From a virus (taxonomy: Duplodnaviria; Caudoviricetes), in IMG/VR virus record IMGVR_UViG_3300032285_002078, positions 1-58,411 of that record: a stretch of 58,411 bases of DNA; one strand, 5' to 3'. The position numbers and the translations under genes were made by a program. Below are positions 1 to 58,411 of this stretch, piece after piece. How positions within the stretch are numbered: position 1 is the stretch's first letter; every line of letters starts with the position of its first letter. Under the pieces are notes generated by a model. The model saw only the letters and a program-made list of their open reading frames with translations. It was not told where the DNA came from and made no database searches.

Positions 1-830
1 GCATATGGAATTTCGATTTGCAACGACTCAACAGGTTTTGCATAACGTGTTTTCATAATTTTACAGGCTGCACGAATACCATGTACTTCACTTGTCTTGG
101 TACCATTCTCGTCAGTCTTAAGTTTAAGTTTTTTCATAGCAACTACAATCGAACTTGCATAAACAAATCCCTGACCACCACTAATCTTGTCATCTGGATC
201 GAACATATCCTGACTTGCGTATGTATGGTTGGTGCAAACCATACCTACATTATAACTACCAAACATGTTAACACAATTACGAACAAGACTTGTAAGTGCT
301 TTAGGCTTACGACCCATGTCTCCCTTCATATCACCTGCTTCAAACTGGTTAATGTCAGTAGGAGTAAGCAACATACCTAATGAGTCTATAACAAATAAGA
401 CTTTAGGACGAGGCTCCATAGCTTTGTACTCTTTCATGAATTCACTGATAGTTTTTGCAACATCATCAATCATAGCCATGTTGAGTTTAAGCAATTTATC
501 TTCACTTGTATCTACACCAAGTGCGTGAAGCCATGCTTCGTCAAGTGCATTTTCGCTATCAATTAAGATAACATAGATACCTTGTTCTTGTGCATTTTTA
601 ACGATGTTTGCGGAACAGATATAACTTTTACCAGCACCAGATTCTCCAGCGAACACAGTGACTTTGCCCAAAGGAATACCTTTGTAAAAGTCGCCACTAA
701 TAAGTGCATTCAAAGCATAATTACCAGTGCCTATCCAGTCTGTAGGATCATTGAATCCTACACCTAAACCGTCAATTGACTTGGTCAGTGTCTTTCTAAA
801 TTTTGATAAATCGAACGCTTTAGTAGCCAT
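1..830 (-). CDS. uvsX: UvsX/RecA-like recombinase (3' end runs off the window; absent from the ORF track)
   Basis: Manual translation from ATG at 830: MATKAFDLSKFRK...GTGNYALNALISGDFYKGIPLGKVTVFAGESGAGKS (Walker A)...LIDSENALD...VLFVIDSLGML (Walker B)...SGGQGFIYASS. The frame stays open to the window edge. Confidence 0.93.
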   Translation of the reverse strand, partial: MATKAFDLSKFRKTLTKSIDGLGVGFNDPTDWIGTGNYALNALISGDFYKGIPLGKVTVFAGESGAGKSYICSANIVKNAQEQGIYVILIDSENALDEAWLHALGVDTSEDKLLKLNMAMIDDVAKTISEFMKEYKAMEPRPKVLFVIDSLGMLLTPTDINQFEAGDMKGDMGRKPKALTSLVRNCVNMFGSYNVGMVCTNHTYASQDMFDPDDKISGGQGFVYASSIVVAMKKLKLKTDENGTKTSEVHGIRAACKIMKTRYAKPVESLQIEIPY

Positions 831-831
831 A

Positions 832-1020
832 TTATTCTACATCCATTGTGTTCCACTCTTGTACTACAGCAAGCATTTCCTCTTCTGTATTACATAGAAC
901 TTTAGCAGTTTTCCAGTCGTCGTTTTCATTACGACCACCTACTTCAACCATAAAACCGTTATCATAACGATTAATAGTGATTGACTCGTTTACTTTTGTT
1001 AATTTGTTTAATTTAGACAT
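832..1020 (-). CDS. Small hypothetical protein (62 aa)
   Basis: Fills the gap between gp32 and uvsX; AGGA Shine-Dalgarno upstream; its stop abuts the uvsX start. Confidence 0.75.
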   Translation of the reverse strand: MSKLNKLTKVNESITINRYDNGFMVEVGGRNENDDWKTAKVLCNTEEEMLAVVQEWNTMDVE

Positions 1021-1087
1021 TTGTTTTTCCTGTTTTTATAGATGACAAGGGCGTACAACTAAATTGCAGAGGCCCAAGCCGAATGTT

Positions 1088-2068
1088 TTACTTTTGACGA
1101 TTACGAATCATTGCCAAGATATCTTGGGCACGATTATCACCGCCTGCATCTGCCGCTGGTGCAGGTGTAGCTTTTGCTACTGGAGCAGGAGTGTCATCTT
1201 CGTCATCATGTGATGCCGCAGGTATAGCTTTTGCTACTGGAGAAGATGTCTTTTGTGGATCACCTGTATTCTGGCTCATGCCAGCTGGTTTGAAGTATTG
1301 GCCCCAACGTTCCATATCATATGGCTCGCCATCAACTGACGCTTCAAACATTTCCTTCATTACCTTCAACTCGACATCAGTCGGCTTTTTAGGCAAGAAG
1401 TCAGACAAATTAAACAAACCGTGATCTTTAATTGCCGCTTGTTCTAAATCGTTCAATGGGCGCTCACGACGTGACCAAGTACTAGTAGAGTAGTCAGCAT
1501 AACCGCCTTTGCTACCTTTCTTCATACGATAGTCAATACCGTGTACGTAGTCTGTTGGCAAGTCTTCCAATTCTGGATCAACCAAAGCGGCACGGATACT
1601 TGTAAAGATCTGTGGGCCGATGATAAATCTACGGATTGGATTTGCTGGGGTTTCTTTTTCAGCAAGACCATCTTCTACTACGAAGCCTTGGAAAATATAA
1701 CTACGTTTCTTCCAGTACTTACGGCCCATGTCTTCCAATGCTGGGTCTTTGAACCATGCACGAACTTCTGACAAGATCGGGCATACATTGCCTTCGCCAT
1801 ACATTTCTACGCATGGAACTTGTACTGTAATTTGTTTGCTTTCTGATTCACCTTTAATTCCGGCGAATGGCAATTTGATCATTGCACGTTCAACCCAGAA
1901 AAAAGTGTTATTGGCGTTACCGTCTGGTAGGAAGCGTAGGACCGCTTCGTCGCCTTCTTTTAGATTCCAGAATGGATAAATTGAATTGTCTCCACCTGTT
2001 CTGTTACCGTCTGAACCTTTCGATTCTGCTGCCTTAAGTTTTGCTCTGATTTCTGCTAATGTAGCCAT
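1088..2068 (-). CDS. gp32: T4 gp32-like single-stranded DNA-binding protein
   Basis: gp32-type AVLRFLP motif, C..CP.....W...Y..KRSY core, KGGYADYSTSTW and an acidic/low-complexity tail; next to uvsX; AGGAG SD. Confidence 0.9.
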   Translation of the reverse strand: MATLAEIRAKLKAAESKGSDGNRTGGDNSIYPFWNLKEGDEAVLRFLPDGNANNTFFWVERAMIKLPFAGIKGESESKQITVQVPCVEMYGEGNVCPILSEVRAWFKDPALEDMGRKYWKKRSYIFQGFVVEDGLAEKETPANPIRRFIIGPQIFTSIRAALVDPELEDLPTDYVHGIDYRMKKGSKGGYADYSTSTWSRRERPLNDLEQAAIKDHGLFNLSDFLPKKPTDVELKVMKEMFEASVDGEPYDMERWGQYFKPAGMSQNTGDPQKTSSPVAKAIPAASHDDEDDTPAPVAKATPAPAADAGGDNRAQDILAMIRNRQK

Positions 2069-2166
2069 AGTATTTCTCCTGTTGTAAGCCTATGTTTTGC
2101 ATTTCTGCTATTTTTATGTGCCTGTATTGCTTTAGAACCTACTAAAGCAAAAAACGCATACATGTT

Positions 2167-2195
2167 ATTGTATACGTTTTTATTTATCATTGCAA
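2167..2195 (-). promoter_or_regulatory. Sigma70-like promoter (TTGCAA-17-TACAAT) with a TAAATA late core (2181-2186) inside its spacer, upstream of gp32
   Basis: Minus strand reads TTGCAA TGATAAATAAAAACGTA TACAAT; spacer is 17 nt. Confidence 0.6.
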
Positions 2196-2231
2196 GAGAA
2201 ATCTTGCTTAAATGTGATTTATTTTCACCAA

Positions 2232-3704
2232 TTATCTACGACCCAATGAAACTATTCTTGCCAAAGTTTGATCGTCTGCATACTTGACTGCTTCTTGTAC
2301 ACGGCCTGGTAAAGGTTTAACATTGGGCATAGGTCTTGGTGTTGGAGGATTTGGAAGATTAGTAAACTTGCTTGTATCAAGTTCTTTTTTATCCGGAGGA
2401 GTAGGTGCTGTTGGTGGAGTAGGTGCTGTTGGTGGAGTAGGTGCCTTTGGCGCCGCAGTATCATCTTTTTGTTGAGTGGTATATTGTTTACCTTTCCAAG
2501 TAAATATTCCACCTCCTGGATTTTTCGGATCTTTTTGCATTTGAGCATTACGTGCCGCTCTAAATGCTTGTCCAAAACTTTGATTAGCTGGCACAACGCC
2601 ATCACCTCCGGCTGATTGTCCTCCGGGTATTGTAGTTGCAGGATCTGCTCCTGGTTTAGTTCCATCTAATGCCGCACTTCCTGTTGTAGGTTGTGCCGCA
2701 TTAGCTGTCATTGCCGCCCCCATTGCCTGATCTTCTGCATCTTGGTTAGCACCAATTTCTTTTTCTTTTGCCGCTTGAGCATTAGCCTTCATTGCCGCAC
2801 CCATATCTGCATCTTCTTGATCTGCCGCGGTTAAAGCAGGTGCTGTTTCTGGTGTTTTAGCAGCTTGATCGATAGCGGCTTGTGCATTTTTTAATGCTTC
2901 AACTGTTTCTGGATCGTGATCATTGCCTTCTAATTTTTCAATTTCAGCCATTATGGCCTGGCATTGTTGAATTAATTCTGCTTTATCAGTTGCAGGAGTT
3001 TTAGGGGCCGCCTGGTTCGCAGGATTTTCTAATCCGCCAGTTGGAATAGCTGTTGCCGCATTAGTAGTTCCAATTGGATTTTTAGCCGTATCTCCTGGTT
3101 TGCTAGCAGGTACATCAGCTTCTGCGATTAAACTACGTAATCGTCTCATAGCCTCTGCTAACGGTAAATTAGCAGGCACTACGCCACCGCCAGTTTTAGC
3201 ATCTCTAGTTCCTATTAATGCTAATAAATTAGTTACAACTTTTTTCAATTCTTCAACTTTTGCATCTACTGCTTTATCAGTTTCAATTTTTTTCTGAGCG
3301 GCTGTTTGATTAGCAATATTTTGTGCCTGTGCATCTGCACTTGCTCCACGACCAAACAAATTTCTAGTTAAGTAATCAGCTTGTCCAGCATTGGGCATAG
3401 TACCATCCCATTGATCAAACGGAGGTAATTCTGGAGGCAATCCGTAACGTTGACGTACAATATCATCCTTTGGAGGGTAAGATACTTCTGCCTTATTATA
3501 CAAGTCTTTAATTTGTTGTAATGCTAATGCATAATTACGCTGACTCTTTTTACCTTTCTGAGCAGTAGTTGCTTGATAATCAGGTTTGCCCCACGAACTT
3601 GGGTCGTACCATACTTCATCAATTTCATTATTGTTTTCTAAAATTAATTTTTCTCTTAATGAATTAACACGTTTGGATAATTCAGCTTCTGTAATTTTTT
3701 TCAT
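2232..3704 (-). CDS. Low-complexity Ala/Pro-rich protein, putative internal head protein (490 aa)
   Basis: Long ORF with several (I/L/V)-x-E sites, a duplicated DxEDxxMGAAMxANA segment, an SFGQAFRAAR...FTWKGKQYTT module and C-terminal LARIVSLG. Function is inferred. Confidence 0.6.
   Translation of the reverse strand: MKKITEAELSKRVNSLREKLILENNNEIDEVWYDPSSWGKPDYQATTAQKGKKSQRNYALALQQIKDLYNKAEVSYPPKDDIVRQRYGLPPELPPFDQWDGTMPNAGQADYLTRNLFGRGASADAQAQNIANQTAAQKKIETDKAVDAKVEELKKVVTNLLALIGTRDAKTGGGVVPANLPLAEAMRRLRSLIAEADVPASKPGDTAKNPIGTTNAATAIPTGGLENPANQAAPKTPATDKAELIQQCQAIMAEIEKLEGNDHDPETVEALKNAQAAIDQAAKTPETAPALTAADQEDADMGAAMKANAQAAKEKEIGANQDAEDQAMGAAMTANAAQPTTGSAALDGTKPGADPATTIPGGQSAGGDGVVPANQSFGQAFRAARNAQMQKDPKNPGGGIFTWKGKQYTTQQKDDTAAPKAPTPPTAPTPPTAPTPPDKKELDTSKFTNLPNPPTPRPMPNVKPLPGRVQEAVKYADDQTLARIVSLGRR
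2398..2444. repeat. In-frame 18-bp tandem repeat (about 2.6 copies) encoding APTPPT
   Basis: ggagtaggtgctgttggt is repeated directly. Confidence 0.9.
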
Positions 3705-3706
3705 AA

Positions 3707-6283
3707 TTATTTAATTCCTGCAATTTTCAGCCATGACGCTAGTTCATCACTTTCGTTCATGCCCGGTATAGTCATGCCTTGTTTAGGCATTTTACTCATG
3801 ATTTGTTGCATCATAGCATTTGGATCTATATTGCCTGCACCACCGGGTAACTCCATGTTACCTTGTGGCATCTTGCTTTGTATACCTTTCATCATAGCTC
3901 GAGGATCAAATTGACCGTCATCGCCTATACCTGGCATATTCATACCTTTCATCATGCCACCAAGTTTACTTTGAATACTTTTTTGCATAGCTTCTGGACT
4001 AGATCCATCAAAGCCCATACCAGTAACCATATCTCTAAATTTGGCCATGGCATCTGCATAACTCGCTGGCTTTCCGTCAATTGTACCAGTTTGATTATTG
4101 CTTGATGTTTGACCTGCTTGGGGTACAGATGCATTTGTTTCATCTGGCACTTCAAGATCGCCTTCTTCATCGCCTTCATCCGAGTCATCGTAAGGACCCA
4201 TGCTAGGATTATCTTCATCTACACTGTGAGCTTGATGTGGAAGTCCTGCCATTTGCTTCATGCGATTTAACCCGCTTGCATCACTGCTTGGATCCATTTT
4301 TTCAATCATAGCTAACACTCGGCTAACATCTTCTTTGGTAGCATGTTCATATTCGCCATTTTTAAAATTGGAAATAACATGTTGTTTAGTCCAAGTGCCA
4401 CCTTTGGTAAAGTTGCCTTCTGTAATGGTTGCATCTCTATTCCAAAAACCACTAATGCTTTTTAAGATTTCTTGTACACCGTCACCACTACTGTGTGACT
4501 TCATACCAATGCTTGCTGGGTCAATACCGCATTCTTGCAATGCACTCATCAGGCTCATCTTTCTAGAACCAAAATCTAATTGTGTGTCTGGGCCTGCTCC
4601 GCACTCGACAGCTTTAATTAATTTGGCTTTTAACTTACTCATACCCATGCTTTCTGCAACTTGAGGAGCTTCTGGCTCGGCAGGTGCCTCTGGAGCAGTT
4701 GGCTCATCAGGTGTTGCTGGTGCCTCTGGTTCAGCCGTTGTCATGTCTTGACCACCCACAGGCATGTCACTGCCTTCAGGACTACTAAATTGTAATTGTC
4801 CTGATTGAATTAAATCTGCAAGATCTTTGTTATGCTCGGACATTTGATTTAAAATTACTTCAATTCCTGAACGCATATCTAAATCGCCTGTATCACTTAA
4901 ATGGTCTAACATAGAAGCAAACTCTGGATCAGGAATTAACTCTTTTACTTTGTTAAGATTAACATCGTCTGGGCCGCCTTTGAGTTCAGTTTTGAAAATA
5001 TCATTTAATTCAGCGACTGCACTTGGACGTTGTTTTGGATCAAATATTCCGCCCAGGACTTGTGTAGTATTGTCATCTTCGGGGAGAATACCATTCATAA
5101 AGTCTTCAAATGCTTGCTCTGGATTAAATCCTTCTTTTTTAGGCATACCTTTTTGGGCCAATGCTTTTACAGTATCATGAGGTGTACGGTTAGGATTGTG
5201 TTTTTTCTTAAAAGGAGATTTGTTCTTGTCAGCATCTTGTTCAGTTTTATCTTTATACCACGGAGCAACATCTTCTTTGTCATCTTCTGCTAATAAATCT
5301 TCTGCTGTTAATTCACGTACTGGTAATTCACTTTCATCAACTAATTTATAGATATACGGGAATACGCTTTTCAATTCTTCGTTGAATGTGCGTATAGTTA
5401 AACGATCAATCCAGTCATCCATAACTGCTTCAGGAATCATTTGTTCTTCTTGTTCTTGAAAACTTTCCGCAAATTGTTGATAATATGTAGGACGTTGTAA
5501 TGAATGTATTTCTTTTTTAATGCTATCAATGCGTTCCATTACTTTGCTAGTAATATCGCCCATTGCTTCGCTTAATTGTGTTTGACGACTAACATAGCTT
5601 TTAAACTTACGCAAACTTGCTAATTCTTCGCTTAAACCAGTAATGTGTTGACCGATACCGTCGTAAGGATGTCCGCCTGCTTTGATGTGTTCTGCTAATG
5701 CACGGGCACCATTCAAATGCTTTACTGGATAACGGAAACGTTCTCCTACGGCATTCTCAATGTAAATGTTTTCAATGTGCATTGTTCGGCCTGCGGCAAG
5801 TTCAGGATTAATTTGTTGACTGTGTTTAATAATTAATCGTGCTTCTCCGAGATCCTGGTAGCTCATCTTCGAAGTACCAAACAACTTGTTTTCCATAATC
5901 ATATCATCCTTAACTTTGGAGCGAAACGCATAGTCTCTTTTATCTAAATTACTTTTACCCATTCTTTTAACATCATAATTTAATAGCCTATCTTTAGCAA
6001 ACTGCCTAAAACTGCGAATAAATTTAAATGCACCAGGGTGTTTTTTTGCAACAATATCTCCGCTGACTTCTAACACAACACCTTCATCGGCGTCAAGTGT
6101 AACAGAAATAGTGCCAATTTCGTCACCGTCTTCTTTGTATTCAAACTCAAAAAATCGAGCTTTGGGTATATCTTGTTTTTTACTCAATACGTTAGCTTCT
6201 TCATCTCCGATACGAATATCAGGGAAGCGTGTCTGTATTTTTCCATAAAGGTCTTTAGCAATTGTATCTAAATTAGCATCCAT
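3707..6283 (-). CDS. Large hypothetical virion-associated protein; probable start MDANLD at 6283
   Basis: The ORF-track start (6361) overlaps terL; the ATG at 6283 follows a TAAATA core. Globular N-terminal half, acidic/Met-Gly-rich C-terminal half with xxE sites and two L..(M/W)...AG(L/I) motifs. Confidence 0.65.
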   Translation of the reverse strand: MDANLDTIAKDLYGKIQTRFPDIRIGDEEANVLSKKQDIPKARFFEFEYKEDGDEIGTISVTLDADEGVVLEVSGDIVAKKHPGAFKFIRSFRQFAKDRLLNYDVKRMGKSNLDKRDYAFRSKVKDDMIMENKLFGTSKMSYQDLGEARLIIKHSQQINPELAAGRTMHIENIYIENAVGERFRYPVKHLNGARALAEHIKAGGHPYDGIGQHITGLSEELASLRKFKSYVSRQTQLSEAMGDITSKVMERIDSIKKEIHSLQRPTYYQQFAESFQEQEEQMIPEAVMDDWIDRLTIRTFNEELKSVFPYIYKLVDESELPVRELTAEDLLAEDDKEDVAPWYKDKTEQDADKNKSPFKKKHNPNRTPHDTVKALAQKGMPKKEGFNPEQAFEDFMNGILPEDDNTTQVLGGIFDPKQRPSAVAELNDIFKTELKGGPDDVNLNKVKELIPDPEFASMLDHLSDTGDLDMRSGIEVILNQMSEHNKDLADLIQSGQLQFSSPEGSDMPVGGQDMTTAEPEAPATPDEPTAPEAPAEPEAPQVAESMGMSKLKAKLIKAVECGAGPDTQLDFGSRKMSLMSALQECGIDPASIGMKSHSSGDGVQEILKSISGFWNRDATITEGNFTKGGTWTKQHVISNFKNGEYEHATKEDVSRVLAMIEKMDPSSDASGLNRMKQMAGLPHQAHSVDEDNPSMGPYDDSDEGDEEGDLEVPDETNASVPQAGQTSSNNQTGTIDGKPASYADAMAKFRDMVTGMGFDGSSPEAMQKSIQSKLGGMMKGMNMPGIGDDGQFDPRAMMKGIQSKMPQGNMELPGGAGNIDPNAMMQQIMSKMPKQGMTIPGMNESDELASWLKIAGIK

Positions 6284-6293
6284 ATGATATTTA

Positions 6294-7889
6294 TCAAACG
6301 TTAGAGGAAATGAATATGGGTAGTGGTGCTTCCCAATCTTCGGTAAAATCGTTATTAACACTCATTGTTTCAAATACTACAGGATCCCATTCTGCTAGAA
6401 TAACACTCATACGTATTATAAGCAATAATGCACTTACTAAATCGTCATGTTGCCCAACTTTTGCTTTGAAGCTGGTGCCTGCCGCAATAAATGCCTTGAG
6501 CTCTGTAATCAAAGGCCTACTGTTTATTTTCATTTTATCGTTTTCAATTAGATATTTTAAACGGGCACAAGCTGATATTTTGCTGCCAAATGTAGTATTA
6601 AACCCTTTACGGAATTTACGCACATGTCCTTTCTTCACAGGCTCGCTGACAAATAATCCTGGGAATGTTTCTTCTCCAAGATCCTTAATAACAACTAAAG
6701 CCGCTTCACCTACTGTATTATTTTCCACACTCCAATAGATACTATTGGTGTATTCTTGACCAATTTCGTCTTGAATATATTTCACTATATCTCTAAATAT
6801 CCTAACTTGATCTTGGATGATTGTAAGATTGTGTTGCCATTCTCCACACTGTATCATGCTAGGTAATTCAAATATTTGTATGGCAGCATAATCTCCGCCT
6901 GTTCCTAAACTCGGATCCAGTGCAACAACATATAAGTTTCCTGGTGTTGGTTTTTTAAACCAACGAACTTGTCCCATTTTAGTAATGGCCTCTCGACCAG
7001 TAAGCTCGCTTAATTTAATACTATTAATAAGAGTCTCGTCGTACACCAAGAACTCGCAACCGTATTCACGACGGAAACGTTCTTCGCCAATACGCCCCAT
7101 CTCAACTTGTTTCCAATTTTCATCACGATCAGGATGTTCACTCCATTCTGCACGGAAACCGTGAAAGCCATTAATGCCAAGGCCGTCTTCTTTCTCGTTG
7201 CCAAACTCATCAAAGGTGTTTTTACTTTCTTTCCAAATTAATGCAAATTCGTCTTCGTCACTGTTTGGAGTACTGGTGATAATTGCTCGACCACCAGTTG
7301 CTAGTGTTGGGCTGATTGAAGTCCAAAACTCTGTGGCAATATTTGGTTGAACGAAAGCAAACTCATCACAGTATAATAAGGATATTGACATACCGCGACC
7401 AGTATTGCCGGTAGTAGTTGCTGATACAATTCTTGATCCATTTTCAAACTCTATTGAGCCCTTGTTATAGTTTACTACGCCTGCACGAATATGATCAGGG
7501 CATAGTTCGTATCCATAACGAATACGTTGCATAATTTCTTGTGAGCCTGTGTATTTGTGTGCGGCAACTAGAATAGTTTGATCTGGATGGAACATAGCAA
7601 ACCATAGTAAGTATGCTGACGCACAAGTTGTCTTGCCACTTTGACGTGGTAGCATGTTAATGTTAAAACGATAATCGTGATAACTTTGTAATAGTCTTTC
7701 CTGATATTCAAAAGGTTGGAACAACATTTTACCTTTAACAGGATGCTGAATATAGAAAAAGTTTTTACTAAAATGTAAATATCCGTTAGTCGGATCAGCA
7801 CATGCCAGCAAGTCAGTAACTTGCTGTTCCGTAAACTTTTCTCGAGTATGTGCTTTCTTGGTGATTACACCATCTAAACTTTTTGACAT
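6294..7889 (-). CDS. gp17: Terminase large subunit (T4 gp17-like)
   Basis: Adenine-binding PFEYQ, Walker A LPRQSGKTT, Walker B LLYCDEFAF, coupling motif ITSTPN, nuclease ALDPSLG.GGDY and HDDLV. Confidence 0.96.
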   Translation of the reverse strand: MSKSLDGVITKKAHTREKFTEQQVTDLLACADPTNGYLHFSKNFFYIQHPVKGKMLFQPFEYQERLLQSYHDYRFNINMLPRQSGKTTCASAYLLWFAMFHPDQTILVAAHKYTGSQEIMQRIRYGYELCPDHIRAGVVNYNKGSIEFENGSRIVSATTTGNTGRGMSISLLYCDEFAFVQPNIATEFWTSISPTLATGGRAIITSTPNSDEDEFALIWKESKNTFDEFGNEKEDGLGINGFHGFRAEWSEHPDRDENWKQVEMGRIGEERFRREYGCEFLVYDETLINSIKLSELTGREAITKMGQVRWFKKPTPGNLYVVALDPSLGTGGDYAAIQIFELPSMIQCGEWQHNLTIIQDQVRIFRDIVKYIQDEIGQEYTNSIYWSVENNTVGEAALVVIKDLGEETFPGLFVSEPVKKGHVRKFRKGFNTTFGSKISACARLKYLIENDKMKINSRPLITELKAFIAAGTSFKAKVGQHDDLVSALLLIIRMSVILAEWDPVVFETMSVNNDFTEDWEAPLPIFISSNV

Positions 7890-7903
7890 AACTTTATTTA
7901 CAT

Positions 7904-7930
7904 AAAAAAAGCACCACGAAGGTGCTTTTT
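7904..7930 (-). terminator. Intrinsic terminator
   Basis: Minus strand AAAAAGCACC-TTCGT-GGTGCTTTTTTT, just after the 7954 stop. Confidence 0.8.
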
Positions 7931-7953
7931 GATATCTCGATTAAGATATTGGT

Positions 7954-8751
7954 TTAATCGTACTTATTGTATTTGTCTCTAACTTTATCCAAATCTTTGC
8001 CTTCTTTTCCAGCTTTGGCCAATGCTTGCATACCTTCTTTACCATACTTTTCATAACCTTTGGCCGCACGACTCATAGTTTTTTTGTCGCCTGCTTCTTT
8101 GATTTCTTGGTATAAACTTGACAACTGACTAACAAGTTCTTCACTTACTTGTGTGTAAGGATTTCCGCCGCCGTTTGCTTTTCGTACTTCGTGATCACCG
8201 CGGCCATCGTTTGAACCAATATCAGTAACTGCTGATTGTGGTAGATATGCTTGCCCGCTTGCACCTGCCATAGAATTTGCAAATGCTTCCATCTCTGGTT
8301 CCATCTCTCCACCAAACACTACATCCATTTCGTCATGATCTGCATGTGGTTCACCTGCATTTTCAATACCTTTTAAGATATTCATTAGGTCGCGGATGCC
8401 GCCGTCACCTGAACCATTCATACTAACACTCATAGTAACTGAATCGCTTTGGCCGGGACTAGAAATAGAACCTCCCATTGGCATCATGTCTCCGCATTCT
8501 TCAACATCGCCTATGCTTTCGTCTTTTAGGTTACCTTCTTTTTCAGCACGTTGTAAAAATTTAATACGTGACTCGACGCCTTTAATGCCTGGCTCAATAT
8601 TTGCAGCATCAGCTCGGTCGCCGTAGCTAGGATTTTTTAAATGCTTCAATGTATTTTTAGCTTGATGACTGTGAGGAGTACCTTCAGTATCATCTGAATG
8701 TTTACCTTCATCAATAGCTTTAATCTTATTATAAATGTCTGCGAAGTTCAT
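7954..8751 (-). CDS. Hypothetical protein, putative processed head protein (265 aa)
   Basis: N-terminus MNFADIYNKIKAIDE, several xxE sites and a basic C-terminal segment after IKE. Confidence 0.6.
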   Translation of the reverse strand: MNFADIYNKIKAIDEGKHSDDTEGTPHSHQAKNTLKHLKNPSYGDRADAANIEPGIKGVESRIKFLQRAEKEGNLKDESIGDVEECGDMMPMGGSISSPGQSDSVTMSVSMNGSGDGGIRDLMNILKGIENAGEPHADHDEMDVVFGGEMEPEMEAFANSMAGASGQAYLPQSAVTDIGSNDGRGDHEVRKANGGGNPYTQVSEELVSQLSSLYQEIKEAGDKKTMSRAAKGYEKYGKEGMQALAKAGKEGKDLDKVRDKYNKYD

Positions 8752-8752
8752 A

Positions 8753-9370
8753 TTATTTTCCTTTCCTTGGGTCTGGATTAGTTACTTTGCCAAAGACCCC
8801 AGTAGTCAATGTTGGCTTCTCTGTTTTTGTAGATTTTGTTGCTTTTTCAGCGGGAGCTTTTTTAGCTAATATTTTTTCGTTGACGCCTTTATACTGTATA
8901 AGTCCAACTTTATTTTTTCCTAATTCTTTTAAGAAACTCATAACATGTTTTTCACCAACAGTATCTTGCCCAGTACTTTTTTCGTATTCTTTTTCAATTA
9001 ATGCTTCACCGGTTGGTTCATCATTGGCATGATTAAGCTCTTCTTCTTCTTCTTCTTTTAAATTACGCACTTTAATATAATCTGCGGAAGTTTTGCAATG
9101 CTCTGCAACTAAATTTTGTATTTCTAAACTTGTAGCAGGGTAGCTTGTGCATACATCAAATACGGTAACACCTACGTTAGCCAACCCTGGAAAATCTGTT
9201 TGTGTTCCTTGAATTGGAGTGCTTTTGCCGCTACTACAATTCTTAACGTGAAACTTTGATAAGGCACGTTTAATCAGCATAGAGCAGTCTTTAGGACAGT
9301 CTCCAGCAAATTTAATTTTAAATTCGTAGACTTGTTTATTTTCTACAAGGTATTCTTTGAATGATTTCAT
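8753..9370 (-). CDS. Hypothetical protein with an N-terminus resembling a T4 capsid-targeting sequence (205 aa)
   Basis: Begins MKSFKEYLVE, similar to the T4 internal-protein CTS MKTYQEFIAE; TAAATA at 9389-9394 and AGGA SD upstream. Confidence 0.65.
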   Translation of the reverse strand: MKSFKEYLVENKQVYEFKIKFAGDCPKDCSMLIKRALSKFHVKNCSSGKSTPIQGTQTDFPGLANVGVTVFDVCTSYPATSLEIQNLVAEHCKTSADYIKVRNLKEEEEEELNHANDEPTGEALIEKEYEKSTGQDTVGEKHVMSFLKELGKNKVGLIQYKGVNEKILAKKAPAEKATKSTKTEKPTLTTGVFGKVTNPDPRKGK

Positions 9371-9391
9371 TATATATTCCTGATAGTATAT

Positions 9392-9868
9392 TTATTTCAT
9401 ATTGCGTAGTTTTTCTAATAAACTATTGCGATCAGTAATAATAACACCATCGCCCTGTATACTAACGCTGTTGTCTTCTTGGATTGAGTCGTTATCTAAC
9501 TTTTGTTTCTTAAGTTGGAGATCAATCATTTTTAATTTTTTATCTATTTTTGCGGCTTTAGCATCTATAGCGTTTTTCAACATTCCGCCAGCAACTTCAA
9601 AAATGCGGCCGCTGTAACGTGCTTCCACATTCATACCTAAATCCATAAGATCATCAAAAGCATCTGTGGCACGAGTTGCAAGTGCGTCAAACTCTGCATC
9701 GCTTTCAGCAAGACCTTTTACTGCCGGTAATGCGGCTGCAATTTTATCAAATTCTGACATGTCGCGTAAAAAAGGTTGAGCCATTTCTGCTTTGGCAGCG
9801 GCTTTTTCTTCGTCCTTGACAACTTTTTTGCTCTCGGGTAAGTTTAAAATTTCTTCAAGTTTCTTCAT
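9392..9868 (-). CDS. Probable terminase small subunit (gp16-like)
   Basis: 158 aa, predicted helical; SGRIFEVAGGMLKNAIDA resembles the gp16 PRxxEVxxxL helix and the C-terminal VIITDRNSLLEKL resembles the gp16 tail; close to terL. Confidence 0.55.
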   Translation of the reverse strand: MKKLEEILNLPESKKVVKDEEKAAAKAEMAQPFLRDMSEFDKIAAALPAVKGLAESDAEFDALATRATDAFDDLMDLGMNVEARYSGRIFEVAGGMLKNAIDAKAAKIDKKLKMIDLQLKKQKLDNDSIQEDNSVSIQGDGVIITDRNSLLEKLRNMK

Positions 9869-9876
9869 AATAATAC

Positions 9877-10314
9877 TTATGCATTTCCTTGGTGGAACAA
9901 ATCGTTTTCGTTAAGAATGCGAAATTTTATGCCCTGTTGTCTACACCATATATTGGCAGCGGCCCATTTGGCTTGATTCTTAACATACTGTGCTTGATTG
10001 TATTTGTTCTTACCAACACGCTCTAATATAGTTTGGCTTGCTGGTTTAACTTCGATTAATTCTACTATAATCTTATTATTTTTATCCACGTATTGTATGA
10101 AAAAATCAGGAACATATATCGTGTTACGTCCAGTGAGCGGATCTCTATAGGGAATATTTATAGCTTCACTAGCCCATTTTTGTACACTTTTATTTGTGTC
10201 GCAAAACCGCATAAAACTCCATTCCCAACTACTGCGGTATGTAGGAATTTTAGTACCTACATACTTTTCAGGTTGTGTTATGGTAAACTTACCGCGGGCA
10301 AATTTACTGGCCAT
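9877..10314 (-). CDS. gp4: Head completion nuclease (T4 gp4-like, TnsA-N fold)
   Basis: PEKYVG...YRSSWE..FM..CD....KWASE...IPY...Y.PDF...IEVKP...N.AKW.AA...F.IL.E.DL. Confidence 0.88.
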   Translation of the reverse strand: MASKFARGKFTITQPEKYVGTKIPTYRSSWEWSFMRFCDTNKSVQKWASEAINIPYRDPLTGRNTIYVPDFFIQYVDKNNKIIVELIEVKPASQTILERVGKNKYNQAQYVKNQAKWAAANIWCRQQGIKFRILNENDLFHQGNA

Positions 10315-10315
10315 G

Positions 10316-10681
10316 TTAGACTAGGATATTACGACTTTCGTAACTATCCGCAACCGGTGCAATTCTATATCCAAGTAGGCTGACTTTTTCTCGATAAGCA
10401 TTTAATATCTGTGCTATAATTTGACTTAACTTCACATCACTGACTGTCTTTAATGTATCTAATAATTGAAAAGCATTTACATTATCTAATCGTGCTTGGT
10501 TAAGTAATACTATTGAAATGCTTCTTGCACTTTCAGTGTCAAACCCTCTTTTTAAGAAAAATCCAACACTTGCATCAATTTCGTTTGCTGGGAAACTAAC
10601 TTCATGAATAAAAAATTTATCAAAAAATTGTTTAGTATCAAGCGCGCCATCTGCGCCAATAGTTGGTAAATTACTGGCCAT
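10316..10681 (-). CDS. Hypothetical protein (121 aa)
   Basis: Tightly packed between neighbouring genes in the late operon. Confidence 0.7.
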   Translation of the reverse strand: MASNLPTIGADGALDTKQFFDKFFIHEVSFPANEIDASVGFFLKRGFDTESARSISIVLLNQARLDNVNAFQLLDTLKTVSDVKLSQIIAQILNAYREKVSLLGYRIAPVADSYESRNILV

Positions 10682-11685
10682 TATGGTTCTATACCTAAAT
10701 TAATTTTTTTAGCAACTGTAGTACTAGTATTTGCTACATTAAGAGATTGGGGGAATGTAGTATCTGGAATACCACCTACTGTTTGTATAGTACTTGCTGA
10801 CAATAAACCAGATACTCCCGGAGTAGCTTTATTTTGCGTATTTTGATATGAATTAATACTAGTTGCAGTATTGCTTAATGATTCGACGGCATTGTTTGTA
10901 ACATTTTGTTGAGCAACAAAACTAGGACTTGCAGTATCAACTTGCGGTAATCCTTGCAACGGGCTTGGCGTTAAATCATAATGTTCAATTCCAAATCCTT
11001 CAACTGCTTCTGAACTAACAGTTCCCATTTCATAGCTAACTGCCTCGTATGCAATGCCCATTGTAAATTCACGCAGTTCACTACCGCCATTATATGCAAG
11101 ATCTCTATGATCAAATGCTTTAATGATTGGATTGTATAGTTTATAGCTAACATACTCATGACGAGCCATTTGATATATTGTAATGTAATTAAAAAACGGA
11201 GCAGTACTGCCGTTATCTAATCCGTATGCAGTTTTAATAAAATCACTACTTCTGGTAGCATTTCTACTATAAGCTCCCGGTGCTGTTGCACTTGTTGGAT
11301 CAGCATAATAATAACTATAATAATTTTGCCACAACTGATTGATCAAACTCATGTTATCATCGTGAAATGTAATATTAATGTCTTCTAACTTATGTTGAGT
11401 TTGTACTTGTTTTTTTCTGTTATACTGATTAACTTGTTCTGTAGCAATAGTAAACTTGGGTAAACTAATCTTTTTTACTAACATGTTAATCTCATTTCTG
11501 TGACGTTGAGATAAATCTATTGTTTTCAGCGCGGCTTGATTAATATTAAATGCTACATGAAATAAATGATTAAACTTTGGTGCAAGTCTAAACTGATCTG
11601 ATGCAAACATTCTACTCGAGTGTTGAAAATCACGTAAGAGTATATGCGAATCAGCTGCTAAAAATTTTGTTGGAGTGAATGCCAT
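10681..11685 (-). CDS. Tail-tube-fold baseplate/tube junction protein (gp48/gp54-like)
   Basis: LVKKISLPKF...NQYNRK...INITFHDD...YKLYNP.I...F...YE parallels the adjacent tube protein. Confidence 0.6.
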   Translation of the reverse strand: MAFTPTKFLAADSHILLRDFQHSSRMFASDQFRLAPKFNHLFHVAFNINQAALKTIDLSQRHRNEINMLVKKISLPKFTIATEQVNQYNRKKQVQTQHKLEDINITFHDDNMSLINQLWQNYYSYYYADPTSATAPGAYSRNATRSSDFIKTAYGLDNGSTAPFFNYITIYQMARHEYVSYKLYNPIIKAFDHRDLAYNGGSELREFTMGIAYEAVSYEMGTVSSEAVEGFGIEHYDLTPSPLQGLPQVDTASPSFVAQQNVTNNAVESLSNTATSINSYQNTQNKATPGVSGLLSASTIQTVGGIPDTTFPQSLNVANTSTTVAKKINLGIEP

Positions 11686-11733
11686 AACAGTATTTATTTA
11701 AAATATAAACTGCGTAGTTAATGAATAGTCATT

Positions 11734-11759
11734 AAAAAACCCACCGAAGTGGGTTCTTT
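11734..11759 (-). terminator. Intrinsic terminator with cUUCGg loop
   Basis: Minus strand AACCCAC-TTCG-GTGGGTTTTTT after the tail tube gene. Confidence 0.88.
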
Positions 11760-11766
11760 GTGTATA

Positions 11767-12402
11767 TTAATACAATCCGCCGCCAGTGACAGCAGTACCG
11801 CGTTTTTGTTGGAATCCTGGAGTTCCCATACCAGCGCCAGCGCCAATTTGTTGTGCGTTATCATATTGGATTGACAAGTCAATTAACATAATATCTGCAC
11901 TACCAGTGTAGCTGAGTGCTTGGTAGTTGGTTGATTCTAAATAGCAACCGTATAATTCCCAAGTTTCAAGTACTGTAATTGCTTCAGCTCCGTTTCCACC
12001 GTCTAGCATTTCAATACGTGTTACAAACTTGTAATCGCCGCCTGAAGTAGCACTTGCTTGTTCAAAGAAGTCAAACTGTTTCTGATTCTGCTCACCCACA
12101 AGTTTGGTAACCGCGTTAGTGATATCGTCGCGTAGTTTGATTGCGATAGGAGCCCATGTAGGTTTACCAGCATAGTGAATCTTACTGTTATAAACTTCGA
12201 TAGTTTTATCTTCAAACTTAACGCTTGGTCGGGCCGCATCTGCGACTTGTTTTGTTAATTCAACAGTACTACCTGATACGCCAAAGTTTTCAAATGAAAC
12301 ACGGAATCTGTATTTCAACTTTGGCATTAATAGGCCTTGTGTAGCAGAGCTTTGATTACTTGCTAGCGGTACTGTAAATCTTGATAATGATGCAATTGAC
12401 AT
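11767..12402 (-). CDS. gp19: Tail tube protein (gp19-like)
   Basis: PKLKYRFRV, RPSV.F, YAGKPTW, LRDD, WELYGC, I.YDNA; immediately downstream of the sheath gene. Confidence 0.85.
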   Translation of the reverse strand: MSIASLSRFTVPLASNQSSATQGLLMPKLKYRFRVSFENFGVSGSTVELTKQVADAARPSVKFEDKTIEVYNSKIHYAGKPTWAPIAIKLRDDITNAVTKLVGEQNQKQFDFFEQASATSGGDYKFVTRIEMLDGGNGAEAITVLETWELYGCYLESTNYQALSYTGSADIMLIDLSIQYDNAQQIGAGAGMGTPGFQQKRGTAVTGGGLY

Positions 12403-12422
12403 TTATGTTCTCCTAATTAGTT

Positions 12423-15400
12423 TTAAGCTAACCCTTTAATTTCGCCAGTATTCTTTAAGCGTAGTGGAATGTAGATGAATTCAACTGCCTTCACTGGTTC
12501 AATCGCGACATCAAGGTATAGTTCGCTGCGATCAATTCTTGCAGGTGTATTGTTTGAAGTATCGCACACTACCAAGTAGTCGTACAATGCACGTTGTCCT
12601 ACTAACTCAAGCAATAGACTTTCTGCGGCTTGTTTAATTTCATTACGTGTAATAGTGTCATTTGGTTCAAACACATATGGTTTGGCCAATTGAGCAAACT
12701 GTCTACGTAAATAAATTACTAAACGGGCAACGTTAATACGATCCAATGCACTTGCCGTTAATTGACGTGTATACTGTCCGTAGTTAACTAAACCTGTTCC
12801 AGTAATGTATGTAATTGGGTTTACATGAATGCTTGCCAATGTATCACGTTGTCCGGTGTTCAATGCAACTGCATTAAATTCGCCAGTCATTGGATCTACA
12901 TAACCTACTGAACTAACATTAGTAATACCACCACGACGTGTTCCAGCTGGAGCAAACCATGGATAAGAGACATTATCACTTAATGCAATTGTACGTAACA
13001 TCATGTGGCTTGGAGGAACAACGATGTTATTACCTAGCAAGTCTGTTGTATAACCCCATGGATAAAACACACCAAGATACGCATCTGTTGTAACCATTCC
13101 GTCGTCGCTGTCTACAGTTGCATTTGCTGTGTTGTTACCCCAGTTGCTCAATGATGTAGCGTCTGATGTTAAACGTGCTGGTGTATCGCCAACTACAAAT
13201 GCAGTTTGTCCGCGATCGTAGTTCAATCCAACCAATGCTGTGATTGCTTCAGGATAACCTGGGCAAGCCATTAAGTTGAAAATACGCGACTCTTCATCAC
13301 GTAGGTTTGTGTTACTATTAATTTCTCCGTTTAGAGCAGCAAGAACAACTTCACGGACAGCTTTACGTCCAAATGATCCTGCACCATTAGGTTGGTTGGC
13401 GGCATAGCTGACCCAGCGAGCTGGATAGTAGTCCGTCATTGGTTCGTCCTCATAGCGATGGTTATCTGCAAGAACGTCAATGTAATTTTCGTGGTATTTC
13501 TTAACGTTAAATCCGCTACGGCGTAGATTCCATAACAACATACCGCGTGGGTATAATGCTGGATCTGGTGCATCTGGGTCTACAAAATCACTATCTAACA
13601 AGTCCATGATAGGGCTTGGGTCTGCGCCCATACCAGTTGTATTCCAACGTGCATCTGCAAATAAAACACCGTTTTCTGTTGTTTGATCTGCGTTGTCAAG
13701 TAATACCCATTTTTTAGTAGATCCGTTGAATTTAGAAATTTGTGGGAAGTTTTCTAAATCAGCGGTACTGATCCACAAATCACCATCAACTAAAGGTGCT
13801 CCACTAGTTTGTAATGTTGGTTTACTTGCACTAACGATCGGACCTGTTGCGTTGCTTCCTGAAACATAAGAATAACCAGCCCAGTTTGAACCATTGTGTA
13901 CCATGATATCAATCTCATCAATCATAGTGTTGTACCACAATGTACCGTCCATTGGAGTTGTTACAGGTGCAGCGGCGTTCGATGTAATATCAAAAGACTC
14001 TGTCCATAGTGTTGCAATGCCAGTAGCATCGTCGGCTGGATCATAGTAGTAATTAGTAGTTGATCCAACTGCAAACAACTTGCTTAACGGACTATGGTCC
14101 TCGTCATAAAATTTAATGTCGCCGCCTTGTGTATGCGTGATAACAATTTGATTAGTGGCAGTTCTTGTGGCAGTTACAGGAAGTCCAGTTAGTTCTGCGT
14201 GTAAATTATCTAATAAATCGTTCACGCTTGTTACTGGATCAGCATATGCTGTAAATTCAACAGTAATGCTATAATAACTATTTGATCCTGCATGGCTTAT
14301 GTCCAATGAAAATTGGTTATGACCAAGGTTAAAATTATGACCTGAAGTAATTGCTGCCGAAGTTACTACAGTTGGGCCAACTTTTGAACGTGCATAGATT
14401 TTAAAATCTGCTTCATTGTTATATTCTGCGTCATTTGTTTTTACGTAAACTGTACCAATTGCTAGACCTAATCCGCCAGTCAATGGATCTAATCCGTTAA
14501 GGGCTGCGGCTGCTGTTGGATATAAGGAAACATCTTGCTCTACCCATGCACCAGTAGTTGAACTGTATTTTTTAACAATAAAGTCTGCACCTTGGTTAGG
14601 TTTAGTTGTTTTAATCCATACTGAACCAGTTGGATTGCCGTCCGCATTAAATGTTGGAATTTGTGTATGCTTGCTAATTACCAATTTAGGTGGTTTGTAA
14701 GTGGTTGAACTTAATCCAACTTTTGCTACTGTAGTACCGCTAATTGTAATATTATTACCATCAGAGTATAAGTTTAAACGTCCGTTAATTGCAGCTGCCG
14801 TAACGCCACCGCCTGATATATTTGCATCATTGATTGATTTTACGAGACCAGCAGTTATCCCGTTTCCTAACCCTGTTACACCAGTTACTGTGACACCGTT
14901 AATAACAATTTCATCTTCTTCCAATAATGTTGGAGTAGGAGTACTTCCAACTGCTGTTGGCCAACTTGCTGTCCACTCTGGTGTTCCTACTTTAACCCAT
15001 GTTCCTGCAGGCGTACTTGTTGTGATTTTTTTGTAGTATAATCTATTTAAATTAGTAGTTGCTACTAACGCATAATCACCGTTTGAACCAACAGAGTTTG
15101 CAGGGCCACTTGATGGATCAGTATGATCCATAAGTTGAGTAGTATCAGTAATGACCATTGGATAGCGAACATTAGCAAGGCTAAATGATGGGGAACTTGC
15201 ATTATATTCGTTAATACCAAATTTAGTATCTGCTGTATCAAACCAATATGTACCATCAGCTGGGTCACCGTGTGGTGCGTCTGCTTTGCCAGTTAGTTGA
15301 GCAAGATCTAAATCTGCACGAACAACATAAGCACGATTGCTTACACCTAGGAAACTGTATGCAGCCTCTAAACCGTATTCATTCTGTTCGCCAGCATGGA

Positions 15401-15653
15401 TAGGATTGTTGTTTGAGTCAGTGTAAAATTTAGGAATACCAAATGTATCCGATAAATCTTTCTGGCTTGTAAGCAAGTATACTTTGCCTGCGTTTGCTGC
15501 CAGTGTTCCCGGTGCGATGCCAGTGCCTGCACCATTTTGTTTATTTTCTGCGGAAGCAACAACAATTAACGGTACAGTGCCTGGGGCAGCTGGAGTGTAG
15601 AAACTCTCGTCTATTACTGTTACACTTACGCCTGGTGAACTTAATTGAGCCAT
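12423..15653 (-). CDS. gp18: Contractile tail sheath protein (gp18-like, enlarged, about 1076 aa); start MAQLSSPGV
   Basis: N-terminal LSSPGVSVTVIDES; C-terminal YPWFAPAGTRRG, SALDRINVARL, VFEPND..TR, VCDTSNNTP..IDR.EL, P.KAVEFIYI; GGAG SD before 15653. Confidence 0.95.
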   Translation of the reverse strand: MAQLSSPGVSVTVIDESFYTPAAPGTVPLIVVASAENKQNGAGTGIAPGTLAANAGKVYLLTSQKDLSDTFGIPKFYTDSNNNPIHAGEQNEYGLEAAYSFLGVSNRAYVVRADLDLAQLTGKADAPHGDPADGTYWFDTADTKFGINEYNASSPSFSLANVRYPMVITDTTQLMDHTDPSSGPANSVGSNGDYALVATTNLNRLYYKKITTSTPAGTWVKVGTPEWTASWPTAVGSTPTPTLLEEDEIVINGVTVTGVTGLGNGITAGLVKSINDANISGGGVTAAAINGRLNLYSDGNNITISGTTVAKVGLSSTTYKPPKLVISKHTQIPTFNADGNPTGSVWIKTTKPNQGADFIVKKYSSTTGAWVEQDVSLYPTAAAALNGLDPLTGGLGLAIGTVYVKTNDAEYNNEADFKIYARSKVGPTVVTSAAITSGHNFNLGHNQFSLDISHAGSNSYYSITVEFTAYADPVTSVNDLLDNLHAELTGLPVTATRTATNQIVITHTQGGDIKFYDEDHSPLSKLFAVGSTTNYYYDPADDATGIATLWTESFDITSNAAAPVTTPMDGTLWYNTMIDEIDIMVHNGSNWAGYSYVSGSNATGPIVSASKPTLQTSGAPLVDGDLWISTADLENFPQISKFNGSTKKWVLLDNADQTTENGVLFADARWNTTGMGADPSPIMDLLDSDFVDPDAPDPALYPRGMLLWNLRRSGFNVKKYHENYIDVLADNHRYEDEPMTDYYPARWVSYAANQPNGAGSFGRKAVREVVLAALNGEINSNTNLRDEESRIFNLMACPGYPEAITALVGLNYDRGQTAFVVGDTPARLTSDATSLSNWGNNTANATVDSDDGMVTTDAYLGVFYPWGYTTDLLGNNIVVPPSHMMLRTIALSDNVSYPWFAPAGTRRGGITNVSSVGYVDPMTGEFNAVALNTGQRDTLASIHVNPITYITGTGLVNYGQYTRQLTASALDRINVARLVIYLRRQFAQLAKPYVFEPNDTITRNEIKQAAESLLLELVGQRALYDYLVVCDTSNNTPARIDRSELYLDVAIEPVKAVEFIYIPLRLKNTGEIKGLA

Positions 15654-15685
15654 ATGTTTTATCTCCATGAATACATGTTCTAATG

Positions 15686-15693
15686 TATTTATA
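15686..15693 (-). promoter_or_regulatory. T4-type late promoter TATAAATA for the sheath/tube operon
   Basis: Exact match to the T4 late consensus about 33 nt upstream of the sheath ATG. Confidence 0.8.
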
Positions 15694-15767
15694 GGTTTTT
15701 TGGTTTTTCTAGCTGTTATAGCATACCAAAAAGGCCTTCAAAAGGCCTACTATTGATTAAATACACT

Positions 15768-16103
15768 ATGAGACCACTATGTTCATGCGGATACAGACCC
15801 GCCGCAGTTAATTATCGTAAGAATGGACAGACATACTATCGTAGTATGTGCAATGTCTGTATGAAAGGTGTGGCTAATGCTGGTATTGCTAGATGGTTCC
15901 GCGCTGGGTACCGCATAAAGTCAACATGCGATAAGTGTGGATTTAAAAGTCCACACTCAGAAGTATTTGCAGTATTTCATGTGGACGGCAATTTAGATAA
16001 CTGTCGGCCTGCTAATCTCAAGACTGTGTGTGCAAACTGTCAGAGGCTTCTTCATCGAGAAGGTGTAAAGTGGAAACAGGGAGACTTGACACCAGACCTT
16101 TAA
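15768..16103 (+). CDS. HNH-like zinc-finger protein; probable start MRPLC at 15768
   Basis: Four Cys pairs and VFHVDGNLDNCRPANLKTVCANCQ; TAAATA lies 4 nt before the ATG. Confidence 0.75.
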   Translation: MRPLCSCGYRPAAVNYRKNGQTYYRSMCNVCMKGVANAGIARWFRAGYRIKSTCDKCGFKSPHSEVFAVFHVDGNLDNCRPANLKTVCANCQRLLHREGVKWKQGDLTPDL

Positions 16104-16713
16104 CCTGTGCAAACAAGTCATCAATAGACTTGTTATTGTCTAACACAGCATCAAAGTTAGTTCCAACCCATGCAGTTTCGCTAGCGTGAATTTTTAAACG
16201 TTTAATACGTTCGCTACTAATGGCATAACTCATATTTCTGTCGCCTGCATTCATGTTTATAGCATCGTTGTACCATTCGGGTTCCGGGCCACGTACAACC
16301 CGCACAACAAGGCCGCCCGAATCTTTAATTGATTTAATTTCATTAGGGAAACGACAGTCGCTAATAACAATATCATCTTTGCTGTTGCGTAGTTTATTTT
16401 CTAAACTGGCAATCCATATATCATCGTGAAAGGCTTTGCGACAAACTTCAGTGCCCCAGTACTGTAATACCCAGCGTGGAGTTAAATTAGGCATGTTTAA
16501 GCGTTCTGCCCACCAAGGATCAACTTGTTCACGCCATTCACGTGCTTGTTTTGTACGACCTTCTAGCATCATGCGGTCCCACCCAAACACCTGTGCTACT
16601 GCATCTTTAAGACTGTTGGCAAAAGATTCTCGTCGGAATCCGTGAAAGTTGGTAAGATAATCGGCAATAGTATCCTTGCCAGAACCAATAAAACCGCATA
16701 CACCTATGATCAT
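16018..16713 (-). CDS. gp1: Deoxynucleoside monophosphate kinase (T4 gp1-like)
   Basis: P-loop GFIGSGKDT, SFANSLKD, TPRWVLQYWGTE, ISDCRFPNE, HASE. Confidence 0.9.
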   Translation of the reverse strand: MIIGVCGFIGSGKDTIADYLTNFHGFRRESFANSLKDAVAQVFGWDRMMLEGRTKQAREWREQVDPWWAERLNMPNLTPRWVLQYWGTEVCRKAFHDDIWIASLENKLRNSKDDIVISDCRFPNEIKSIKDSGGLVVRVVRGPEPEWYNDAINMNAGDRNMSYAISSERIKRLKIHASETAWVGTNFDAVLDNNKSIDDLFAQVKGLVSSLPVSTLHLLDEEASDSLHTQS

Positions 16714-16734
16714 AGAGCCCCCTAATATAGCTCT

Positions 16735-16763
16735 AGTATATAACAGTTTTATTACAAGGTCAA
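16735..16763 (-). promoter_or_regulatory. Sigma70-like promoter TTGACC-17-TATACT for the dNMP kinase
   Basis: Near-consensus -35 and -10 boxes with a 17-nt spacer in the short intergenic gap. Confidence 0.7.
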
Positions 16764-16771
16764 CTTATTTG

Positions 16772-17557
16772 TTAGCCAATAACAAATGCATAGCCAGTTC
16801 CACCTGCTATGTAAGTTTCCATTTCTTTATCTAGATCTTTTAGCTCTGCTGTACCGGCAGTTAATAGTGCTGTGCCATTCAATGTAATAGCACTCCCCGG
16901 GCCTGCAATACTGCCAAACTTACTACGTGCTTCACCCAACATTATCTTACAAGTTGCTAGTGTATAATCTTTAAGCCATTGTTTGGCATAAATGTCTTGT
17001 AGCAATACCCAATCTGGACGATAATTTTGACTCTTAATTAAAATCTGTTCGCCTTGTGCAAATGGTCGTTGTAAAATATTTAAAATGTGGCTTGTTGGTT
17101 TCCAACTGAATTCAATATACGATCCAAACATTTTACCTACTAGCTTTTGATAGCCAGCAAATAATTCGTAAGTTGCTAAACCGCCCATCATACTACCCGA
17201 CATTAAATAAGTGTTGGTGTAAGCTAGATTAAACGGCTCAAATAGCGTACCGCCTGCACCCATTCCACTTCTTGAGCCAATAGCTCTACGAAAGACGCTT
17301 TGTACATTAATAATTTCGTCAGGCAATCTATATTCATTTTGATCCATTATTAGTTCAAGGAAACTATAACTTTCTTCCACAGCATTTGGACTACGTTGTC
17401 GAAAGCGGTTTAATGCACGATCTAAAGCAGTTTCATAATGAATAGGGTCAAGCTCTACTTCAATCATGCCGTCACCTAGCATGGTACGCACATAGTCAAA
17501 GACTTTGTTTCGTTCTAGTAATGAATTAGATTCTGTTGTTGATGGTAGATCGTCCAT
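16772..17557 (-). CDS. gp13: Neck protein (T4 gp13-like)
   Basis: YVRTMLG..MIEVELD near the N-terminus and WLKDYTLA.CK..LGEARSKF...GPG..ITLNG..L near the C-terminus. Confidence 0.85.
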   Translation of the reverse strand: MDDLPSTTESNSLLERNKVFDYVRTMLGDGMIEVELDPIHYETALDRALNRFRQRSPNAVEESYSFLELIMDQNEYRLPDEIINVQSVFRRAIGSRSGMGAGGTLFEPFNLAYTNTYLMSGSMMGGLATYELFAGYQKLVGKMFGSYIEFSWKPTSHILNILQRPFAQGEQILIKSQNYRPDWVLLQDIYAKQWLKDYTLATCKIMLGEARSKFGSIAGPGSAITLNGTALLTAGTAELKDLDKEMETYIAGGTGYAFVIG

Positions 17558-17572
17558 ATAAGTTCTCCATGT

Positions 17573-17594
17573 ATATTTATCAAGCGATAAATAT
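17573..17594. promoter_or_regulatory. Back-to-back divergent late promoter cores forming a 9-bp inverted repeat
   Basis: ATATTTATC-aagc-GATAAATAT in the 40-bp gap between divergent gp13 and gp14. Confidence 0.75.
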
Positions 17595-17597
17595 CAT

Positions 17598-19001
17598 ATG
17601 CCAAGACTATCACTGTATAAACCCGAACGCGGGCAAGATTATAAATTCATGGACCGACAAATTTCTGAGATGTTTCAGGTTGGCGGCACGGATGTGTATT
17701 TGCACAAGTACATGGGTCCAAAATTAAACCCTAACGGAACCGCAGATCAACCTGTAATTGATTCATATAATGTGGCAAATATACAGGATTTATTGTTTTT
17801 AGAAAATCGTGATAGGAAATACGAAGAAGAAATTTATCGTATTCGTGGCATTTATAATGTACAGAACATTGATTTTAATTTAAGTCAGTTTGGATTGTTT
17901 ATCGATAACGATACAATTTATATGACCGTGCATATTAACGATTTTATCAAGTATATTGCCCGTAAACCCATAAGTGGAGATGTAATAGAATTACCGCATT
18001 TGAAAGATCAGTTTGCACTAAATGATTACGATATTGCACTGCCACGCTACTATGTAATTGAAGATGTTGGCCGTGCTAGTGAAGGTTTTAGCCCAACTTG
18101 GTATCCGCATCTATACAGATTAAAACTTAAGAAAATAACAGATAGTCAACAGTTTGCTGACATTCTTAATAAACCTGCAACTGATGCCAACGGTGATCCA
18201 AGCGGAACAACTTTAAGAGAATTATTAAGTACTCACAACAAAGAACTTGAAATTAACGATCAAATTGTTGCACAAGCAGAAGCAGATGCACCCAAGAGTG
18301 GTTATGAAACTAGACAATTTTACACACTGGCTGTTGATTCTACTGGAAAACCAACATTAACCACTGCTGACGAAACTGACATTAGTGCGGCATCAACTGT
18401 AAGAGCAAGTCAAGTGACTGGCGTTCCAGAACGTACAGGTTATACAGGTTATCTGGTTGGAGACGGTTTCCCAGTTAACGGATATGAATTTGGATTTGGA
18501 ATACAATTTCCTTCATCCCCTGCGCAAAATGATTTTTTCCTTCGAACTGATTTTCTTCCTAATAGATTGTTTAGATTTGACAGTACAAGATGGATTAAAG
18601 TTGAAGATGCGGTACGCATGAGTATGACTAATAATGATGTGAGACGTACTTTTAAAACTAACTTTATCAATAATAACAATTACATGTATACTGATATTGT
18701 TGCTACTGATTATGTAAGATTAGTACAAGGTGCCGCAGTTGTGTCCACTAACATTGCTTCCACTATTTTGGCGCCGTATGTTGTATTAAAACTTGATACT
18801 AATAAATTAGAATATGCGCTTGCAGATTATCCTGATTTAATTTCTATCAACGGTGATTTTATACAAATAGTATTGCCAATTATTAATCTAGTACAACAAA
18901 CGATTCCTTATGATGGAGTCTGGGCAGTGACATTATATAATGTACGTGAAGAGGAAAGACAAAGCCTTTCCAAAGCACTTAAACCAAAGGCAGATTTATA
19001 A
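17598..19001 (+). CDS. Neck/head-closure protein (gp14-like) with C-terminal extension
   Basis: GTDVYLHKY, LSQFGLF..NDT, P.SGDVIELP; lies between gp13-like and gp15-like genes. Confidence 0.65.
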   Translation: MPRLSLYKPERGQDYKFMDRQISEMFQVGGTDVYLHKYMGPKLNPNGTADQPVIDSYNVANIQDLLFLENRDRKYEEEIYRIRGIYNVQNIDFNLSQFGLFIDNDTIYMTVHINDFIKYIARKPISGDVIELPHLKDQFALNDYDIALPRYYVIEDVGRASEGFSPTWYPHLYRLKLKKITDSQQFADILNKPATDANGDPSGTTLRELLSTHNKELEINDQIVAQAEADAPKSGYETRQFYTLAVDSTGKPTLTTADETDISAASTVRASQVTGVPERTGYTGYLVGDGFPVNGYEFGFGIQFPSSPAQNDFFLRTDFLPNRLFRFDSTRWIKVEDAVRMSMTNNDVRRTFKTNFINNNNYMYTDIVATDYVRLVQGAAVVSTNIASTILAPYVVLKLDTNKLEYALADYPDLISINGDFIQIVLPIINLVQQTIPYDGVWAVTLYNVREEERQSLSKALKPKADL

Positions 19002-20512
19002 TGCAACATTTCTACGACGGTCAGATAAGACGTTATATCACGCAAACAATTCGTGTGTTTAGCAATTTTGTGGTCAAATACGGCGACGGCACGCTTGTAC
19101 GTATACCAGTCATGTACGGAGATGCTGATCGACAAGTTGCTAGTATTGTAAGACAAAATAGTGAAAATAAAATTAATAGTGTTCCTAGAATTTCTGTGTA
19201 TGTTAACGAATTAAGTTTAGATCGTACTAGACTCAGTGACTCTAGTTTTGTTGGAAAAGTACATTTTAGAGAACGCGGTATTCAAGTTGATCCGACTACC
19301 GAGCGCAATACTTATAATCAAAGCCAAGGCCGTAATTATACTGTTGAGAGGGTAATGCCAACTCCGTTTAAATTATCAATGAAAATTGATATATGGGCTG
19401 CCAATACTGATCAAAAATTGCAAATTCTTGAACAAATACTAGTACTATTCAATCCAAGTTTAGAATTACAAACTACAGACAACTATATTGATTGGACTAG
19501 TTTAACTACTTTAGAATTGTTTGATGTACATTGGAGTAGTAGAACGGTCCCCGTAGGAAATGATAGCCCTATTGAAGTAGCTACACTAACAGTGAATACT
19601 CCTATTTGGATCAGCCCGCCGGCCAAGGTCAAACATCTCGGTGTTATTACTAAAATTATTACAAGTTTTTATCAAGATTCAAACACAAGTCCAAGTGGTT
19701 ATATAGATGGATTAGGTCAAGATCTTGCAGATTCTACTACATCGTTTTCAGTGCGTTTAACAACAATAACAACAACCACTAGCGGAGACTTTGGAATACA
19801 AGTATACAATAGCGAAGTTAGATTGATGGCTGAAAAAGAAAATGCTATTCCCCAAGATAGTCTTTTACAATTACCAGTTAAACAAGGAGCGGCTATCAAC
19901 TGGCAAGAATTATTTGATCAGTTTCCGGAACAATATGTTGCAGGATCTAGTAGATTATTTCTAACACAATCTAATGGGTCAGCAGTTGTTGGTACTATAT
20001 TAATTAATCCTTTAGATAATACATTACTTAATGTATCGTGGGATCCTGATACGCTTACTACAAATACTGGAATAGATAGTCAAGGTTATTTAGATACCGA
20101 TGTTGGTTATGATTTAAGCGGGTGTCATAGGGCTAGTAGTCCTGGAACATTTGATGCCATCATGGATCCGTTAATGACTGGGCCAAACGATGTAAAATTT
20201 ATTTCTAGATACGGTGCATTGGCTGCCGGGCGGCGTTATCTAATCATAGAAGACATCGGTAGTAATATCAATATAGATGGTGCAGATGCCTGGAAAAGCA
20301 CAACCAATGTTGATTTTGTGGCTCGTGCAAACGACATTATTGAGTGGTCTGGCACGCAATGGAACGTAATTTTTGATAGTGTTCAAGAAACTGATACCAT
20401 GGTCTGGCAAACAAATATATACACTGGAGTTCAATACTTATGGAACGGAGTTTCCTGGGTTAAGAGCTTTGAAGGTGAATATAAGGCCGGTGAATGGAAG
20501 ATAGAACTTTAA
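19001..20512 (+). CDS. gp15: Tail sheath stabiliser/terminator (gp15-like) with C-terminal extension
   Basis: FYDGQIRRY..Q...FSN, P..YG, VPRIS, PTPF.L, QKLQILEQIL..FNP, WISPP. Confidence 0.8.
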   Translation: MQHFYDGQIRRYITQTIRVFSNFVVKYGDGTLVRIPVMYGDADRQVASIVRQNSENKINSVPRISVYVNELSLDRTRLSDSSFVGKVHFRERGIQVDPTTERNTYNQSQGRNYTVERVMPTPFKLSMKIDIWAANTDQKLQILEQILVLFNPSLELQTTDNYIDWTSLTTLELFDVHWSSRTVPVGNDSPIEVATLTVNTPIWISPPAKVKHLGVITKIITSFYQDSNTSPSGYIDGLGQDLADSTTSFSVRLTTITTTTSGDFGIQVYNSEVRLMAEKENAIPQDSLLQLPVKQGAAINWQELFDQFPEQYVAGSSRLFLTQSNGSAVVGTILINPLDNTLLNVSWDPDTLTTNTGIDSQGYLDTDVGYDLSGCHRASSPGTFDAIMDPLMTGPNDVKFISRYGALAAGRRYLIIEDIGSNINIDGADAWKSTTNVDFVARANDIIEWSGTQWNVIFDSVQETDTMVWQTNIYTGVQYLWNGVSWVKSFEGEYKAGEWKIEL

Positions 20513-20943
20513 CAGATAAAATTATATGTAGTGGTGCATTATTTTGTACCAAATCAACCCGCAGATTTTTACTGCTACAAAAAGCACACGGTAAACACAT
20601 TGGTACTTGGGGACTAGTAGGCGGCACTAATCTAGTCGGTGAGAATCCTTGGCAAGGTCTTCAACGAGAAATTGAAGAAGAAATAGGAAAAGTTCCTTAC
20701 ATTAATAAAACATTGCCATTAGAAAAGTTTGTTAGTAATGATAGTGTATTTAATTTCCACACTTATTTCTGTGTTGTTGAGGAAGAATTTATTCCAAAAT
20801 TAAGCAATGAGCATAGTGCATGGGGCTGGTTTGATCTACAACGATTTCCAAAACCTGTACACCGGGGACTTGATTTAAGTCTGCGTAATCGAATTATACA
20901 AACTAAAATACAAACAGTGATAGATTTAATAGACAATTTATAA
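20494..20943 (+). CDS. Nudix hydrolase
   Basis: Nudix box WGLVGG....GE....GL.REI.EEIG. Confidence 0.85.
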   Translation: MEDRTLTDKIICSGALFCTKSTRRFLLLQKAHGKHIGTWGLVGGTNLVGENPWQGLQREIEEEIGKVPYINKTLPLEKFVSNDSVFNFHTYFCVVEEEFIPKLSNEHSAWGWFDLQRFPKPVHRGLDLSLRNRIIQTKIQTVIDLIDNL

Positions 20944-20977
20944 AACAAAAAAGCCGCATATAGCGGCTTTTTGTTTT
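20942..20977. terminator. Bidirectional intrinsic terminator
   Basis: AAAAAAGCCGC-atata-GCGGCTTTTT between convergent genes. Confidence 0.88.
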
Positions 20978-20990
20978 GTACTTTTTTGAA

Positions 20991-23900
20991 TTAAGCCTGC
21001 GCTTCACTCCAACGTAATACCAAATTACAAGGAATACTTCCTGAACCAGCGGCACGATAGATGTTAATTGCCAGTACGTCTGGACCGTTTGGATATGTAC
21101 CACGGCCACCTAACACAGTGTTTGTTAGTTCTTTCAATCCTGATAAGTCAAGACCTTTGTCGTTTCCTGGAGCACTAATGAACGAGAAAATCTGTTCGCC
21201 TGGTTGTGCATAAGGCGGTTGTCCAAACTTGAATGTAACACTTGTACTTGCAGGAGTAATTGTACTGCTATCTGAAGTTTGGTTAAAAGTTACACGATAA
21301 TACTGCGTACCAAAATAACTTACTAATGTTGTTGTTGAAACATAAGTACCGCCTGGGAAAATGCCTCCAGTGTTAACCTCAGTACCGTTAGTGGCGTTAG
21401 TAGCTTCCCAACTTGCTTTCTGGAAGAAAATTTGTGAAGTTCTTGTTACAGGGTAGCTGTTTGTTGCTGTTAGTGTTGCAGCACCTGCTGTATTACCAGT
21501 TGCGTTCTTACTTAATGTAACATAATAATAGCTTACACTGTTATAAGTTCCCCAGAAGTTAATACTGTTAATAACACTACCGGATGCAATATTACTTCCG
21601 CTAATACCTTGACCAGTTGTTAGTCCAGATGTAAGATATGTATTATAGTTTGTAGTAGTAATGTACAAGTACGGGCTACCGCTAACTACTGAGTTAGCAC
21701 CACCAGGTACTAATTCAACTGTAATCGAACCAGTTGGGAAAGCTGCGGTTGTAATAGCAGTTGTCGTTTGACTTGCACCACCAGCCCAAACAACGCTACC
21801 ACCAGAAGCAACTTGTGAGAAGCTTGGCAAGCCGCCAGCACCAGAACTTTGTAAACCAGTCCATGTAACATCTGAAACGTTAGTTGGATAGTTTTGTGGA
21901 TTTAGCACACCTTCAACAACAATACCGCCTGTAAACTGTGCGTTAGAACCGTTGTATCCGTCTGATGTAATTTCAAGAGATTGTAACAATAATTGCGCAC
22001 GGTTAATCAAGTCCCTATCGCCCAAGTCACCAATAATTGCGTTAGACACACTGGGTGCTAGACGTATCATAAACGCTGTTTGTTTAGTAGTAGTTACTTG
22101 CAAGTTAGTAGAACTGTAGTTAAACAAGTATCCGCGATCCGAGTCAAAGCCGCCGTCTTGAATGTAAGCACTACCCCAGTGACTAATGTTTGGTGTTGCT
22201 GTACAAGCCACCTGGATAACACCAGTAGCAATAGCATGAGTAGCTGCTGTACCTGCGCTGAATGATCTAGCAAATCCTGCTACGAAGTGTGTAAATGTTG
22301 CTGTTCTTGTTGCGCCTGTTAAATTACCTGCACCTGTTGATGCGCTCTTACCAGTATAGCTGATAAATTCATTATCTATGTAAACAGTACCGGCAGTTGG
22401 GAAAAATGTTAAATCTGCAACTGGTATAGTCGTTTGGCTTACATCCATGGCTGCTGTTAGTTGGCTTCTTGCACCTTCGTTGACAACTTCATAACGAACT
22501 GGGCTGTTACCTGAACGCTGATAAGCTTCTCTGTTTAAGTTATTACCACGTAGTCTGTGAACAGTAATATATTGCCCTGTTGGGCCACGCATCATCCAGT
22601 CTGTAAATCCAGCACCATACCATGTCCACTGCAAGCCAATCATCTGCATCTTACCTGCATCAATATTATATCCGCTTGGGTTGAAAACTCCTCCGGTTCC
22701 GTCACAACGATCTACGTTCCATTTACTCTGTGGCACAATATATTCAAGAGTTTTAGCAATCTTGATACCCGAGCTAGTGTTTGTTCCACGATAGTCTGGA
22801 GAAATATACATTGTAGTGTCGCTGGCAATATTAGTTACCACGTGGGTCATACCACGAATAACTACACGATCACCTGCTACCAATTGGCTGGCAAAACGTG
22901 TTGCTACACCAGTTACTGTATTGCTATCAGGTGCAACTGTTGCTGTACCTGAAATTTGGAATGTGCTAGATCTACGTCCGATAGCAAATGTATTGCCGTC
23001 GTATTGAAAGAACGGACCGTTTTGGTCGTCAAATGTTCCTGCACGAACAACAGCACCTGTCCAGTTTTTAATAACCATGTAGCACGGGCCGTCTAAAGAT
23101 GTACTAGTTGCACCTAGTGTAGTTGTAGCCAATACTGTTAATGTACGTTCATCAACAATACTTGCCACAGTATATGTGCCATTATAGCCAGATGTAAATA
23201 CGCCGGCAATTTGAATAGTAGCACCAATTTGACAGTTATGATCAACATCGTCTGTGACAATAGTAATAACACTACCAGCACTAGTTCCGCTAGAATTAAC
23301 ACTCTTAATATCATAGTTAGGAGCAAACAATGCACCAGTATTATAATTAATAGCTTTACCAGACTGATAACGAATGTACTTTTTACTCATACGAATTGCA
23401 TGAGAACCATAAGCAGGGCCGCCTGTACTTAAAATAACGCCGCCGTCTAGTGGTCTGTGTAAGAACCAACTATCAGGACGAGCATAAATCAATCCACCAA
23501 TTGTTCCAGTAATAACGGCTGCACTTCTTGCAGTATATGTAAGTGTTGTTGCGCTTGGAGTAGATTCAATAAAGAACGGGCCGCCAGCGATTTTATGGTT
23601 TTGTGTATCGCCAGAGTCACTTGTAACATACACTAGAATTGTACCGCCAGCAACAAACCCGTGGGGAGCCGGGAATGTAATTGTAATTACTGGAGTTGCG
23701 GCTGCGCTATAAGTAAATTGAGGAGCACTTACAGCAGCACCTGTATAGAATCCGCCTTTACGCAACTGAATAATAGGACTGTATAAACTATCGCCGTTTG
23801 CAGACCCTACTTGTGCTTTAGCATAGTAAGTAAAACTACTCGTTGTAGGCACTGAAAATATAATAAAACTGCCTTCTGCGCGGCTAAAACCTGTAATACT

Positions 23901-24500
23901 TGTGTTTAACCCTTTAATAGTGAACGGGCCGCCTACTAATAAACCGTGTGAGCCAGATGTAGTGACTGTGATCAAACTTTCACCAGTCGCAGCATTTGTT
24001 GTGATTGCAGTAACGGTTGTATCTGTTCCTGGAATTTCGTAAATGCTTGGGTAACCACGCATCATGCTAACTGCTTGCCACTTTGTAGGTTGTAATCCAT
24101 ATTCAAAGTCTGCATCAAGCATGGACATTGGTGCAGAAATACGTGTACGTTCAAACGCATCTGTACCAATTTCTGGCATACGGACATCCATAAATGGCTT
24201 TTCGTAGAATATTTGGATAGTATCGTTAGCACTGTGGCTTGCGGTATTAACTTGTAGTGTAATTGTAGTAATACCGTCAGTACTATCCAACGCTGTTGTA
24301 AAGTTAGTATCGTTTGCTCTAGTAAATGTAATTGCTGTGCTAGCGTTTGTTGTGTCAGCAAAGTTATATAGAATAACATTGCGTGTGGTGTTTGTGATAA
24401 TTAACAACTGATTAAGATCAACCTTACCCGGAACTTTAATAGTACCTACGCCAGCAGCACCTGGGGTAAAAACGTAGCTTCTAATCTGACTTTTGGCCAT
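20991..24500 (-). CDS. Large virion structural/tail-fibre-associated protein (1169 aa)
   Basis: Thr/Ser/Gly-rich with repeated IT.T....HG...G....I.G modules; TAAATA at 24529-24534 and GGAG SD upstream. Confidence 0.7.
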   Translation of the reverse strand: MAKSQIRSYVFTPGAAGVGTIKVPGKVDLNQLLIITNTTRNVILYNFADTTNASTAITFTRANDTNFTTALDSTDGITTITLQVNTASHSANDTIQIFYEKPFMDVRMPEIGTDAFERTRISAPMSMLDADFEYGLQPTKWQAVSMMRGYPSIYEIPGTDTTVTAITTNAATGESLITVTTSGSHGLLVGGPFTIKGLNTSITGFSRAEGSFIIFSVPTTSSFTYYAKAQVGSANGDSLYSPIIQLRKGGFYTGAAVSAPQFTYSAAATPVITITFPAPHGFVAGGTILVYVTSDSGDTQNHKIAGGPFFIESTPSATTLTYTARSAAVITGTIGGLIYARPDSWFLHRPLDGGVILSTGGPAYGSHAIRMSKKYIRYQSGKAINYNTGALFAPNYDIKSVNSSGTSAGSVITIVTDDVDHNCQIGATIQIAGVFTSGYNGTYTVASIVDERTLTVLATTTLGATSTSLDGPCYMVIKNWTGAVVRAGTFDDQNGPFFQYDGNTFAIGRRSSTFQISGTATVAPDSNTVTGVATRFASQLVAGDRVVIRGMTHVVTNIASDTTMYISPDYRGTNTSSGIKIAKTLEYIVPQSKWNVDRCDGTGGVFNPSGYNIDAGKMQMIGLQWTWYGAGFTDWMMRGPTGQYITVHRLRGNNLNREAYQRSGNSPVRYEVVNEGARSQLTAAMDVSQTTIPVADLTFFPTAGTVYIDNEFISYTGKSASTGAGNLTGATRTATFTHFVAGFARSFSAGTAATHAIATGVIQVACTATPNISHWGSAYIQDGGFDSDRGYLFNYSSTNLQVTTTKQTAFMIRLAPSVSNAIIGDLGDRDLINRAQLLLQSLEITSDGYNGSNAQFTGGIVVEGVLNPQNYPTNVSDVTWTGLQSSGAGGLPSFSQVASGGSVVWAGGASQTTTAITTAAFPTGSITVELVPGGANSVVSGSPYLYITTTNYNTYLTSGLTTGQGISGSNIASGSVINSINFWGTYNSVSYYYVTLSKNATGNTAGAATLTATNSYPVTRTSQIFFQKASWEATNATNGTEVNTGGIFPGGTYVSTTTLVSYFGTQYYRVTFNQTSDSSTITPASTSVTFKFGQPPYAQPGEQIFSFISAPGNDKGLDLSGLKELTNTVLGGRGTYPNGPDVLAINIYRAAGSGSIPCNLVLRWSEAQA

Positions 24501-24557
24501 TTATGACTTCTCCAAATATTATTAATGTTATTTAGCTTAATTTAGTGTTCGCATTTA

Positions 24558-25310
24558 TTATCGAGCACTTACACCTGAAAAGTAACCCATTATAAACATA
24601 TCTTCTACTTGCTTCTTGGTGGCTGCATATGTTCTATTAATATTCCATGTAGGGTCTGACATAGTTATCGCTGCATTTGTAAATCTGCCTGATGCCGCAG
24701 TTGTTGCACCAATTATAACATTATCAATTGTGCCTGCTGTCGCCGGATTAATAGTAATTGTACCACTTCCAGTTGGGCTTAATGTTACTGTTTGATTATT
24801 GGACACCGCTGAAAGTTGTCCAAGTAATGATGTAGTTTGTCCAAGTGTTCCAAGCGTTAATGTGCTAGACGGGCTTACTGTAACTAATCCCGTCGGGCTT
24901 ATTGTAACATTTGCTGCTGGGCTTAATGTAACAGTATCAGTTGTAGTAAGAGTTGTAAATCTTCCTGGTGCTGCTGTTGTCACACCAATGCTTGTATTGT
25001 TCAGTGCTGCCGTTGTTGCTGGTGCTAGACTAAAAGTACCAGATGTTAAATTTAAATTACCAGTAATATTGACAGTACCTGTAACATTTAATCCGTCTAA
25101 TGTACCTGCAACATGTGTAACACTTGGTCCTAATGTAGTAGGTGTTAATAAAGCATCCCCGTTATAGCCTAAATAAGAACCAGTTGTAAGTTCAATTTTA
25201 GTACCAGTAACTGTAATGGTATTTGTGACCAAGTTTCCTTCAACGTCTACTACAAAATAAGGGCTAACGTATCCGTGTGCTGATCTAAATAATTTAGAAA
25301 CTGTAGTCAT
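24558..25310 (-). CDS. Tail-fibre-like repeat protein; probable start MTTVSK
   Basis: Carries the SPTG.GT..INPAT.G.I.NV.IG.TT...G.FT repeat shared with its two upstream neighbours; a start at 25310 avoids overlap. Confidence 0.65.
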   Translation of the reverse strand: MTTVSKLFRSAHGYVSPYFVVDVEGNLVTNTITVTGTKIELTTGSYLGYNGDALLTPTTLGPSVTHVAGTLDGLNVTGTVNITGNLNLTSGTFSLAPATTAALNNTSIGVTTAAPGRFTTLTTTDTVTLSPAANVTISPTGLVTVSPSSTLTLGTLGQTTSLLGQLSAVSNNQTVTLSPTGSGTITINPATAGTIDNVIIGATTAASGRFTNAAITMSDPTWNINRTYAATKKQVEDMFIMGYFSGVSAR

Positions 25311-25320
25311 AGTTTTTCCA

Positions 25321-25995
25321 TTAATACATTGCCATGCCATATGCGGCTGCTAATGCGGCTGCATATCCAAATGTAACTGCACTATTTGGGCCAGCTGGCT
25401 GACTGGTCATTGTTAATGTTGTAAATCTTCCAGATGCAGCAGTTGTTGAACCAATAGCTGTATTATTAATAGTACCAGTTACAGTAGGATTAATAATAAG
25501 AGTTCCTGTACCTACTGGACTAATAGTGATAGTGGCATTGTTGCCGTTCATGTTAACGTTGCCAGTAGTTGTTAGGGTAGTAAAAGTAGCCGGTGCAGGA
25601 GTAATATTACCAATAGTTACATTATTCATAGTTCCTGTGGTCGCCGGAGCAATTGTAATAGTACCTGTTCCTGTTGGGCTTAACGTAACTGTAGCATTTG
25701 CTGAATTTAAATTTACAGTACTGGTTGCAGTTAAGGTTGTAAAAGTTCCTGCTTTAGGAGTACTTGCACCAATAATAACATTATTCAATGCACCAGTTGT
25801 TGCTGGATTAACTGCTAAACTATTTGTTACTGTTAAATCTGCAATTGAACTTCCAGTATTAATATACAATGTATTTGTAACTGCATCAGTAGTTACCGCA
25901 ACACCATTTGTTCCTACAACATTTAAAACATTATTAGATGCATGCAGATTAATTGTGTTTTGACCGCTGACTGTGAGATATGTATAACCGTTCAT
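25321..25995 (-). CDS. Tail-fibre-like repeat protein (224 aa)
   Basis: Three copies of the PAT.G..NN..IG..TP....FTTLT repeat; hydrophobic C-terminus. Confidence 0.7.
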   Translation of the reverse strand: MNGYTYLTVSGQNTINLHASNNVLNVVGTNGVAVTTDAVTNTLYINTGSSIADLTVTNSLAVNPATTGALNNVIIGASTPKAGTFTTLTATSTVNLNSANATVTLSPTGTGTITIAPATTGTMNNVTIGNITPAPATFTTLTTTGNVNMNGNNATITISPVGTGTLIINPTVTGTINNTAIGSTTAASGRFTTLTMTSQPAGPNSAVTFGYAAALAAAYGMAMY

Positions 25996-27182
25996 ACGGC
26001 TGCTCCTAAAAGAATAGCCTGTAATTGGCTGAGTGTTATAAGTTGATTACCTGTTGTACTAGGATTTAAAACTGTTATCGTAGTAAATGTGCCAGACGCT
26101 GGCGTAGTTGCACCAACAGATACATTATTAATAGATCCTAAATTTGTAGGGTTAAAAGAAATAGTACCCGTACCCGTTGGGCTCATAGTAATTGTTTGAT
26201 TGTTGCTAACAAATGATCCTGTTGAATTTACTGTTAATATTGTAGCAATTATAGAATCTGGTGCCGATGCTCCTATACTTACATTATTAATTGTACCGGT
26301 TGTTGCAGGATTAATAGTAACTGTGCCAGTTCCGGTTGGTGCTAATGAAATTTGTTGATTAGTACTAATTGCAGATACTGCACTGGTTGATGTTAATTGT
26401 GTAAATGTTCCATCAGTAGGAGTTGATCCTCCAATATTTACATTATTAAAATTTGATACCGTTATAGTGTTTGCTGTAAAAGAATTAGTAACTGTTAAAT
26501 TAGCAACATTATTCAAACTAAATGTTATTGCACTAGGAGCAGTAGTAATTGTAATTGCACTATCTGTATTTTTAATGTTTAGTTTTGTTAATATAAAATC
26601 AGCAGCTAATGTTGTTTGACCCGGAACTTGAACTAACCCAATATTGCTAATTGCCATAGATCCATTTTCATTGACAGCCATGAATCCGTCAGGAAGATTA
26701 GAATTATTCCAATTTTTAAATACACCCAATTCGCCGCCAGTACTTGAACTTTCGCCATCGATGGTTGGAATATATGTAGGTGTTAGTCTTTCATAGTAGG
26801 TAACTTTAAAAGTTAATTTAACGTGTTCTAACGGGGTAACACCGTCATCTTGATTGAAAGGACTGGCTGTTAATATTACTTTAGATGCGTCAACTGTTGC
26901 GCTGAACTGTACTAAATCTCTACCATTATTATTTCTACTGCTAACCAATACTGATGCCTGTTCGGGTCGAGCAGAAACTTTTACGCTAACATACTCAACA
27001 TCATTTTTTCCGTATTCAGCTACTACTTCGTAAACTGCGCTAGAAAATTCTCCAACAAACCATGTATCTATTACGGTATCCGTTGGAATAGGTATTTCAG
27101 ATCCTTTAACGGACCAGTTTATACCCTTTTTAAGTCTCAGGGTATTTCTTAAGCCTTTAACAAAATAGTCTGCAAAGTTCAT
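25992..27182 (-). CDS. Tail-fibre-like repeat protein (396 aa)
   Basis: Same repeat three times in the C-terminal half; ATGA overlap with the next gene; TAAATA at 27203-27208. Confidence 0.7.
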   Translation of the reverse strand: MNFADYFVKGLRNTLRLKKGINWSVKGSEIPIPTDTVIDTWFVGEFSSAVYEVVAEYGKNDVEYVSVKVSARPEQASVLVSSRNNNGRDLVQFSATVDASKVILTASPFNQDDGVTPLEHVKLTFKVTYYERLTPTYIPTIDGESSSTGGELGVFKNWNNSNLPDGFMAVNENGSMAISNIGLVQVPGQTTLAADFILTKLNIKNTDSAITITTAPSAITFSLNNVANLTVTNSFTANTITVSNFNNVNIGGSTPTDGTFTQLTSTSAVSAISTNQQISLAPTGTGTVTINPATTGTINNVSIGASAPDSIIATILTVNSTGSFVSNNQTITMSPTGTGTISFNPTNLGSINNVSVGATTPASGTFTTITVLNPSTTGNQLITLSQLQAILLGAAV

Positions 27183-27274
27183 ATAGTCTCACTAGTACAA
27201 TGTATTTATTCATAGTCAAATATATTGCTCACGCTCGCTAAAAATGCTAAATTAATACAAACTAGGAGTCTTAT

Positions 27275-27850
27275 ATGGGTCGTTATTCAGAGTATTTTAA
27301 TGAAATATGGAAATTGCAAGCTAATCGAAAAGTTATTGGAATAACACTATTTGGTGTATTATTTGACAACTCTGTGCCGTTTACACCTGGCAATCAATTA
27401 ACTGTTGCGGATGGTGCTGATAAGGCTATCCAAATACTCACGCAAAAAGGTTATGATTTTGTTATTATTGCAGGACAAGCACCCAGCAGAACTAAAAATT
27501 TAGATCAGCAAGACTTTGAAAATATTCTAAACGGTACCAGAGAAATATTTGAAAGCATGGGTGCAAGAATTAAAAGTGCATATTATTCTCCGGGAACAGA
27601 CAAATCAGATCCGTATGTTAAACCTAATATTGGAATGTTTGAACGGGCACAGTCTGAAGGATTTATTAAATGGGACGGAACTTACTACGTTGGAGCAGAG
27701 TCTAATGATGTTAAGGCTGCGGCAAAAGTTAAATCAATTCCAGTTTTAATTAAATCAGGCAAAGGATCTAAAACAAAAGCGTTTGAATTAACACATCAGG
27801 TTAAGGTACAAGAATTTGATAGCTTATTAGAATTTGCTAACAGCATATAA
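27275..27850 (+). CDS. GmhB/HisB-like HAD-IIIA phosphatase homolog with degenerate catalytic motifs
   Basis: Keeps YYSP....D...KPNIGMF and YVG....D..AA, but motif I reads IGITLFGVL instead of FLDRDGVI. Confidence 0.7.
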   Translation: MGRYSEYFNEIWKLQANRKVIGITLFGVLFDNSVPFTPGNQLTVADGADKAIQILTQKGYDFVIIAGQAPSRTKNLDQQDFENILNGTREIFESMGARIKSAYYSPGTDKSDPYVKPNIGMFERAQSEGFIKWDGTYYVGAESNDVKAAAKVKSIPVLIKSGKGSKTKAFELTHQVKVQEFDSLLEFANSI

Positions 27851-27851
27851 T

Positions 27852-27877
27852 AAAAAAGGAGCAGTTGCTCCTTTTTT
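27852..27877. terminator. Bidirectional intrinsic terminator
   Basis: AAAAAAGGAGCA-gt-TGCTCCTTTTTT between convergent genes. Confidence 0.85.
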
Positions 27878-27881
27878 GTTG

Positions 27882-28493
27882 TTAAAATTCTCTTGAATTT
27901 AGTATATCATCAGTTCCAGTTTGACCTTTCCAAAATGTATTAAATGCCATTGTTCTACGAATTTCAGCTGTTTTATTAGGTAATACTTGATGTCCAACAT
28001 TTGATAATATAAGAAGTAAGTGATTTTTTAAATTAGTTTCAGGTGTTACCAATTCTTTTATACTTACAGGACGTTGTTTTCTATAAAGATAGCAAGGAAT
28101 TTCTTGAACAGTAGTATTCATTGAAAAGTTTAAATTATCCGGGTTATCGTCCAAATACAATACACCGCTAACAACACTAAATGGATGTACGTGATCCTGA
28201 TGGCTGCCTCCTGCTAGAGTTTTATTAGCCCAAGAATTAGATATTTCTATTTTTTCAAAATGTTCAGCACCGTATGCATTTTTTAAATAATTTCCACATT
28301 CGTTTTCTAAAACATCTTTAATTGTTTTAAATTCTTTTCGATTAAAAAGATGTTGATCAATACTTATATCGTTATACTTATTGCGCTTAAATTCAAGTTT
28401 ATCAAATTCTTCACGCAATAAGTCAAAATTTATCTCGTTACTTAAATCTTTAATTAAAACTAAATTGGTAGACAAATTAAAAAATTCGTTCAT
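27882..28493 (-). CDS. Putative 2OG-Fe(II) oxygenase
   Basis: SWAN......H..HVHP.S.VSGVLY...H.V.P......RRTMAFN. Confidence 0.8.
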   Translation of the reverse strand: MNEFFNLSTNLVLIKDLSNEINFDLLREEFDKLEFKRNKYNDISIDQHLFNRKEFKTIKDVLENECGNYLKNAYGAEHFEKIEISNSWANKTLAGGSHQDHVHPFSVVSGVLYLDDNPDNLNFSMNTTVQEIPCYLYRKQRPVSIKELVTPETNLKNHLLLILSNVGHQVLPNKTAEIRRTMAFNTFWKGQTGTDDILNSREF

Positions 28494-30205
28494 ATTACTT
28501 CTTTAAATGCGTTTTTTGTCACCAGCTTGCCGATTTCTGGAAGCCATAAGTATTGCATTTCTGAACGATCTAGAGTTGACAATGCTTCTTTAACTGTTTC
28601 AACTAACGGATCGCCTGCAAGATTAAAGCTGGTATTAAATAAAATAGGAACATTTTTTAACTTGTTAAACTCACTAATTAGTTCATAATAGTGAGGGTTT
28701 TGTTCAGACGTTACTGTTTGAATTCTACAAGTTCCGTCTACGTGTGTGATTGCAGGAATTGAGGATTGTTTATCTTCTAATACATTCACAGCATACATCA
28801 TAAATGGACTGTCTGTACGTGAACGGAAATCAAACCATTCTGATGCATGTTCTGCCATGACTGTACCTGCAAATGGTCTAAACCACTCGCGATGCTTAAC
28901 TTCATTAACAATATCTTTGCCGTTAACAACTGTTGGGTCAAATAAAATTGAACGATTACCTAATGCACGGGGGCCGGCTTCACTGCGTCCTTGATATAAA
29001 CAAACAATGTTCCCGTCTGCAATTAATTTAGCCACTGTAGCGGCACTGGCGTCAGTTTGTAAAAATCCAGTAAAATCAGCATCAGCATAGTTAGCACTAT
29101 TATCAGGTCCAAGATATAAACTTGTCAGCGGAGTTTTTATTGAATCTTTTGTAATTGTCCTATACACATGCTGGCATACCCCCATTACATTTCCACCGTC
29201 GTGGCTTACTGGTTCGTGATAAAATTCAACATCGGGAAATTCTTTTAAAAATTCATAGTTAGCAACACAGTTAAGTACAAAACCTCCAGCCATTACAATT
29301 TTCTTATTACCAGTTATTTCAATTGCTTTTTTAATTAGTGCAATCACACGTTCTTCAGCAGATTTTTGTACGGCATATGCAAGATCTTTTCTAAAATCAT
29401 CAATAAGATCTGGATCAGTGTGCCATGCAACATCGCCTTCGTGCTCTTTTAATTCTGGATTTAAATCGCAACGAATTACATTGCCAGCGGGAAACTTTGG
29501 TTTAATTAAATTACGGTTACTAAATCTGCCTTCGTGAATCTTAATGTTGTTGTTTGGTTTTCCGTACGGTGCAATACCCATCGTTTTTCCTGCTTCGATG
29601 GCATGAAATCCTAGATATTGTGTCACAGCTTCGTAGGTTTTAGTAATACCGTGGCCGTCTGATACTTCAATTTGGCAATCGTCGTCGAACAATTCAAAAC
29701 TATCAACAAGATTTGTACCGTAGTGTACTAACTGACGTTTAATTTCAGCAGGATACCCAAGACTCCAGATAGACTCTACTTCCCATGTTTCCTGCTTTAA
29801 CTGTTCCAAATCAGGAATGTTAATGCCGCTGCCGGCGCCATCAATCACAATAGCGGTAGCAGAATCAAATCCACTATTATAAAATGCTGTTACAGCATGT
29901 GTCATATGATGATCGTCGCCTAGTTTAATAGTTTCTACCTTATGTCCTGGTTGTTTCTTACGAACCAAACAAGTGTAGGCATCTTCACCAGTCCACGGCA
30001 CTTGCCCAAATGCATTACGTGTTCCGCATAATATAAGAAAATCTATATGATCAGTATATTCAAATGCTTTCTCAATGCCTAGAAATGGGTTACCGTCGTA
30101 TTTCAACCTACTTAATCTGTCTTCTTCAATGTAAAAAATTAATTCACTATCTTTGTATAGGGCTGCTGCGCCGTTATGTCCTACATTAATTCCTAATAAC
30201 CACAT
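28490..30205 (-). CDS. Carbamoyltransferase (NodU/CmcH/TobZ family)
   Basis: GHNGAAAL, EEDRLSRLK, HHMTHA, VIDGAG, AGKTMGIAPYG, GGFVLNCVAN, EAGPRALGNRSIL, KHREWFRPFA, HVDGTCRIQTV, NTSFNLAGDPLVE. Confidence 0.95.
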   Translation of the reverse strand: MWLLGINVGHNGAAALYKDSELIFYIEEDRLSRLKYDGNPFLGIEKAFEYTDHIDFLILCGTRNAFGQVPWTGEDAYTCLVRKKQPGHKVETIKLGDDHHMTHAVTAFYNSGFDSATAIVIDGAGSGINIPDLEQLKQETWEVESIWSLGYPAEIKRQLVHYGTNLVDSFELFDDDCQIEVSDGHGITKTYEAVTQYLGFHAIEAGKTMGIAPYGKPNNNIKIHEGRFSNRNLIKPKFPAGNVIRCDLNPELKEHEGDVAWHTDPDLIDDFRKDLAYAVQKSAEERVIALIKKAIEITGNKKIVMAGGFVLNCVANYEFLKEFPDVEFYHEPVSHDGGNVMGVCQHVYRTITKDSIKTPLTSLYLGPDNSANYADADFTGFLQTDASAATVAKLIADGNIVCLYQGRSEAGPRALGNRSILFDPTVVNGKDIVNEVKHREWFRPFAGTVMAEHASEWFDFRSRTDSPFMMYAVNVLEDKQSSIPAITHVDGTCRIQTVTSEQNPHYYELISEFNKLKNVPILFNTSFNLAGDPLVETVKEALSTLDRSEMQYLWLPEIGKLVTKNAFKEVI

Positions 30206-30216
30206 GTGATAATCCT

Positions 30217-31143
30217 TTATTTTGTTGTTTTAGTAATATGTGCTTTGATATTAGCAATAATACTTTTAAGCTCGTCTTTGCTAAAATCCATGATTGAATC
30301 ATTTAATCTATCTGCTTCTTCAGCTGCAAATCCTGCAATCCTAATAGGGCTATAATGTCTAACAGTATTTTTCTTTTCAACGATGTTAAAGTGCTCTGGG
30401 TATGTAATATTGATTGGAAATGTACTGCCGCATACAATAGTTCCAGGTTTATTAAATGCATATGCTAAATGTTGTCCTACACTATCGCATCCAATAAAGT
30501 AATCACTAGCTTCTATGATTGCAGCCCATATTCTTAATGGCACTATATTGTCTGGCTGGAAAATGGGTAAATTTACAACATTTAACTTATGTTCTCCCAT
30601 ATACATGATATTATAATCTTTAGATAATTCTGCAACTAATTCCATAAAAGTAGATTGTTCTATACTTCTACTGCTTTGATCGTACACTACTCCGCCGCCG
30701 CCCAACATACTGCTTCTTCCAAACGGTTGAATTACAATAGTTTTTTCTTTTTGATGTTGCTGTTTTACTTGCCCAAGAATTTCCATTGCGGCAATTTCTT
30801 CAGATTTATTTAAAACAACTGTTGGTTGAACATTTGCAGTAGTGCGTTCTCCTAATATTTCCCACCAAAAACTTTGTTGCAAACTACTGCGTTGATTGTA
30901 ATATTCTCTGTCTCTGTAAGGCTCTGGGCTAATACAGATATTGTCTTTGATTAAGTTTTCAAATAATCCTTTGTGGTTAACATCCCATGCATATTGTTGC
31001 AGAGTAGGATGACCCATATAAAATTCCATGCCACCTTCGCAAACGATGCCGCCAAGTTCTCCTCGTTTATGACTTTCTTCCAATGCTGGAATGCTGGCCA
31101 GTACACGGCCTGCGCCACCGTTGATAAAAAATATTTTTTTCAT
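30217..31143 (-). CDS. GT9-like (GT-B fold) glycosyltransferase
   Basis: N-terminal GGAGRVLASIPAL, IVIQPFG, and LRIWAAIIEASDYFIGCDSVGQHLAYAFNKP resembling the heptosyltransferase DSG..H.A.A...P motif. Confidence 0.7.
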   Translation of the reverse strand: MKKIFFINGGAGRVLASIPALEESHKRGELGGIVCEGGMEFYMGHPTLQQYAWDVNHKGLFENLIKDNICISPEPYRDREYYNQRSSLQQSFWWEILGERTTANVQPTVVLNKSEEIAAMEILGQVKQQHQKEKTIVIQPFGRSSMLGGGGVVYDQSSRSIEQSTFMELVAELSKDYNIMYMGEHKLNVVNLPIFQPDNIVPLRIWAAIIEASDYFIGCDSVGQHLAYAFNKPGTIVCGSTFPINITYPEHFNIVEKKNTVRHYSPIRIAGFAAEEADRLNDSIMDFSKDELKSIIANIKAHITKTTK

Positions 31144-31174
31144 TGTTGCCCTTGATAATGTGCGTATATAACTT

Positions 31175-31180
31175 TATTTA
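31175..31180 (-). promoter_or_regulatory. Late promoter core TAAATA upstream of the glycosyltransferase-carbamoyltransferase-oxygenase operon
   Basis: TAAATA about 32 nt upstream of ATG 31143, the same motif as before the structural genes. A 6-mer in AT-rich DNA could be chance. Confidence 0.55.
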
Positions 31181-31366
31181 TGATACACGTTTTATTGTAA
31201 AATATTCTTGGTTATATAGTCAACCAATATGTTACCGTATTCTATGTGAGACGCAAAATCAAAACACTCCATCCTGTATCGCTGTTAGCATACAATATAG
31301 TCATTTTTTCTCTTGGGAATCAATTAATAGCATATATAGTGTATAAATCAATTACATAGGAATAAT

Positions 31367-31984
31367 ATGAAAAAAGTAGTTAATGCATTTTCAGTGCCTA
31401 TTTTAGAAGCAATTTTTCCATCTAATTCAGATCAGACTTCTGAATGGATGGATAATATAAATTTTTTGCTTGATAGTATGGACGATAAACGATTGTTAAG
31501 TCACGAGTGGAACAATAATGTTGTTACTGATAATAGGAGTACTATTGGATATAGCTCTTTCAATCATGGTAATTTATTAGACGATCCAACATTTCAAAGT
31601 TTTTTTGAAAATATAACTCCATTAATAACTGAATTTTTAGAAAAACTCGAATACACTGGCAACTGGCGATTTGAAAATGCATGGGTCAATGTATATCCGG
31701 TAGGCGCCTATGTTCCATTGCATAATCATGGAAACATGCATTGGAGCGGAGTTTACTATATTACAGCATTAGAAGGTTGTGGCGATTTAAAACTTATTGA
31801 TCCAAAAGAATACGCATTGAGCAACGAACCAAATGGAACCAAATGGAGAGGCGTTAATAATATGAAGATTGATGCTACTACTGATAAACTAGTAATTTTT
31901 CCTGGCTATTTAAAACACGAAACTGATCCAAACTATTCAATAGGTGATAGGGTAGTCATTAGTTTTAATATCATGTGTGTATAA
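31367..31984 (+). CDS. Putative 2OG-Fe(II) oxygenase
   Basis: AWVN.Y......HNH....WSGVYY...L...DP...IFP.YL.H...P.....RVVISFN. Confidence 0.85.
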   Translation: MKKVVNAFSVPILEAIFPSNSDQTSEWMDNINFLLDSMDDKRLLSHEWNNNVVTDNRSTIGYSSFNHGNLLDDPTFQSFFENITPLITEFLEKLEYTGNWRFENAWVNVYPVGAYVPLHNHGNMHWSGVYYITALEGCGDLKLIDPKEYALSNEPNGTKWRGVNNMKIDATTDKLVIFPGYLKHETDPNYSIGDRVVISFNIMCV

Positions 31985-32564
31985 AATGTTATATAATACA
32001 GAATTCCCATTGCTATTAGAAACAACATACGTTGTTGATTCTGAAACTCAACAACGTATGATTAATACTGTATTATCTCAAAAAGATAATGGAAATTATC
32101 ATGGAGGTTACACTTTTCATGTAAAAGATCAATGCGGTGATTTTAAAAATCTATATAATTATTTTTTAAAATCTACTGAAAGTGTTACTGGACCTTTAAC
32201 ATTAGCTCCTCGTAATAAATCTTGGTGCTGGGCCAATGTATATAATCGAGATAATTTTAAAACTAACTTACATGATCATGTTGCAACTTCTTCAATAAAT
32301 GCAATTTATTATTTAAAAATGCCAGTTGATTTAAAACCAAACGAAGGCGGACTGCGAGTCTTTAACATTAATAACGAATTAATAGAATACTACCCTGACG
32401 AATTTGACTTAATAATCATGCCTAGCAATATTCCTCATGAACCGTTATATCATTCATCGGAAGATTTTAGGATAGCTATAAACATGGAAATATGTACTTT
32501 ATTTCCTATTTCTCAAAATTATACAGAAGATAAAATTTATGCAGCCGCGCAACCAAGATTATGA
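31977..32564 (+). CDS. Putative 2OG-Fe(II) oxygenase
   Basis: WANVY...HDH...INAIYYL...GGL...LIIMPS..PHEP.......RIAIN. Confidence 0.75.
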   Translation: MYKMLYNTEFPLLLETTYVVDSETQQRMINTVLSQKDNGNYHGGYTFHVKDQCGDFKNLYNYFLKSTESVTGPLTLAPRNKSWCWANVYNRDNFKTNLHDHVATSSINAIYYLKMPVDLKPNEGGLRVFNINNELIEYYPDEFDLIIMPSNIPHEPLYHSSEDFRIAINMEICTLFPISQNYTEDKIYAAAQPRL

Positions 32565-33054
32565 GCAACTACGAGTATTATCAAAAATAATTATTGATCC
32601 AGAATATTGTGACAAAATTATACATAAGTATGATACTGATCTAGAACGTGTAATACAGCAATCTTTTCGAGATGTTCAAATAAAAAACATTAATATAAAC
32701 GATATTCTAGATTTAAAAAATAATATAATTTCTGCAAACGAAATACACTACAAGTTTGATCTTAATTATGATCAATCAGATTGTTTTTTTGCAAGATACG
32801 ATACTGGTATGCATTATCAATCATTTCATTTAGATTGTATTGCAGGAGAACAACAACGTAAATTATCTTTTAGCTTGTTATTAAATGAAGAATTCACAGG
32901 AGGAGAATTTGAATTGTTAGAAGGAGCTCCTATTCCAACAAAAAAGGGAAAATTATTAGTTTTCCCTTCTTTTTTACCTCATAAAATAACACCAATTACC
33001 AGCCAAACACGATATGTTATATTTGGCTGGTTTTATGGTCCAAATTTTATTTAA
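32539..33054 (+). CDS. 2OG-Fe(II) oxygenase, prolyl-hydroxylase/PKHD-like
   Basis: Y..FHLD, RKLSFSLLLN.EF.GGEF, LVFPSFLPH.I.P.....RY....W..GP. Confidence 0.85.
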   Translation: MQPRNQDYEQLRVLSKIIIDPEYCDKIIHKYDTDLERVIQQSFRDVQIKNININDILDLKNNIISANEIHYKFDLNYDQSDCFFARYDTGMHYQSFHLDCIAGEQQRKLSFSLLLNEEFTGGEFELLEGAPIPTKKGKLLVFPSFLPHKITPITSQTRYVIFGWFYGPNFI

Positions 33055-33055
33055 A

Positions 33056-33568
33056 TTACGGAGTAACAACAGTTCCTGGTATCGTAACAGTACTATCAGC
33101 AACTGCATCGCCGCCAGGGCCTGATACTTTAAGAGATACATCGATTGTTTTGTCCTCGTTGCTACGCTCAAATGTCATAGTAACCGGATTTGGTAAATCT
33201 AGATCTTCTCGAACTTCTTTTTGAACTTTACCGTCAATTGTCCATTCAATAGTTTCAAATATTCCAGCAGCAATTGATATAAAACTATAAACTACTTCGT
33301 TTGAAGTCATTGATGTAAATTTCATGTTAATAGCTGCGCTAGGAGGACCTGGTGGTGGTGGTGGATTTGCAGCTACCCATTCTTCGTGCCATTGGCCGCC
33401 TGAAATCCATTCGTTGTCTCTAAATCGCCAGCCAACATGTACGTGGCTTGGCACTTGTTCCCAATGACCTGGGATATCATTTTTTGCAATAGCATCTGGA
33501 TGCCAAAGACCGCTAGGATCTTCGTCGTGCAGTTGCATTATTTCGTCATTTACTATTTTTGCCCACAT
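33056..33568 (-). CDS. Hypothetical protein with a PKD-like C-terminal domain
   Basis: N-terminus like fibre-associated small proteins (VP..V.VGW), a poly-Pro linker, then WTIDG...V.LKVSGPGG; last gene of the Cys-rich operon. Confidence 0.55.
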   Translation of the reverse strand: MWAKIVNDEIMQLHDEDPSGLWHPDAIAKNDIPGHWEQVPSHVHVGWRFRDNEWISGGQWHEEWVAANPPPPPGPPSAAINMKFTSMTSNEVVYSFISIAAGIFETIEWTIDGKVQKEVREDLDLPNPVTMTFERSNEDKTIDVSLKVSGPGGDAVADSTVTIPGTVVTP

Positions 33569-33585
33569 AATTTATTCCTTATTAA

Positions 33586-35214
33586 TTATTTCCAATAGAT
33601 GATAGCCATGCCTGTTCCTGCATTGCTAACTCTCCAATCTAAATCGCTTGGTGGATATGCAAGAGCTGCTCCTGATCCGTTACATAAATCAAATGTTCCG
33701 CCATAACATATACATAATATATAACATCTGTTTACGCCTGCGCCACCGCCTTTGCCTGCTTTACTAGTTAAATTACAAATTCCAACGCCGCCAGATCCAC
33801 CTAATGTTCCAGCACATGTAATCACATTGGGGAATAACGATTGCTGTAATCTATCTGAACAACATACTTTGCCGGCTGTACCTAAACAACATAGTAGTGT
33901 CCAATTTACCATAGTTGAACTACTATTGTAAAAATAAGTAGAATTACAATATACATATGTCACGCCGCCAGTACCTGCACCTTCTCCTGCGTTTTCAGGA
34001 GTGCTTCCGTATGCTATTTTAGTTGCCCATTGAATTGTGCCGCACCAATATTGTGCATCAAAGCTGATACTTTTTCCAGACGATCCGCTGCCGCACATTG
34101 AATGAATATCGTGCCACGGATATGTTTTTGGAGGAGTAGACGGTGTAAATCTTGAACAAGAATGACAGCCATAATAACTACTAGTAGTTTGCACACCCCA
34201 CCAGTAACATTCTCCCTGTCCCTCATTATTATCGGCGCCGCCCCATCCACCGTGGCCTCCTCTCCAATTTCCACTCATGCAGCAATTGCCTACAATTGGT
34301 ACACATTCACAAGATGTACTTGTTTGCCATTTGGTTCCTCCTCCTCCGCCAGCTGTAGGAGGATAGTTAACATTGTAAGCATCAGGCCCGCTTTGGGCTG
34401 GACTTTGTGGAGTACAAATACAACTACAAGCAGATGCTACCATATTGCCTCTAGTTATATAGCCAATTCCGCCGCCTCCTCCTGCACTAGATCCGCCACC
34501 GCTCATACCCCATACTGTAACAGTATTAACCGCATTTTGGCCAGCGCCGCCCGTACTGTAAATCCAAGAGCCTGCAGATCCGCCGCCTGCATATCTTGCA
34601 TTACAGCAATCGTCGCCTTGATGACCTGGGGATATGGCTGTGCCAACGCCTGCATATACAATGCAATAACCGCAGCAAGTTGTGCAAGAAAAACAAATGC
34701 AAGACCCGCAATAATGACTATAGCTACTGCATAAGTTATAGTTGCATCCTGCACAACCACCGTTACTGTTCCAATCGCCTCCTGATGCAACGCCTGCAAC
34801 ACAACCAGCTGCTCCGCCACCTGTAATTGTTCTAGCAACTGCACCAGTATTAGTATATGCAATTGTAGTATCTTGCTCTTGGCGGCCAACAACAATTGTT
34901 ACTGTGCAACCTGCAGCAACTGCATCAACTTTTTCAGCATATCCGCCGCCAGATCCAGCCATTCCGCAACACTGACCAACTGTACATTTACTCTTGCCGC
35001 CGCCGCCAACAGCAATAGTACGTAAACATGTTGCACCACTAGGCAAAGTAAAAGAGTAGTTGCCCGGAGTATCTAAAATAATACGATTGGGCCAGCACTC
35101 GTTAGCATTGTACGTATACTTGTGTTGCGAAGTTTGATAACATGTTGAATTTATAACAGCATTACAACAGTTTGTTCCAACTTGTGTAGATCCTGTACTT
35201 ATATAACGACCCAT
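33586..35214 (-). CDS. Cys/Gly-rich putative fibre-tip protein; start MGRYIS at 35214
   Basis: TPGNYSFT.P.G...RTIAVGGGG...GSGGGY and C-terminal GTGMAIIYW, as in Gly-rich phage tip domains; about 45 Cys by manual count. Confidence 0.7.
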   Translation of the reverse strand: MGRYISTGSTQVGTNCCNAVINSTCYQTSQHKYTYNANECWPNRIILDTPGNYSFTLPSGATCLRTIAVGGGGKSKCTVGQCCGMAGSGGGYAEKVDAVAAGCTVTIVVGRQEQDTTIAYTNTGAVARTITGGGAAGCVAGVASGGDWNSNGGCAGCNYNLCSSYSHYCGSCICFSCTTCCGYCIVYAGVGTAISPGHQGDDCCNARYAGGGSAGSWIYSTGGAGQNAVNTVTVWGMSGGGSSAGGGGGIGYITRGNMVASACSCICTPQSPAQSGPDAYNVNYPPTAGGGGGTKWQTSTSCECVPIVGNCCMSGNWRGGHGGWGGADNNEGQGECYWWGVQTTSSYYGCHSCSRFTPSTPPKTYPWHDIHSMCGSGSSGKSISFDAQYWCGTIQWATKIAYGSTPENAGEGAGTGGVTYVYCNSTYFYNSSSTMVNWTLLCCLGTAGKVCCSDRLQQSLFPNVITCAGTLGGSGGVGICNLTSKAGKGGGAGVNRCYILCICYGGTFDLCNGSGAALAYPPSDLDWRVSNAGTGMAIIYWK

Positions 35215-35215
35215 T

Positions 35216-36826
35216 TTATGCTTCCCTGTAATATATAATTGCCATGCCTGTTCCGGCATTGCTTACTAGCATGTCAAGTAAACATGGAGGAAATGCTAGT
35301 GCTGGCAAAGAACCGTTACAGCAATCGTAAGTTCCACCATAGCACACACATAGTAGTTGACATTTTGATTGTCCGCCACCGCCACCTTTGCCTGCTTTAC
35401 TAGTATATCTGCACCAGTTTACGCCGCCGGATCCGCCCAGTGTTCCTGCACAAGTAACAAATGTTGGAAACAATGCATCAGACATTAACCATGCTTGATC
35501 ACATTGTCCAGTTGTTCCTAACGAACAAAGTTTTACCCAGTTTACTGGATCTTGATTAACTAACATTATCCCATGCATGGTAGGATTGCAACAAACTGAA
35601 ACAATACCGCCAGTCCCTGCACCTTCGCCAGAATTACGTGGGCGAGGGCCTACAAATCCTCCCCAGCAAGCCATATAATTAGTACGCGAACCAACTGTGC
35701 CTGGACTACCTGATCCTCTCATATCCTGTATATCCCACCAATCATGTTTTGCAATTCCGCAACATTGACTTTTTTCTCTCCAGCCTGTCCAGCAACAACT
35801 GCCGCCAAATGGATATGTACAGAATGCTTTCCAACCCCATTCGTATGTCCAGGCCTGGCCTTCTGATTGGTTGTCTCCGCCTGCGCCGCCATCGCCGCCT
35901 TTCCATACACCATTTGAGCAATCTTGTGATCCAAAACTTCTACAACCATAGCCAAAAGTGATTCTAGTGCCGCCGCCACCTTGGGCCGAACCTGGGTAAT
36001 TTGTACACCAGTTAGTACCTTCACCGTATGCTTCCCATGATCCTCCGCAAATACAATAGCAGCAATTGTAAGACCAATTGCAGCCAGCGTCACAAAAGCC
36101 GCCGATGCCAGCACCGCCGCCAACAGTTCCGCCTGTGCCACCACCACCGCCCGATCCGCAAATTCCCCATGCATAGCCACCGCATAGTGCTAAAAATGAT
36201 CCTGCACTTGCTCCACCAGCAATAGACATACCACAACAGGGACTACCTTCACTTCCAGTTGGTTCGTATTGATAAACAATACAGTATCCGCAACAAGTTG
36301 TTAAAGATATACACTTTTGGCTACCGCAATAATGACTATACGATCCACCGCAGTTATTACAAGTGAAGCCTACGCAACCGCCTCGGCTATTCCAATCTCC
36401 GCCTGTTGCGGCGCCAGGAATACAACCGGCTGCGCCGCCTGCTGTATGTACATTTGTACCATTGCAAGCAAGTGTAGTGTCAGCTTCTTGTCTGCCAACT
36501 ACCACTGTAAATGCCGTTGATCCGCCAGTGATAGCATGAATTTTCTCACTATATGCGCCGCCGGCACCTGCTGCACTATTACAGCCGTTGGTATTACCGT
36601 CGGCAGTTAAACTGATACACTTTGGTTTGCCACCACCACCAACGAGTATGGTTCTTGCACAAATTGCATTTGTAGGTGCAGTCCACGTGTAACTACCTGG
36701 TCTATCAAAGACTACTTTATATTGCCAGCATTGTTTGCCGTCATAGTAGGTCTTTGCACCAGTAACTGTAGGTGCTGTTTTTTCAGCAACACTTACAGCA
36801 TACGAAATTGGTACAAAACGTCCCAT
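35216..36826 (-). CDS. Cys/Gly-rich putative fibre-tip protein, paralog of 33586-35214
   Basis: Shares VVGRQE.DTT, GGDWNS.GGC, SYSHYCGS, TTCCGYCIVY, GEGAGTGG, TCAGTLGGSGGV and VSNAGTGMAIIY; about 45 Cys. Confidence 0.7.
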   Translation of the reverse strand: MGRFVPISYAVSVAEKTAPTVTGAKTYYDGKQCWQYKVVFDRPGSYTWTAPTNAICARTILVGGGGKPKCISLTADGNTNGCNSAAGAGGAYSEKIHAITGGSTAFTVVVGRQEADTTLACNGTNVHTAGGAAGCIPGAATGGDWNSRGGCVGFTCNNCGGSYSHYCGSQKCISLTTCCGYCIVYQYEPTGSEGSPCCGMSIAGGASAGSFLALCGGYAWGICGSGGGGGTGGTVGGGAGIGGFCDAGCNWSYNCCYCICGGSWEAYGEGTNWCTNYPGSAQGGGGTRITFGYGCRSFGSQDCSNGVWKGGDGGAGGDNQSEGQAWTYEWGWKAFCTYPFGGSCCWTGWREKSQCCGIAKHDWWDIQDMRGSGSPGTVGSRTNYMACWGGFVGPRPRNSGEGAGTGGIVSVCCNPTMHGIMLVNQDPVNWVKLCSLGTTGQCDQAWLMSDALFPTFVTCAGTLGGSGGVNWCRYTSKAGKGGGGGQSKCQLLCVCYGGTYDCCNGSLPALAFPPCLLDMLVSNAGTGMAIIYYREA

Positions 36827-36841
36827 ATTATCTATTTCCTA

Positions 36842-37165
36842 TTAAGTTGTACTTGTTTCAATACCGTATGCTACAGCATTAACGCTAGTTGTACTTGCGT
36901 AAACTACAATATACTTATTAGTAGCATCGCATACAAGTCCAGTACGCTCTAATACAGAGTTAGCTGGGATTGTTGTGCCGTATTCAAGGTATTCAGCACC
37001 GCCCGGTGATGTTGAGCTAGCAAGTGCTAGCCTAACAGTTACCGAAGTTGCATTTCTGTTGCAAATTGTTACGTTTACAACGGCAAATGTGCTTGCCGGA
37101 CAAGTATACAGTGTAGTATTTGTCGTTGCTGAAAGGTCTTGAGCGCCTAATCTTCCTGTTGCCAT
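36842..37165 (-). CDS. Small predicted beta-sheet virion protein (107 aa), putative fibre adaptor
   Basis: Similar size and residue pattern to 49769-50098 and 53990-54343; GGAG SD. Confidence 0.6.
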   Translation of the reverse strand: MATGRLGAQDLSATTNTTLYTCPASTFAVVNVTICNRNATSVTVRLALASSTSPGGAEYLEYGTTIPANSVLERTGLVCDATNKYIVVYASTTSVNAVAYGIETSTT

Positions 37166-37180
37166 AATTTAATTCTCCAA

Positions 37181-40100
37181 TTATCTTAGTAAGAAGTAGT
37201 TTAATGCTAAGGGACTACCGTCTATACCCTGTGTAAAGTTAGCTTTGTTACGTATATTTATCTGTGTACCAGCCGTATTACTGATGTTGCTACCAGTAAT
37301 TTGGATAGTTCCAGCAACAAGCGTATTTACGTTGACTGTGCTATTACCGCCACCAATTTGGCTAGCAATATATGTTCTAATAGCCTTTTGTGTTGGCACA
37401 ATAGTATCACTATTTGCACTGAATGTTGCATCAGTACTAAACTGACTAATACTTGTATTTGAGCTACCTAGTGTAACACTACCTAGTTGCAATGTCTGTA
37501 ATCCGCTCAAGTTAAATGCATTGGCATTTAATGTAGCAACACCAGTTGATTGCTGAACAGTGAACAAATTACCCACGTTAAAGTTACCGTCTTGATCGGT
37601 ACTTGTGTAGAATACGCGGCCGCCACCACTTTCTACAGTCTGTTGCGAAGGAGCTTCAGCTTGGCTTGGTGTATTTGGATAATTGGTTGTAGCAATTGTG
37701 CCAGTTCCAATACTCAAAAAGTCATGGCCAGTTAAACGAACTTGGCTGTATAATATTCGCATTGTAATTGCTACACCGTGTACTGGTGCAAGTGAAATGC
37801 TCATATTTGGACTGATTTGTAATGTAGCACTATAGTTACCTGCAGTTCCAGTTTGACTACTAATTGTTACTAACTTATAGTAATTACTATTTCCAGCAAA
37901 TTGTATGTTACTACCTAATGTAGGTATAGCAGTCATACCAGATACATTCATATACTGACTATTTTGATAAATGTCAGCATACCCACTACCACTAATTGTA
38001 GTTGTAGAACTTGTGTAACCAGTACCACGATTAGTAAATGTTGGATTACCTAAAACACCAATACCTGTTCTTACAGTATAAGTAGCAGCCGATGTTGCAT
38101 TTGGATCTCCAAGTGTAATTGTTGGAGGCGTAGCATATCCAGAACCTGGTTCGTAGATCCTAAAGCTACTAATTTGTCCACTTGTAACAACTGCGCGGGC
38201 TTCTGCTCGCGTAAAGTTAGGAATACTCAATGCACTTGTGCTGCCACTTGCAATTACTGCCCATGTAGGAGCTGCACTTGTAATTGTAATACTGCCTGTT
38301 CCGCTTGCATGAGCTGTATCAACTGTCCAAGTTGAGCTTGAACTAAATTGTGTGCCTGTTAAATTACCGGTAATTGTAGTACCAGCAATTACTCCAATAC
38401 CATTTAATACAGCACCATTAATAATACCGCTACCACTTGGTGTGCTTGTAACAGTTAATGTAGTTCCACTAATGCTACCAGTAAAGCTAGTACTTGTGTT
38501 ACCAAATGTCAATGAATTCCATGCTAAATTGCTTAATGTACGCGGAGTCCAGTTAATACCATCTGGGCTACTTGCACCTGCACCTGCACCAGTAACGCTG
38601 GTCCATGAACTACCGCTGTTACTTGTAACACTGGTAATTGGGCTCAATGATGAACTTGTACTAACTTGTATTTGATTAGTAGTTTGATTAATATTTGCAA
38701 TATAATAAGTTGTGCCGCTGGCTATTCCACCAAATGTTCCATTATAAGCTGTTGTTAGTGAGCCTGTAGCAGTGGACAATGTTTGATCTTTACCGCCAAA
38801 CGATGTAGCAATTGCAAGTTGTGTACTGCTTGGAACCGCAGTTACATAATATGTAGAACCAACTGTGTATGTTAATCCAGTAGGTGTACCAGTTGTAGTT
38901 GTTACACCTGTACCTGCATTCAATGATGTACCTAATACAAATGTTGTACTACCATTAGTACTGATAATATAGTAAGTAGTTGGGTTAGCGTAACCAGAAA
39001 TAGTACCAGTACCGCCCAATGTGCCACTAATTGTTACAGTCATACCAACAGTCAATGTTGCTGCTGTACAAGTAAATTGTCCAGCTGGGCCGGCAATTAC
39101 AACGCTAGCCAATGTTTGACTTGTTGGTAAAATTGTACCAAAACTAGTTCCTGCAAAAGTTACCGGGCTACCGACACTGATACTTGCTGTACTCGATACT
39201 GTTACCAAGTTTCTAGTAGCAATTACAGGTGTGCCTGTAGCAACAGATTGTGTAGTACTTAAACTATAGCTTGTACCAGCAACTGCAATAGTACCTGTTG
39301 AAGCAATTGATGTATTAATTGTATAAGTACCTGCGCCGCCTGATCCTGAACCAAAAGCAGTAATCCAACCAGTTAAGTTGTTTAGTGCGATACTTGAATT
39401 TTGATAGCTAACATAATTTAATGTATATGTTAATCCTGTTGGAGTACCAGCTGTAGTTGTTATAGGTGTTGAATACTGGCCGCCATTCCAAGGAGGAGTT
39501 ACGCTTAATTGGAATGTAGTAGAACCGTTTGTACGAGTAATATAATATGTATTACCAGTAGCGTAACCTGTAATAGATCCTGTACCGCCTAGTGTACCTG
39601 TAATAGTTACAGTCATACCAACTGTAAGATTAGAAGCTGTACAAATAAAGTCGCCGCTAACGTCATTAATAATTACACCAGCAAGTGTTCCTGCACTAAC
39701 TGTATATGCTAGTCCTGTAAAACTTGTACCGCCAGAAACTGAAGCTGTAGGGGCCGGGCTTACATAATAAGTACCTGCGCCGCCAGAGCCTGTTCCGTTT
39801 GCAGTAACGTAAGTTCCTGCACTTGTTACGGTTCCGCCAGCGCCTGTCGCAGTTGTTCCACTATCAAATGTACAAATACTTGTTGAACATGCTGTTACTT
39901 TAAATGTACCGTTAAAGTTGCTGTTTGCATTACCAGTAATTGTAATTGCTTGGCCTGTTGCAAAAGGTGCAGTCGATTGGACACTACTGAATGTTACAGT
40001 AGCACTTAATCCGTTTCCAGAAATACTACTAATTGATAAACTTTGTGCAACAAAGCCACCTGGCCAACTTACAACCGTGCCCGGAACAATAGTTCCAACA

Positions 40101-43100
40101 CCAACACCAGATACTGTCATAACAACTGGAGTTGCTGTAATTGTTGTACTTGACACAGTTTGGCTAATATTTACGTACCACTGGCTTGAGCTAGCTGTTG
40201 CAGTTCCGAAGATATTTGCAGAAACATAAGTTCCTCCGGTAACACCAGTTCCGCTTAAAACATAACCTACAACAATACCAGTTCCTGAAGGAGCACTGGT
40301 AACAGTCATAATGCCACCTAAACCAGTGTCTGTAGTACTAACAGGTGCAATACTTGCAGTAAATGTTACTGCTGTACCTGCTGCAATACCTGCAAACCAT
40401 GAACTTGAATTACTGGCACCGATTGAAGGTACTGAACCATTAATGTTAGGGCCGCCAATATACATACCTGCTACAGGAGTACCTACGTTTATGCCTTGTA
40501 GACTTAAATTACCACCAACTATTTGTGCATAGTTGTTAGTGACTACTGTACCACTAATTGCTTGTCCAACTGATACAGTACCAGTAACTGTTCCGCCAAC
40601 AGTTAATGTAGACCCGCTAACGCTTGAACTAGTACTTGTAAAACTATTAGTACCAGTAATAGACAATGGACCGGCAAAGATTGTGCCGCCACTTGTGTAA
40701 CTAGCACTTGCTGTACCTGATGCAGTTAATTGATAACCAGAACTAGATAAACCAATACCTGTGATAGTATAAGAACCATTATAAGCAATTGGTGTAATAC
40801 CTTGTACGCTTACTGTTCCGCCTACCAAGTATGGAACTGGTGGATAGTAAACAAATGTTACTGCCGCACTTGGTGTTCCTGCGGTTGTTACAGAATATGC
40901 ACCTGTAGTATAGCTAATTGTACTTGTTGCGGCTGTACCTGTTACAAATGTTAATGCTGTTCCGCCTGGTGTTAAACCAAGTGTTACACTTGTACTTGCA
41001 GTTACACTTAATACATAATAAATTGTGTTAGCAACGATACCAACACTAGCCAAGTTAGCACCAGTAAAGTATATTGGCATACCAACTGCCAATGGGCTTG
41101 TTGTTGCAAAAGCAAGAGTTGTTGTACCGTTACCTGTTAACGTTTGTGCTGCGATGGTGCTTGGAGTACCAATTCTAAATCTAGTTGCACCGTCTGTGTT
41201 TAAGATGAAATAGTAATTACCAGATGAATAGCTAGTGATAGAGCCTGCGGCAAACGTACCAGAGATTTGAATCAATCTGTCTGTTGAAATAAGATACGGT
41301 GAACTATTAACTGTAATCCAACCTGCTGTATCTTGAATAACTGCACCGCTTAAATTCACGGATGGCTGTGCGTAAGTAAATGTTACTACAGAACCTGTAC
41401 CAGAAGCTGTAACAATCGCCAAATTGTTTGCTGACTGTATTGACGTGGCATTAACTCCAGATACAACCATACCTGTTGCAACTGTTCCTTGGCTAACTGT
41501 TCCTGGTGTTAGTACACCTGATGCAACACCAATTACGCTGTTGCTTAATTTAGCTACAGATGTTGTTGTTGCTGTAGCAGTTGTTGAGCCGCTATTAGTT
41601 GTTAGAACCCAAGTTTGTCCGGTTGCCATACCAGCGGTACTACTTAAAGTAATTTGATTACTGCCTGTATAAGCTGCTGTTGCGGTTGGAGTTAAGTAAG
41701 CTGCTGTTGCAAGGAATGTACCTTGTCCGTATGCAATATTTTTCCAAGCATAGCTGTAAGGTAAAACTGTGTTTGGAGTTGTCCAAGTAATACCGTCAGT
41801 TGAATAAGCTGTTGCTGTGCCGCCTTGTGCAACTGCAACAAAACGTCCGTTACCCCATGCAATGCTTGTCCAATATGCACTTTGCGGCAATGAACCCGCT
41901 GTCCAAGCTGCACCATCTGTTGAATATGCAGTAGCTAAACTTGAAGTAGTTCCGCCAGTAATTGCTACAAATCGTCCTGGGCCAGTACCGTATGCAATTG
42001 CTACATAGTTGCCATTAGTAACTGCACCACCGTTACTCCATGTTGTTCCGTTAGCACTATAGGCTGTCACAGTACCGTTACCAATTGCAACAAAACGGCT
42101 GTTACCATAAGCAACACTAGTCCATGTACCAGACTGTAAACTAGTCATAGCAGTCCAGCTTGTTCCGTTAGTGCTATAATATGCAACAGTTGTTGCGGTT
42201 GAACCTGCAACAGTTACATAATATGTTGTTGAGCTAATTGATCCAGATGCAACACTAACATATGCACTTGCTGAACTTAATCCAGTCATAGCTGTCCAGT
42301 TTGCACCATCTACGCTATATGCACTATTGCCCCCTGTTGTGGAAACTGCCACAAAACGACCATTAGCATATGTTGAGCTTGACCAAGTTGTACTTGCTGG
42401 CATTGTACGACTTGTAGTTGCAAAACTTGGGCTAGTAAATGTTACTCTTGGCTCAATGCTATAAGTTGTAGTTGAATCTAATGTTGAACTAATTGCTGTT
42501 CCAACAACAACGTGGTCCCAGCCTGCTGCATTTACAATCATTGTGCTTGCTGTTACATCCGATAATCCGCTACCAATTACGCCGCCGCCTGCGGATGTAC
42601 CAACTGAGAATTGAGTTGCACTTGTAATAGCTTGAATGTAATAAACTGTACCAGTGCTGAATCCTCCAATTGCTGTACCCGTAAAAATGATTGGCTGATT
42701 TACATATAAAGTTAGTGTACTAGCTACTGTGACTAGTGCGCCAGATGCTGTAACTGCACTAGCAGTTAATGCTACAAAACTTTCTTTAGCAACATATGCT
42801 TGTTTTGATCCTGAACTGTAGTATGCAATATATCCAAACTGTCCTACACCTAGACCTGATGTAATTAACATTCTCATACCAAGATATGCTGCACTGACCG
42901 CAGTATCTGAACCAGCAATAATAATGCTATTAGTAGTACCACTTTGTGCTGTATTTGTTGCTGTTACATAGCCTGCGCCAGTAGTCAACATTCTATTTTC
43001 AAATACAGCATTATCGCGTACTTCGTCGCCTACCGCGGTGGCATTGATACCGTTTGCACTGTTAAATGTAAACGTTGTACCTGAATTAGGATATGCATTA

Positions 43101-45703
43101 CCAGCATTACTATATTCTAATCTGTAGATATTTGCACCGCTAGTAAATGTGTTTCCAACTTGTGCCTGTGCCGCACGATTGTTTACTGTGGCAGTAATTG
43201 GAGTTTCTGTGCTATTTACATATTCAGAAACACTTCCGTACTTACCGTAAGAATTATTTCCGTTTGTAGCACGGATCTTGCCGCCGTTTTCTGCAAGATA
43301 ACCAATATGTGCATAGTAAGTAAACACAGAAACTAATTCTGCTCTTCCTTGGTTGGTAATCCAAGCACCAATACCGTTGTCAATAACTTGTGTAAAGTCA
43401 TTGGCAACAATAGATTTATTTCCGCCATCGTGCAAGCTACCGTCTACTTTTAAACCAATGGCCGCAGAACCAAATGTTGTAACGTTCTGTATATACGGAC
43501 TACGTTTTGTAATCCATACGCTGGCATCACTTGTGCCAGTACCTGGATCTAAACTGATGTATGCACCAGCTGTAGGTCGTTGTGTACCATAGCTGTTTGC
43601 TGTTCCTAATGTACCGCTTAATCCTTGTAGTGTACAGTTACGCAAACCAGAACCGTTTCTCATGTAAAACATGTTGTTAGTTGTATAACCTGTTGTTGGC
43701 TGGATTACTGTTGAACGTAATTCGTCGCCAACAATTGCGCAGTTTTCTGGAACACTAATTGGTAGCACTTCTGAGTATGTACCAGATTTAACATAAATTG
43801 TACTAGAGTAACCAGTTGTTGGCAATGGAATTCCAGCTGTACTAACTGCTGTTAATGCATTAATAACAATATCAAACAATGCGCCAGCGGCAGTTGTTGC
43901 ACCTGCTTCAGAAGTATAAGATACGTTAATTACTTGGCTAACTGCTGGTGAATAGCTAGTTAATGTTTGGTAGTTAGTACCTGGAGCGGTATTTGTCAAT
44001 GCATTGGTAACAATATTTGTTTTTAATTTTTGCAACAATGCAATAATATAAGGCATTGCTGATGTAGTGGCTGCATTAACAAATGTAGTAGAAGTAGCAA
44101 AATATGCTTTTGTTGCAGCTACAGTGTTAGCATTACTGCCGCTACGCAAGTCTTGGGTAATTGCATCAAGAATAATTCTTGAATCGCGTAATGTTTTTGT
44201 GCCGTCGTATACAGAACTTGGGCTGAACGGAGAAATACTATTTGTTTTAGCATACTCGCCATACTGATACATTTCACGAACAGCCCAATTAATATTTGCA
44301 TTAAACAAAAATATAGCATTAGGAAATAATGTCCCTGCGGCTACTTGAGAACAAGCATAAGCAATACTTGCCCAAGGTTTGTCTAATGTTTTACCTTGAT
44401 CAGTTGCTGTTGTGTCTGTTCCGCCAGTTGCAACATAATACACATTATTAATGTTACCAAACGTATTCCAATATAAATTAGTACCAGTAACAGTTAGTAC
44501 TTGTCCGTCTGTACCAATGGGTAATCTTGCAGGGCCAGCACCACTATAATACAACATATCGCCTTGTGTTGTTAATACTGCGGTTTCAGAGCCAGCCGCT
44601 AACAAGTTCCAATATGTACCTGTTAAATCAACGTCTGGTCTATTTGTTGCATTAGCGGCAGTATGAGCTAAAATACAAACATAGCTGTTTACACCATATT
44701 TGACTGTGTCGCCTGATTTGTATGCTGTAGCATTTGTCCAAGTACCTTGCCATTTATACCCTGGGTTTAATAATTCCCAGTATGTTCCATTAGGTGGTTC
44801 ATTATTTGTATGATCTAATTTTGATAGGTATGTATAGCCGTTTAAACGAACTACATCGCCAACTTTGTAAGCTGTTGCTCCAGACCAGTTACCTGTAAAA
44901 TTAAATCCTGTACTTAAAACAGTCCAATAAGATGTAGCAGTGCTCGGAGTTTGATTTGTATGATTTTGTAATGCTACATAACTATAACCGCCGTATGTAA
45001 CAACATCACCTTGCTGATAAGTTGTTGAGCTAGACCAAGTACTTTCAAATTGTAAACCTTCTACAAAAATACTCCACTTGGTGTTATCAAATGTGCCAGC
45101 AGATGTGTGATAAGTTGTACAAATCCATAAATCGGCACCATACTTAACAACGTCATTTAATTTATAACGAGTAGTTCCTGCCCAGTCTGTTTTGTAATCA
45201 AAACTTCTGTTAACTAGGTCCCATGATCCTGTATCAGCTTCTAATCCGTTTGCAGTTGATTGGCTTGTGTGTGCGGCATTACAAATATAAACAGATGCAC
45301 CGTACTTAACTACATCGCCAACTTTGTATGCTGTAGTTTGTGCCCAAGAACCAATCCAATTGAAGGCACTAGCAAATAATGTCCACTTGCCTTGGTCTGC
45401 TTCTAAAGTAGATTGACTTGTATGGCCGTTATTACAAATATAAACGCGGCCGCCATATTTTACAAGATCATTCACGCTGTAATATGTTGTGCCGGCCCAG
45501 TTACCTTTCCAAGATTGTCCGTCAGCTGTAATATTCCACTTACTTGCTAAATCAGTGTAAAAATCTGCCGAGCTTGTATGCCCTGTGGTACAAATATATA
45601 CTTTACCACTAACTCTAACTACGTCATCTTTTACGTATGCGGTAGTTCCTGCCCAGACACCTTTCCAGACAAATCTAATTCTACCTAGTTTAAACTCTGC
45701 CAT
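37181..45703 (-). CDS. Giant multidomain tail fibre/adhesin (2840 aa)
   Basis: About 8 N-terminal W....Y..GDVV.YG...Y repeats (CBM5/12-like), YYVA..G.D...KP and IVGDELRS (beta-helix entry), W..IAYG.GRFVA propeller blades and many Thr/Gly modules; TAAATA at 45730-45735. Confidence 0.8.
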   Translation of the reverse strand: MAEFKLGRIRFVWKGVWAGTTAYVKDDVVRVSGKVYICTTGHTSSADFYTDLASKWNITADGQSWKGNWAGTTYYSVNDLVKYGGRVYICNNGHTSQSTLEADQGKWTLFASAFNWIGSWAQTTAYKVGDVVKYGASVYICNAAHTSQSTANGLEADTGSWDLVNRSFDYKTDWAGTTRYKLNDVVKYGADLWICTTYHTSAGTFDNTKWSIFVEGLQFESTWSSSTTYQQGDVVTYGGYSYVALQNHTNQTPSTATSYWTVLSTGFNFTGNWSGATAYKVGDVVRLNGYTYLSKLDHTNNEPPNGTYWELLNPGYKWQGTWTNATAYKSGDTVKYGVNSYVCILAHTAANATNRPDVDLTGTYWNLLAAGSETAVLTTQGDMLYYSGAGPARLPIGTDGQVLTVTGTNLYWNTFGNINNVYYVATGGTDTTATDQGKTLDKPWASIAYACSQVAAGTLFPNAIFLFNANINWAVREMYQYGEYAKTNSISPFSPSSVYDGTKTLRDSRIILDAITQDLRSGSNANTVAATKAYFATSTTFVNAATTSAMPYIIALLQKLKTNIVTNALTNTAPGTNYQTLTSYSPAVSQVINVSYTSEAGATTAAGALFDIVINALTAVSTAGIPLPTTGYSSTIYVKSGTYSEVLPISVPENCAIVGDELRSTVIQPTTGYTTNNMFYMRNGSGLRNCTLQGLSGTLGTANSYGTQRPTAGAYISLDPGTGTSDASVWITKRSPYIQNVTTFGSAAIGLKVDGSLHDGGNKSIVANDFTQVIDNGIGAWITNQGRAELVSVFTYYAHIGYLAENGGKIRATNGNNSYGKYGSVSEYVNSTETPITATVNNRAAQAQVGNTFTSGANIYRLEYSNAGNAYPNSGTTFTFNSANGINATAVGDEVRDNAVFENRMLTTGAGYVTATNTAQSGTTNSIIIAGSDTAVSAAYLGMRMLITSGLGVGQFGYIAYYSSGSKQAYVAKESFVALTASAVTASGALVTVASTLTLYVNQPIIFTGTAIGGFSTGTVYYIQAITSATQFSVGTSAGGGVIGSGLSDVTASTMIVNAAGWDHVVVGTAISSTLDSTTTYSIEPRVTFTSPSFATTSRTMPASTTWSSSTYANGRFVAVSTTGGNSAYSVDGANWTAMTGLSSASAYVSVASGSISSTTYYVTVAGSTATTVAYYSTNGTSWTAMTSLQSGTWTSVAYGNSRFVAIGNGTVTAYSANGTTWSNGGAVTNGNYVAIAYGTGPGRFVAITGGTTSSLATAYSTDGAAWTAGSLPQSAYWTSIAWGNGRFVAVAQGGTATAYSTDGITWTTPNTVLPYSYAWKNIAYGQGTFLATAAYLTPTATAAYTGSNQITLSSTAGMATGQTWVLTTNSGSTTATATTTSVAKLSNSVIGVASGVLTPGTVSQGTVATGMVVSGVNATSIQSANNLAIVTASGTGSVVTFTYAQPSVNLSGAVIQDTAGWITVNSSPYLISTDRLIQISGTFAAGSITSYSSGNYYFILNTDGATRFRIGTPSTIAAQTLTGNGTTTLAFATTSPLAVGMPIYFTGANLASVGIVANTIYYVLSVTASTSVTLGLTPGGTALTFVTGTAATSTISYTTGAYSVTTAGTPSAAVTFVYYPPVPYLVGGTVSVQGITPIAYNGSYTITGIGLSSSGYQLTASGTASASYTSGGTIFAGPLSITGTNSFTSTSSSVSGSTLTVGGTVTGTVSVGQAISGTVVTNNYAQIVGGNLSLQGINVGTPVAGMYIGGPNINGSVPSIGASNSSSWFAGIAAGTAVTFTASIAPVSTTDTGLGGIMTVTSAPSGTGIVVGYVLSGTGVTGGTYVSANIFGTATASSSQWYVNISQTVSSTTITATPVVMTVSGVGVGTIVPGTVVSWPGGFVAQSLSISSISGNGLSATVTFSSVQSTAPFATGQAITITGNANSNFNGTFKVTACSTSICTFDSGTTATGAGGTVTSAGTYVTANGTGSGGAGTYYVSPAPTASVSGGTSFTGLAYTVSAGTLAGVIINDVSGDFICTASNLTVGMTVTITGTLGGTGSITGYATGNTYYITRTNGSTTFQLSVTPPWNGGQYSTPITTTAGTPTGLTYTLNYVSYQNSSIALNNLTGWITAFGSGSGGAGTYTINTSIASTGTIAVAGTSYSLSTTQSVATGTPVIATRNLVTVSSTASISVGSPVTFAGTSFGTILPTSQTLASVVIAGPAGQFTCTAATLTVGMTVTISGTLGGTGTISGYANPTTYYIISTNGSTTFVLGTSLNAGTGVTTTTGTPTGLTYTVGSTYYVTAVPSSTQLAIATSFGGKDQTLSTATGSLTTAYNGTFGGIASGTTYYIANINQTTNQIQVSTSSSLSPITSVTSNSGSSWTSVTGAGAGASSPDGINWTPRTLSNLAWNSLTFGNTSTSFTGSISGTTLTVTSTPSGSGIINGAVLNGIGVIAGTTITGNLTGTQFSSSSTWTVDTAHASGTGSITITSAAPTWAVIASGSTSALSIPNFTRAEARAVVTSGQISSFRIYEPGSGYATPPTITLGDPNATSAATYTVRTGIGVLGNPTFTNRGTGYTSSTTTISGSGYADIYQNSQYMNVSGMTAIPTLGSNIQFAGNSNYYKLVTISSQTGTAGNYSATLQISPNMSISLAPVHGVAITMRILYSQVRLTGHDFLSIGTGTIATTNYPNTPSQAEAPSQQTVESGGGRVFYTSTDQDGNFNVGNLFTVQQSTGVATLNANAFNLSGLQTLQLGSVTLGSSNTSISQFSTDATFSANSDTIVPTQKAIRTYIASQIGGGNSTVNVNTLVAGTIQITGSNISNTAGTQINIRNKANFTQGIDGSPLALNYFLLR

Positions 45704-45747
45704 ATTCTACTCCAGATTTAAGTTTTAAATATTTATCAATATACATT

Positions 45748-48700
45748 TTACTGTGCTCCACTTGATACAAAGAACGCAGTTGCTAACATACTTCCGTCAA
45801 TTCCACCTGTAAAATTAACTTTATTTTTAAAATTAATACTAGTACCAAGTGTATTTGTTATTTGATTTGTTGTTGCAATTTTAATTTGTCCCGCTGTTAT
45901 TTCATTGACATTTAAGTTTGCACCGCCGCCACCAATTCTACTAGCAATATATGATTTAATTGCTTTTTGTGTCACTAATACATTGTCGCTATTTGCAGGC
46001 AATGTCGCATCTGTACTAATTTCTGTAATGGTTGCACTTGTACCTCCAAGAACAATACCACCTAGTGTTAATTGAGAAAGTCCGTTTAGCTGGAAGAAAC
46101 TAGCATTAAGTGTTGCTGTTCCGCTAGCTTGTTCAACTTTGAATAAACTTCCAACCCGGAAGTTACCATCTTGGTCTGTAGCTGTATAGAATACGCGGCC
46201 TCCACCACTTTCTACGGCAAGATTCTGTGGTTTAATTGCTGTAACATCTATACTAGGATAGTTTGTGGCCGCTGCATTACCTGTGCCAATTTCTAAAAAG
46301 TCATGACCTGTTAATCGAGTCTGACTGTAATTAGTTCTAATGGTTACAGTCTGTCCTTGTGGAGGTGCTTCTGCTAATGGGATTGCCGGGTACACGTTGA
46401 ATTTTGCAGAATAAGGACCTGTTCCTGTAATATTGCTAGTTGATACTAATCGATAATTAGCAGTACTACTAGGGAAATTTACGTTAGCGCCTGGGCCTGG
46501 AACTGATGCTAATCCACTAACATATAAGTATGAACCATATTGATAGATATCTGCATATCCTGTTCCAGATAAAATAGTAGCCGATGCTGTCAGATAGCCA
46601 GTACCTCGATTACTAAATGTAGGAGTAGCTAGCACTCCGTCTCCTATTCGAACCTGGTATGTTACACCAGATCCGTTTGGATCTCCAATCACAAATGTTG
46701 GAGCAGATATATATCCAGCTCCTGGTTCAAAAACTCTAAATTTAGCAATTCGACCAGAAGCAATAACAGCTCGCGCCTGGGCCCTAGTTCCTGAAACTGG
46801 AGCACTAAAAGTAATTCTTGGTTCAATACTGTATTGACTTGTTGTATCAAGATCTACTATAGCATTAACACTTTGCATTGCGTCCCAGCCTGATGTTCCG
46901 TCGCTTTCTTTTAAAATAGTAGCTAATTTACTAGAAGAATTATAGGCACTGATATACCCGTATTGTCCAGATCCTTTTCCAGAAATAATTATAATTCTCA
47001 TTCCAAGATAATTGCTAGAACTATTAGTGTCGCCGGCTGCTAGATAAATTGTACCAGCAGACCCGCTTCCAGATTGTGCATTATTAACTACATTTAAGTA
47101 GCCGCCGCCGCCGTAGCTTCCTGAATTAGTAGGGTCTGTTAGTCTAACTTCGTAAACTCCACCATTACGTATATTTGCAGAACTTGTTGCAGCATTTAGT
47201 CCTGATCCGGTAAATGAAAATGTAGTTGAGCTATTATAACTAATACCTGCATTATCGTATTCAAATCCTAGTATTTTACTGCCGTCAGTAAATACAAATC
47301 CAATTACAGCATTTGTACCGCCATTGTTCACAGTTCCTGTAATTGGAGATTCTGTTGCCAATGTTCCTTCAGCTACTGAACCGTAATCTCCATAACTGTT
47401 GTTTCCATCTGTTGCACGAATTTTGCCACCATTCTCTGCTAGATAACCAATATGGCAGTAGTATGTAAATACTGAAACTAGTTCTGATTTTCCGCCGTTT
47501 GAAACCCATATGCCAATTCCATCACTGATAACTTGTGTAAAGTCATTGGCAACAATACTTTTATTTCCGGCGCCGTGCAAGTTACCGTCAATTTTCATTC
47601 CTATACATCCTGTTCCTAGTGTAGTAACATTCTGTATGTACGGGCTACGGTATACAATTTGGGCAGCGGCATCTGTTAATCCTGTTGGATCTAAACTGAT
47701 GTATGCGCCTGCTGTTGGACGTTTAGTACCGTATGTGTTTGCCGTACCGAGTGTTCCGTATAATCCTTGCAAAGTCATATTTCTAATAGCTGAACCATCT
47801 CGGACATAAAACATATTAGAGGTTACAAATCCTGAAGTAGGCTGCACAATTGTGCTTCGTAACTCATCGCCAACTAATGCTACATTTGCAGGAACAGTGA
47901 TTGGAAGTTCTTCTGAGTACACACCAGATTTAACGTATAGTGTTGCAGTTCCAGTAATACTATTACATGCATACTTGATTGTTTTAAATGGTTTATCTAA
48001 AGTTGTACCATAGCCTACAGCATCTGTTCCTGATGGTGCAACATAATAAACTTTTGTTCTGACGCCCCATAATCCCCATGCTGGACTATTGCCTGAAACT
48101 TTCATTACTTGACCATCAGTTCCTGCTGGTAAACGAGTTTTAGCACCAGAATTGTAGTAGACCATATCTGCCGGACTAGTCATTACGTTAGTTGTTGTAC
48201 CTTGTACTAAAATAGTCCAGTAAGTACCACTAGTACCTCCGCCAATATCTGCATCTGGTCTATTGCCGCTTGTTGCTCCGTGTGCTAACAAGCATTGAAA
48301 TGTACTAGGACCGTAGCCAACAATATCTCCTAGCTTATAAGTTGTTGCAGTAACCCAAGGGCCTTGCCATTTTGATCCTTGATTTACAACTTTCCAGTAA
48401 CTTGCATTTGGTGGTTCTTGTAATGTATTATCAGCAGTTGCTACATACAAGTAACCATTTAATCTAACAACATCTCCAACTTTGTATGATGTTGGCGTTA
48501 TTCCTCCAACCCAGTCGCCTGCAAAATTATAATTTGCTACAACAACAGACCAGTAACTTGCATTGTTAAATGGAGTTTGATTTGAATTATTTTGTTCTGC
48601 ACGATATGCGTATCCGCCGTAAGATACAACATCGCCGCGCTGATAAGTTGTTAAGTTACTCCAAGTAGCAGATTCAATTTGTAAACCATCTAGATATACT

Positions 48701-49383
48701 GACCAGTTGGCTAGATTAGCGGCAAAACTTGTTGATGTATGCCCGGCGGTTGCAATCCACAACGAGCCGCCATATTTGACTACATCCTTAACTTTGTAAC
48801 GAATTGCAGTAGTCCAGTTGCCTTTAAAATCGTTTTGTTGATAAGCAATTTCCCAGAATGCACTATCTGCTTCTAATCCGCTAGCATATGAGCTTACACT
48901 ATTATGTGCAGTAATACATCTGTAAACAGTAGCACCGTACTTAACTAAATCATTAATTTTGTATCGTGTGCTAATTGTCCAATCTTGAGTCCAGTTATCT
49001 GATTTAGCAACAATTTCCCATTTTGATTGATCGCCTTCTAGACCAGATGTTGTATCTGCTCCTGCAACTCCTGAAGTTGTTGTACTTTTACTTGTATGGA
49101 CAGTTAGACATCTATAAACAATACCGTTATATCGTACAATATCACCTGGATTGTATAATGTACTAATAGACCAAGTACTTCTCCAAGTATAGCCGTCTAA
49201 CATTAGTACCCAAGTGCTTGCTGCTAAATCTGGTGCGAAAGTTGCAGCACTGGTGTGTGTACTAAAACAAACATATGTTTTGCCGCCATACGCTACTATA
49301 TCATCTTTGACATACTCGTAACTATTGGCCCAATTACCTTTCCAGGTATATCTAATTTTTGCTATTTTAAAATCTGTAGTCAT
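45748..49383 (-). CDS. Multidomain tail fibre (1211 aa), paralog of the 2840-aa protein
   Basis: Same domain order with shared blocks KSIVANDFTQVI, ELVSVFTYY.HIGYLAENGGKIRAT, RLTGHDFL.IGTG and GGRVFYT.TDQDGNF. Confidence 0.8.
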   Translation of the reverse strand: MTTDFKIAKIRYTWKGNWANSYEYVKDDIVAYGGKTYVCFSTHTSAATFAPDLAASTWVLMLDGYTWRSTWSISTLYNPGDIVRYNGIVYRCLTVHTSKSTTTSGVAGADTTSGLEGDQSKWEIVAKSDNWTQDWTISTRYKINDLVKYGATVYRCITAHNSVSSYASGLEADSAFWEIAYQQNDFKGNWTTAIRYKVKDVVKYGGSLWIATAGHTSTSFAANLANWSVYLDGLQIESATWSNLTTYQRGDVVSYGGYAYRAEQNNSNQTPFNNASYWSVVVANYNFAGDWVGGITPTSYKVGDVVRLNGYLYVATADNTLQEPPNASYWKVVNQGSKWQGPWVTATTYKLGDIVGYGPSTFQCLLAHGATSGNRPDADIGGGTSGTYWTILVQGTTTNVMTSPADMVYYNSGAKTRLPAGTDGQVMKVSGNSPAWGLWGVRTKVYYVAPSGTDAVGYGTTLDKPFKTIKYACNSITGTATLYVKSGVYSEELPITVPANVALVGDELRSTIVQPTSGFVTSNMFYVRDGSAIRNMTLQGLYGTLGTANTYGTKRPTAGAYISLDPTGLTDAAAQIVYRSPYIQNVTTLGTGCIGMKIDGNLHGAGNKSIVANDFTQVISDGIGIWVSNGGKSELVSVFTYYCHIGYLAENGGKIRATDGNNSYGDYGSVAEGTLATESPITGTVNNGGTNAVIGFVFTDGSKILGFEYDNAGISYNSSTTFSFTGSGLNAATSSANIRNGGVYEVRLTDPTNSGSYGGGGYLNVVNNAQSGSGSAGTIYLAAGDTNSSSNYLGMRIIIISGKGSGQYGYISAYNSSSKLATILKESDGTSGWDAMQSVNAIVDLDTTSQYSIEPRITFSAPVSGTRAQARAVIASGRIAKFRVFEPGAGYISAPTFVIGDPNGSGVTYQVRIGDGVLATPTFSNRGTGYLTASATILSGTGYADIYQYGSYLYVSGLASVPGPGANVNFPSSTANYRLVSTSNITGTGPYSAKFNVYPAIPLAEAPPQGQTVTIRTNYSQTRLTGHDFLEIGTGNAAATNYPSIDVTAIKPQNLAVESGGGRVFYTATDQDGNFRVGSLFKVEQASGTATLNASFFQLNGLSQLTLGGIVLGGTSATITEISTDATLPANSDNVLVTQKAIKSYIASRIGGGGANLNVNEITAGQIKIATTNQITNTLGTSINFKNKVNFTGGIDGSMLATAFFVSSGAQ

Positions 49384-49392
49384 AATTTACTC

Positions 49393-49758
49393 TTAACTTG
49401 AAATACCTGTTGGGTATGTATATTTTGTGTTTATTCTAGCTACTAGCTGACCGTCTGCGTCAACATAGTAATAAATTCTACGGTTGTCCCAACGGTATTG
49501 TTCATATAATAAATTTTCATAAACAATATTATGATATACATCGCGACCTTCGTAAAAATCTGTGCCTGTATCAAAATCTTCGTAGTTATTTGCAATGTCG
49601 CCTACAGCATTCACAGATATATAATCATCTCTACTTAACTGGTCAACTAGTGTAAGTGTAATCTCACCGTCGTCGTTACGTTTAATACCCATAAAGTATC
49701 GAGGTTGATCCCCAATTAGCTCGTCTTGGCTTCTTCCAAAAAAGAAATTACTATTCAT
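49393..49758 (-). CDS. Hypothetical protein (121 aa)
   Basis: Tightly packed in the fibre operon; AGGA SD. Confidence 0.7.
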   Translation of the reverse strand: MNSNFFFGRSQDELIGDQPRYFMGIKRNDDGEITLTLVDQLSRDDYISVNAVGDIANNYEDFDTGTDFYEGRDVYHNIVYENLLYEQYRWDNRRIYYYVDADGQLVARINTKYTYPTGISS

Positions 49759-49768
49759 ATTAGTTTCC

Positions 49769-50098
49769 TTATGCTATTTCAGCGTAACTGGCAATGACAT
49801 CTAAACTAGCATCAGTATCGCTTATAACGCTGATACTACAGCTATTACCTAAAATAATCTTTTCGCCATTTTGTACTAATTTTGCCGACGTATACGGGGG
49901 TATAATTAACTGTTTTATATAATAACCTTTAGTTGATGTTGCATCTGTAATGTAGACATCTACAATAACGTCATAGTCAATAATATTCGCTACATTTAAA
50001 CCAATAAGAGTATAAATGTTAGCAGGTGTTGTTGATAAAATAGTTGTTTCAACAGTTCCAACTTCTTGTTCAACTTTTGTTCTAAAATAAGTTGTCAT
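49769..50098 (-). CDS. Small virion protein (109 aa), putative fibre adaptor
   Basis: IGLNVAN, IPP..S, EKIIL pattern shared with 53990-54343. Confidence 0.6.
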   Translation of the reverse strand: MTTYFRTKVEQEVGTVETTILSTTPANIYTLIGLNVANIIDYDVIVDVYITDATSTKGYYIKQLIIPPYTSAKLVQNGEKIILGNSCSISVISDTDASLDVIASYAEIA

Positions 50099-50103
50099 TT
50101 CTA

Positions 50104-51162
50104 TTATCCAAATGTTAAGGCAGTTTGAATGCCAATGTCTGTGGCTACATTAGCAGTTACACCAGCTGCGGCGCCAGCAACACTGACCCATGTTGTGCCG
50201 TCCCAAATTTCAACAAGGAACAATTCGTTGTTATAACGCATCATGCCTGTTTCAACATATATGCCTGTTGGGCGGGCAGCAACACTACCTGCTGGGATTA
50301 CCACACCTCGTGTGCCGGCAATTTTTACATAACCGTTATTTGTCTCAAGGAATTCAGTTACAGCATTATTGGAAATATTTGTAATTGTATTATTAAAAAT
50401 TTTAATATTTCCAAGTACGACGCCGCCAGTGCCACTAGTTGTAAAGTTAATATCAGTGTCAGTAGTTTTAGCACTGATTGTATTACCAGTTATTTCTAAA
50501 TTAACTGTTTGAAAATCGTCTGCTGTAAAGTTTGTAGTAGTAATACTTGATACTGTAACTGCATCACTGTATACACCAGCCCACTTTAAAGTTGGTGTAC
50601 CTAATGTATATTGATTATTCTGACTAGGAACAATGTTGCTACCAACTTCTCCTTCAAAGTCAATAACGTCTGTAGTTTCATTACCTAATGTAATATTTCC
50701 GTTAGCAGTAATACTGCCGGTAGCATGAATATCACCGTTGACATACATACTGCTATTAACATTAACTTGTCCTGAACCAGAAGTTGTAATGTTTAAATCT
50801 TGATTAGTTCCAAGTGTGGCAATTGTATTGCCGCTAATTTCGAGGTCAGTTCCAATTAATGCACGGCCTTGATATACAACACCATTTGTGCCTTGTGGTA
50901 AAAAATTAATTGTTGAGCTTGAACTGCTGATTGTATTATTTGTAAGTGTAAAACTAGCAAGCTGGGCTTCGTTGTTTACTTCAAGGTTTGTTGATCGAGC
51001 TGTGCCGACAACATCTAGTTGGTATTGCGGAGATGCGTTATTAACACCAATTTTATGGCTTGTAACATCCAAGTAAAGTAGGCTCGTCTCAAAAGCTAAA
51101 TTCACTCCGTTGCGAAGCAAATTATCTTTTAAGAGCGGACCCGATATTCGACCAACAGCCAT
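50104..51162 (-). CDS. Tail-fibre-like structural protein (352 aa)
   Basis: GRISGPLL.DNLLRNG.NLAF shared with 51283-52941; IP.G..A.RP...G..RYN...E.WDG..W module. Confidence 0.7.
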   Translation of the reverse strand: MAVGRISGPLLKDNLLRNGVNLAFETSLLYLDVTSHKIGVNNASPQYQLDVVGTARSTNLEVNNEAQLASFTLTNNTISSSSSTINFLPQGTNGVVYQGRALIGTDLEISGNTIATLGTNQDLNITTSGSGQVNVNSSMYVNGDIHATGSITANGNITLGNETTDVIDFEGEVGSNIVPSQNNQYTLGTPTLKWAGVYSDAVTVSSITTTNFTADDFQTVNLEITGNTISAKTTDTDINFTTSGTGGVVLGNIKIFNNTITNISNNAVTEFLETNNGYVKIAGTRGVVIPAGSVAARPTGIYVETGMMRYNNELFLVEIWDGTTWVSVAGAAAGVTANVATDIGIQTALTFG

Positions 51163-51282
51163 TTACGCTCCCTTATACCCCGAGTTTCACGGTTAACCAC
51201 CTTACATTGCGGGTTTACCACAGTTGAATATCGTAAAAGTTTGGTCAACTCTTACAGTAAAAGTATTTATCGGATTTTGGTT

Positions 51283-52941
51283 TTAACCTAGTATAAGGGT
51301 CCAAATGTCCATAATTTCAGTTACTTCGTCTGTTGAGAGAACGGGACTAGTACCAATCATTGGAATCCATTTGCGCTGTATGTTGATATTGTTTCCGGAC
51401 GTTAAAAACCCGGTAGCAGCTACATCTATGTTGATGCTAATACCTGTAACAACCGATGTAACCAGTGTTGGGCTAGTAAATATCCCTGGAGTGGTACAAC
51501 TAACAAAATCGCCCACTGCGTATCCAGATGTAGTGTCTACATAAATTGTAGTGTCGCCAATATTGATATCTGCTGTAACAGCCGTTACAGTAACAGTAGT
51601 AGTATTAGAAACATCTGCATAAACTTCAGGTGTAATTGAAGTTGTATTATAGCGAATTGTTCCTATATCAGGAATTGTAGGACGTTGAGTTGTAGTTCCT
51701 ACAGGTATCGTCCATCCTGTTGTTCCTCCAAATTTAAAATATCCATTGCCTGTTGAAACAAATTGTAATGCTGTCGAGTCGTAGTGTGAAATTGTATTAT
51801 CTTTAATAGACAAGAAACTGTTAAAATTTAAACTACCAGTACCGCTAGGAATTAAATTAACATCATTAGTTGTAATATTATTGTTAATTGTATTCCCGCT
51901 AATTTTAATATTTCCTGCATTTAGTGTAGTAATATTAGCATCTGTTGTATTAAAATCTGTAGTTATTAAATTAGTAGCATAGACATTTTTCCACACTAGC
52001 GGAGTTATATCTTCCCCTAAATTATAAGCGCCGCCAATAATTGGAACTATATTGCTACCAACTTCAGCACCAAATGTAATTACATCTGTTGGGTCATTAC
52101 CTAATGTAATATCACCATCAAATGTAACATTTCCTGTAGCAGTGATAGAGCCATCTACATATAAATTAGTTTTACTAATGGTTATTGTGACTGTATCTAA
52201 CGGGTTTAAATTTACTAATTGATTTGTACTTGTAAAAATTATATAATAATCTTGTCCAAAATCTGCAAAAGGTCCTTGTACACTAGTTATAGTAGTACCT
52301 TTAATAAATTGTGTACGATTAGTAAAATATGATCCTACATCTAACTCACTAGCTTCCCAGCTGGTACGTGTAGCACGGAAATAATTTTCAGCTGTTGTAG
52401 TTGACAATAAAGGTTCGTCTGGAATCACCAGAGTAGCAATTACATTTGTTCCAAATACTAATCTACCGGTAGGATCAAATATGATATTTTGATTTATAAA
52501 TCCTGTTAATTCAGCACCAACAAAATTAAATTTATTTGTACTGCCTATACCATTGAATGTAATAATTGGATCCATGCCCTGATCAGGTGTGATATAGATA
52601 TTTTCATTTCGATAGTTAGCAATTTGATCCAGTGTGCCAGTACCGCCAAAAGTAAAATGAGCAATATCTGCTTGAGTTTCTACAATAAGATCTGTGGAAT
52701 AAACATCCCCAAATATATCTAATGCTCTAGTAGGAGAACTGGTATTAATTCCTACGAATTTATTATTGACATCAAAATACATTACATCCGTATCAAAAGC
52801 TAAATTTTCCCCGTTACGAAGTAAATTATCTGATAGTAATGGACCGCTTATACGTCCAAACTCTTTTCCTGGTGAAACGATAGGAGTAAGACCAAGCGGT
52901 GCTGTATTTGGTGAACCTTTTCTATTAATCTTTAAGGCCAT
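51283..52941 (-). CDS. Tail-fibre-like structural protein (552 aa), paralog of 50104-51162
   Basis: Shared N-terminal block, ITLGN...D.I.F..EVGSNIVP and IP.GTT..RP...RYN; carries two extra inserted domains. Confidence 0.7.
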   Translation of the reverse strand: MALKINRKGSPNTAPLGLTPIVSPGKEFGRISGPLLSDNLLRNGENLAFDTDVMYFDVNNKFVGINTSSPTRALDIFGDVYSTDLIVETQADIAHFTFGGTGTLDQIANYRNENIYITPDQGMDPIITFNGIGSTNKFNFVGAELTGFINQNIIFDPTGRLVFGTNVIATLVIPDEPLLSTTTAENYFRATRTSWEASELDVGSYFTNRTQFIKGTTITSVQGPFADFGQDYYIIFTSTNQLVNLNPLDTVTITISKTNLYVDGSITATGNVTFDGDITLGNDPTDVITFGAEVGSNIVPIIGGAYNLGEDITPLVWKNVYATNLITTDFNTTDANITTLNAGNIKISGNTINNNITTNDVNLIPSGTGSLNFNSFLSIKDNTISHYDSTALQFVSTGNGYFKFGGTTGWTIPVGTTTQRPTIPDIGTIRYNTTSITPEVYADVSNTTTVTVTAVTADINIGDTTIYVDTTSGYAVGDFVSCTTPGIFTSPTLVTSVVTGISINIDVAATGFLTSGNNINIQRKWIPMIGTSPVLSTDEVTEIMDIWTLILG

Positions 52942-52952
52942 AATTTATGTCC

Positions 52953-53990
52953 TTATTGATCAAATCCATGCAATACTGTAACTGGTTTACCCGGTGGTAC
53001 AGGGCTACTAAATTGTAAGTACCATCCTGAACCTGTTTGACTGAGTTCTGCAATAGTGATAGCCGTTCCTGCAGTGATTGGTGATCCTGTAATTGGCTGG
53101 CTAATGTCAATACTGGTCAATGCACCTGTTGCGTCGTCAGTAGTATATGTTACCACCGTGGTAAGTGCTGGAATACCTGTCCCAGATACAGCGGCTCCAG
53201 TAATATCTACTGCTGGATAAATTGTGTGAATGCTTGTGATAGTTCCTGCTACTGTTTGGGCTCCAGTAGTAGTATTCACATAACTTACAGAAGTTGTGTT
53301 GCAAGCAGTTACAACTGCTTCTCCATTGTAGCCATACGGGGTCATTCCAGTTACTAATATAGTTTCACCTATTGAAAACGGTGCAGCGGGTTGTTCGGCA
53401 AATGTTAAAGTTGCAGTTGTGCTAGATCCGCTTGCACCAGTTGTTTGCAAACTGGTATTGAAATATAATCTAGTTGCAGTTACCAGTTCAGTTCTACTGA
53501 TTGTGCCGTAGTATGTTTCTGCACTAAATGTTGGATTTTGTTCGACTGTGTAGTTTGTGGTATGAAGTTGTATTACATTTTCTACAATTACTAATAAGTT
53601 AGATCCAGTCCACGTATATCCGCGTTGCGAAATATCGGGCGGTGCTGGATTTAAAGGACCAAAATAAACAGTATCGCCATCGCCGACTCCTAGTGTCTGC
53701 TGTGTAATTTGGCCTGACTCTCTATAACGTAATGCACGCCAAGTACTACCTTGATATACTTCGATATCAAATGTTGTTTCGTTGTAACGCATCATTCCAT
53801 TTTGCGGAACAACGGGCCTTTCGTTATCAGCATCCCCAAATCCGCCCGATGGCATAGCATCATCGCCTAGACCGTGGGGCAATTTCAATGCAGTACGAGA
53901 GTCCATTATTACAGACCCGTTAATATCAACATACAGCGAATTATCAAACACTGCTCTGCGATTTAATGTTAAGCGTCTCAGAAATCTCAT
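52953..53990 (-). CDS. Virion structural protein (345 aa)
   Basis: RP..PQNGMMRYN...EVYQG.TW, GDGDT..F and F.SPVP.G..V.V motifs of baseplate/fibre-type beta modules. Confidence 0.65.
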   Translation of the reverse strand: MRFLRRLTLNRRAVFDNSLYVDINGSVIMDSRTALKLPHGLGDDAMPSGGFGDADNERPVVPQNGMMRYNETTFDIEVYQGSTWRALRYRESGQITQQTLGVGDGDTVYFGPLNPAPPDISQRGYTWTGSNLLVIVENVIQLHTTNYTVEQNPTFSAETYYGTISRTELVTATRLYFNTSLQTTGASGSSTTATLTFAEQPAAPFSIGETILVTGMTPYGYNGEAVVTACNTTSVSYVNTTTGAQTVAGTITSIHTIYPAVDITGAAVSGTGIPALTTVVTYTTDDATGALTSIDISQPITGSPITAGTAITIAELSQTGSGWYLQFSSPVPPGKPVTVLHGFDQ

Positions 53991-54343
53991 TATACCACCA
54001 ATGTACTAACTGTAACTGCTAATTGATTTTCGCCATCTGATACTGCAACAATAATATCGCCATCAGACAAAATTAATTTTTCTTGATCTAAACTTAAAGT
54101 TTCGCCTGCTGAAATTGGCAGAGAATTAACTATGGTATGCTTTGCTAATACGCCAAAAGTTGGAGCTACATCAGTTTCGGCAGCCGGGATAGCATACAAT
54201 GTTATAGTGTAAATATTATCAACAGGGTTTAATTCGTTAAATGGATTAATGTTACAAATTATTATGCTAGTGATAGCATTGTCGCCGCTACTTTCAAATA
54301 CTAGTGTATTTGAGTTGTTTACTAATGTGTTTTGAATTGCCAT
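53990..54343 (-). CDS. Small virion protein (117 aa), putative fibre adaptor
   Basis: AITSIIICN, I.AGETL...EKLIL.DGD.I; resembles the 107- and 109-aa proteins. Confidence 0.6.
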   Translation of the reverse strand: MAIQNTLVNNSNTLVFESSGDNAITSIIICNINPFNELNPVDNIYTITLYAIPAAETDVAPTFGVLAKHTIVNSLPISAGETLSLDQEKLILSDGDIIVAVSDGENQLAVTVSTLVV

Positions 54344-54352
54344 ATTCTTTCC

Positions 54353-55408
54353 TTATAGCACTATACTTAGTAGTACAGCACGATTCTTACTTACTAATTC
54401 GTCTACATTGTTAGTCATACCAAGTGTACTTGTATTCTTAAAAAACAATCCAGTTTTACCAGCACCTATATTTAAAGTATTTGAAAATAATTGTGTTTTT
54501 GTAGCAGATAATACCGGAAACGTTGATTGATTTGATAAATTTAAAAACGAATTAATTTCAACATTATTGTTATTTGCAAGTAACACTAAATTGTTACTAG
54601 ATGTATTGTTAATAGAATCGTTAAGGATGTTTACATTATTAACGCTTAATCCGTTTTGACTCAATGTTGCTACAATGTGTTGATTATTGAGTATTCCCGG
54701 ATGCCCAACAAAAAATTGTATGTTGCTACCAAAGGCTTGAATTTTACTATCTTCGTTACCTGGGGCAGCAGTTGGTGGAAAATATAATCTATCAACAGTA
54801 GCAACACCCTGTGATGCTGTTACATAACTTGTAATTGATTTCCAATTTGGGATATTGTTGTCATCGTCTGGTACGTGTATATGATAATCATCATTGGTAC
54901 CGCCGTTGGCAATACGTAACATACCGTTTTTACTTTTTAAATCAAATATAAAATTAGCAGTACGATCATTAACAATGCTTGCTAAATTCAATCCGGTAAC
55001 AGTGTCAGATGCCGCAGTTTTTAAAACAAATGCACCATGTACTTCAGAATCAGTAGCACCATCATAGTACGATACTTTCTCGTCAAATACTAGCTGTGCA
55101 TTTCCATTAGGATGGGCACCACGCTCAATTTCAATGCCTGATCGTTTGTTATTTTGTGCATCTGCAACAATTCCCCAATCTGGATAAACCGCACTGGGAT
55201 TAGTATTGCCGCCACCTTTGTTAAGAGTTATAAGACGATCTTCGATGTATAGTTGGGAAGTATTAACAGATGTAGTGTTACCTTGAACTACTAAATCACC
55301 AGTGATATAAGTAGTACCAGCATCAGAACCAGTATCCAACGTAATGGTTCCATTGTAACCCGTTTGGATTCTGTAATTACTTTGACTGACTTTTAATACT
55401 CTTGACAT
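54353..55408 (-). CDS. Virion structural/fibre protein (351 aa)
   Basis: ITGDLVVQGNTT.VN...L.IED..ITLN...SGIEIERG, typical of fibre-type proteins of large T4-like phages; TAAATA at 55453-55458. Confidence 0.65.
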   Translation of the reverse strand: MSRVLKVSQSNYRIQTGYNGTITLDTGSDAGTTYITGDLVVQGNTTSVNTSQLYIEDRLITLNKGGGNTNPSAVYPDWGIVADAQNNKRSGIEIERGAHPNGNAQLVFDEKVSYYDGATDSEVHGAFVLKTAASDTVTGLNLASIVNDRTANFIFDLKSKNGMLRIANGGTNDDYHIHVPDDDNNIPNWKSITSYVTASQGVATVDRLYFPPTAAPGNEDSKIQAFGSNIQFFVGHPGILNNQHIVATLSQNGLSVNNVNILNDSINNTSSNNLVLLANNNNVEINSFLNLSNQSTFPVLSATKTQLFSNTLNIGAGKTGLFFKNTSTLGMTNNVDELVSKNRAVLLSIVL

Positions 55409-55452
55409 TTATTATCCTTAAGTTTAGAATCAAACTTCTTAAGCTATTACAG

Positions 55453-55502
55453 TATTTAGCAGATACAGAAAAAGCGAACGGCTGTGTATGCAGAGTTAAA
55501 TA
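55453..55502. promoter_or_regulatory. Divergent TAAATA late promoter cores (minus 55453-55458; plus 55497-55502)
   Basis: Each core points toward its adjacent gene, and both genes have an AGGA SD. Confidence 0.55.
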
Positions 55503-55527
55503 ACTGCACATTTAATTCAGGAACACT

Positions 55528-56202
55528 ATGAAATTAGTCTTTTGCATACCAGGAAATACGTTTAGTAAGGCATTTTTAATCAGCTGGACTCAAACACTTC
55601 AATGGTGCCACGATAATGACATTAGTTATGATGTCAGCATCACATATATTCCAATCATATATCATGCTCGAAATATGCTAATGGGCGGTACTAGATATAC
55701 ACCCCGAACATTTAAACCGTTCAATGGAGCAATTGATTACGATTGGATTATTTGGATAGACAGCGATCAAACTTGGGATCCAAGCGACATTGAACAGCTA
55801 ATTTCAAATCCTGAACATAAAGTTGTTACGGGCATGGTATTAATGTATGACAACGAGCATTTTAATGTTAGCACCTACGACGATACTTCTTATGATAAAC
55901 GTAGATGGTTAACCAGAGAAGATGTTGATATAGGCGGTGAAAGATTTACTACACCTGAATGTGGTATGGGATTTATGGCTGTGCAAAAAGGTGTTTTTGA
56001 ACAGTTAGAATATCCTTGGTTCTTCCCTATGCCGCACGACGAAGAAGAAGTATTATGGTTTGAAGCAGAAGACGGCAGTTTTTGTAATAGGATAACAGAA
56101 TTAGGAATTGAGATTTGGGTTGATCCAAAATTACAAATTGGACACGAAAAACACAGAATACTCACTGCGGAGTTACCACTTGGACTTACAAAACCAGCAT
56201 GA
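55528..56202 (+). CDS. GT-A fold glycosyltransferase
   Basis: ARN, YDWIIWIDSD (DxD), GMGF.....VFE.L..PWF, ED.SFC, IWVDP....GH. Confidence 0.8.
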   Translation: MKLVFCIPGNTFSKAFLISWTQTLQWCHDNDISYDVSITYIPIIYHARNMLMGGTRYTPRTFKPFNGAIDYDWIIWIDSDQTWDPSDIEQLISNPEHKVVTGMVLMYDNEHFNVSTYDDTSYDKRRWLTREDVDIGGERFTTPECGMGFMAVQKGVFEQLEYPWFFPMPHDEEEVLWFEAEDGSFCNRITELGIEIWVDPKLQIGHEKHRILTAELPLGLTKPA

Positions 56203-56783
56203 ACCCAAAGACTTATTTGATAGTATTAGAAAAACATCCACCCAGTGAACAGTTGGCTGCCGAGTGTTTAATCAGTGCTAAAAAGTTTAATTGGGATGTG
56301 GAAATATTTCCTGCGGTTAATGGAAATACTATTACTGAACAAACTTGGTTAGACTATGGTTTAAAAATTTCAGGGCACAGGCCTGCAGATTCAAAATACA
56401 AAGGAACACAAGGTTGTTTTTTAAGTCATTGGACATTATGGAATCGTTGTGTCGATCTTAATACTCCTGTTGTTATATTGGAACAAGATGCTGTGATAGA
56501 AGGCTATTATCCAACTATTCCAGAAACCAACGGTGTTATTAAATTACATCCAGTATATAATGTAGAAGAAGATACCATTTCTGGTACGTGGACATCGTCA
56601 ACTCATGCTTATTATATTGAGCCAAAGACTGCTAAACATGTTATTGAATTTGTAAAAAATAACGGATGGATGGCAGTTGATGTATTACTTGGCAGTAATG
56701 TTGTGGACATTTATCACACCAATCCTGTACTGGTTAATCGACAAAACAAGTTTTCCACAACTATAAATCTTCCTAGTCAATAA
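56199..56783 (+). CDS. GT25-like glycosyltransferase
   Basis: F.AV.G, GCFLSH..LW, ILEQDA, THAY.I.P..A, VD; ATGA overlap with the upstream glycosyltransferase. Confidence 0.8.
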   Translation: MNPKTYLIVLEKHPPSEQLAAECLISAKKFNWDVEIFPAVNGNTITEQTWLDYGLKISGHRPADSKYKGTQGCFLSHWTLWNRCVDLNTPVVILEQDAVIEGYYPTIPETNGVIKLHPVYNVEEDTISGTWTSSTHAYYIEPKTAKHVIEFVKNNGWMAVDVLLGSNVVDIYHTNPVLVNRQNKFSTTINLPSQ

Positions 56784-56806
56784 AAAAGGACCCGAAGGTC
56801 CTTTTT
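56783..56806. terminator. Bidirectional terminator (cUUCGg loop on the minus strand)
   Basis: AAAAAGGACC-cgaa-GGTCCTTTTT between convergent genes. Confidence 0.88.
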
Positions 56807-56819
56807 GTTTGATTGCTTA

Positions 56820-58211
56820 TTAAGCATTATCAATTTTTACATAACCAGTTGTTGGACCTGTTAATCTCCATGGTGCGGCAGCACCAGTGATAAACACCCA
56901 CTGACCAGCACCTGGGCTTCCAAAGCCACTAGTTTTCTGTGTAAGTGTAGCTCTATGTCCTGTTAGTTTAGTAACATAATATGTTGCACCAAACTCGTCA
57001 GTTGCAACAAGATTGGCATCACCGTCTGCTGACACTGCGGATGCTTTTAACTTAACAGTGGCTACAGCATTACTACCTTTTACTTTGTAACGACGTGTAG
57101 ATACTTGACGAATAATGTCAACAGTACCAACAGTTGAACCAATTTGAGCTGTCATTAAAATAGCATTTTCTTGATTGTTGTTTGAACCAATTAAGCCACT
57201 GTCTGTTGTTAGAACAATGGTACCAGTAGCACGAGTTTCACTGTGGTCAACAATAGTAGATGCAAATGTAACTGGTTCTACACCAGTATATCCAGAACCT
57301 TTTTGTGTTACTGCAATAGTCTTAACACCGTAGTAAATGTCAAGAGTTGCATTAGTGCCTGTTCCAGAAACGTTAGTTACCGCTTGAGAGGCAGCATCAA
57401 CTACTGTATAGTCGCCTTGGTATCCAGTTACAACTTCAACTGCTTCAATACCATATGTAAATGTTACTGTTCCACCAGACGCATTGTTATCATTTACTGG
57501 ATCATTTGTTGGGCCGTTATAGTCACCGTCACCACGTGTGTTGTAACTTGGGTTTGTTGGGTTAGGTGTATTATTACCACCAACAATAGTTTGCGGACCT
57601 ATTGGTGCTAGATCTAATGGGCCGCCGCCGTACGTGCCATCCCATACACCATAACTACCAGCTCCGCCTTTTGCTAGTCCAGTTAAACGGTGGCCGCCTA
57701 CACCACCAATTGTTACACTTTTAAGAATAGTAGGACTTGTCCAGTTTCCCTGAACTTTGTCGTCCCATACTACCCATTCGCCGCCATCCCAGTTTGTACC
57801 TGAAGTAGCATAATTTACAGTGATATCTACAACTTTTAATTTTGTAACACGGAATCTTGCTTTTGTACCAGTACCTGTAGTACCTTCAACAATATCACCA
57901 ATTTGATAACCTGTACCTTTAAGGTTAGGTACGGCATGAACTGCTTGAACATGACTTACTGTGGCAACAGCTGATACGCCACCTGGAATAGTAGGCGGTG
58001 CTATTGAGATTGTTGGAATTCTTTCCAAGTATGCACCGCTACCGTACGATGTATCAGCTACTGATGCACCAAATGTAACTCCTGCAAAACCTTCACCGCC
58101 GATACGGTCATCAGCGTAGTTTTGATTATTTGAATTATTACCACCAACTTGGTTACCACCAACACCTATGTTGCGGTTACCAAAATATTTTTTATTTAGA
58201 GGACGTCCCAT
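56820..58211 (-). CDS. Probable virion structural protein (463 aa) downstream of the putative capsid gene
   Basis: Gly/Thr-rich with G.GY..GD modules; TAAGGAG SD; TAAATA at 58300-58305. Confidence 0.65.
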   Translation of the reverse strand: MGRPLNKKYFGNRNIGVGGNQVGGNNSNNQNYADDRIGGEGFAGVTFGASVADTSYGSGAYLERIPTISIAPPTIPGGVSAVATVSHVQAVHAVPNLKGTGYQIGDIVEGTTGTGTKARFRVTKLKVVDITVNYATSGTNWDGGEWVVWDDKVQGNWTSPTILKSVTIGGVGGHRLTGLAKGGAGSYGVWDGTYGGGPLDLAPIGPQTIVGGNNTPNPTNPSYNTRGDGDYNGPTNDPVNDNNASGGTVTFTYGIEAVEVVTGYQGDYTVVDAASQAVTNVSGTGTNATLDIYYGVKTIAVTQKGSGYTGVEPVTFASTIVDHSETRATGTIVLTTDSGLIGSNNNQENAILMTAQIGSTVGTVDIIRQVSTRRYKVKGSNAVATVKLKASAVSADGDANLVATDEFGATYYVTKLTGHRATLTQKTSGFGSPGAGQWVFITGAAAPWRLTGPTTGYVKIDNA

Positions 58212-58315
58212 TTTATTTTCTCCTTAAGAAATAATGGCGTTCTAGGCCATACGCGGTTGGATTTCCGCATAAAACTTACCCTGCGTAAGTTGTACTGTGT
58301 ATTTAGTTGATAATG

Positions 58316-58339
58316 AAAAAGGGCTCCGAAGAGCCCTTT
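58316..58339 (-). terminator. Intrinsic terminator with cUUCGg loop
   Basis: Minus strand AAAGGGCTC-TTCG-GAGCCCTTTTT. Confidence 0.88.
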
Positions 58340-58367
58340 GATTTTGTTTACAAACTTTAGGTTTGAA

Positions 58368-58411
58368 TTAGCTGAACTTAACGTTAGCGGCTGTAATAGC
58401 AACTTTACCTA
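58368..58411 (-). CDS. 3' end of an upstream gene, possibly the major capsid protein (gp23-like)
   Basis: Reads ...GKVAITAANVKFS* followed by a strong terminator. Only 13 codons are visible, so the identity rests on recalled resemblance and context. Confidence 0.45.
   Translation of the reverse strand, partial: GKVAITAANVKFS

Follow-up and report, generated by a model that had tools for sequence, protein, structure and literature searches.

The gene block closest to the locus described here lies in cyanomyoviruses, where it comprises PSSM2_301-315 in P-SSM2, SSSM7_113-134 in S-SSM7 and SXBG_00229-00215 in S-CAM1. This 'LPS gene' block corresponds to T4-GC 302-308 of Sullivan et al. 2005/2010 (PMC1079782, PMC3037559) and was interpreted as serving host-surface modification (PMC1079782, PMC3037559, PMC12801897). 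Cys-rich neighbours are not mentioned in the two reports, in which the word 'cysteine' does not occur (PMC1079782, PMC3037559). A protein O-heptosyltransferase is known in TibC, described as moving heptose from ADP-heptose onto serines of a glycine-rich beta-helix (PMC4358343). Heptose carbamoylation is described for the LPS inner core of Pseudomonas, where the putative carbamoyltransferase WapO takes part in making 7-O-carbamoyl-heptose (PMC8005017). Among fibre proteins, Pam3 gp24 is described as recognising the receptor, carrying 12 glycine-rich motifs and being attached by disulfide; like the S16 gp38 adhesin it combines a TNF-like or beta-helix domain with a polyglycine-type domain (7ypx, 7yfw; PMC9942802). 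That paper reports no glycosylation of Pam3, 'glycos' being absent from its text. TobZ, NovN and GdmN are O-carbamoyltransferases that tailor antibiotics. In mycobacteriophages, Freeman et al. 2023 reportedly found glycosyltransferase genes beside structural genes, with the phages' own capsid and tail proteins being glycosylated; enzyme families, sugar and target all differ from those of the present locus.

The DNA analysed here (58,411 nt, hereafter the window) is a 58-kb fragment of an uncultured, T4-related jumbo phage of roughly 360 kb. It contains a tail-fibre tip module, in which two paralogous adhesin-type proteins are accompanied by a soluble GT-B enzyme (GT) and a carbamoyltransferase (CT). 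All genes named by the first-pass annotation were found where it had placed them, and their position between two tail-fibre blocks agrees with PHROG tail-fibre matches on both sides. The features are as follows.

24558 to 27182, minus strand: three Thr/Gly/Asn-repeat fibre-like proteins of 396, 224 and 260 aa, recognised from their translations
27275 to 27850, plus strand: GmhB-like HAD-fold protein with the N-terminus MGRY
27882 to 28493, minus strand: 2OG-Fe(II) oxygenase A (PF13759, E 1.4e-11), third gene of the GT-CT operon
28490 to 30205, minus strand: NodU/TobZ-type O-carbamoyltransferase (CT), 571 aa, by Pfam and phrog_1601
30217 to 31143, minus strand: heptosyltransferase-like GT-B glycosyltransferase (GT), 308 aa, phrog_8954
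31367 to 33054, plus strand (opposite to GT-CT): 2OG-Fe(II) oxygenases B, C and D
31367 to 31984, plus strand: oxygenase B (PF13759, E 2.6e-18, passing the Pfam cut-off)
31977 to 32564, plus strand: oxygenase C (PF13759, E 7.3e-5; phrog_81, E 3e-10)
32539 to 33054, plus strand: oxygenase D (PF13640, E 1.9e-14, passing the Pfam cut-off)
33056 to 33568, minus strand: small protein, 170 aa
33586 to 35259, minus strand: Cys/Gly-rich protein 2, fibre-tip-like by predicted fold, listed ORF 557 aa, paralogue of protein 1
35216 to 36826, minus strand: Cys/Gly-rich protein 1, fibre-tip-like (adhesin-type) by predicted fold, 536 aa, N-terminus MGRF
36842 to 37165, minus strand: small fibre-type protein, 107 aa (phrog_11338 tail fibre, E 9.4e-8)
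37181 to 45703, minus strand: giant tail fibre, 2840 aa (phrog_9851, E 1.8e-196)
45748 to 49383, minus strand: tail fibre protein, 1211 aa (phrog_9851 tail fibre, E 4.6e-183)

GT, CT and oxygenase A are packed tightly into one operon, with a spacing of 11 nt between GT and CT and a 4-nt overlap of the CT and oxygenase A frames. The giant tail fibre carries six CBM_5_12 carbohydrate-binding stretches (PF02839).

Because GT-CT adjoins the Cys-rich tips, as in ocean cyanophages, the phage's own host-recognition proteins are probably sugar-coated. Our preferred reading, with a probability of about 0.5, is that GT and CT decorate the fibre tips of the phage itself with a carbamoylated heptose. This reading builds on what the genes encode, on the folds of their products, on linkage that is conserved and on the sugar-supply genes of relatives; that the sugar is a heptose, that it is carbamoylated and, above all, that a protein is the acceptor is what we infer. 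NDP-heptose would be supplied by phage kinase, adenylyltransferase, cupin and epimerase genes outside the window, or by the host. In the cytoplasm, GT would move the heptose onto fibre proteins of the phage, with the Cys/Gly-rich tips as the likeliest acceptors, and CT would O-carbamoylate it using carbamoyl phosphate and ATP. Enzymes encoded by relative-specific neighbours, here the 2OG oxygenases, might provide optional tailoring. The virion decoration proposed in the first-pass annotation gained from synteny, the GT fold, the NDP-heptose genes and the fibre-tip fold, and the parts given there to the oxygenases and the GmhB-like protein were weakened.

The two structural-type genes stand out by composition. 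Tip protein 2 contains 8.1% Cys and 18.0% Gly, and tip protein 1 contains 8.4% Cys and 20.5% Gly; among 38 non-overlapping window ORFs of at least 150 aa, only these two reach 6% Cys. In a 96%-complete relative of 356 kb, 241 ORFs are 150 aa or longer, and only two of them reach this level, both located just upstream of GT. The two tip proteins are 47% identical. Since many homologues begin at MGRY, tip protein 2 probably starts at an internal MGRY (35214) and is then 542 aa long. The AF2 model of tip protein 1 (pLDDT 80.8) matched the Pam3 fibre 7ypx with Z 11.0 (rmsd 3.2, 164 aligned, 24% identity), followed by the Bxb1 tail tip (Z 9.8) and the glycine-rich domains of ALK/LTK (Z 7-9); after the ALK-type matches the score dropped to Z 3.6. 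The model suggests that the Cys/Gly-rich proteins are fibre-tip-like, with a TNF-like plus a polyglycine-type fold. They differ from Pam3 in their length of 536-557 aa, large insertions and 8% Cys, and the match covers approximately one third. No match to Pfam PF21722 was obtained at E ≤ 1. The profile of the window tip family aligned with the cyanophage family over 85 columns (hhalign 95.4%, E 1.7e-8), the window proteins being about twice as long as the cyanophage ones.

GT had no Pfam match at E ≤ 0.01 and a weak match to the NCBIfam heptosyltransferase III model (E 1.4e-3). It stayed below the cut-off of every curated LPS-heptosyltransferase/GT9 model (17.8 bits vs 170). Its AF2 model (pLDDT 97.4) had TibC 4rap as best Foldseek match (E 7e-10). 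VIA gave Z scores of 22.7 to GT9 3tov, 20.8 to TibC, 20.3 to WaaF and 19.0 to WaaC, and other GT-B folds dropped to Z 12.0. As judged from the predicted model, GT is clearly heptosyltransferase-like, and the earlier GT9-like call agrees with this fold (VIA Z 19-23 to heptosyltransferases). The likeness to the TibC/AAH autotransporter heptosyltransferases (4rap, 4rb4) extends over 265 residues of the predicted fold at a sequence identity of 12-13%. The match begins at TibC residue 97; the N-terminal part of TibC, presumably its iron-finger region, has no counterpart in the 308-aa protein. The catalytic base of TibC is Asp110. With WaaC/WaaF (GT9; Z 19-20) GT shares the donor-site motif D220-S-x-G-x-H225, which is invariant in GT and whose D220 and H225 align with D261 and H266 of WaaC.

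Across 86 sequences of 25-76% identity, D155, D220, H225, R13, E74 and R159 show no or almost no variation, and because polar residues are conserved over such diverse sequences we argue that GT is an enzyme. A nearly invariant Arg occupies the place of the WaaC-type N-terminal catalytic Asp, which we take to belong to a G-D motif. Loss of this Asp position would suit a non-catalytic protein, a structural or assembly factor for fibre tips that has retained the heptosyltransferase fold. Non-catalytic GT9-like folds do exist, as in plant NDH-PSI structural subunits (VIA Z 17.9-18.4), and in S-SSM7 the GT gene comes after a chaperone-like gene. The invariant donor-site motif and the further conserved charged residues make this explanation highly improbable, as does the company of NDP-heptose supply genes and a sugar-tailoring CT.

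The NodU-type assignment of CT was borne out by Pfam (Carbam_trans_C 208 bits, Carbam_trans_N 72 bits, both above the cut-offs), by phrog_1601 (E 3.8e-155) and by solved O-carbamoyltransferases. The latter included 7xb6 (1.1e-53), NovN 9s2t (2.2e-51), GdmN and TobZ (7.3e-43). CT has the two-domain architecture of the antibiotic-tailoring TobZ, NovN and GdmN, with sequence matches of E 1e-43 to 1e-54. The Carbam_trans_N match begins at profile position 130, and the first ~100 CT residues align poorly.

The order of fibre, small fibre, Cys-rich tips, small protein, GT and CT was found in all scorable IMG/VR relatives. CT directly followed GT in 19 of 19 IMG/VR loci having downstream DNA, Cys/Gly genes lay upstream of GT in all 15 loci with at least ~5.9 kb of upstream sequence, and all 17 loci with sufficient downstream DNA had a HAD-like gene. 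The same gene order occurs in P-SSM2, S-SSM7 and S-CAM1 (Kyanoviridae) and in the SAG viruses P14 and O18, each of which encodes 1-3 proteins of 8.4-11.6% Cys. In the cyanophage block the GT homologue is 41-44% and CT 42-49% identical to the window proteins, and the 107-aa small fibre-type protein is 51-53% identical to its 106-aa counterpart (PSSM2_302, SXBG_00228) in an equivalent position. Cyanophage GTs differ by a C-terminal tail of 60-110 aa. In cyanophages, CT is directly followed by adenylyltransferase, kinase, small HAD, cupin and epimerase genes, whereas they are missing from the window. Such NDP-heptose genes directly follow CT in P-SSM2, S-SSM7, S-CAM1 and the SAG contigs, and homologues (35-45% identity) occur in the 96%-complete relative, ~285 kb from GT-CT on the record. 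The conserved block may go back to a single ancestral block or a single transfer, in which case counting loci would overstate how many independent events the repeated synteny represents.

When two cyanophage-type Cys-rich proteins were used as tblastn queries, 11 and 12 phage records were matched; all were GT-bearing phages, except for one match, which lay on a different contig from a single cell that carries GT. Distant GT homologues lie in fibre modules without CT in a Vibrio schitovirus, in Aeromonas phage HJ05 and in a 187-kb contig, and in the latter two a Gly-rich or Cys-rich gene is directly upstream. Two distant GT lineages were recovered. One lineage, represented by the contigs L034 and L035, has GT and heptose genes but neither CT nor a Cys-rich Gly-rich protein. 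CT was found in 146 phage records and GT in 55, CT relatives occurring also in phages without a window-type GT. Heptose-gene clusters are also reported by Sullivan 2010 (PMC3037559) for S-SM2, which gave no match in the GT homologue search. The proposed co-occurrence was thus largely recovered in IMG/VR relatives and cyanophages, with L034/L035 and CT without GT as the departures.

These departures would fit a coincidental neighbourhood, in which auxiliary genes piled up in a hyperplastic region beside the fibre genes and the true target is DNA, a small molecule or a different virion protein, for instance that of the capsid. The enzyme sets in the slots around GT-CT also change between relatives. 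GT-CT itself, however, is 70-91% identical among 20 relatives, much better conserved than its neighbours, and always lies within the fibre block in these relatives and in five cyanophage-type loci, and we regard coincidence as decidedly unlikely. Against a DNA target, the 96%-complete relative had no match to the thymidylate-synthase/hydroxymethylase family PF00303 and a single GT copy, inside the fibre block.

The main rival, which we consider rather unlikely, is that GT-CT acts on the host and adds carbamoyl-heptose to its LPS or to some other glycan of the envelope. The receptor of the neighbouring adhesins would then be masked, which would exclude superinfection or keep progeny from being lost to debris, and the enzymes would be co-inherited with the adhesin type without acting on it. 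Receptor-blocking genes can indeed adjoin a receptor-binding gene, as T5 llp does beside pb5. Host-surface modification is how the cyanophage genes have been read in the literature, the WaaF and WaaC scores are nearly equal to that of TibC, and the WapO pathway is the closest known chemistry. WaaC/WaaF and WapO pair heptose transfer with heptose O-carbamoylation (PMC8005017), as proposed here, but in an LPS core cluster and not in a phage fibre operon. The failure of GT to reach any curated LPS-heptosyltransferase model, its Arg at the WaaC-type Asp position and the presence of GT in fibre operons of several unrelated phage groups, strictly lytic ones included, speak against host-surface modification. 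Marine picocyanobacterial LPS, moreover, is reported to contain no heptose, so that the usual acceptor would be absent.

The timing of GT expression bears on the same question. The TAAATA core claimed earlier was present, with CATAAATA 39 nt upstream of the GT start; GATAAATA was found at -34 of the giant tail fibre gene and AATAAATA 28 nt upstream of the first Thr/Gly/Asn-repeat gene. In 45 upstream windows of 80 nt, ATAAATA occurred 8 times in sense and 3 times in antisense orientation, compared to a mean of 1.8 in shuffled controls (n = 1000), of which one reached 8. The region upstream of GT also holds a sigma-70-like match (TTGACT-18-TACAAT, 10/12), which would suit host-surface modification. 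Because late-like and sigma-70-like motifs both precede GT, the promoter evidence is ambiguous as to whether GT is expressed only late.

Under the preferred reading, decoration of fibre tips, tailoring by the 2OG oxygenases would be optional. Three of the four 2OG oxygenases named at first (A, B and D) were solid, and C was graded weaker because it scored 23.5 bits against a Pfam cut-off of 27, though it matched phrog_81. A 72%-identical homologue of oxygenase A occupies the equivalent position in 1 of 20 relatives (L014), and tblastn matches to oxygenases B-D were absent from L015, L017 and L022. The content of the B-D slot changes between close relatives, which weakens the view of the oxygenases as fixed pathway members; the slots around GT-CT hold oxygenases and GDSL-like, methyltransferase-like, GATase, TctC and APS-kinase-like proteins. 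The GmhB-like protein scored 64.6 bits against NF006506 (cut-off 178), and T-L-F aligned with the D-R-D (D-x-D) of the heptose-1,7-bisphosphate phosphatase 4pnh. The catalytic HAD aspartates were missing in 17 of 17 homologues, so the supposed phosphatase is, from its sequence, a probable pseudo-phosphatase.

The 170-aa protein consists of an N-terminal domain, a proline-rich linker and an Ig/PKD-like C-terminal part. It had no Pfam or PHROG match, all atlas leads scored below 0.9, and BLASTP gave no link to cyanophage proteins; the equivalent slot in S-SSM7 is filled by the tail-assembly-chaperone-like SSSM7_118 (PF16778, E 1.1e-9). The three Thr/Gly/Asn-repeat proteins, which matched no Pfam or PHROG family, are encoded by genes that are kept in relatives, downstream of the HAD gene.

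The window carries T4-type structural genes (gp32-like SSB, large terminase, sheath, tube, head-tail adaptor and sheath stabiliser). CheckV rates this 58,411-base record 16% complete, which corresponds to a genome of roughly 360 kb. The terminase is nearest to those of jumbo phages, among them PA5oct-type Pseudomonas phages (54% identity), Sinorhizobium phage Phosso (50%) and 355-kb Erwinia phages (46%). A megablast search with the region found nothing among 50,697 phage records. One relative (locus L017, genome G001) has a record of 356,312 bases rated 96% complete and is called the complete relative here. The first-pass annotation had proposed that a late-expressed glycosyltransferase (GT), a carbamoyltransferase (CT), four 2OG-Fe(II) oxygenases and a GmhB-like protein decorate the phage's own Cys-rich fibre proteins, and all the genes it named were found where it had placed them:

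27275-27850, plus strand: GmhB-like HAD protein
28490-30205, minus strand: O-carbamoyltransferase (CT), 571 aa
30217-31143, minus strand: heptosyltransferase-like protein (GT), 308 aa
33056-33568, minus strand: 170-aa protein
33586-35259, minus strand: Cys/Gly-rich putative fibre-tip protein 2
35216-36826, minus strand: Cys/Gly-rich putative fibre-tip protein 1, 536 aa

We give a probability of about 0.5 to the reading that the heptosyltransferase-like enzyme and CT put a carbamoylated heptose on the phage's own fibre tips, the putative acceptor. A soluble cytoplasmic GT would move heptose from NDP-heptose onto the fibre-tip proteins, and CT would then carbamoylate the transferred heptose. There is precedent for heptose with an O-carbamoyl group in the Pseudomonas LPS core (accessible text of PMC8005017) and for protein heptosylation in TibC (PMC4358343, likewise).

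The GT had been described as GT9-like. A Pfam search returned no family at E ≤ 0.01, PF01075 (GT9) included, and the NCBIfam heptosyltransferase III model matched at E 1.4e-3 over 38 residues. The scores were below the curated cut-offs of TIGR02201 (17.8 bits, cut-off 170.2) and NF007742 (14.6 bits, cut-off 467). The protein belongs to a distinct family, phrog_8954; 2701 proteins in the database matched at E ≤ 1e-5, and at the 50% identity level the family has 382 representatives. The AlphaFold model, for which 86 diverse members were used, was very confident (pLDDT 97.4, pTM 0.94). Foldseek ranked TibC, an autotransporter protein heptosyltransferase, first (E 7e-10), followed by WaaF, a GT9 of Veillonella and WaaC (E 1.9e-8 to 1.6e-7). 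VIA-align Z scores were 22.7 for 3tov, 20.8 for TibC, 20.3 for WaaF, 19.0 for WaaC and 18 for GT9-like plant NDH subunits, while every other GT-B fold scored at most 12. The superposition on the TibC catalytic domain covers 265 residues (rmsd 2.9). GT residue 1 onward aligns to TibC residues 97-392, so GT is without the N-terminal extension of TibC (residues 1-96).

The donor-site motif D-(S/T)-G-x-x-H is kept in GT. In a profile alignment of the family to 1psw and 2h1f, the invariant D220 and H225 fall on WaaC D261 and H266. The N-terminal glycine loop holds a nearly invariant G12-R13; Arg13 may stand in the place of WaaC Asp13, the catalytic residue of the N-terminal G-D motif. An assembly factor of GT-like fold and no catalysis is a less likely reading. 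The conserved residues E74, D155, R159, R204 and R268 are candidates for the base and sugar-binding roles known from TibC, in which Asp110 is described as catalytic base and Arg286, Trp305, Thr226 and Lys230 as sugar-binding (accessible text of PMC4358343). Because fold and donor motif fit and the curated scores fail, we call GT heptosyltransferase-like in its predicted working and place it outside curated GT9; the earlier label thus holds for fold and motif and fails at every curated GT9 or heptosyltransferase cut-off.

The NodU-type assignment of CT was borne out by both Pfam domains (Carbam_trans_N, 72.2 bits, cut-off 24; Carbam_trans_C, 208.5 bits, cut-off 27). CT also matched the solved O-carbamoyltransferases 7xb6, NovN, GdmN and TobZ (E 1e-54 to 1e-42). 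Against the NodU equivalog NF041651 it scored 134 bits (cut-off 1000); CT is a member of the NodU/CmcH/TobZ family and not a NodU orthologue. GT, CT and oxygenase A form one packed operon, with an 11-nt gap between the first two genes and a 4-nt overlap between the last two. Three of the four proposed oxygenases exceeded the Pfam cut-off of 27 bits (45.1, 66.7 and 54.8 bits), but the fourth stayed below it (23.5 bits; phrog_81 match at 3.1e-10). In close relatives the oxygenase slot is filled by other oxygenases, GDSL-like proteins or unknown proteins, and we therefore regard the oxygenases as optional neighbours and not as core. Alternative tailoring chemistries may be swapped in behind CT. 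An APS-kinase-like gene with two P-loop proteins lies 3' of CT in some relatives (L012 14988-16677), and a methyltransferase-like gene, a GATase and a TctC-type binding protein in another (L004 12662-17059).

The two putative tip proteins are paralogues (47% identity) with 8.1% and 8.4% Cys and 18.0% and 20.5% Gly. No other of the window's 38 ORFs of 150 aa or more reaches 6% Cys. In the complete relative 2 of 241 ORFs of this size do so, both adjoining GT. Across 38 family sequences many Cys and Gly positions are invariant. Foldseek found no match to the tip model (pLDDT 80.8) at E ≤ 0.001, the hit to a fibre-tip fold being at E 5.7e-3. VIA-align, run on Foldseek's candidates, gave Z 11.0 (7ypx) and 10.3 (7yfw) for the Pam3 cyanophage fibre, 9.8 for the Bxb1 mycobacteriophage tail tip and 7-9 for ALK/LTK glycine-rich domains; the next, unrelated row scored 3.6. 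Given this sharp separation of the Pam3/Bxb1/ALK group, the predicted fold marks the Cys/Gly proteins as fibre tips, which probably bind receptors. In the accessible text of PMC9942802 the Pam3 fibre, gp24, is likened by its authors to the S16 gp38 adhesin and is disulfide-attached.

PF21722 (Gly_rich_2) did not match either window tip protein at E ≤ 1. Among the matches listed, precomputed PF21722 assignments were present on 8 of 120 tip homologues, and the cut-off was passed by 3 of 8 cyanophage Cys-rich counterparts. Aligned by hhalign, the window and cyanophage families match with 95.4% probability (E 1.7e-8), the match being confined to the first 85 columns. Tblastn of the 536-aa tip protein against phages gave no match, to which the low-complexity filter may contribute. 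The 170-aa protein next to the tip genes has a PPPPPGPP linker and, as a lead from Atlas alone, an Ig/PKD-like C-terminal part; Aeromonas phage HJ05 encodes a protein of like layout directly after its GT homologue. BLASTP of the 170-aa protein and of the 396-, 224- and 260-aa fibre proteins against their cyanophage positional counterparts revealed no link.

The linkage of GT and CT to Cys-rich genes was analyzed in 20 IMG/VR loci of the clade and, outside it, by tblastn of phage records. CT follows GT in all 19 clade loci with downstream DNA. In all 15 loci whose upstream DNA extends for about 5.9 kb or more, the Cys/Gly genes lie 5' of GT (the remaining five have 3.8 kb or less), and the GmhB-like gene is present wherever there is enough DNA (17/17). 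Identity to the window is 70-91% for GT and CT and 43-61% for the tip proteins. Outside the clade, the phage records matched by GT numbered 55 (23 of Kyanoviridae type, 31 Vibrio, 1 Aeromonas); S-SM1, S-PM2 and Syn9, the phages with virion proteome tables in Sullivan 2010, were not among them. P-SSM2, S-SSM7 and S-CAM1 share the order tail fibre, 106-aa protein, Cys-rich proteins, small non-Cys protein, GT and CT, and the order is identical in two single-cell virus contigs. The 106-aa protein is 51-53% identical to a 107-aa fibre-type protein of the window, and the Cys-rich proteins of the three phages are two or three paralogues, whose Cys content is 8.4-11.6% and Gly content 13.8-17.9%. PSSM2_304 and SXBG_00224 as tblastn queries matched 11 and 12 records, all from phages that carry GT or from a further contig of a single cell that does.

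Distant GT homologues are flanked by tail-fibre genes in a Vibrio schitovirus and in Aeromonas phage HJ05, and in a 187-kb contig the homologue comes after a protein of 8.1% Cys and 24.8% Gly; none of these loci has CT. Single distant GT representatives also served as queries for related loci, and one of the three found nothing. The association of GT and CT with Cys-rich genes held in the clade loci, the three cyanophages and the single-cell contigs, but not everywhere. In loci L034 and L035, which are one lineage, GT is accompanied by an epimerase and a fused kinase-adenylyltransferase, while CT and any Cys-rich Gly-rich protein are absent, and CT relatives occur in 146 phage records, many without GT. 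Such loci would fit genes that are coincidental neighbours and act on something else, which we hold to be less likely. The whole block may stem from a single ancestor, and the loci are therefore not independent events. In L034/L035 (1-15000) the GT homologue, 35% identical, is found among methyltransferase-like genes, and three Gly-rich proteins of about 390-400 aa (15-16% Gly, at most 1.3% Cys) are encoded in the same stretch.

With regard to the sugar, the cyanophages with this module carry a cytidylyltransferase-like gene, a PfkB-type kinase, a small HAD, a cupin and an SDR epimerase 3' of CT. In the complete relative, genes for an epimerase, a cupin, a cytidylyltransferase-like protein, a PfkB protein and another epimerase stand in a row at 335-338 kb and are 35-45% identical to P-SSM2 genes. 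Because the relative and the cyanophages hold such genes, the gene content supports NDP-heptose as donor and suggests that the phage of the window carries sugar genes outside the 16% covered; neither SIS_2 (GmhA) nor cytidylyltransferase genes were found in the window. From the NDP-heptose genes adjacent in cyanophages and their homologues in the complete relative, we infer ADP-heptose as the putative donor of GT. In the complete relative no SIS-type GmhA isomerase was found, and the small HAD of the cyanophages had no tblastn match in it (E ≤ 0.01). The translation of this small HAD, annotated as 'phosphoheptose isomerase', starts with D-x-D-G-T and is of small HAD type:

L001 (P-SSM2) 11903-12247: small HAD 'phosphoheptose isomerase', PSSM2_311
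L032 10530-10874: small HAD 'phosphoheptose isomerase'
L033 2146-2496: small HAD 'phosphoheptose isomerase'

By its sequence it looks like the phosphatase of the pathway and not GmhA, and the neighbouring cupin may act as the isomerase or as an epimerase. The sugar-nucleotide genes of the complete relative lie beside a lysis-type set (L031 6021-9351; G001 332-335 kb) of a tail lysozyme with LysM, a GH19-like protein and an M23 peptidase.

The GmhB-like protein has a likeness to heptose bisphosphate phosphatases, but scored 64.6 bits against NF006506 (cut-off 178) and 23.1 bits against TIGR00213 (cut-off 149.6). Compared with the solved enzyme 4pnh, it has T-L-F at the D-R-D nucleophile of HAD motif I and Ala at the first motif IV Asp. 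These aspartates are missing in 17 of 17 homologues of an otherwise well conserved protein, and the gene is always divergent and beside the 396-aa fibre gene. The protein is probably not a phosphatase and is a candidate pseudo-enzyme. Among six-frame ORFs of at least 80 aa in the window, only this protein and the two tip proteins have M-(G/A)-R-(F/Y) starts, at 27275 (plus strand), 36826 and 35214 (both minus strand; 35214 is a likely internal start of tip protein 2). The same three proteins alone have them in the complete relative (L017 3224, 4871 and 13236), and in the cyanophage modules proteins that are small or Cys-rich start with MGRF, MGRN or MARF. MGR(F/Y) could be a docking or processing signal.

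More tentatively, several phage lineages might heptosylate and then carbamoylate their own Cys-rich receptor-binding tips, with MGR(F/Y), within this clade of jumbo phages, as a mark of proteins loaded onto, or processed for, the same fibre; given such a mark, the dead GmhB-like phosphatase would be a fibre-borne sugar-binding module. If so, heptosylation and carbamoylation of tips would be a virion protein modification undescribed in phages, made by a phage-specific branch of the heptosyltransferase fold.

Late expression had been proposed from a core upstream of GT like that of the structural genes. In 45 upstream windows the ATAAATA core occurred 8 times in sense and 3 times in antisense orientation (shuffle mean 1.8; 8 reached in 1 of 1000 shuffles). 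It lies 39 nt 5' of the GT start and likewise before sheath, adaptor and fibre genes. The strict T4 late consensus TATAAATA is scarce (2 seen, 8.2 expected) and GT is also preceded by a sigma-70-like match. In the 223-nt divergent intergenic region between GT and oxygenase B, this match and CATAAATA lie on the GT side, and TATAAATC lies on the opposite strand about 20 nt 5' of oxygenase B:

31194-31223, minus strand: motifs of the GT/oxygenase B intergenic region
31340-31350, plus strand: motif of the same region

Since the sigma-70-like match accompanies the late-like core and the strict consensus is rare, late expression of the GT operon is only plausible. Terminator-like sites (11, against 8.5 ± 2.8 in shuffles) provided nothing usable, and a look for RNA runs that contain the region found none.

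The gene block itself is already in print as cyanophage 'LPS genes', filed as such since 2005 with their use unknown. That these genes alter the host surface is the view taken in the accessible text of PMC1079782, PMC3037559 and PMC12801897. We consider this chief rival, in which the genes possibly mask the receptor of the adjoining adhesin, clearly less probable than our reading. DNA hypermodification is unlikely, because the 96%-complete relative has no PF00303 (hydroxymethylase-type) gene; GT also lies within the fibre block. Literature searches found no link between GT/CT enzymes and fibre glycosylation, and no work that proposes heptosylation of virions or ties the block to Cys-rich fibre tips. 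Nothing further on the GT-CT module came from the S-SCSM2R paper with its supplements, and the RT-qPCR paper on P-SSM2 gives no timing across the genome.

GT-CT genes occur in cyanophages that abound in the ocean as well as in many large phages that are uncultured. Should the enzymes decorate the receptor-binding tips, host recognition would depend on a phage-made glycan, and host-range predictions from fibre sequence would need to change. Protein heptosylation, so far known from bacterial autotransporters alone, would then extend to viruses, and the proposal can be tested directly on cultured P-SSM2, S-SSM7 and S-CAM1. A 2840-aa fibre (37181-45703, minus strand) contains six CBM_5_12 carbohydrate-binding stretches, which hints at a polysaccharide-coated host.
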